From: Reclinomonas americana ATCC 50394
Taxonomy: Eukaryota
Length of the DNA: 41,780 bases
Direction: 5' to 3'
Assembly: GCA_048213135.1 (NCBI GenBank)
Contig: PS015017.1
Span: 21,080-62,859, forward strand
The position numbers and the translations under genes are program-made. Shown one piece after another: positions 1-41,780 of this stretch (position 1 is the stretch's first letter; each line of letters begins with the position of its first letter). The notes beneath the pieces are model-generated. The model saw only the letters and a list, made by a program, of their open reading frames with translations. It did no database searches and was not told the DNA's origin.

Positions 1-2843
<2,843 letters not shown>

Positions 2844-2922
2844 GAGAAAAGCAGTAAGACCAATGCAATAACGCGAGTCTGTCTCTCTCTTTAACTCTGT
2901 CTCTCTCTCACACAGGTGGTGC

Positions 2923-3175
2923 ATGAGCAGTGGTGGCGATCGGCAACCACTCCTGCACACCATTACCGCACCAAACACCGCATCAGCTTCGTCTTACGGA
3001 AGTGCGCACATGCAGCGACCACCCTCATCTCCGCGCATTCCCGAGCTCGTCCTCGGCCGCCTTGGAGAAGCAGGAGGAGGAGGGGGAAGAAGAGAGCATG
3101 AGGCAGTACCACCACTGCGTGAGGAAGGCACTGTGGCGTCATCAGCAGCAGCTGACACTGGTGACTGGCATACAA

Positions 3176-3268
<93 letters not shown>

Positions 3269-3404
3269 GACGACGAACGAAGAAGAACGAAGACGGACGA
3301 CGAGACGACGACGACGACGACGACGACGAACGACGAACGAACAACCGAACCTACCTCCTTCNNNNNNNNNNNNNNNNNNNNACGACGACGACGACGACGA
3401 CGAC

Positions 3405-3456
<52 letters not shown>

Positions 3457-4887
3457 AGAGGTACGCCAGAGACAAAGAGGAACGCAGACGGACAGCGAGA
3501 CAGCAGACAGACAGACACCACTCTCTCTCTATCTCTCATGATCTCCGTTGCGTCTGACATTGCTTTTTTTTTTCGTCTCAGTGACAGATGCTGGTCTGAA
3601 GGGCACGCCGACTGGAGGCGAGGATGCTCTCGTGCACCTCGAGTCGATTGATCCGGAGGTGGAGAGGGAGATTGATTCACGGCCAGAGTTGCAGGTGCAG
3701 GAGCCGATTCCGCCGACGCACAGTCACGTGTATCGAGGTGCATCTCTCCTGTCTGCTGTCTGCTGCCTGTGCTCTGTGTCTCACTTGTTTGTTTGTGGTG
3801 CTGTAAGACGCGTTCTGCTGTGGTGGATTGTGCGTCGTGTCGTGTCGTGTTGTTTTTTTCCCTTCCATGCTCGTGCGCTCACTTGCGTGTCGCAGTTGTG
3901 AGAAGGAGTGCTCTTGCGGGTGCGTGCGGACGTTTGTGTTGACCATCATTCTCTTTCCGTGCTGTTGTATACCAATCTGTGTGCAAGCGAAATCGTTGCG
4001 CGCTGCTCCCCCTCGCCCCCCTCGCCCTCATCCCCCTCTTTATTCACGCTTCCCTCCGTGCACAGACGACGCGAAGCGCTGCGAGACGAGGCCGAGAGGG
4101 AGAGGATAAGCGACGAACGATACCGCGAGCAGCTCATGCGCCTGCCGGTGGAGAACCGAGAAAAGGAGCGTGAGCGTGAGCGGTTGAAGGAGGTGGCGAG
4201 GGTACGCAAGAGGGCACTGTCGTCGTCGCCAGGCTCGCCCGTTTTTGAGGTTTGGTTGGAGCGAGTGGGCTTCGTGCTCTGTTTTCCTTCCCCCAGAGTC
4301 ATGACGCGCTGTTCGGAAAAAAACTAGGATAAGCGTGTGGCGACGGTGCCGATGGGAGTGACCACGCCGAGTACCATGGCAAATCCGGATGCGTTTGTGT
4401 TGCGCGCACCATCGGCAGGCCAGGCGGAGCTGGCCATGAGAACAGGGGCGGTGCGTGTTCGAAAACCAGGGAGTGATGCGTCCACCTCCCTTCTCATGCT
4501 CTTTCTTCCCGCTGCAGGTTCCAGAGGAAGAGTGGGTGGAGGAATCGTTGGCGCCACCCAAGGCGATCATCGAGTTCCAGCTGCGCGGGCGGAACGTAAA
4601 CTTCAGCGTGCCCTCGAAGGAATGCGTTGTGGTCGACTGTGTGTCGGTGAGTCCCGCACCAGGGGAGGCCACTGCCTTCTTTTCACTCACTCACTCACTC
4701 CCCCACCCCGCAGGACCTCTACGAGCACGTCCAGCTGACGCTCATCGCGCATGAACGATTCAACTTTGAAATGTTCTACCGGCGCGCCGACGGCCACGTC
4801 GAGTCGCTCTTTGATCACCGGCAGGCCACCGTTGTCGGTTTCCTCGGTCAGGGAGTGCAGACCGTGTTTGTGGAGATCGCAGACTGA
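2923..4887 (+). CDS. Hypothetical multi-exon protein (charged coiled-coil middle, small globular C-terminal domain)
   Basis: GT-AG-bounded segments read MSSGGDRQPLL..., VTDAGLKG...QEPIPP, RREALRDEAERERISDERYREQL..., VPEEEWVEESLAPPKAIIEFQLRG... and DLYEHVQLTLIAHERFNFEMFY...VFVEIAD* (TGA 4885-4887). Some internal junctions and the start are uncertain, and there is a gap in intron 1. Confidence 0.6.
3179..3266. repeat. Compound (CA)n(GA)n microsatellite
   Basis: Read directly from the sequence. Similar tracts lie at 2764-2810, 3408-3452, 14606-14668 and 20618-20694. Confidence 0.95.
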
Positions 4888-4964
4888 GCAGAAAAAAGGC
4901 GGGCGGAGGAGAGACAATGAAGAACGAAACATGTGTGCTTGAATATTCATTTTGCATCTCTCTC

Positions 4965-6612
4965 ATGGACGAGCAGGAGGAGGGGCCGTCGTCCTCATCG
5001 GCGTTCTCGTCAGAGGCCTTGAGAGAACGACTGGAGGCCTTTTGCAGACAGCACGACATTGATCCGCGAGTGTACTTTGAGGCCCCTGCAGAGCTCCCAC
5101 GATACTTTCGGTGAGAGACAAGCATGCATGCCCTCTCTCTGTGTGTGTGGTCTCTCTCTCTTTGACACACGCGTGCAGAGCGACACTGCGTGATCGTCTT
5201 CTCGACGCCCAAGGCGGATCATCGCATGTGAGTGACTGATGCCACCCTCGTCATCATCTTCAGTCACTCTCATTGTCTCTCTCTGTGCAGTCGGCGCTGT
5301 CGAGAGAGTGGCTATGTGAGCAGTTGAACACAGCAACTGTGCAGGAGGTGCCGTGGTTGCCCACATTCTTCCAGTGCGACGCTGATGTGAAGCTGGCTGG
5401 AGTGCCATTGTACGCAACCTCTTGTCACCCTCCTCTACTTCCCTCATACACCCCTCACGCCATGCCCTTTCTCTCACCAGATACACCACTGGCACTCTGT
5501 TTGGCATGGACGCGGCCTCGGCGTTTGCAGTCTGCACGCTGGATCCGCAGCCAGGCGAGTCGGTGCTGGACCTGTGCTGTGCGCCAGGCGCCAAGCTGTG
5601 CCTCATGGCGGAACTCATGCACAATCGCGGTCGCGTGGTCGGCGTTGACGTGGATCAGCCGCGGCTGCTGTCGTGTCGCAGTGTACTGCGCAAGTATCGA
5701 CTGGGAGCACGACCGCCGGTGCGCGTGAGAGGTCACACGAGAGAGGTGTCGCGTCGTCAGCGACGCAAGCGGCTGCGTGAGGAGGAGGAAGAGGCGCTGT
5801 TTGTCACGGTGGGAGCGTCGTCGTCTGCTGTGGTGGAGGAGGAAGAGCAAAAGGCAGAGGCGGGTGAGCTGGTGCCGGATCCGGATGGTGGTATTGTGCA
5901 GTTGGCTCTGGCCGACGGCACCACCTTTTGGGAGGCCGAGGGCGATGGAGCGCGGCAGTATGACCGGTGGGCGAAGTGAGGAGCGATATTTGTTGCTGCG
6001 ACACACAAGCACTCATTCGCCCCACTCCTGCAGAGTGCTGGTCGACGCGCAGTGCACACACGACGGCTCTCTGCGACACGTGCAGAAATCTGCAGAGACC
6101 AAGGGCATGGAGCACCTGGAGCAGCGTGTGATTGGTGAGAGTGTGGTGGAGGAGACCGTGCAGCTGCAGCGCCGCCTGCTCGATAATGGTTTCCGACTCA
6201 CGCGACCGGGAGGCGTGCTGGTGTACAGCACGTGCAGTCTCACTCGCGTGCAAAACGAAGGTTTTTTGTTGGTGGTGTTCCGCGACTATTCTCTTCATCG
6301 CTCACACACAGACACACAGGTGTCGTGGAGTGGATCCTGCAGCAGCACGCCGACGAGCTGGTGCTGGAGGATGCATCGGTGGAGTTTTCGAGAAGTGCGG
6401 CACTCCGGCTGCTTCGTGAAGTGCAGGTGGCATCGATGCAGAGCGCGGCTGCCGAGCCTGCGCCACCGCCACCACCGCCACCATGTCCACCACCATGTCT
6501 GGCTGGCACACTGCCGGGTACAGTGCGCTTTGATCCGCTGCATTCTCGGACCAGTGGACTGTTTGTGGCTCGGCTCCGACGACTGCCAACAGCAGCGGAT
6601 GCAGAGCGGTGA
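4965..6612 (+). CDS. NOL1/NOP2/Sun-family RNA cytosine-5 methyltransferase (6 exons)
   Basis: Motifs are GMDAASAFAV, VLDLCCAPGAK (SAM motif I), RVLVDAQCTHDG (motif IV), GGVLVYSTCSLTRVQNE (motif VI) and SGLFVARLRR. All junctions are phase-consistent GT-AG (5111, 5229, 5410, 5967, 6262). Confidence 0.92.
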
Positions 6613-6819
6613 CATCCTCTCCCTATTGCGTGTTTTGCGCGATATCAGATCGATGCCACAACTGCTGGCCGGTCATTCCGGGTCTGATGCGCGAGAGCCA
6701 TGTCTGACCTGGAGCTCTTCAAAAGAGCGAGTTCGCGACGCAAGTCGTCGTACGGACGTACGTAAACAAACCACACACACACACTACTTCATCATCATTA
6801 TTCCGTTTCCCCGCCACTC

Positions 6820-9800
6820 TCATGGAACCGCCGCCTCTCCACTCGCTGCTCCACCACTCACAACACTCACTTCCTCTGGTGCCGGCGGGTCTAGTTGCGT
6901 CGGATCGAAGCCACTGCGCTCAGCGAGTAATCTCAGCTGGCGCTGAATGCGACGAATGGCCTCGAGTCCGCTCATCTGGATCGACACCGTCTTTGCGGGG
7001 TTCGACTTGTTTTGCGGGAAATCGGGATTCACCCGAATGAGCACCACATCGAGGCCGCTCTTGGCGCCGGCACGCACCAGTCGTTCTGAGTTGTCGCGCA
7101 CAGTGGGAACCTGCACGAAGCGCGCACAAGGGGGCATGAGAAGATGAGGAAAAGGCGATGCAGGGACGGATGAGACGCACCCGAATTCCACATCCGAGCT
7201 CCAAGATCACCAACTTGCGCTTCTTGTTCACCAACATCAGCTCGCGCACCGTCTTCTCCCACTTGCTGTAGTGCTTTCGCGGCACTTCCACCCACTCGCC
7301 GTCGTCAAACATGAGAATGTCTAACGCAACAAACAGTCAGCACCACGACAATCACAAGCGCTCCTGCGTGTCACATAGCACGTCCACTCAACTTGGTCTG
7401 GCTGGCCGACTGCATCGCGGGCATCGCGGATGATTCTCCGGAGCCAGAGTGGTCGGTGCGGCAAACGGCCCCACCGCCACCACCGACGCCTCGTCCTCAC
7501 TGTCGACTCCGCTGACCGCCAGTGACATGTCGGAGCGAGCCGACGACAGCTGCGAATCTGCATCGCTATCGGCGGCAGCGGTTGTCGTAGTTGTCGTCGT
7601 CCCGCCGCTCCGACTGGCCCACAGACTGTCGGCACCGGCGACAGCGGCGGCGGCTGGTGGCTTGCCGGCTTCCGCACGACCGCGCAGCACATCGAGAGAC
7701 ACCGACAGTCGGATGCTCTCCACCGCATACCGCTCCGACACTACCACGCCACTGGCGAGGTTGGCCGGCGCGTACGGCACACTCGACAGAACCGACGAAG
7801 CGTGTGGTCTCGACAGTGCCGACGCATCCAACAGCAGCGGCGCACTGCGCAGTGCCTCTGTGCCTCGCTGACGCAACAGACTGCCTGTCGCTCCGCCGCT
7901 GATGGCGTGAATCGAGGGCGGAGGTGCTGGCTTCGCCTCGGCCTTGCGCAACCGCAGCGTGACGGAGCTGCCGCCGGCAGTGTACGCGGCTTGGTCGATG
8001 CGGCGGAACGGGTTGCCGACTGGCACCGTGAACTCGCCACGCACCGTCCACAGACAAGAGGACGAGGGACACAAGTGCGGTGCGTTCGTGGGTGAAGAGC
8101 CCTGCGGTGTCGAGTACAACGCCAGTTCGATGACGCTGGCAGAGGGCAGTAGCATGTCGGTGCCCACTGTTCTACTGCTCGACGACGACGACTGGTGGTC
8201 GCGGTCGCCGTCGGGTGAGCGGGAACGCGAACGACCAATACCACCACTACGCTGCTGCGGTGATCCGTCCACTGTGAGCGAGTGGGAGCCAGGGACCAAG
8301 TGGTGCCCGGTGGAGGAACCGGTGCCGTATCGCTGATCGAGTATGTCCTGAATCGACGAGTGTGTCCCAGAGAGATGCCGCGGTTGATTCGGGTAGTGGT
8401 GATGATGCTGCTGGTGGTGATGCTGGTGATGGCGATGGTCGCCACTTACAGACGCACCCAGAGTGCCTTGCAGATCGATTTCCACCTGACGCCACAAGGT
8501 AAATAGCAGCGGGGGGGAGGAGCAAAAAAAGGAAGAGTGGATGCACACCGATTCAAAATCGTCCCCGTCGGTACGCGAAAAGTCCAGCGAGCGCACCACC
8601 ACCTGAAACGCTCGCGGTTCCTCATCGGTCGTGGCCAGCGAGGCCAGCGACGAACTGCTACGTGACCGCGCATGTGCTGTGCGTGGTCTGGCCGGGTGTA
8701 ATCTGAGCACGAGGCAATAGGAACGGTCGTGTGGTGCGAGAGAGGGGAGTGGTGCCGCCGGTCGCATCGGAAGCGGTGACACGGCCAGCATGCGGAAATG
8801 CACTTCGGTGAAATCTGCGACACCAGCAAAAGGTTCAGTTGCATGCACTTGTGTTTTACGATGCGCGTGTCGCCGCCACGCAACTCTCCAGCGTTAGATG
8901 GAGGCAGTCGGCGAGTTTCATCGGCGTCACAGCGATGAATCGTTTTGATTCCGCTGCGTGCCACGAGTCATGGCGCGCCGGTGAATCCACCAAGCTCAAT
9001 GCCGACATGGCGCCGGTCAGCGACTGCATGGCCGGCGGCAACAACTGGGCGCTCTTCGACGGGTGATGCAGGGTGACCACGTGAGCCGATGGCTGCACAC
9101 ACGAGATGAGCACGCGATTTGTGGACGACGCAAACCACTGCTGCTGCGAGTCACGCAACTGGACGTGGGGCGGGGTGCTGACGACGCGCGGTCAGTTGCG
9201 CTCGTTGATGGTGTGCGACACGCGGAGCACGCATGGTGTCTTCGTTGACTTCGAACTGGAAGTTGGGCGGTAACCTCCACGTGGTCGCACAGCACGGCAT
9301 GCAGCACTGCCACATCTCCGAGTTGCCATGAATCTCCAACAGTGTGGCAGGGTCGAATCCGCAGCGCCGAAAGAACGCATCCACATTCGAGGTAAAAACG
9401 AAAAATGGAGAAATCGGGTCGGGGATCCACTCGGCCGGCGACTGCGTGTCGGTCAGACGCGCCGCCGATCGTGACCGCACCGCACTGACACCACTGCCAT
9501 TGGCGACCGTATTCGGTCGCGCCACACTGGCCGCCGTCGATGTCGCACGAGGGCCGGCCACAGACCGCGGCGGCGTTCTCCGATAGCTTGTGGAGGCGCG
9601 CGAGATACCACGCACACTCTGGCTCGCCCGCCGTCGCACATACATACTCGACGACTCGTCAAACAGTACAGTGTTCCACTGGCGCAGAATCGCGTATCCC
9701 TCGTGTGGCTTGGCGTCGCGGTAGCTGTTGGCACAGGAGCCCCAGAAGCCTACCATGACACATACATGAGCAGACGACGAAGAAGAAGAAGAAGAAGTGG

Positions 9801-10300
9801 TAGAAAGTGTCACACAGTATACCATAAAAGATCTCGGGGTCGCGACGAATCCACGATGGCTCGCAGAGGTCCGAGTACTCCACACCCATGCGATGATACG
9901 CCGGCACATCCGCAATGTCCTTGTACGTCTTCAGCCCGCTGTCGGCAGAGAAGCCAGCGCCAGCGGAGACCTGGGACGAGGGAAAGGGGAGAAGGATAAG
10001 GGGGGATGGGGGAGATGGGGGAAAGGGGAAAGGAGGAAAGGGTGAGGGAATTGGGGAAGGGGGAGGGGATGAAAGAAAGGGGAAAGGAAAAAGGCGACAG
10101 AGGGGAGAGGAAAGGAAGAAGGACGAGACGAAAGGGAGGAGGAGATGAACGCGAGAAGCAGAGGGAAGATAAGGCCAGTAGGAAAGGAAAGAATTGAACG
10201 ACAGTATGAGCGATGGAGAAAGACGAGAGAGAAAGGAAGAGAACGAAGAGGAAGAGAAACAAAGAAGCGCAGAGTGGCAGATAATGAGTAAAAAGTGGAA

Positions 10301-10364
<64 letters not shown>

Positions 10365-10367
10365 GAG

Positions 10368-10445
<78 letters not shown>

Positions 10446-10567
10446 GAGGAGGAGGAGGAGGAGGAGGAGGAGGAGGAGGAGGAGGAGGAGGAGGAGGAGG
10501 AGGAGGAGGANNNNNNNNNNNNNNNNNNNNCTCTCCTCGTGTGCGTCGTCGAGTCTCAGTGATGAGA

Positions 10568-10604
<37 letters not shown>

Positions 10605-11387
10605 AGGAGGAGGAGGAAGTGAGGGAGGGAAGAGAGGGAGGGAGGTGAGGGAGGGCAGAGAGGGAGGAAGGGGGAGAGGGAAAGGGGGAGAAGGGGGGAA
10701 AGGATTACGGAATGTGAGGGAAAGGGAGAGGGACAGGGAAGGAGGGGGGCAATGAGAGAGGGAGGGGATGAAAGGAAGGGGAAAGGAGAACGGCGACAGA
10801 GGGGAGAGGAAAGGGAGAAGGAGGAGAGGAGATGAACAGAGAGAGAGAGAGAGAAGGGAGAGGACCATAAGAGTGGGAAGGAAGATGACAAAGAGATGAT
10901 GATGATGATGATGATGAGTACGAATTAACAGTGTGGGAGAGAGTGTGTGTGTGAGAGAGAAAGAGACAAGTGAGCGAGCATGCCACGGTGAACACAAGAA
11001 CTACACCGACAAAACATATCGAGTAATCAAACCAATAATGTTAACATAAGAGCTGCTTCCCTCCCTCTCTCTCACACACACTCACACGCACACACACTCA
11101 CGCGCGCCACTCACCAACAGGAAATCCGCACTCCAAATGTGCTCCGCGGCCTCACAAATCACCTCCAAATCATCATCCGCCGACACCGCATCAACCGCAC
11201 TCGCCCCTCCTCTCCCACTGCGCAAAGGATTCTGAGAGACAGTTGATGTTGATGTTGCTCTTCGTGTGGGAGTGGTGCGTCGATTGAGTGAGGAGGAGGA
11301 GGAGGAAGAGGAGGACTTGAGAGTGGGAGACGCGCGGCGAGCAGCAGCAGCAGACGCGGTGGATTGTGCGGGTGCTTTGTCGCTCAT
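6820..11387 (-). CDS. Sir2-family (sirtuin) NAD-dependent deacylase, bacterial-like subtype, with a large internal insertion
   Basis: Motifs are EAAEHIWSADFLL|VSAGAGFSADSGL, FYGFWG..Y...PHEGY, FVFTSNVD, EIHGN..WQCCMPCC, then PRCPRCSRPARP, ILMFDD, VILELGCG..VPTVR and LIRVNP. The ATG is at 11387, with an alternative in-frame ATG at 11507. Confidence 0.88.
10304..10510. repeat. (GA)n/(GGA)n microsatellite inside the ~1.1 kb first intron of the sirtuin
   Basis: Read directly from the sequence. The same intron carries a ~50-nt duplication (gggatgaaag..ggcgacagaggggagaggaaagg at ~10067 and ~10766). Confidence 0.9.
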
Positions 11388-11756
11388 CTCTCTCTCTCGC
11401 GTGCGCGCGGGAGGTGGTGGAGAAGGGAAGACGGAAGACGGGTTAGGTGGTGACGATGAGGAAGGAAGGAGTTTCTTCGGGCGTCCTGCCGTTGGGACGT
11501 GTCGCATCAATCAATCATTCAATCAACGTCGAGCCACGGTTTTCTGTGGTGTTGTATACGTAGTTGGTCTGTTGTGTTGCAAGCTGGCGCTGTGTTTTTA
11601 CTCAATTCTTGACCTCAATACCGTCCGGCGACTCGGTATTGAGAACAGGTCATCTGCGACCAATGATGGTCCATGGCGCCCTTGCATTTTTCACCCTCGG
11701 CCCTTATACTTGGCAGGACGGGGAAGAGGCCAGGGCAAATCTTTGCTGGCCCACGG

Positions 11757-11935
11757 CCTTCAACCACTGTTCGCTCTGACGGGAGATCCAGATCAACAGC
11801 GTTGCTGACCCACCTTCAACACTGACCCGTCAAGATGGCCTAGAATCGTTGCTGATCCTTGACCACTGACCCTCGTGCTCTTCACCTTCGACACTGACCT
11901 GGATGGACGTCCATCCGTGACCTTTGATCACCCTC
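11757..11935. repeat. Short degenerate intergenic repeat
   Basis: Recurring ccttcaaccactg / ccttcaacactgacc / ccttgaccactgacc / ccttcgacactgacc units and two cgttgctga units. Confidence 0.6.
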
Positions 11936-12097
11936 GACTCGTACTCTCCAACGTCGACCCAGGGCGACAAGTGATACTGCATGCCGCAGCGGTATCTTGC
12001 ACTCTACTCACCCGCACGCACTGAGAATTACAATGTTTGCATTCACTGAACCGTGTCGCAGAAAAATTGCTCCGTCAACACACACCCCCGGCCCGCG

Positions 12098-14109
12098 TCA
12101 GGACCTTGGTGGAGGAGCCAGCACGTGCCTCACGCTCTTGGGAACCTGTGCATCATCCATCCATGGTGAGCGTGCGAGCTTGCTTCATCGCCAGCAAGTC
12201 CTAGCATTACTCACCTTGTCTCTGTCGGCCGAGTTGTACGTGTGCAACAGGTCGGTGCTCCCGTACACAGCACGCAACAACAGCTGCTCGTTCTGCAGCA
12301 GGTCGCACACGTGTTCCTTGGCGAGTGGGTGCTCCGAGGCCACCCGCAGACACCGAATGGCGTTGGAGATGCAGTCGTCGCGGTGCTCCTGTTCACTGGC
12401 CGCCTTTACCCGACTGCCCACTCGTCTCACCAGATACTCCACCACGGGCGACAGCACCGCATCGGCAAACTCCGCCGCCGCTGACTTGGCATTCAAATGT
12501 ATCAACTGCCAGAGAAGGTGAGGAATAAACACAGTCATCCACCAAGTGACGCAGACGCAACGATTGTCGACAGCGCGCCCAGTGACGCCCGCTGCAACTC
12601 CATGTGCTTCTCGCCGTGGGTGAGCGCCAGCAACGATGTGCACGCCAGCAGCGCCAGTGTCGGCGACACGGCTGCCACCTCCTTGCCGTTGCTGTCCAAG
12701 CACGCCGTCCACACCATCTCCACCGCCGACAGCGCCAGCTCACAGTCGTTGCTGTCGTAGGCGTACTGCAGGACCCCGACCGCCACCGGTATCGAGTGGT
12801 GCCTGATCATCTCTTCGTGCGCATGTCGCAGACGTGCCAGTCGCTCCAGTGCAGCCAGTAGTCGCATGGCAGCGACGCGGTCAATCAGCGGGAGGCGGAG
12901 GTTGTCGGTAAGGATCTGTGAGAGATGATGGTGAGGACAAGGCGGCGGTTGCGGTGTGTCGGGCGTTGCACGCACCTCAATGGCGCCACCCGAACCACTC
13001 GCACTGTCCGCATACGAGGCCAGCAGCTCGGCGCCCTCCGTGGTCCGTGTTATGTTGTCGAAGAAGAGGGCCAGCGAGCTCTGGAGAGAGTACGAGGAAC
13101 ATGAGGGGTTGTGTTGTGGAAAAAGGAGGGAGTGAAGATTGCAGACCTGATACGAGGCATCGCGCGAGTGTGCAAACGCCGACAGCATCACCGGCACACA
13201 GTCGTGTGCCTTGAATTGCTCCGAGGCGGCAGTCAGCAGCGAAAAGTCGGCGAGTGCTTCGAAGCAGAGCGCGCAGAGGTCGAAGTCGTACCGGTGGTCC
13301 AACTGGCAACAGGGGAAAGGGAGGGGAAGGGATGAGAGAGAAGAAGAAGATAACGAACGGCGCATGCACAGTGACTCGATATTCTCGTGATATAGCACAC
13401 GAGAGAAATGGAGGAGAGGGTTGAGAGGGAAAGGTGAGATTGAGAGGTGACGGTAGGCGCACGTTGTCTCGCTGTCTTGTTGTCACTGCTGAGAGGCAGA
13501 AAGGTGAAGGGCGCACGCACAGCGGCCAGTGCTCTCGTAGTACAGGAAGAAAGAGAGAGACAGAGAGAACGTAAGTGTCACAGAACGTGCAAAGGAAATT
13601 GCAACGCCGTTTCTCTTCACAGATACATGCGTTGTCCGCTCACTCGACACTCTCCAACAGGTATACAAAGTGGCTTCGATATTCTCGATACTGATACACA
13701 ACATGCACACCCCTCTCATCGTGCACAAGCCTAAGAGCGAGAGTGCCACAGAACCAATTCGAACTCGGAAATACACGGAACAACAATTGCAAGACCGTTG
13801 CCCTTCGCACACATGCACTTGCAACACAAGCACAGTTGCCAACTGCGCTTTCTCACTCTCTCAAAAACGAGAGAGACACACTGAACGAGAAAGAGACGAC
13901 AATCACGCCTTCAACATATCGATATTCTTGATATTCTGGTGATACTCATGAACTGTAGCATACACACCCCTCTCACGGTTCACACGTCTTAGAAAGCAAG
14001 TGCCACAGAACCAATTCGACCTCGGAAATACACGGAACAACAATTGCAAGGCCGTTGCCCTTCGCACACACTCATACATGCACAGTTGCTCACTGCATCG
14101 TCTCTCATC

Positions 14110-14147
<38 letters not shown>

Positions 14148-14601
14148 GACGCACCAAGTGAGAAAGAGACAACAAAACACGCAGTTGCCTGTATCTCTCC
14201 CTTTCTTCTCCCCATTTCCCCTTCTCCCCTTCTCCCTTCGCCCTCTCCCTCTCCATCCAACTCACCAACACCGGCACCAACACCTTGACGACTCCCAGCG
14301 CCATCAACCGCAGCTTCTCCTGCGGCTCCCTCGTCAACGTGCACAGTACGCGCATGCCCTTGACCTTCTCCTCCACCTCCACATCCCCGCGCAACAGCAG
14401 CGAGAATGCACGCAGAATGCCCTCCGGCCCGTGTCCCCACGTCATCAAGGAGTCAATCGCCTCCAGCTTGTCGACGAATGTGGGGTCGACATCTGTGAGA
14501 GAGAAGAAGAAGAGGGAGAGTGAGTGTGAGAGGCGAAGGGAGGGAGAGAGAAGAAGAAGAGGGAGAGAGAGAGTGTGTAAGAGGCGAAGGGAGGAGAGAG
14601 A

Positions 14602-14669
<68 letters not shown>

Positions 14670-14980
14670 GACGNNNNNNNNNNNNNNNNNNNNNNNNNNN
14701 NNNNNNNNNNNNNNNNNNNNNNNNNNNNNNNNNNNNNNNNNNNNNNNNNNNNNNNNNNNNNNNNNNNNNNNNNNNNNNNNNNNNNNNNNNNNNNNNNNNN
14801 NNNNNNNNNNNNNNNNNNNNNNNNNNNNNNNNNNNNNNNNNNNNNNNNNNNNNNNNNNNNNNNNNNNNNNNNNNNATTCAGGCTACAAGAGGAGAGGCAC
14901 AACGCGGTGTCTGCAAAGGGAAGGCCGCGATGGACGAGCGAGAGGCGATCGTGTTTAGTTGTGATAACGCCTCTGTCCAT
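12098..14980 (-). CDS. Armadillo-repeat protein, resembling radial spoke head protein RSPH14/RSP8
   Basis: All-helical spliced exons read DVDPTF...TWGHGPEGILRAFSLLL...EKVKGMRVLCTLTREPQEKLRLMALGVVK, DLCALCFEALADFS, ELQRASLGALSTI and ISNAIRCLRVASEHPLAK, with TGA at 12098-12100. The putative first exon MDRGVITTKHDRLSLVHRGLPFAD (ATG 14980) lies across a gap. The family call is from recalled similarity. Confidence 0.6.
13670..14100. repeat. Intronic direct duplication (~257-nt offset)
   Basis: The 70-nt core gtgccacagaaccaattcga..cccttcgcacaca at 13743-13812 and 14000-14069 differs at only 2 positions. The flanks are more diverged, and a third decayed copy lies near 13575-13630. Confidence 0.9.
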
Positions 14981-15443
14981 TGGCTGGCCGGATGGATGGA
15001 AAAGCAATGCACCAATTCTCTTGTTGTGGCTCGGCAACTGCGATTCGTTCCTCGGCAAACGAGTGAGTTGAGGGCTGTCTTGACGAGCATGCATACGAAG
15101 CAACGGCAAAGGGAATGCATGTGTTCGAATTCGATATCGATTGGTGACAAATCGAATACTTCTTTCGGCCGAGTCCTTGTTGGCATCTCTCACCAAGACA
15201 TGCCAGCTGTGCACAAGGAAGCAAGCAACATAACCAATCCCAACCATGGCCATTCCGAAATCGTTGAAAGTCTTCATGGCGATGATTTGCAGCTTGCTAC
15301 AAGTTCGCAAACGACAACCACTCGGAATGCAGGAAGCAGCCGAGAACTGTCGTCATCGCCACCGAGTCAGAGACCACCACAACGGAGATCTCGTCGCTCC
15401 TCCTCGCAAAACAAACAATTTCCTTCATTGTGTACACAACCAA

Positions 15444-16639
15444 CTATATCACTCGCACCTCCATCAACACACCAAATACGACAAACACGACGTAGCAGGA
15501 GACGAGGAACCAGCCGAGCCAGCGGCCAAAGCTGCTTCCTCGCTTCGCAAAGATAATGTACGCGGACGTGATGGACAGCGTACTGATTAGCGTGACAAAG
15601 GCCGGCAGCAAGCTGCGCGGCGCCGACAGTGGCACTGGCGTGGGGTACTGGCGGACGGTTTGCACGGTCAGCGCGATGCCCAGTCCCATGACCATGTTCA
15701 GCATTGGGGAGCCGAAGCAGGCACCGACGGCCATGGCCGAGAAGCCACGAGCGCTGACAATGTGATTCGAGATGGTGTCTGCGGTCGTGAGAGCAGTGTG
15801 AGTTCACACAGGGGGGAACAAGATGCAGTCTGTCTCTCAAGCGCAAAGCAAGACGCAACCACTCAGTGAGTTGCCGACGCTGAGGACGGAAACTGCGAGC
15901 ACGGCGGCACTCAGACCAATCATGAGGCCCATGGCCTGCACACATGTGAAACGCAAGTCAGTCCAATGCCACACAAAATCTGCTCTTTCAGCTCACAGAT
16001 CATCTCAGCACAGTGGGGAGATCTCTCTTGAGCCTCTCTCTTCCAAGACGACAAAATCTCATCGCCAGCTCATATCCTCTTGCCGAGCTGGCTATTGTCT
16101 CGATTGTCTCACGGTCTTCCCATCTCTTTTTCCCTCTCTCCCACTCTTGCAACCACTAACTGCCGCATGCACGCTGGTATGCTTGTTGACTCACGAGATA
16201 CACCACAGTGTGAACTCATCCTTGCTGTCTCTTCCCTTTTCTCTTATCTCTCACACACACACACACACTCTCTCTCTCTCTCTCTCTCTCTACCTCACTC
16301 TCTCTTTCCCATCTCTTGATTCTTTCTCTCTCATTCCCTATCCCACTCTTTCTTTCTCTCATCCATCCTCATGCACTCTGGTATGCTTGTTGACCCACAT
16401 GAGAACAGAACCAGCAGCGCGAACTCATCCACGCTCTCTCTCTTATCCACTAACTTCTTCAGGTGCAGTCAGACATCTAGTGTGTTTGCTTACCCAAGCG
16501 CAAGTTACACAGTGCGAACTCATCCTCGCTCTCTCTTTCTCTCTCTCTCTCTCATCCTCTGACTGTCTCTGCACTCTATCGTGCTTGTTGACCCACACGA
16601 GAACAGCACCAGAACAGCAGCAGTGCGACCTCGTCCACG

Positions 16640-16681
<42 letters not shown>

Positions 16682-16939
16682 CGTACACTACGTCCGTTCG
16701 GCCGTACACGCACGCTCGTCGTCTTTCTCTACTCTCTACGAAAACGAGAGAGACACACTAGAACGAGAAAGAGACGACAACTCACGCCTACAACANNNNN
16801 NNNNNNNNNNNNNNNCGTACCGTTAGTTACCGTAACCCTAACCGTACCGTAACCGTAACGTACGTACCTACCGTACCGTAACCGTACTACCGTACGCTAC
16901 GTACGTCGTACCGTACCGCCTACCTCCTACCACTCTCTC

Positions 16940-16973
<34 letters not shown>

Positions 16974-19900
16974 CGAACTGATTGCCTCATGCACTCCGGA
17001 ATGCTTGCTGTCTTCCCCCCTCCTCCCCCGTTTTTCTCCTCTTCTTCTCCTCTTCTCCCTTGTCCCACTCTTTCCCCCCTTTCTCTCGGCACGCAACATC
17101 AAGCAGGTTCACCACCTCGTTGGCCAGCACATACACCCAGCAAATCGAGGCGACAAAGCTGAGCAGCACAAACACCTGCCAAGCACACACACACGCAGGT
17201 GAGATCGTTGTATCACTGTCATATATATTCAGTGTCCACGCGTGTGACGCACCCAGTTCCACCGTGGCGGCGCGTCTTTCTTGGTGGTGAGGAACACCAG
17301 CAGAGAGCAACCGGCGCCGATAATGCCCGGCAGTGCCCACCCCGGCAGCGCACCAACATTCGTGTCCATGTTGTGCACGACCACAAAGAGCAAGTACGCG
17401 AAACCCTGCGTCGCCCCTCCATCAGCAACATGCAACGGTAGAACAAAACAATTGCTCGACACTCACAATCGGCGACAACACGGCAAACAGTCGCTGCCAC
17501 TTGCCGTCGTCGCTGTGCGGGCCAATGGTGCAGGAGAGCACAAAGCCAATGGGCCAGTAGATGGCCGAGAGCACTCGTCGGTACCATGGGCGCTTCGCCG
17601 CCGACGTTTCCGTCGACTCATCGCCCGTGGCTTGCGACTGCACGGTCATCGTCACCTCGGCTACTCACACAAAGCAAGTGAGTGAGTGAGTGAGTTCACA
17701 CACTTCCACCAACAGCCACGAAACTCGTGTCAAGGGTCGGCATGTCGCTGAATGGCGACGCGGCAGCAGTGGCCGCGGCAACCGACAGCCGATTGCCGCC
17801 TGGCGGTGAGCGCGCCCTTCCGCCATCGGTGATTTGCAACTCTTGCGGGGAGGTCGGGCGAGATCGCGTCCGCTGCGCCAGCGTCGGTCCATCCTCGGCC
17901 AGCACATTCGAATGCGGCGTCATTGACATGTGAGTCGCATGCGGGACACCGTCAGGTCGCCCGTCATCGTGGTACGTCGTCTGTGTCGACGGTCCACGCA
18001 TATGGAAACGAGTGACGGTGAGGTGTTGGCGTGGCGACGTGGGGCGACTGTGGCGACCACTGGGTCCAGCGCCTGCACATCAAAGGAAAGGGCATGGTTG
18101 GTACATGAAATGCGCGAGAGGGTGACTGATCACTCAATCGCACCAGCAACACTCGACGGCAGCGTCGGCAGCGACGTGGCCGACGACACAGCAGGCATGC
18201 TGGCCACCGCAGGCATGGCAGCAGCAGCAGCCGTGCCGGGCGACTGAGCGCGTGTTGGCGACTGCGGCAGCTGCGATAGTACCGGTGGTGATTGCGCACG
18301 GGATTGTATTGGTGAAGTGGGCGACTGCGGCAACGGCAGTTGCACCACATCACCCTGCACATTGACAGTGATGACGGTGGAACCGGCCTCGTGCTCCGCC
18401 AGTGCTCTCGTCCACTCGGCCTCCTCCTCTTCGTCGTCCTCGGCCTCGGCCTCCGCTTGTTCGGCGGCGGTGAGACCGACCTTGGGGTTCCAGGCTGCGA
18501 CAGAAGGGAGAGGGTGAGGGAAGGGGGGAGGGGGGGGGGGTGGGGGCAAGGGGAAGGGGAGAGAGGGAGAGGAGAGGGGGAGAGAAAGAGGGAGAGGGCG
18601 AGAGGGAGGGAGGGGGAGAGGGAGGAGAAGGGGAGGAAGGGCGGGAGGAGAAGGCGAGGGAGGGAGAGGAAGCAGAAGGAAGAGATTGGAAGAGACGTAG
18701 TGAATGCGGGAGAGGGGGGAGAGAGTGAGAAGGTGAGGAATAAGTCGTGGAGATAAGGCAAGGAACGAAGGAGAAACGGAAGGGAATGAGGGGGACGGAG
18801 AGAAAGAGGGAGAGGAAGATGAGGGAGGAGGAACGAGGAAGAGGCAGAAGTGGGAAAGGCTTGAAACAGAGAAATGCAACGAAGAGACTGCGGAGCAAGT
18901 GTGAATGAAGAAGGAGCTCCAACAAAACAACTCCTCTCGTTTCCTCCTGTCCCTCTCTCATTTCCCCAGCCTACGCACCAGCCTGAATGGCAAACATGGA
19001 TGGACTCTTTTGCAAGTGTCCCAAGAGAATTCCAGAAGGCGTCGCCGGTACGGTGCCGTGCGCCGCATCCTGTGGTATTCTCCGGTCGGGCAAGGCGCGT
19101 GGCGACAGTTTCTCTTTCAGCTCTGCAGCAGAGGTGGTGAGTGACAACGTACGGATACATCATCCACGCAGCCGACTCACCCGTATCAATAGCCGGCACC
19201 GAATCGGCAGCCTCACCCCACACCTTGGCCATTACCATTACTACGACGACATATCTGTCCGGGGAAAGGAGTAGAGAGTCAGAAACGTGCCACACCCTGT
19301 GAAAATTATTACGTGTGCGCCGACGCAACAATATGTACAAGACCAGCAAGCTGATGGCCTCTGGCAGAATAATCTCATTGTTGCTAATGATTCCAAACAC
19401 AAAGCACACGGCCAGCAGGAAGAACATGCTGTCGCGGATCATGGCGCGCTTGGTGATGAGAACGTCGAAGCGAATAATCAGCGTTCCCATGACCACGGTG
19501 GTGATGAAGAGGCCGGCGCCTGGCGACGGAGGAGAATTAGTGAGCCATCAGAGGAAACCAGAGAGGGAGAAGAAAGAAAATGGGGACTCACCAACGGGCT
19601 CGGCCACACCAACGTCCGCCATGCCACTGCAGACGCCGACGATGATGGCGGAGATGTCTGTGGGGGAAGGAGAGGGGGGAGGGGTGGAGTGAGAGGGGGA
19701 AAGGGGGAAGGGAGAGGGGGAAGGGAGAGGGGGAAGGGGGAAGGGAAGCACCACTCACCCGGTGCTCCATTTCCCAGCGCCAGCAGCGTGACACCGGCAA
19801 GATTGGCGGGCATGTGGAGCGCGTCGGCAATGTACGTCAGCGCCGGGCAGAAGAAGCGCTCCACAATGTTGGCCACCAGCCAGAAGAGGAAGACCAGCCA

Positions 19901-20614
19901 CAGGATCTGCAAGGCGGTGCACGAATGAGGCGACTGGGAAGGCTCTCTCTCTCACACACACGATCTTGCTCACCATGATGATAAACGTCAGTGCCACTCG
20001 CGTTCCACCCAGCACGCAGTACCGCAGCCGCATGTAGTTCTGCGCTCAGCACCATTAGCATCTGCATCACTCAACTCTCTCGTGTGCCTCAGCGAGTTGG
20101 AGACGCAACAATGAAGCCATTGGAGAAGGCATCGGGACAGTTGAGCTCCACCATGGCACACCGATCGGCGTCCGTGCCCGCCACCGCGTGAATGCCATCG
20201 CAGCCTTGCGAGGCACGCGTGGCCGCCGGCGCAGAGGTCTCCGTCAGCTCCTCATCTTGCACTCCGTCGGATTCAATGGGCTCCAGCGTGACAGGCTCAG
20301 CCGGCGCCGGCTTGGCCAGGATAACACTGCTGGTGTCGCCATTGTCGCTGAATGCGCCGTGCCCGAGCTCCGACCATGAGAGGATATCCGCGAGCAGTGG
20401 CTGTGGAAGGAGACAGGGATGAGATGTGAGGAGGAATGGCAAGTAGAGTGACACGTGGGGGCGTCAGTCATGTGAGAGAGGAAGGAGAAGGAAGGGAGAG
20501 CAGGGAGAAGAGAGAGTGAGAGAGAGGGGAGAGTGAGAGAAGGGAGACCACTCTTTCCGATGTGAGCGTGTGTGTGATGTATACAACTGTGTGTGTGTGT
20601 GCGTGTGTGTGTGT

Positions 20615-20697
<83 letters not shown>

Positions 20698-21412
20698 TAG
20701 TAGTGTGTCGTCTCGTCGTCGTAGTAGTACGTGTCGTGTGTGTAGTAGTAGTAGTAGTNNNNNNNNNNNNNNNNNNNNNNNNNNNNNNNNNNNNNNNNNN
20801 NNNNNNNNNNNNNNNNNNNNNNNNNNNNNNNNNNNNNNNNNNNNNNNNNNNNNNNNNNNNNNNNNNNNNNNNNNNNNNNNNNNNNNNNNNNNNNNNNNNN
20901 NNNNNNNNNNNNNNNNNNNNNNNNNNNNNNNNNNNNNNNNNNNNNNNNNNNNNNNNNNNNNNNNNNNNNNNNNNNNNNNNNNNNNNNNNNNNNNNNNNNN
21001 NNNNNNNNNNNNNNNNNNNNNNNNNNNNNNNNNNNNNNNNNNNNNNNNNNNNNNNNNNNNNNNNNNNNNNNNNNNNNNNNNNNNNNNNNNNNNNNNNNNN
21101 NNNNNNNNNNNNNNNNNNNNNNNNNNNNNNNNNNNNNNNNNNNNNNNNNNNNNNNNNNNNNNNNNNNNNNNNNNNNNNNNNNNNNNNNNNNNNNNNNNNN
21201 NNNNNNNNNNNNNNNNNNNNNNNNNNNNNNNNNNNNNNNNNNNNNNNNNNNNNNNNNNNNNNNNNNNNNNNNNNNNNNNNNAGAGAGAGAGAGGAGAAGA
21301 AGAGAGAGAGAGAGAGAGTCTACCACACTACGCGAACACACACACACCCTCCTCTGCCCAACCAACACACACTCCTCTCCTCCTCTCTCTCACACACTCT
21401 CTCTCCTCCTAC

Positions 21413-21448
<36 letters not shown>

Positions 21449-21615
21449 TCTGGTTGTCTCATTTTCGCATCTGCACTCACCGACTTCTCCTGTTGTTGTT
21501 GCTGCTCACGCTGTGCGCTGCTCTCCACACTCCCCAACACAACAACACCAACAACAGCCACCACAAGGAATATAACAACAACAAGTCGTCGACTACAAGC
21601 CCTTAATCTTGTCAT
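15444..21615 (-). CDS. Cation:Ca2+ exchanger, CCX/NCLX (SLC8B1-like) subfamily
   Basis: The alpha-1 repeat reads FFCPALTYIADALHMPANLAGVTLLALGNGAPD, followed by RDSMFFLLAV. The alpha-2 repeat reads AVLAVSVLSVGNSLSD...MAVGACFGSPMLN. An N-terminal Cys motif (GCDG...RC...NC) is present. A putative hydrophobic first exon, MTRLRACSRRLVVVIFLVVAVVGVVVLG (ATG 21615), lies upstream of a gap. Confidence 0.9.
16165..16650. repeat. Degenerate intronic repeat in the exchanger gene
   Basis: About four units of atgcac-ctggtatgcttgttgac-cac...cagtgcgaactcatcc, separated by (CT)n tracts, with a partial copy near 16988. Confidence 0.8.
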
Positions 21616-21859
21616 TTTCTGTGAAACAGAGAGGAGAGTAGCCGTTGCAAGCGTGAAATGTCGCACACGGGACACACGCTGGCCCTCTCTCACACACACG
21701 CAGGCAAGAACACAGAGAGTGCGAGAGTGTCTGTGTGTCTGTGTGTGTTGAGAGGGGCTCTGTTCGGTCTGACTCTTTGCGAAACAATGAGAAAACCAAA
21801 TAAAATTTCAGCGTGCGTCTACTGTAGATTGTATTTTGCGATTGGTTGTAGAAGGCAAC

Positions 21860-22143
21860 AACAACAACTTTGCGAATTCAAACAGCACCACAACTGCATG
21901 ATAATCGCCATCTTGAGTGAGCACGAGATAAACTGAGACAACACGGCAACACACACGCGTACGAGAGAAAATCGAAATAATTATAATGCTCGTCACGGCA
22001 ACGTTTCTGCAACAACAACGACTTTGCGAATTCAAACAGCACCGCAGCTGCACGGTGATCGCCATCTTGAGTGCACGTGAGCACCAGATAAACTGAGACA
22101 ACACGGCAACAGGCACGAGAGAAAATCGAAATTCTAATTATAA
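21860..22143. repeat. Tandem duplication (~130-nt unit, ~153-nt period) in the divergent intergenic region
   Basis: caacaacaac..ctttgcgaattcaaacagcacc..atcgccatcttgagtg..agataaactgagacaacacggcaaca..cgagagaaaatcgaaat..aattataa occurs at 21860-21986 and again at 22010-22143. Confidence 0.92.
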
Positions 22144-22317
22144 ATTCTGGTGTTCTCTCCAAGAGAATCCGCGGCTAGCGCTCTTACCACTCGTGATGCG
22201 TTGTCCAGCTCGCGGTCCGGATCCTTCTTTGCTGGACGCTCTCGCCGGAAACGCTGCGTACTGTAAACCTAACCCGCAGCGTGCTCGCGAAATCTGCGCA
22301 CAACAAAACTTCGAAGA

Positions 22318-22618
22318 ATGGTACGCACTCACGCACTCTCTCACGCACTCACAGTTGTCTTGCACACTGACACTCCCCTTTTGTCGCCACAGGGTTTGCT
22401 TGATCGTCTGCAGAAGATTGGTGAAACGCTGGATCGCACAGTGCAGGTTGAGTTCCACTCACATTGCGCTCTCTTGTCTCCTCTCTCTCTCTCTCTTCTC
22501 TGTTGTGTGTGAGTGCGTGTGTGAGAGAGAGAGAGACGCTCGCACGCACTTGTTTGTGACTCGGAGGAAAGATGCGAAGAGTGTGTCTCTGTTTGTCACA
22601 TTCGACGCAAATGATGTG

Positions 22619-22650
<32 letters not shown>

Positions 22651-24928
22651 AGCGTGCGTGTATGTGAGGGACAGAGGCGTGCACCCTCTGATTGATTGAT
22701 TCTTTGCTCACTTTGCCACCTGTCACTTGTCATCTCCGGTGCCCGACAACTCGTTCACTGTCAGAATGTCTTCCTCTCACTCCTCTCACTCCTTCTCTCT
22801 CTCTCTCTTTCCTTCTTTCTTTCATTCTCTTGTGACTCGACTCCACATTTACGAGTTCCATCTTCCTCCGAGGTCATTCTCCTCCTCTCCTCCTCTCTAT
22901 GCCCCTCTCTCTCTCTCCTTCTCATACACCCATGCTCAACGCGACCACTTGTTCAGTGACAGTTCAATCATCCTGTCATTCTTCTCGCGACGCTCATTCG
23001 TTCCCGCCACCCTCACAACAGCGCACCGTGGACAAGGTCGGCAAGAAGTTCTTTGGCCCCTCTCGTGCGGAGCTGGTGCGTACCTCCTCTGCCCCCTCCT
23101 CCCATATACTTGTTTCCTCTCACAGCTCATGGTTGGTTATCGCTCTTGATTGCTTGTCGATAGCCGGACGCGCCGCGCAAGGCCAGCTACCTGGTGAGTC
23201 CTCCGCCCCTCTTTCCGCTTCTCTCCTCCGTATTCCGTCACTCGTATCGTATGTACCCACGTGCACACACGTTGAACAGTGCATGCTCTCGATGGTCAAT
23301 CCGTAGAGGGAGACTCACTTGAAGAAGCACGCACTTTTCTCATCACGACTTGCGCGCGCTCCTCACTTTCTCGAAACACATCTTTATCGTCGTCCTCCGC
23401 ACCACATGGCACGTGAGACAGAAGAATCTTGACGTCTGCACCTCCGTCTTTCCCCGCACCATGATGCACTTGCATGGTGTTGGTGTTGTCTCGTTTCTTT
23501 CTCAGTTTCTGCTCGGTTACACTCTGTCTTCTTTCTTCACTCTCTCTCTCTCCCTCTTTTTGTTCTCTTCCTGCTGCACTGTCTCTCTCTCTCTCCCTCT
23601 TCCTCTTCGTCGTCTCTGCCTGTCTCCCTCTTGTCTCTCTCTCTCTCTCTCTGTTCAGGTTGCCTCTGCTGTTCGTTTTGTCTCTTTTCTTCCTCCTTCC
23701 CTTCGAAGCACTTGTCCTTTCATTCTCGTGGCCATCGCTTGCTTGCTTGTCGCCCTGGTCTTCTCTCCCTGTTTTACTTTTGCGCTGTCCCTCCTCTCAT
23801 TCCCTCCTGCCACTCTCTTCCCTTCTCCGTCTTCTTCCCCGATTGTGGCATTCTCACTGTCTCCCCCCTGTCCTTGTGTCGCACTGTTCTCCTTTCTCTT
23901 ACCCTCCCTTCTCTCGCCTTCTCCTTCCCCCCTCTCCCCTGTCTCCCTCACCCTTCCCCCTTTCTCTTTCCCCCTTCTCCCCTCACCCTTCTCCCTTTTC
24001 CCCTTCCCCCTCACCGCAGCTCAAGCTCAGCCGCAACCACCACCACGCCCGCGCACGCTGGGTCGAGCTCCGCGGCTCTCGCATCTACTGGTGCCGCTTC
24101 CACAACGACACCCGCCCGCATGCCTTTTTCGAGGTGCGCCTTGCCAACCCCCCCTCCCTCTTCCACTCCTCCTCACTCACTCCTCCCCCTGCGCGCAGCT
24201 CACCGACATCACCTCGATGTTCACGTACGTGTCACCGTCGCTGGCTCCGGCGCTGCGCATCAACACCCGCTCGCGCGCCTACGTGTTTGTCGACGAGACG
24301 TCGGCGCCGTGCGACATGACCAACATCAACGAGTGGCGCGACGCCATCACCGATGCCATGCTGCAGGCGGGTCTGGAGCCGCCGCCAGTGAGCGAGGCCG
24401 GACACCCGGTGGTGGCCTCGGCGCAGGTGCCGCCGGGCATGGTGCCGGCCCACGTGCACTACATTCCCGTGCCGCAGGAGGACGGCAGTGTGATTATTGT
24501 GGCGAGCCCGGTGCCGGACAACTCGCACGATGTCGTTGCGTCCCTGCTCCTGCACTTCTTCTCCCCTTCCCTCTGTCTCATCACCTCCCACACAGCCTAC
24601 CATCGACCCCACCATGGTGCCACGTCCGCGTCAGCCGTCGTCGTCATCGTCGACCACCACCACGACGACCGCCTCGTCGGGCATGACCCCGATGCCGCCG
24701 TCACCGCAGGTCGTGGCACCGCCGCCGCCTTACCCGGTGGTGTCGACCGTGCAGCGGTCGGCCGCCGCCTCGCCTGGCGTGGGCATGTTTGTGGCCCCCA
24801 CCGGCACCATCAATCCGGGCAGCACCACCACCACCACGGTGCCGAGTGCGCCGGTGGCGCGTGACCCGCTGTTCGGGCTCGGCTCCGACGACAGTGACGA
24901 GCAACATTCCGTCAGTCGTCGCGTGTAA
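22318..24928 (+). CDS. PH-domain protein with a Pro/Ser/Thr-rich tail
   Basis: Spliced product M|GLLDRLQKIGETLDRTVQ|RTVDKVGKKFFGPSRAEL|PDAPRKASYL|LKLSRNHHHARARWVELRGSRIYW...FE|LTDIT...LRINTRSRAYVF...NINEWRDAITDAM. This matches the PH pattern (K-G/S-YL-K, RW, terminal helix Trp). The stop is TAA at 24926-24928. Confidence 0.85.
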
Positions 24929-25179
24929 ATAGCCAGGGGTGCTGTTGTACATAGATCTGCGAGAGAGAAGAGATGACGCGCCGATTGCAAGAGAAAAAAG
25001 AGACATGAATACAAAAGATATGCAACCCTCACTAGCTTCTGCAAAGTAGATCCACGCTGTAGGCATTCTCCTTCCTGTCCCCTCCTTTTAATCCTGCTTC
25101 TCAGTTTTCGGCAGAAATAGAAGCCATAACCTCTGCACGTCTGTGGCTTATCTCTTCCTCCCCGCCACTCCTCCCCTCC

Positions 25180-25590
25180 TTTCAGCATTAACAAAAGCCA
25201 TTAATATTTCCATTCCGTTTATAAATCTATACAAATTATCACTCTCCTCTTCCTCCTGCTTCTCAGTCACCTCCCATTCCACTTATTAGCATCTCTGCAC
25301 ACCAGTGGCACTTTCTCTCTCCTCCACTCCTTCTGCTGCTGCTTCTCAATTTCAGCATGAACAACAGCCGTTTCCCTTTCCATTTTTATCTCTCGTCCTC
25401 TCCTCTCCTCTCCTTCCACTCCTGGTTCTCAGTCACTTCCAGTCCATTGATTAGCACCTCTGTACACAAGTGGCACTCTCTCTCCTCCACTTCCCCTGCC
25501 TCCCCTCTCCTGCTTCACAGTTTCAGCACAAAACAAAAGCCATTTCCCATTCCATTTATTATCACCTCTACACATCCATGGCATTCTCTC
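25180..25590. repeat. Degenerate tandem repeat between the convergent PH and MFS genes
   Basis: tttcagca..aacaaaagcc occurs three times and cagtcac..cc..attagca-ctctg-acac-agtggcact-tctctcctccact occurs twice, with a period of about 170 nt. Confidence 0.75.
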
Positions 25591-27306
25591 TCCCTCTCCT
25601 CCTCTCATCCCCCACCTCCCCCACCTCTTCCTCCTCCTCTTGCTTCTCCCCCCTGTCCCCCTCTGCACTCTCACTGGCGTCATTACGATTATTATTGCTG
25701 CGCTCAGTGTCCCCGGCGAATCCATCGATGCCACCATCACCATCGGCGTCGTCGTCGTAGTTGTCGTTGTCCGGGAGCTCCGTCAGAACCTGGTGCGAGT
25801 CATGCGCATGCGCGCCACCCCTACGATGCGAGGGGATCAAGTGCGGTCGTAACCGGCGGTGCAGGCACTTGAGCACCACCGCCATGACGCCGCCAAACAG
25901 CGTGATGCAGCCGCATACGACAATGCCGGTGGCGTAGGAGCCGGTGCGCGTCAGTGAGAGGCCGAGAATGCCGGGTCCGAGCCAGCCGCCGACGTTGCCA
26001 ATCGAGACGACAATGGCGGTGCCGACGGCCTTGGAGGTGCCGCCGTGCAGACTCTCCGACAACCACGCAATGGTCGGCGCCAGCATGCACCACGCCGCAC
26101 TCGACACAAACACCAGCACCACGTACTGGAAGGCCAGGCTGCCGGTGGAGATGGCCGCGCCCATCAGGAAGAAGCACACACCGGAAACGGTGGCCGGTAC
26201 CGTAATGTGCCACGCGCGCTCGTGTGTGCGATCCGAGTGGAGCGCGTTGAAGAGTGTGAAAACGAGAGCGACGGCATACACCGGCACCGTCATGAGGTTG
26301 CTGACGAGCGAGCCGAAGCCCGTCGACGCAATCAGCGTCGGCAAGAAGAAGGCCACCCCGTAAAACGGCAGCACCATGCAAAAGTAGACGAGTGCCGTCA
26401 TCCACAGATTCCAGTCCAACATCGTCTGCTTCACCTCCACGCACGAAATCGACCGATCGGCGTGACCCGTCGCGTGCCCGAGACGCGCACACGCAATGTA
26501 CCTCTCACGCTCCGTCAGCCACTTGGAGTCGGCCGGGCGATCCGGCAGCACGAACCACGTCAGGATGCCGAACAGCACCGTCACCGAACCCTCCACGAGA
26601 AAGATCCACTGCCAGCCGCGCAGGCCTCCATAGCCGTCCAACTGCAACAAAAAGTACGCCACAACGCCGCCAAACACGCCCGCCACCGTCGACGACGAGA
26701 AGAACAGGGCGATGCGCAGCGCCTGCTCCGCCGGCTTGAACCACAGCGTCAGGTAAAACACAATGCCCGGAAAGAAGCCGGCCTCCGCAATGCCCAAGAA
26801 GAGGCGCGCCACGCACAAGCCCGTCAGGTTGTTGACAAACACCATCAGTGCAGTGATGAGACCCCAGGTGAACATGATGCGGGCGTTCCACAGCGACGGG
26901 CTCGTCTTTTTCAGAATCATGTTGCTCGGCACCTCGAACAGGCAGTAGCCAATGAAGAAGACGCCGACGGCAGTGGTGTAGTCGGTGGCGGTGAGGTGCA
27001 AGTCGGCGAGCAGTGAGTCGTGTGCGTTGGAGAGGTTGACGCGGTCGAGGAAGGAGAGCATGTAGAGCACGGAGGCGTAGGGAATGATGCGGACGGTCAT
27101 TTTGTGCACGAGAAGGCGCTCTTCCTCGGCTGTCCACGGACTGAGACAGAGAAGGAGGAGTGAGGATGCAGAGTGTGAGGGTGATGCTTTCTCTCTCTGT
27201 GTGTGTGCTCACCCCTGTGCATTGCTTGCAACGTCGTCCTTGTCGGCGACTGGAGATGCAGATGATGATGATGCATGTTCCTCATCATGCAATCGTTGCG
27301 ATGGAC
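25568..27306 (-). CDS. MFS transporter, anion:cation symporter (allantoate/nicotinate/tartrate permease-like) family; start not resolved
   Basis: One long exon (27140-25568) carries RIIP..LYMLSFLDRVNL, FFIGYCLFEVPSN, RLFLGIAEAGFFPG..YLTLWF, GLRGWQWIFLVEG, LPDRP..SKWLT.RER and SIGNVGG..GP. A phase-compatible upstream exon lies at ~27306-27213. Confidence 0.93.
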
Positions 27307-27784
27307 TGTGTGCGTGTGAGAGAGAGGGTGAGCATGGACACAGGGAGAGGGGAGTGGTGCATCTCTGCAAGGCGTAACTGCGCGCTGGCCATCGCTCTGC
27401 TCAGGCGACGTTCAATGTGTGAGTGCGGGACAAGGCGACGCACGCGCGCGGCTGCATGAGTGAGGGAGGAAGGGTGGAGAGAGAGCAGTGTCTCTCTTGT
27501 GAACACTCGTATTACAGCTCAGATCATCGCTGCGCCACGATCGTGCAGGAGTTGCACACATTGATTGGCGAGGAGGAATGCATGCAATGATAGGGATGAA
27601 CAATGCAAGGAGAGGAGATGATGAGCCTGGCAGGTGAGTGCGGAAGAGATGCACACAGTGGGCGGGTGGTTCGAAAAAGGAACATCTTGCATCTTTGTTG
27701 AGTGGAGTGTTTAGTGTTTCTTTTCCATGTTTCTTCGTTCTTCATTATTAGTGGTTCTCTCTACATAAGTCCCCCTCAGGATCC

Positions 27785-29692
27785 TCACTGACGACGCGAC
27801 AAGTGGACCATCAGCAGCAAGTCCAAGCCGGTGCCGGCCGGGTTGTGATCACCAAACCGCATGTACCGCGGTGGCGACGACGCGCCTCGACGCGGTGGCG
27901 GAACAGGCGGCTTCGGTCGTCCAAGCAACGTGCCACTGCCACTGCTCTCCTCCTCCGTCGTTGTCGTCGTCACCGGCACTGCACGTCGCGGTGGCGGCAC
28001 TGGCGGCTTCGGTCGTCCAAGCAGCGTGCTGTGGCCGCTGTTCTCCTCCGTCGGTGTCGTCGTCACTGGCACCGCACGGCGTGGTGGCGGCACTGGCGGC
28101 TTCAGTTGTCCGAGCAGCGTGCTGCGGCCACTGCTCTCCTCCGTCGTTGTCGTCATCGTTGACACGTGCATCGGCAGCAACGCCGCCGCCGCCTCCATCG
28201 TGGGCACCTGGATCGCCGCCATCGCTGCGAACGTCTCCATCGCGATCGACGTGTGTCGTGCCGATGCCGCGCGCCCCTCGCTCGGCAGAAGAGCACGTGG
28301 CACGCGATCGCCCACAGCCCCACACGCAGCCGCCGCCGCATGCGCAGGCATCATCACCACGTGCTTCGGCTTGGTGATGACCTCCGTTGTCGTCTTCTCC
28401 TCCACCGTCTTCGCCGTCGACCTGCCACCGGCGCCGGCTGCTGCCGTCGTGGTGGTAGTGCTGGTGGTGATACTCACGGTCGTCGTCATCGTCGTCATCG
28501 TCGTCATCGTGACCTGCACCGCGCGCAGCGAGTCGAACACGGCCCGGCGGCTCGCCGTCATCGTGCCCGACCGCTGCACCTGCGTCTCGTAGTCCGTGAA
28601 CTTGCGCTCGTCGGCCAGCCGCAGGCAGGTGCCCACGAACATGTCGGTCACCGCCGAGAAGTCCGCCAGCTGCAGGTGTGTGCCCGAGTTGTTGCGACTG
28701 ATCGACGCAAACTCGCGGTAGAACGGCGTCGCGTGGTCGCGGTTCAGACACTGCACCGCGAACAGCATCACGCCGTCATCGGCCAGCGTGCGCGCCTCGC
28801 GGCGCCAGTCCAGTCGCAGCTTGTTGTCGGCATAGCCCACTGCGTGCGGCACGTCGTCACCAATCAGCACAAAGGCCTTGGTCTTGGCGTCGGACGACCA
28901 CTTCAATGTGCGCGCGTGGTACATGGCCAGCTCGTAGCACTCCTCGGCGTCGCCGCCGCCAGTCGGGCCACACTGGCTCTCCACGAAATCGCGCAGCTTG
29001 TCCATGTTGCGAGTGAAGTCGAGGTGCCGGATCACGTAGCTCGACACGCCGTCGCAATAGTCGCCATGGGCGATGACGGCGACACGCACCTCCGGCACCT
29101 CCTGCAACAGGCGTGCGATGGTGTCGGTGAGGTTGCGCTTCACCTCGTCAATGGCCGAGCTCATGCTGCCGGTGGTGTCGAACGAGAAGCACACGTCGAT
29201 CGGACCGCCGGCAGGCTTGGCGCGCTTCTGGCGCTGCTGCTTGGCACCCTTCTCCGCCGCCGTCGTGTCGCCGATCTGGTGGAGGAACTGGCACTCGGCA
29301 CCCATGGCGCACAGACCGGCACCGCCGCGGAAACGCCAGCATGGGTCGTTGGCGTAGGCGTGCACGAACTTGCATGCGGCGCCGTGCTTGCAGCCAGCCG
29401 CCGAGTTGAAGTAGCGGCACAGAGCGCCGCGCGCGTCACGCGGCAGCGGAGCGTCGTGATCGGCCGCAGCTGAGCTGCTGCTGCCGGTGGTGGTGGTCTG
29501 CTTCACTGCCTCGTGCAAGTACTTGCACTCCGCACCGGACCGACAGTGGCCTGCCCCACCGCGGAAGTGGCGACAAGGGTTGTCACCGTAGGCGTGCACA
29601 AAGTGGCAACTGGCGCCACGGGTGCAGCCGGTCGGCGAGTTGAAGTGGCGGCACAGAGTGCCACGAATGTCGCGAGGGAGATGCTGGGACAT
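27785..29692 (-). CDS. Intronless protein with four CCCH zinc fingers, a vWA domain and three proline-rich repeats
   Basis: C-x8/9-C-x5-C-x3-H occurs four times, as a duplicated pair. The vWA domain shows DVCFSFDTTGSM, HGDYCD, GGGDAEECYELA and VLIGDDVPH. The C-terminus has LLG..KPPVPPPRR three times. The likely ATG is 29692, and the ORF is open further upstream. Confidence 0.88.
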   Translation of the reverse strand: MSQHLPRDIRGTLCRHFNSPTGCTRGASCHFVHAYGDNPCRHFRGGAGHCRSGAECKYLHEAVKQTTTTGSSSSAAADHDAPLPRDARGALCRYFNSAAGCKHGAACKFVHAYANDPCWRFRGGAGLCAMGAECQFLHQIGDTTAAEKGAKQQRQKRAKPAGGPIDVCFSFDTTGSMSSAIDEVKRNLTDTIARLLQEVPEVRVAVIAHGDYCDGVSSYVIRHLDFTRNMDKLRDFVESQCGPTGGGDAEECYELAMYHARTLKWSSDAKTKAFVLIGDDVPHAVGYADNKLRLDWRREARTLADDGVMLFAVQCLNRDHATPFYREFASISRNNSGTHLQLADFSAVTDMFVGTCLRLADERKFTDYETQVQRSGTMTASRRAVFDSLRAVQVTMTTMTTMTTTVSITTSTTTTTAAAGAGGRSTAKTVEEKTTTEVITKPKHVVMMPAHAAAAACGAVGDRVPRALLPSEGRAASARHTSIAMETFAAMAAIQVPTMEAAAALLPMHVSTMTTTTEESSGRSTLLGQLKPPVPPPRRAVPVTTTPTEENSGHSTLLGRPKPPVPPPRRAVPVTTTTTEEESSGSGTLLGRPKPPVPPPRRGASSPPRYMRFGDHNPAGTGLDLLLMVHLSRRQ

Positions 29693-30075
29693 GGTTCGCG
29701 TTCCGGGAGTGTAAAAAAACTTGAAAGCACATGCGACTTGTGTGCTTCTTTTGTCGACATCCATCCTGTCACATTCTGCCGGATTTTGACGGGTGTATCT
29801 GTGTGAAGCTGTTTTCGGGTCAAGCAAGGGATATATTTGGCAGAGGCGGGGCAGGTTGTATTAGATCCGATCCGGCCACCCACGCAGCTTCCTGCCCAGA
29901 CTGCAGCAGTGTGATGCACGTGTACTCGCGAGTCGATCGTCGACGCAACCAAAAATAGCGACTTGGGGTGCTCACGCCCCACAGCCGTACATAGTGGGGC
30001 GGATCCTCAGCAAAAAAAAAAAAAACTCCCGTGACGAGCAGCTTTCGCTTGCCTCCTCCTCAACGTCGCACAAAC

Positions 30076-30352
30076 GCAGGACATTTTTTCGAACGCTACA
30101 CAAATACGCGATCTCCGTACCTCGCCCTCGGCCTTGCAGTGGCCCTCATTACTGTGTGCATCGTACTCCTGCACAGCATGCTTCACGACGACGACGAAGC
30201 CGCGGACGACAGAGTCGCTGTTGGTGAGAGAGAGACAGACAGACAGAGAAACACACGCAGATTGCTCATTCTTCCCGCTGCAGCAGCACCACTGGCACTC
30301 TCAGCGAGACAATGGATCGACGTGAGAGACGATGGTATGCATGCATTCCCCT
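30076..30352 (+). repeat. Segmental duplicate, copy 1 (copy 2 at 32076-32350)
   Basis: About 275 nt, near-identical between copies, spanning two exons, the intervening intron and the next splice donor (gatg|gtatgc). Confidence 0.95.
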
Positions 30353-31274
30353 GTTCTCGTTTATCTCTTCTCCTTTTCCTCATTCTACTCTCGACAGATA
30401 TGACACTCAACAAGGATGAGCGACTGTTGCTGTGGCTCCAGAATGAGGGCCATGGTCACCCACAAGATGGCGACTTGCGCCGGCACGAGTCAAAAGATGC
30501 GCCCCACACCGGTACCACCAAATGGAGCCCTCTGCAGGCTTGGGCGCTGGCGCACGCAGTACGTACTTCTCACACTTGTGTTGTGGAGTCGGTTGAGGGC
30601 TAAATTTTGGGTCTCCAGGTGACTTTCCCACTGTTTGAAGATGGTGTCAGGCAGGCACGCAAGTTTGTGTGCTTCAATATGACTGATGACGACGTGCTGG
30701 TCACACAACTGCGCACCGACCGTCGCATGCCGTACCTCGACCGCGAAGACGTTTTCTGGTTGCTGGATGAGGTTTGGTCAACGTAAGCATGGACCTTTCT
30801 TTCTCCACACACATTTTTCTCATCGATTCCCTTTCGTGTCAGGTGAATCCCTCGAAAGAGTCTGTGCTGCAGGAACGTGCTGAGCGCTTCCGCAGCTTCC
30901 TCTGCCAGCTGAGCGCATTCTGGGATGTGGATGAAGTCATCCGAATCAACGACAAGCTCACCATTGTGGTGCAACCACAACTTGGTGGCAGAAGCTGGAT
31001 ATTGGAAGCAACAACGACTGATCGCGACACCAACTTCAAGTATGACGGACACTCGTATCAGCTGGAGTCGATCGCTGGTGCTGATGGCGTCACGCCAGAC
31101 TCACCCGAGCTGACACCGCAACTTGTGCATGCGGCCGAGATGAGCAGCTTTCTTTCCGAAGAGCAAGCCTTCGAGGTCGAACTGGACGCTGTTGTCGCCG
31201 AACTCAGGAAGGAAGTGGAAAGGATTCGACGAGAGTCCGAGCAGCTGCTGGCGGCTTCCGATTGCGTCGAGTAG
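30178..31274 (+). CDS. Chimeric hypothetical protein: duplicated 5' exons of the EEP gene joined to unrelated exons
   Basis: MLHDDDEAADDRVAV|AAPLALSARQWIDVRDD|DMTLNKDERLLLWLQ...ALAHA|VTFPLFEDG...FWLLDE|VNPSKES...DCVE*. All junctions are GT-AG and in phase. The true start may lie further upstream. Confidence 0.6.
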
Positions 31275-31388
31275 CAGGCGTCCGTTCACTTTGCAGTTGT
31301 GCAAATGTTGAACAGTGAACAGCTTAAGCAAGGTGCCTTCTGATCTTCTATTTTTTGTTGCTTGGGGAGTCGTTGTCTCTAACGAGCT

Positions 31389-31423
<35 letters not shown>

Positions 31424-32075
31424 AGCGAGCACGGCGCCATCGATTCATTGATTCCGAGCTCACGAGAAGGTGACGGTGGCAGATACAATTACAGCACCGG
31501 GGACTGACCTTCCACAAAACCAAATTCGGCGTGAGGCCAAGGATGCCCGACTCATTGTCGCACGTCTCCCAGTGAAGCTCCGGTGACATGATTGGTGTGT
31601 CACTGATACACGGCACAAGCGTATAGCAATGGTCTCGACGATCAAAGTGTTGTTTGTGTGCACCTGCGATGGTGGGATCACGTGCACCGCCGTCGAGGAT
31701 GACGAAACCGAGATTGTACTAAGCAGTGCGCCTGGCGACTGAGGAAGCGGCGCATAGACAGGGGAAGAGGTGGGCGAAGCCGCACCTGCAGATTGCAATT
31801 CTTCGGGTGCGGGTCGGACCATGGCCATCTGCGGGACAGGGAGTGAGCACACGCAAGTGACACAGTGCACGTTCCTCACGTCGTGTAACTGGCGCGCCGA
31901 ATAAATAAGTCGACAAGGACGACATATATCGCGACGTCGACGTTCATTCAAGTTTTGTGGTTGACGCTCCTTCTCGCGATCGTCCGAGGGCCTGCTTCGT
32001 AATTGTGAAGTAGCGCGATGAACATGCCGCCGCACGTGACGTGCAAGCTGGCGTTTGTGGATACGTGTTCCGCAA

Positions 32076-32350
32076 GCAGGACATTTTTTCGAACGCAATC
32101 ACGCGATCTCCCCACCTCGCCCTCGGCCTTGCTGTGGCCCTCATTGCTGTGTGCATCGTACTCCTACACAGCATGCTTCACGACGACGACGAAGCCGCGG
32201 AAGACAGAGTCGCTGTTGGTGAGAGAGAGACAGGAGAGAGAACACACACACAAAGTCTCTTGCTCATTCTTCCCGCTGCAGCAGCACCACTGGCGCTCTC
32301 AGCGAGACAATGGATCGATGTGAGAGACGATGGTATGCATGCATTCCCCT
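32076..32350 (+). repeat. Segmental duplicate, copy 2 (5' end of the EEP gene)
   Basis: Matches 30076-30352. Confidence 0.95.
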
Positions 32351-35098
32351 CTTCTCCTTTTCTCTCTTCTCCTTTCCCTCACCTGTCTCTTCCCCCNNNN
32401 NNNNNNNNNNNNNNNNNNNNNNNNNNNNNNNNNNNNNNNNNNNNNNNNNNNNNNNNNNNNNNNNNNNNNNNNNNNNNNNNNNNNNNNNNNNNNNNNNNNN
32501 NNNNNNNNNNNNNNNNNNNNNNNNNNNNNNNNNNNNNNNNNNNNNNNNNNNNNNNNNNNNNNNNNNNNNNNNNNNNNNNNNNNNNNNNNNNNNNNNNNNN
32601 NNNNNNNNNNNNNNNNNNNNNNNNNNNNNNNNNNNNNNNNNNNNNNNNNNNNNNNNNNNNNNNNNNNNNNNNNNNNNNNNNNNNNNNNNNNNNNNNNNNN
32701 NNNNNNNNNNNNNNNNNNNNNNNNNNNNNNNNNNNNNNNNNNNNNNNNNNNNNNNNNNNNNNNNNNNNNNNAAAGACGCCTCCTCGAGCCCGACCATCCG
32801 CGTGGCCTCCTACAACATCCTCGCCGACATGCACGCATGGAACGCACACATGAACCGCGATTACTCGCCCGAGGTGCGCCAGTGGGCACGTCGACAGGCG
32901 ATGCTGGTGGCCGAGATCACCACACTGCAACCCGACATTCTCGGCATGCAGGTACCTGTGCAAGTCGGAAAAATCAATCGCCTGCAGAGAACTCCGCGCT
33001 CTCACACGCAAGCCACAGGAAGTAGAACGTGCAGTGTTCGAGGACTGGAGTGAGCCGGGCGGGGCGCTGGATGTGGGCGACGCCGGGCAGATCTATGCAG
33101 GCGAGTTCTCACCGAGGGACTGGCAGGTACTGACTGTGATTGTGGAGACTAGTGGGCGCGCGCACTGACCCTCAAAAACAGGCCACGGGACGTGTTGATG
33201 GAGTGGCGATCATGTACAGAGAATCGCGTTTTGAGTTGCTGGCCACGCGACGAGTGTGCCTGCGACAAGTTGCGCCACTGCTTGGATTTTGTGCGCTCGC
33301 TTGTGACCTCATGCCGTCGTCGATGCAGGCCACTCGCACCCGACTCGCCGATCGCGACGATATCGACGAGAGTGCACGGGAGCGGTACACTGCCAAGGCG
33401 AGCAGCGGACTGATGCTTCTGTTGCGGGACCTGATGGCTGACGGGCAGGTTTTCATCGCTGCCAACGTGNNNNNNNNNNNNNNNNNNNNCATCCGTACTG
33501 GGATCCGCGATTTGCCGATGTGGTGCGTCTGTCGTACTTGCCAGCATATCTCTCTTTGCGGGCTCACGCTCAGTGTGACGCACAGAAATTGTGGCAAGTT
33601 CGTGAATTCGTGTTGCAAGTCGAGGATTTTGCGAGGGAGCAGGCGGGCTTGTGGCAGGGTGACGGCATTGGTGCGCGACGATTGACTTGACAGCAGAATG
33701 ACATCGCCTCACGGTCTCTTGCAGCTCCACCCGTAATCATGGTTGGCGACTTCAACTCGCTGCCCTGGAGTGCCGTCTACTCGTACCTGGCCGAGCAGCG
33801 CGTCGATCCGGCACACCTCGAAGTGCAGGTGAGGATGGGTGAGGAGATTGTTGTTGTGCGCTCTTGACGTTTAACTGCTGCGTACTTGCAGCTCGACCCC
33901 ACTGGTTTCCTGTCCACTATGGAGCTGGAGAGTGCACTTCGCTTCACCAGGTGCGCCCATGGTTTCCCCCATTTCCTGCACCGCCGTCGCTCACTCGTCG
34001 CACAGTGTGTACTCGTTGGTGCCGGAGCACGCCCAGAGTGAGGCTCCTCCGCACGCACTGCGTCGGCCAGAGGATTACGAACCTCTTGTGGCGGCCGTCT
34101 CCGAAAGAGAGGCACACTTCACCACCCTCACACCGACGTTTGCTGGCGTGCTGGATTACTTGTGGTACTGTCCGGCGGCAGATGGCGCCACGTGGACCGT
34201 TGGTCGCCATTTGCTGCCGCAACGAGCACTTCAACTGCCGACCCTGGATGACATTGAGGGGGATGGTGCGTCTCTCTATCACGCAATATGGTTTCCCTTT
34301 GCACATTCTCTCATTCTTTCTGCCTGTTCAACCCACTTGCTGACTCTCTCCCATATACTCTTCTGTCTCGCCCTCCTCTCTCTCTCTCCCCTCTCATCCC
34401 TTTGATCTTCTTTGTGTCCTTCTCATTCTTCTTCTCCTCTTCTTCTTCTTCTTCTTCGTCTTGTCTCTCTTTTCATGTCTCTCTCCCTCACACACGCATA
34501 CACTCGTTGCTCTTTGTCCCTCCCTCCTTTGCTTCTCTTCCCTCGTCTTCTTCTCCTTACTCTCTTTCTCCCCCAGTCACTGACTCTCTCACACACTCTT
34601 TGCTCTTTCTGCCCCCCTCCTTCACCTTCCTCTTCTTCTTGCCCCCTTTCTTGTTCTCCTCCCTTCCACTCCCTCCGCCTCCTCCTCTTCCTCCTCATCT
34701 TTCTCTCTCCCTCCTCTCGCAGTCTCTCTTCTCTTTCCACATTTCCTTCTTCTTCTTCTCATTCTCTTCCCCCGTCCTCTTCTTCCGTTCCCTTCCCCTT
34801 AGTTCCTTTCCCCTCATTCTTTCGCATATTCTCTTGCATTTCTCTTCTCACTGTCTCTCTCGAACTCTTTGCACTCTGTGCCTCCCTCCCTCTCTCCACC
34901 CTCTTCCGTTCGCCCTCTCTCTCTTCTCTCTTCACTTCCTCCTTCCCCTCCCTTCCCTCATCCCTCCCTCGCTCACCATTGCTGCCAGAATGGAGGAAAG
35001 GAGACCACGCACAAACGCGTGGCGCCCCCAACGAGCGCTTCCCCAGCGACCACTTCCTCCTGTGCGCCGAGTTCGCCTGGGTGAGACCCGACACGTGA
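32173..35098 (+). CDS. Exonuclease-endonuclease-phosphatase (EEP) hydrolase, CCR4/Angel/nocturnin-like; start uncertain (possibly ~32018)
   Basis: Motifs are IRVASYNILAD, PDILGMQ|E, DGVAIMYR, FIAANV..YWDP, PVIMVGDFNSLP, FAGVLDYLWY and PNERFPSDHFLLCAEF, with TGA at 35096-35098. Confidence 0.9.
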
Positions 35099-35155
35099 AA
35101 CTGCAAATACAAAAAACCTTTGATGTGCTACTGCTACTACACACAAGCTTCGTCT

Positions 35156-36018
35156 TTAAAAGAATTTAACACCCGACCGCTCCTGGTCACCACTCCCAAA
35201 GATACGCGCCTTGCCGGACTCCTCCAGACACTCGACAATCTTCAAAAAGTAGCCAGTCGGCAGTCCATGAAACTCTGCAAGCGGTCGTGTGAAAACAAGT
35301 CGCCGCACCCACCCATGCAGCACACACCTTGTCCCTCGCCCGTCGGCCCCTCAATCAACTCAAACACCGTGTACACCGTGTCGTTGCCGCCCACAGACAC
35401 CACCTGCAGCACAGCAAAACTCAGCACAACGGAACAACGACAACACACACTCAAGCAGCAACCTCGACGCACCCACTGATACACAATCTGCGCCCACTCG
35501 ATTGGTTTCCTCCAAAACACATAACATGAGCGACCAGGCTCGCTCCACACTCCTCGCCCTGCGCAACCACCACTCTAAGACGAGTGAAAGAGACAACACT
35601 CCACTCATCACACACGCGCGCGCACCTGTGCTGACCAGCTCCTCGAAAACGAGTCGAATGAGCTCGGCGTCTGCTTTCCCTGCAGACACAGAGAGAGAGA
35701 AAGTGAGCGCAGAGAGAGAGAGACATAGACAGAGACACAGGCACAACTCGCGCAACTCGCAATCAGTGCATTCTCAAACAAGCCCGACGCATACAACACA
35801 CGCTCGTTGTCGAGTGACAGCTCGTGTACTTGGTGTCTCTGTGCCCAGTCGACCACTAGCGATGCCCACAAGGCGAGTTGTCGTGCGCGAGTGGCCAGTG
35901 TTGGCTGCAGAGTGTATGAGGGTGGAAAGCGATGGAACTCGGGGAATTCACTGGCTTCGCGGGCGGCTGCTGCAGGGATGGCGGTGGTGGAGGAGGAGGA
36001 AGAGGAGGAGGAGGCCAT
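35156..36018 (-). CDS. VPS25: ESCRT-II subunit VPS25
   Basis: FPEFHRFPPSYTLQP...QLALW, LFEN, VFWRKPIEWAQIVYQW, VYTVFELIEG, FHGL and the C-terminal GVKFF* (TAA 35158-35156), over five phase-consistent exons. Confidence 0.95.
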
Positions 36019-36106
36019 GGTGTTGGCGAGACAAGACAAACAAGACAATGATATGAAGGGACAGGGGACGAGCGATCAAGTGCCTCGTGACTTCTCACTC
36101 TCCCCC

Positions 36107-39100
36107 TTACATGCCGTACACCAGGGTGCCTACTGCATGAGGAAGAAGCGTGCGAAGCCTGCAACTTCTTGACCTAAGGATCACAGAACCACTCCCTTGT
36201 ATTCTCTCTCCGTCAGGCGTTTTTACTAACAGATATACGTGAAACAGTTGGAACTGTGCATGCGAGAGTGGGGTGAGTACGAGGCACGGCGAGCGAGTCC
36301 ACCAGTCCAGCACGAACCCGCTGAAACACTGCAGGGGATGGAAATGGATAAAGTCAGAAGCACGAAAACAGGTAACAAGTCGCTCCTCTTTCCCTCTCTC
36401 ATTCTCCTTCTTTCGTTCCTGTGTATGCATCATGACTTCTGGGTCCCTCGGCCTCCTCGCCGTTCTCTCTCTCTCTCACACACACACTCGCTCGCTCGAT
36501 ATCTTTGTGTCTGTATTGCATCATGACTTCCTGCCTCCATGCCGTTCTCCTCGCTTGGTATTCAATCCCTCTCTTTTCTTCTTTCGTTCTTGTGTTTGCA
36601 TCATGACTTTCTCTGTTCGTAAGCAAGTGCCTGCCTCCATGCCGTTCTCCTCGCTTGGTATTCAATCCCTTTCACTTTTCTTCTTTCGTTCTTGTGATTG
36701 CATCATGTCTTTCTCTGTTCGCAAGCAAGTCGCCTTTGGGTGCTTGCCTCCTTGCCGCTCTCTCTCTCTCTCTCTCTCTCTCGCTCGCTCGCTCGAAATC
36801 TTTGTGTCTGTGTTTACATCATGACAATCTCTGTTCGTAAGCAAGTGCCTGCCTCCTTGCTTGGTTCTCGATCCCGTTCTATTCCTTTCGTCAGGTCTTC
36901 TGTGTTTTCTGTCTCTCTCTCCCTCCCCTTTCCTCCCTTTCCCCTCTCCCTTCCCTCCCTCTCCTCTGACTCGTACCTTGCTGCACTTTTCGCAAAACGT
37001 GCCCGTGTATTGCACCTGCATGCGACGTATACAACAGTGAGCAAGATATAAGTATCATCAATCTCTACAACAAAGGCGCAACATTGCAGACGCAGTTGCC
37101 GGCCGCGTCGCACTGCCCTCGTCCGTTGCACTGCGCACAGACTTGTCAATGGAAGAACACTCACTCGTTCATCGGCAACAGCATTCGCACTTTCTCCACT
37201 GGTCGGCAGGAGCAGTCGGGACCACCGAAACTGTGCCACGCGAAAGCAGGCGATGAGAGAAAACTGAATGTGGCTTATACGAGCCACCCCCATCTGCCAC
37301 TTTCTCACCCGACATAACACTTGCAAGTTCCTGTGATGCCTCGGTTTCAGCACAAAGAGTAAATGGGGGAGAAGAGGGAGAGAAGAGACGAGCTCACCAT
37401 CGGTATTGCACGTTCCACCATTATTGCACGTGGTCTGTGCGTTGCACACTGCCGGCGTCTGCATGCACACACATATCGCGACTGCGTCAACGAATCGCAC
37501 GTCATGAACCTCAGCACACTGAACCAACCGCGGACTTCTCGCAGCGAGTGCCCGAGTAACCCGACTTGCAGATGCAGCCGGTGCCAGTGAAGCCTTGCGA
37601 GCACGAAGCCGTTCCGGTGGCATCACTGGTTGATTACAAAACGTCAGGCATCTATATTGGACGACATGCACGCAGTAGAACCAGTCATCGAACCATAGTG
37701 AACACTGCAGGGAGCAACGAATGATGAGCAACCGGGTGCAACGACAATCACTCTCACGCACTCACTTGGCCAGAGCAGTCGGCGCCAAAGTATCCAGTGG
37801 CACACGTGTCGCAACTCGCTCCGGAATAGTTGCCGGTGCATTGACTGCAGAGACGCACGTGAGAGATGATCAAGAGCGTGATCCTCCGTATCAACTGACA
37901 CCCTCCCCACCTCCCTCCCTCCCTCCCACTCACCATGTACCCGTGGCGGTGCACGTTCCACGCCCGTTGCAGGTGGTGGCCGCCGAGCACTGGCACAGCG
38001 GACCACCAAAGCCAGTGGCACACACGCAGCCGGTGCCCGTTCTTCCCTGGCTGCACGATGCAGTGTTGGTGGCGATGCACGACGAGCACAGGTTGGAGCA
38101 CATGGCTCCCCAGCGACCGGCCGCGCACTCAGCACACAGGGCTCCGGTGAAATTCGCCACGCAAATGCACCCGCCAAGTGTGCCCGAAACGCAGGTGCCA
38201 GTGCCAGCAGTGTAGCAGCTGCTGCACTGACTGGAGCACGTAGCTCCAAAGTATCCAGCTGCGCACGCATCGCAAGCAGCGCCGGTCCAGTTTGTCGCAC
38301 ACTGGCAGGTCCCAGCCGCCGTGCAGACACCGTTGCCCGAGCAAGTGGTAGCCGACGAGCACCCGGCAACCGGCGCCTCGCTGACTGTGAGTGGTGCCGT
38401 CAGGCGATTACCGGTGCTGTCAGTGGCCGTCACCGAGAACGACAGCGTTCCGCGAACGCCAGCCATCGCCAACTGCACTTGACCACCGCTGCTGACTGTG
38501 ACAGACTGAGCGACAGTCACCGTGTCGTTTGCATCCGGATCCACGGCAGTTACCGTGCCGATAACAGTGCCGGCACTGGCGCCTGGAGAACAGACGGGTT
38601 AGGGGGAGTGCTGAGAACACATAAAAGAGCAACGGCTGGAAGACAAACCAGACGGGTATGTGGCGTTGGAGAGCAAGATGCTGGTGGGTGCGCGGTTGGT
38701 GTTGGGGACCACGGCCGTTTGGCACAGTGTACCAGTGAAACCGGACGGACACGTGCAGCCACCGTCACCCAGGCTGCCGTCACGGCACGTGCCGCCATTT
38801 TGGCAAGCAGGGCATGTACCTGTGTCGGAGAAGCCCGTCAGCTCACCCCTCGCTGTGCGCAGAGGGGAAGGCATACAGAACAGACCGTCGCACTTGGCGC
38901 CAAAGTAGCCACTCGCACAAGTGCAGGAAACCGAGCCAGCACTATTCACTGCACACGCTCCACGTCCAGAGCACCTGCACACGTGCGAGTAAGAACTCAC
39001 TCGCCCTGTTCAACCCTGCTGCGACAGCACGAACCACACGGTGCTGTCGCACACACTGCAGGTGGAACCGGACCAGCCAGAGTTGCATGTGCATCCACCC

Positions 39101-40994
39101 GAGGTGTTGCAAGTGCCGCGACCATTGCTGCACGACAAGAAGAGTAAGACACTGCGAAAACGAACCGAGCACTCCAAACGCGGCGCACCATGTGGTTGCC
39201 GCATTGCATGTCGATGAGGTCAGCGAGCAGTTTGTCTTGGTAGAGCCGTTGATGCAGAGGCACGTGCCGTCATCTGCTCAGAGCGGGTGAGCGCGGAATT
39301 CCTTTACATACAAACAAACACACACTGACCAAGACACAAGCCGCCGCCGCTGCAAGTCGTCGCTGGCGAGCAGGCAACAGGGTTCTGTGCGACATTGTGA
39401 ATCGTGAGCATGTTGGNNNNNNNNNNNNNNNNNNNNGGGGGGCACTTGAGCCAACAAACCGGAACAAACGTGCGGCAGTACGGCCACTCGCCGTGCTTGT
39501 ACGCTGGAGCGCACGCCTGGCATGTGGGGCCCTGCAACCAGAGAAAGCGCGCGTGTCACAACAAGTGCATAACACAATGTGTCATGTGCTGTAGTGCAGT
39601 ACCTGATACTGTACGTTGCAAGCACACGATCCTGCATTGCCGATGCGTGAACACATGCCTACTGCAAGCGAATGGCACAACAAGACACGCACCTCCGATA
39701 CAGTTGCCAGCAGGCTGGTTGCAATCCGACTGCGAGACGCAGTTGCCGGCCGAGACACCCGACTGTGTAGCCACAAAGGCAGTGAATACTCACCCCTTCG
39801 CCCTTCACAAACAGAAAGAGTACGCACCGCACTGCACGAAGATCCGAGCCATCCCGACGTGCATTTGCACGTGTTGTCGGCGTTGCAGGTGCCGTGACCC
39901 GAGCTGAGCACACCGAGTCAGGAAACGCAAATTAAGGGAAAGAAGAACGGCTCTTGCATCATCACTAACCAAGTGGAGGCAGCCGAGCACGTGGGAACTG
40001 CACACCACCAGGTAATGTCGTCAGCAGTGTGCACCCAGAAAGATCAATGATCGATGAGACGCACCAACCGCAGCGCACAGTGACTGCGTGCACACAGACT
40101 TGGAGGTTGGGCACGAAGAGCACGAGGTGCCCGTCGAGTACGGATCACCACTGGCCACATTCTGCAACAAAAACTCAGCACACTACTTCTTGCACGCACA
40201 GCGCGACAGACCAGCAGCACTCACCGCCGACGAAGCATAGCGACACACCATCATCCTATACGCACGCAGATCAATCAACAAAGGGCCAGCATTCACGTGT
40301 GTACACACGGTACTGAGCACGCAACACGCCAAGACCCGGGCACACCGCCGTGCCGCATCCCACGAGATCGTTGGAGGCGACCACGAGTTGCTGATAGTCG
40401 GCACAGTTGGCGCCCGGTGCACACGACTTCGGGAACGTCCACTTCGACGCTTGTGCAGTCCAGCGGGCAAACAACGCCAGCGGGGAAGCTACGCAAACCA
40501 GTTAATCACTCACTGAGAACGTGATCGGCGATCTACAAACCAGAAGCGTCGCTCGACAACACCACTGTCTCGCCCACGGCGCCAGAGCCACCCGCAGCCT
40601 GCCACGTCAACGACGCGCTCACATCACGTACATTGATGCACTGCGCGGCGTACGACGTTGCCTGTGCGGCAAGATCTGTGCATGCACGATCAGTAAGTAT
40701 CTCAACTTCCTTCGTCCACTTCGCCTCCCTCTCACCAGTGTTCCACGACACGCGAAGCATGTTGGCGGCCGTGGGTGTCACAGCCGAGCGCGCAGCGTTC
40801 AGTGCAGTCACGAGTCCATCGGCATCGGTTGCGCTCATCGACGCCACATCGCGCACAAGAAACACTGTCGAGGTCGACAACGGTCGCAGTGCCTCGCTCG
40901 GCTGGTGGTTCTCGTCAGCATGCGCACACACACTGATGAGCACGCAGAAGAGAGTGATCACGACAACGCGGAGGCGACGATCGCGCGCTCGCAT
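36107..40994 (-). CDS. Secreted/surface protein: signal peptide, CAP (SCP/PR-1) domain, many EGF/laminin-EGF repeats and one cadherin-like domain; 3' end uncertain
   Basis: The signal peptide is MRARDRRLRVVVITLFCVLISVCAHA. CAP motifs are LNAARSAV.P.AANML.VSW..DLAAQATSYAAQC, VGE and CADYQQLV....VGCG. Repeats of the CSGNGVC...C.C...WTG..C type recur. The cadherin-like segment reads NRAPTSILLS...GTVIGTVTAVDPD...SVTATDS. The last clear exon ends at ~36976 and the terminal exon is tentative. Confidence 0.8.
36420..36860. repeat. Degenerate tandem repeat (probably intronic)
   Basis: gcatcatgac occurs about five times, ctctgttcg-aagcaagt three times and gcctccatgccgttctcctcgcttggtattcaatccct twice. 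Confidence 0.85.
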
Positions 40995-41193
40995 GATGGG
41001 TGGAAACAAAAAATGGCGCGAAAAATATCGGGACAGCTTTCGTCGTCGTCGTTCCTTTGCTGCCAGACTTTGTTTCGTTGGAGAGCGTCAGTGTGTGTGT
41101 GAGAGAGAGAGAGAAAAGCAGCAAAGCGACGGAGTCGCGAGTTGTATCTAACAAATTTCTGTTCATTCCATTACGCTACTTGTCGCAGCAGCG

Positions 41194-41780
41194 ATGCGGC
41201 ACTCGTGCGATTGCTCGAGGCCTGTGCTCACTGCNNNNNNNNNNNNNNNNNNNNAGCAGCCACCTCCTCCGCAGAAGCCGGCGCAGCCCGAGTGGCGCTC
41301 GATTGACGGCGCCAACAACAACTTGCAGCGGCGATGCGTTCCGGATGCGTCGGCACCCAACAAAAAGAAGTGCCCGCTCGGCTCGGCCGGCCAGACGTAC
41401 ATTCGCTACGCCAACCTCGCCAACTACGGCGCCGACGACAGCCTGCGCTCGGGACCCAATGCCCGCGACATCTCCAACCTGGTGCTGCAGCAGGGCGTCG
41501 ACGCCAATGGCGAGCCGAATGAGTTCGAGGCCGCCAACAACGTGTCGGGCATGGTGTGGCAGTGGGGCCAGTTCCTGGACCACGACATTACGCAGACGGC
41601 CAGCGCCAGTCCCGCCGAGGACTCGTCGATTGCCGTGCTGGATCCGGCGGACCCGCTGTTTGGCGGCGCCATTCCGCAGTCGCGCGACGACTACCAGTCG
41701 ATCAACGGTCGCCGTGAGCAGATCAACCACATCACTGCGTGGATCGACGCCTCGCAAGTGTACGGCTCCGACGCGACCAC
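41194..41780 (+). CDS. Heme peroxidase, peroxidase-cyclooxygenase superfamily (peroxinectin/PoxA-like), truncated by the window end
   Basis: WRSIDGANNN, PNARDISN, WQWGQFLDHDI (distal Gln/Asp/His motif) and REQINHITAWIDASQVYGS are all in one frame from 41257. The start lies across a small gap and is tentative. Confidence 0.93.
   Translation, partial: MRHSCDCSRPVLTXXXXXXXXQPPPPQKPAQPEWRSIDGANNNLQRRCVPDASAPNKKKCPLGSAGQTYIRYANLANYGADDSLRSGPNARDISNLVLQQGVDANGEPNEFEAANNVSGMVWQWGQFLDHDITQTASASPAEDSSIAVLDPADPLFGGAIPQSRDDYQSINGRREQINHITAWIDASQVYGSDAT

Follow-up and report, generated by a model that had tools for sequence, protein, structure and literature searches.

In canonical sirtuins, about 20 residues lie between the two Cys pairs that hold the zinc ion. 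A second group, the class M sirtuins or SirTMs, has been solved both as a single enzyme, e.g., S. pyogenes SpySirTM (PDB 5a3a), and in fungal macrodomain-SirTM fusions, e.g., 8rsn. What defines class M is QG in place of HG, together with macrodomain linkage (PMC4518038). In a partial literature search, none of the papers listed dealt with a nested domain in the zinc module of a sirtuin, nor with the protist family described below. We analysed a 41,780-nucleotide stretch of the Reclinomonas americana genome (the window, to which all positions refer). Our main reading, to which we give a probability of roughly 0.7, is that it holds one Sir2-like gene whose zinc-module loop carries the compact all-beta domain of a subclade, the loops of this domain being stretched by low-complexity sequence.

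The modelled gene lies on the minus strand (~11387-6820) and is predicted from the sequence to encode a single Sir2-like protein of ~1023 aa in seven exons (Table 1). Homologue sequence is reproduced exactly at four intron junctions, i.e., those of intron 1 and of three of the five short introns, and the junction between exons 0 and 1 reads ADFLL/VSAGAG, matching homologues. The ORF at 11085-11510, in which exon 0 lies, was the top match in the window to an HMM of the family N-terminal helix (E 0.0023). The five short introns are all GT-AG and 67-73 nt long, the two inside the insert being ones that we infer only, and all six modelled introns have a YAG acceptor. Exon 2 holds the catalytic His (EIHGN) and the first zinc Cys pair (WQCCMPCC, 9313-9290); the second (PRCPRC, 7429-7412) lies within exon 4. 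The sequence-only reading from which this work started had proposed a single sirtuin gene with the insert in frame and joined by short GT-AG introns, and the gene model supports this prediction.

Table 1. Predicted features of the Sir2-like gene and its insert, in order of transcription.
Feature	Position	Strand	Description
Exon 0	11115..11387	-	start ATG 11387-11385, provisional; ends ..VICEAAEHIWSADFLL, then donor GTGAGT
Intron 1	9971..11114	-	1144 nt as assembled; GA / GAGGAG repeats and 20 N, so assembled length may differ from true length
Exon 1	9823..9970	-	NAD-binding motif GAGFSADSGLKTYKD to ..EIFYG; aligns with family consensus
Intron 2	9750..9822	-	73 nt, GTATAC..TAG; splice gives FYG/FWGSC, identical to homologues
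Exon 2	9160..9749	-	FWGSC..PHEGY, variable Arg/Ser/Ala-rich loop, TSNVD, EIHGN, WQCCMPCC, FEVNEDTMRAP
Intron 3	9093..9159	-	67 nt, GTTGCGTG..TGCAG; candidate only, joining exon 2 frame to open third frame
Exon 3	8885..9092	-	69 codons and one base; first part of insert; without recognisable homologue
Intron 4	8815..8884	-	70 nt, GTTGCGTG..CGCAG; candidate only, from GT-AG, size and frame
Exon 4	7393..8814	-	~473 aa; nested beta-domain blocks and long low-complexity loops; ends NHPRCPRCSRPARP(N)
Conserved beta-domain blocks	7700..8800	-	collinear with P0018, P0040 and P0061; coordinates computed from exon frame
HFRMLAVSP block	~8800-8774	-	
YCLVLRLHP, FQVVVRS, QVEIDL, SLTVDGS blocks		-	follow HFRMLAVSP in this order
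His/Gln-rich tract HRHHQHHHQQHHHH	8397..8425	-	15-nt tandem repeat, in loop of nested domain
LWTVRGEFTVPVGNPFRRIDQ block	8053-7991	-	strongest block; G, P, F and D shared with each of the three homologues
SVTLRLRK block	7966-7943	-	
YAVESIRLSV block	7729-7700	-	
Intron 5	7321..7392	-	72 nt, GTTGAGTG..GTTAG; splice gives ARPN/ILMFDD, the family consensus
Exon 5	7181..7320	-	ILMFDDGEW..LVILELGCGIR
Intron 6	7111..7180	-	70 nt, GTGCGT..TGCAG; splice gives GCGIR/VPTVR, matching homologues
Exon 6	6820..7110	-	VPTVRDNSERL..LIRVNPDFP..; stop codon 6822-6820

A homologue search with exon 2 returned 844 representatives at E<=1e-3, of which 239 reached E<=1e-10 (best 8.1e-26), and the closest match to the core of the gene was a Carpediemonas protein. 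Exon 2 alone scored 14.6 bits against Pfam SIR2 (PF02146; E 0.033; cut-off 24); all 30 aligned family members matched SIR2 at E<=0.01 (best 1.8e-14), and the homologues P0018, P0040 and P0061 were above the cut-off. By profile, the best solved matches to family members were SirTM (5a3a, E 2.3e-15) and a macrodomain-SirTM fusion (8rsn, E 4.8e-12). The motifs GAGFSADSG, TSNVD and EIHG, at model residues 95, 260 and 279, align to those of the family and of SirTMs. A four-Cys zinc site is predicted, with WQC..PC and CPRC both present and C170, C236 and C239 invariant in alignment A4. His precedes Gly in 133/133 family matches where the motif was found. These enzymes appear to form a protist-wide, probably NAD-dependent Sir2-like family, by sequence closest to class M SirTMs and with the catalytic His kept. 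The sequence-only reading had reported an intact catalytic His (EIHG) and the cofactor motif SGLKTYKD, both of which are present as described; it had also called SGLKTYKD atypical, which does not hold within the family, where YKD is the commonest form (35/105), KT occurring in 4/105.

The loop between the zinc-ligand Cys pairs is an insertion hotspot in this family. Its length was scored as the distance from WQC to RP, a motif after the second Cys pair that serves as the end point of the scale, and could be measured in 97 of 150 matches (38-426 aa, median 75; nine of at least 200 aa). The expectation that only tens of residues separate the Cys pairs holds for canonical sirtuins, but not for the protist family, which already covers this range. 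On the same scale the Reclinomonas gene reaches 589 aa, above all 97 measured values. The two Cys pairs lie ~1.87 kb apart, close to the ~1.9 kb that had been claimed. Ahead of the nested domain lies an extra exon, and the domain is followed by an Ala/Thr/Ser-rich tail of ~90 aa.

Such an insert might be a runaway low-complexity, disordered expansion of a variable loop, with block similarity due to chance or composition and no folded domain. Low-entropy windows do cover 418/574 insert residues, and in six family members (P0041, P0122, P0113, P0058, P0019 and P0146) no domain could be detected in the long insert. We nevertheless regard this explanation as unlikely, given the order of the conserved blocks. 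E-INS-i and MAFFT (alignment A2) both match nine blocks, in unchanged order, to P0018 (Andalucia godoyi), P0040 and P0061, where the insertion site is the same, and their chain score of 107 compares with 66 +/- 7 for shuffles, reached by 0/500 global and 0/500 local shuffles, the latter keeping composition. The z was 5.5-5.8, and a repeat run gave z 5.5 (0/300 shuffles). All 22 real-sequence controls stayed at z<=1.5, i.e., -0.4 to 1.5 for nine other long family inserts and -2.1 to 0.2 for thirteen other long window ORFs; true domain members scored 5.1-9.1 when left out one at a time. The agreement of LWTVRGEFTVPVGNPFRRIDQ with all three homologues also speaks against chance similarity. The earlier proposal of a beta-strand domain broken by low-complexity loops is supported: three other family members carry, at this site, a compact domain with which the blocks are collinear. 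Six of the seven strands it had named fall on homologue-conserved blocks in A2, and VIELALYS lies in a loop unique to the Reclinomonas gene.

A plain HMM of the three-member domain gave E 0.21 (6.9 bits) against the window ORF, its top non-training match, which is not significant, and pairwise BLAST of short insert pieces gave E 0.019-0.17 with one match out of order; the weak HMM score favours the disordered expansion. The alignment is fragile, since MAFFT placed the Reclinomonas row elsewhere in A3 than in A2; in A3 this row was partly misplaced and served purely as a helper in modelling P0061. Alignment A1, of full-length homologues, was discarded with the insert misaligned against the core. 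Searches for insert relatives gave no match at E<=0.01 in the 'longer' length class (7999 candidates), P0018 alone for P0018 residues 335-545, and P0040 only with the A2 profile. These blanks are weak evidence because low-complexity words probably crowded out relatives.

Structure prediction gave an all-beta AlphaFold model of the P0061 domain with 10 strands (pLDDT 56, pTM 0.54). The Reclinomonas exon 4 model was poor (pLDDT 38.5; 410/473 residues below 50), as a disordered expansion would predict, while 46/57 of its strand residues align to P0061 strand residues under A2, an agreement that is not independent because the AlphaFold run on the Reclinomonas exon shared an alignment with homologues. 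Foldseek against PDB gave no match at E<=0.001. The P0061 domain model aligns over ~90-100 residues with C2 domains (PTEN, SHIP2, Itch, E-Syt, PKC and others) at an rmsd of 3-4 A, and 26 of the 50 structure matches listed for it have C2 domain in the title. The Atlas model of P0018 reached TM 0.33-0.43 against Ig-like sandwiches, and an ESM Atlas feature search gave no usable match for the P0018 or P0061 insert. No Pfam hit, C2 included, was found in the window ORF at E<=1, a further point for the disordered expansion, nor in the insert regions of P0018, P0040 and P0061 at E<=10.

The bearers of the domain also belong together by their cores. P0018, annotated in Andalucia godoyi as 'conserved mitochondrial SIR2 superfamily protein', shares both family and subclade with P0040, P0061 and the Reclinomonas gene. 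A core-only tree (38 rows) placed the latter in a 10-row group (SH-aLRT 94) that includes the P0018/P0040/P0061 clade (SH-aLRT 95). On this tree 2 changes suffice to explain the insert-domain label, a number as low being found in 1/500 shuffles, and this clustering counts against an expansion that lacks a domain. In the three homologues the domain is compact (~170-240 aa, short loops); at the same insertion point, the Reclinomonas version is spread over ~370 aa of exon 4 with low-complexity loops.

The coding status of the insert bears on a second alternative, that all or most of it lies outside the mature protein. It could be spliced out whole, as a long intron or an alternative exon, so that a compact sirtuin remains, or it could form a separate nested gene. 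A phase-compatible GT (9159) to the AG before AAT CAT CCG (NHP) would indeed give an in-frame compact product, and loops are short in most family members. The acceptor of this splice is, however, GGAG, not the YAG of all six modelled introns, and has no pyrimidine run; moreover, an intron is very unlikely to stay open for 1.4 kb in the phase of the exon beside it. The stop-free frame at 7388-8893 (501 codons) runs continuously into NHPRCPRCSRPARP and the conserved NHxxCPxC..RPN motif, with a chance of ~2e-6 of staying open under the base composition of the region (0/2000 shuffles open). Exons 2 and 4 offer four further donor-like, in-frame candidates for short introns, but their acceptors are AAG or GAG, none YAG, and they were not adopted. 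Three proteins, each predicted as a single chain and one of them taken from an annotated genome, have a homologous domain at this site, and on balance we consider removal of the insert quite improbable.

The exon 2 frame reaches a stop at 9153; intron 3 shares its donor word and size class with the homologue-supported introns; and the third frame is open at 8859-9191, with codon-position GC of 0.60 / 0.52 / 0.78, the third-position value being top among segments. Intron 4 would be the sole simple route into the 501-codon frame, and the two GT..AG intervals (67 and 70 nt) connect the three frames exactly, in keeping with the earlier description of mostly one open frame plus short introns. That the gene is a pseudogene in decay, or that unrelated pieces were joined during assembly, is barely credible: the window has 1410 N, with a gap in intron 1, and the exon 2 frame is interrupted, but GAGxSxDSG, TSNVD, EIHG, both Cys pairs, RPNILMFDD and ELGCGxxVPTVR are intact and in order, all frame changes fall at GT-AG intervals of one size class, and there are zero N between 6820 and 9970.

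We therefore return to the single Sir2-like gene with a nested beta-domain. The family loop between the zinc-ligand Cys pairs would tolerate insertions, and in one subclade it would carry a compact all-beta domain that the Reclinomonas gene shares. Here the inter-strand loops would have been stretched by His-, Ser-, Ala/Pro- and Thr-rich low-complexity sequence, and therefore the Cys pairs stand 582 aa apart in the spliced model. The presence of the His, Asn and Asp suggests NAD-dependent deacylase activity in the sirtuin core. The nested beta-sandwich may stand out from the zinc module, next to the substrate cleft, and could bind a partner, a substrate or a membrane. A bolder version, which we put forward tentatively and consider rather doubtful, is that a previously undescribed C2-like beta-sandwich sits in the zinc module of a His-retaining, SirTM-related clade, shared by the jakobid Andalucia and the GC-rich, tiny-intron protist studied here. 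It would then be an old eukaryotic invention linking an NAD-dependent enzyme, right by its substrate cleft, to the binding of a membrane or a partner, and the Reclinomonas copy would show that the fold survives loop expansions of 50-90 residues.

The sirtuin zinc module shapes substrate choice, and a folded domain nested within it, if true, would be a new way to aim or regulate a sirtuin. It would also place a little-studied protist clade between classical deacylases and ADP-ribosylating class M enzymes. For structural studies and assays, the compact domains of Andalucia and P0061 are tractable targets, and the Reclinomonas version offers a natural test of the degree to which its loops can expand. 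Automatic annotation is likely to split or truncate this gene because two introns lie in low-complexity coding sequence and an assembly gap lies in the first intron.

Compared with known systems, the family shares with canonical sirtuins of classes I-IV and U (PF02146; SIRT5, Sir2Af, Sir2Tm, Hst2, SIRT6), which its profile matches at E 1e-9 to 1e-5, a Rossmann core with GAGxS, the catalytic His, the Asn/Asp motif and the four-Cys zinc site. It differs in the cofactor loop, SGL..Y[K/A/R/N]D against canonical GIPDFR, the Arg not being conserved in the family, and in a C-terminal strand, ELGCG..VPTVR, unlike that of canonical sirtuins. With SirTMs, which match the Reclinomonas exon at E 0.0015, it shares T.N.D, W/LQC after the catalytic position, an enlarged zinc module and an E.G.G...P strand. 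We rejected membership of class M on the EIHG of the Reclinomonas gene and the His throughout the family. The macrodomain linkage or fusion of class M, in bacteria with GcvH-L and LplA2, is absent from the gene model, and a scan of the 10 largest window ORFs turned up no macrodomain. SirTMs have no domain nested between the Cys pairs, unlike the Reclinomonas gene, whose insert architecture is unusual among sirtuins.

The minus strand of the window carries a single Sir2-like gene, open and motif-complete, in which the insert between the two zinc Cys pairs is in frame with the sirtuin core. The window is eukaryotic in style and rich in GC (~0.55-0.63 around the locus). The predicted gene model places WQCC at residue 287 of a 1023-aa protein and PRCPRC at residue 869, and the positions of the two Cys pairs show that the coordinates given for them in the sequence-only reading were right. 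On sequence comparison, the three short introns with a splice product in the table are fixed by homology, since splicing restores the family sequence exactly. The N-terminal exon lies in ORF 11085-11510, the window's best match to an HMM of the family's first helix (E 0.0023), and its junction reads ..ADFLL/VSAGAG, from a GTGAGT donor at 11114 and a CAG acceptor at 9971. The first intron is ~1.1 kb long, whereas every other intron of the gene has 67-73 nt, and GC skew is 0.81 in the 10001-11000 bin within this repeat-rich intron.

Coding pieces, introns and zinc motifs of the sirtuin gene (window positions)
Feature	Position	Length	Strand	Detail
First intron	9971-11114	1144 nt as assembled	minus	GA/GAGGAG/GAGG repeats throughout; 20-N assembly gap inside
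GAGFSADSGLKTYKD..EIFYG	9970-9823		minus	read from sequence
Short intron	9822-9750	73 nt	minus	splicing gives FYG/FWGSC
FWGSC..TSNVD..EIHGNSEMWQCCMPCC..FEVNEDTMRAP	9749-9160		minus	frame stops at 9153
WQCCMPCC	9313-9290		minus	read from sequence
Third-frame open stretch	8859-9191		minus	read from sequence
Putative intron inside insert	9159-9093	67 nt	minus	start GTTGCGTG, end CAG
Putative intron inside insert	8884-8815	70 nt	minus	start GTTGCGTG, end CAG
Open frame, end ..NHPRCPRCSRPARP	7388-8893	501 codons	minus	read from sequence
PRCPRC	7429-7412		minus	read from sequence
Short intron	7392-7321	72 nt	minus	splicing gives ARPN/ILMFDD
ILMFDDGEW..ELGCGIR	7320-7181		minus	read from sequence
Short intron	7180-7111	70 nt	minus	splicing gives GCGIR/VPTVR
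VPTVRDNSE.. to stop	stop at 6822-6820		minus	read from sequence

Inspection of the long inserts revealed blocks common to the window and three family members, P0018 (Andalucia godoyi), P0040 and P0061. Nine window blocks (in order HFRMLAVSP, YCLVLRLHP.., FQVVVRS, SSFFCSS, QVEIDL, SLTVDGS, LWTVRGEFTVPVGNPFRRIDQ, VTLRLRK and YAVESIRLSV) are collinear with these relatives in both an E-INS-i whole-protein alignment and a MAFFT alignment (A2), and all four sequences carry the insert at one and the same site, between TMRAP and N[HF]xxCPxC. Pairwise BLAST on the insert gave short pieces (E 0.019-0.17, one out of order), and in a search with an HMM trained on the three compact versions of the domain the window ORF topped the non-training targets, yet at an E of only 0.21. 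Such weak standard statistics are expected, since loops of 20-90 residues separate the blocks, and we therefore scored the best collinear chain of the ungapped blocks taken from a three-sequence alignment built without the window. The window insert scored 107, against 65.7 ± 7.0 for global shuffles and 65.6 ± 7.2 for local 25-aa shuffles (0/500 each), and 63 when reversed; z was 5.5 in a repeat run (0/300) and 5.8 for the 501-aa ORF (0/200). True members left out one at a time gave z of 5.1, 7.0 and 9.1, nine other long family inserts -0.4 to 1.5, and thirteen other window ORFs of at least 300 aa -2.1 to 0.2. A homologous beta-domain is present at the same site in the three relatives, and the earlier suggestion that the insert hides a beta domain is supported by collinearity and chain score alike. 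Of the 473 residues in exon 4, about 201 have a counterpart in two or more homologues, and the remainder form loops with abundant Ser, Ala, Pro, Arg, Thr and His. A purely disordered expansion is unlikely. In P0001 (unnamed, 883 aa), a relative otherwise without the domain, a short insert before CPHC holds G..W.G.R.NPFKSI, aligned beneath the window block G.F.VPVGNPFRRID in the whole-protein alignment, and this motif could be what is left of the nested domain there.

AlphaFold on the window exon with A2 (four rows) returned only seven strands and one helix (pLDDT 38.5, pTM 0.29), and on the compact P0061 domain (alignment A3) an all-beta model of ten strands (pLDDT 56.1, pTM 0.54). Under A2, 46 of 57 window-model strand residues align to P0061 strand residues, an agreement that is not independent because the two models have alignment rows in common, and eight further strand residues, VIELALY, fall in a window-specific loop.

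The two putative introns inside the insert match in size class those fixed by homology, and no other simple path would connect the three frames. Of all segments, the small exon that they enclose shows the most codon-like GC pattern (0.60/0.52/0.78). From local base composition, the probability that the 501-codon frame is open by chance is ~2e-6 (0/2000 shuffles stayed open). That the insert is instead spliced out, or belongs to a separate gene, is improbable: a phase-compatible GT(9159)..AG join exists just before NHP, but its acceptor, GGAG, has no pyrimidine run. A pseudogene or assembly artefact is very improbable. Four donor-like candidates for extra in-frame short introns were dropped because their 3' ends read AAG or GAG, unlike the YAG shared by all six modelled introns. 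The five short introns (6820-9822, minus strand) are very uniform (73, 67, 70, 72 and 70 nt), with donors GTTGCGTG (twice), GTTGAGTG, GTGCGTCT and GTATACTG and YAG at every acceptor; their uniformity suggests a genome with tiny introns under tight size constraint.

The span between WQC and the RP of RPNILMF, a gauge of insert length, could be measured in 97 of the 150 matches listed, the other 53 missing one motif or being fragments. Among these 97 the distance is 38-426 aa (median 75; at least 200 aa in nine members), and the window, at 589 aa, exceeds them all; within the family, the loop bounded by the two Cys pairs is a hotspot for insertions. Inserts of 240-385 aa, Pro/Ser-rich or charged and coiled-coil-like, occupy the same site in P0113 (Carpediemonas membranifera), P0122 and P0041 (Aduncisulcus paluster), and the chain score found no trace of the beta-domain in these three (z -0.4 to 1.3), so the loop has been colonised independently several times. 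A core-only tree was built on 38 rows; 112 of the 150 matches were excluded because a core motif, out of four required, was missing, and so were cluster duplicates and P0157, which derives from the window. The tree places the window in a group of 10 rows (SH-aLRT 94) together with the P0018/P0040/P0061 clade (SH-aLRT 95), and the label 'has the domain' needs 2 changes, a count as low as that of 1/500 shuffles. The tree would fit a single gain of the domain followed by losses, without proving it. The highest core identity of the window, 57%, is to Carpediemonas P0113, whose long Pro/Ser-rich insert has no detectable domain (chain z 0.66).

With its His/Asn/Asp machinery retained, the core would act as an NAD-dependent deacylase. 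The nested domain would hang from the zinc module beside the substrate cleft and might recognise a partner, a substrate or a membrane, and loop expansions would be tolerated because they are probably positioned between strands.

Elsewhere in the window, a plus-strand open frame (5729-6943) converges on the 3' end of the sirtuin gene and matches RsmB/F (NOL1/NOP2/Sun-type) RNA methyltransferase over residues 102-184 (E 8.9e-9). One of two adjacent long minus-strand ORFs (25571-27208 and 27788-29860) is a Major Facilitator Superfamily transporter (E 2.1e-34), and the other has several CCCH zinc fingers and a weak VWA match. Five ORFs of 420-527 aa (17967-19547 and 1579-2907, minus; 23323-24861, 14162-15553 and 37882-39144, plus) gave no Pfam family at E<=0.001, and some of these could be low-complexity or non-coding frames of the kind usual in GC-rich DNA. 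Stretches of low GC (0.35-0.44, at 2001-3000, 14001-15000, 20001-22000 and 32001-33000) are interspersed with others of 0.60-0.67. The window contains 1410 N, so its source is a draft assembly interrupted by several gaps.

The sirtuin family and its variable zinc modules are already known; a partial literature search returned neither an account of a folded domain lodged between sirtuin zinc Cys pairs nor one of the present His-retaining SirTM-like protist clade. Pfam gave only a weak SIR2 match for exon 2 (E 0.033), while a search of 1.84 billion representatives with this exon found 844 proteins at E<=1e-3, of which 239 reached E<=1e-10; none reached E<=1e-30 (best 8.1e-26). The named members are protists: Andalucia godoyi ('conserved mitochondrial SIR2 superfamily protein'), Carpediemonas membranifera ('Sirtuin family'), Aduncisulcus paluster and Pyramimonas parkeae. 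All 30 members of a family alignment (A4) matched Pfam SIR2 at E<=0.01, and NCBIfam gave CobB-type matches only, all sub-threshold. The NAD motif SGLKTYKD, previously thought atypical, instead follows the family norm: after SGL, KT occurs in 4/105 and YKD, the commonest form, in 35/105, and the position of the canonical sirtuin Arg often holds A, N or K. The best solved relatives of the A4 profile are class M sirtuins (SirTM), namely SpySirTM (5a3a, E 2.3e-15) and a macrodomain-SirTM fusion (8rsn, E 4.8e-12), followed by SIRT5 and archaeal and bacterial Sir2 at E ~1e-9. Class M is defined (PMC4518038) by the change of the catalytic HG to QG and by macrodomain linkage. The family keeps the catalytic His in all 133 matches where the motif could be found and, although SirTM-like in sequence, is therefore not class M.
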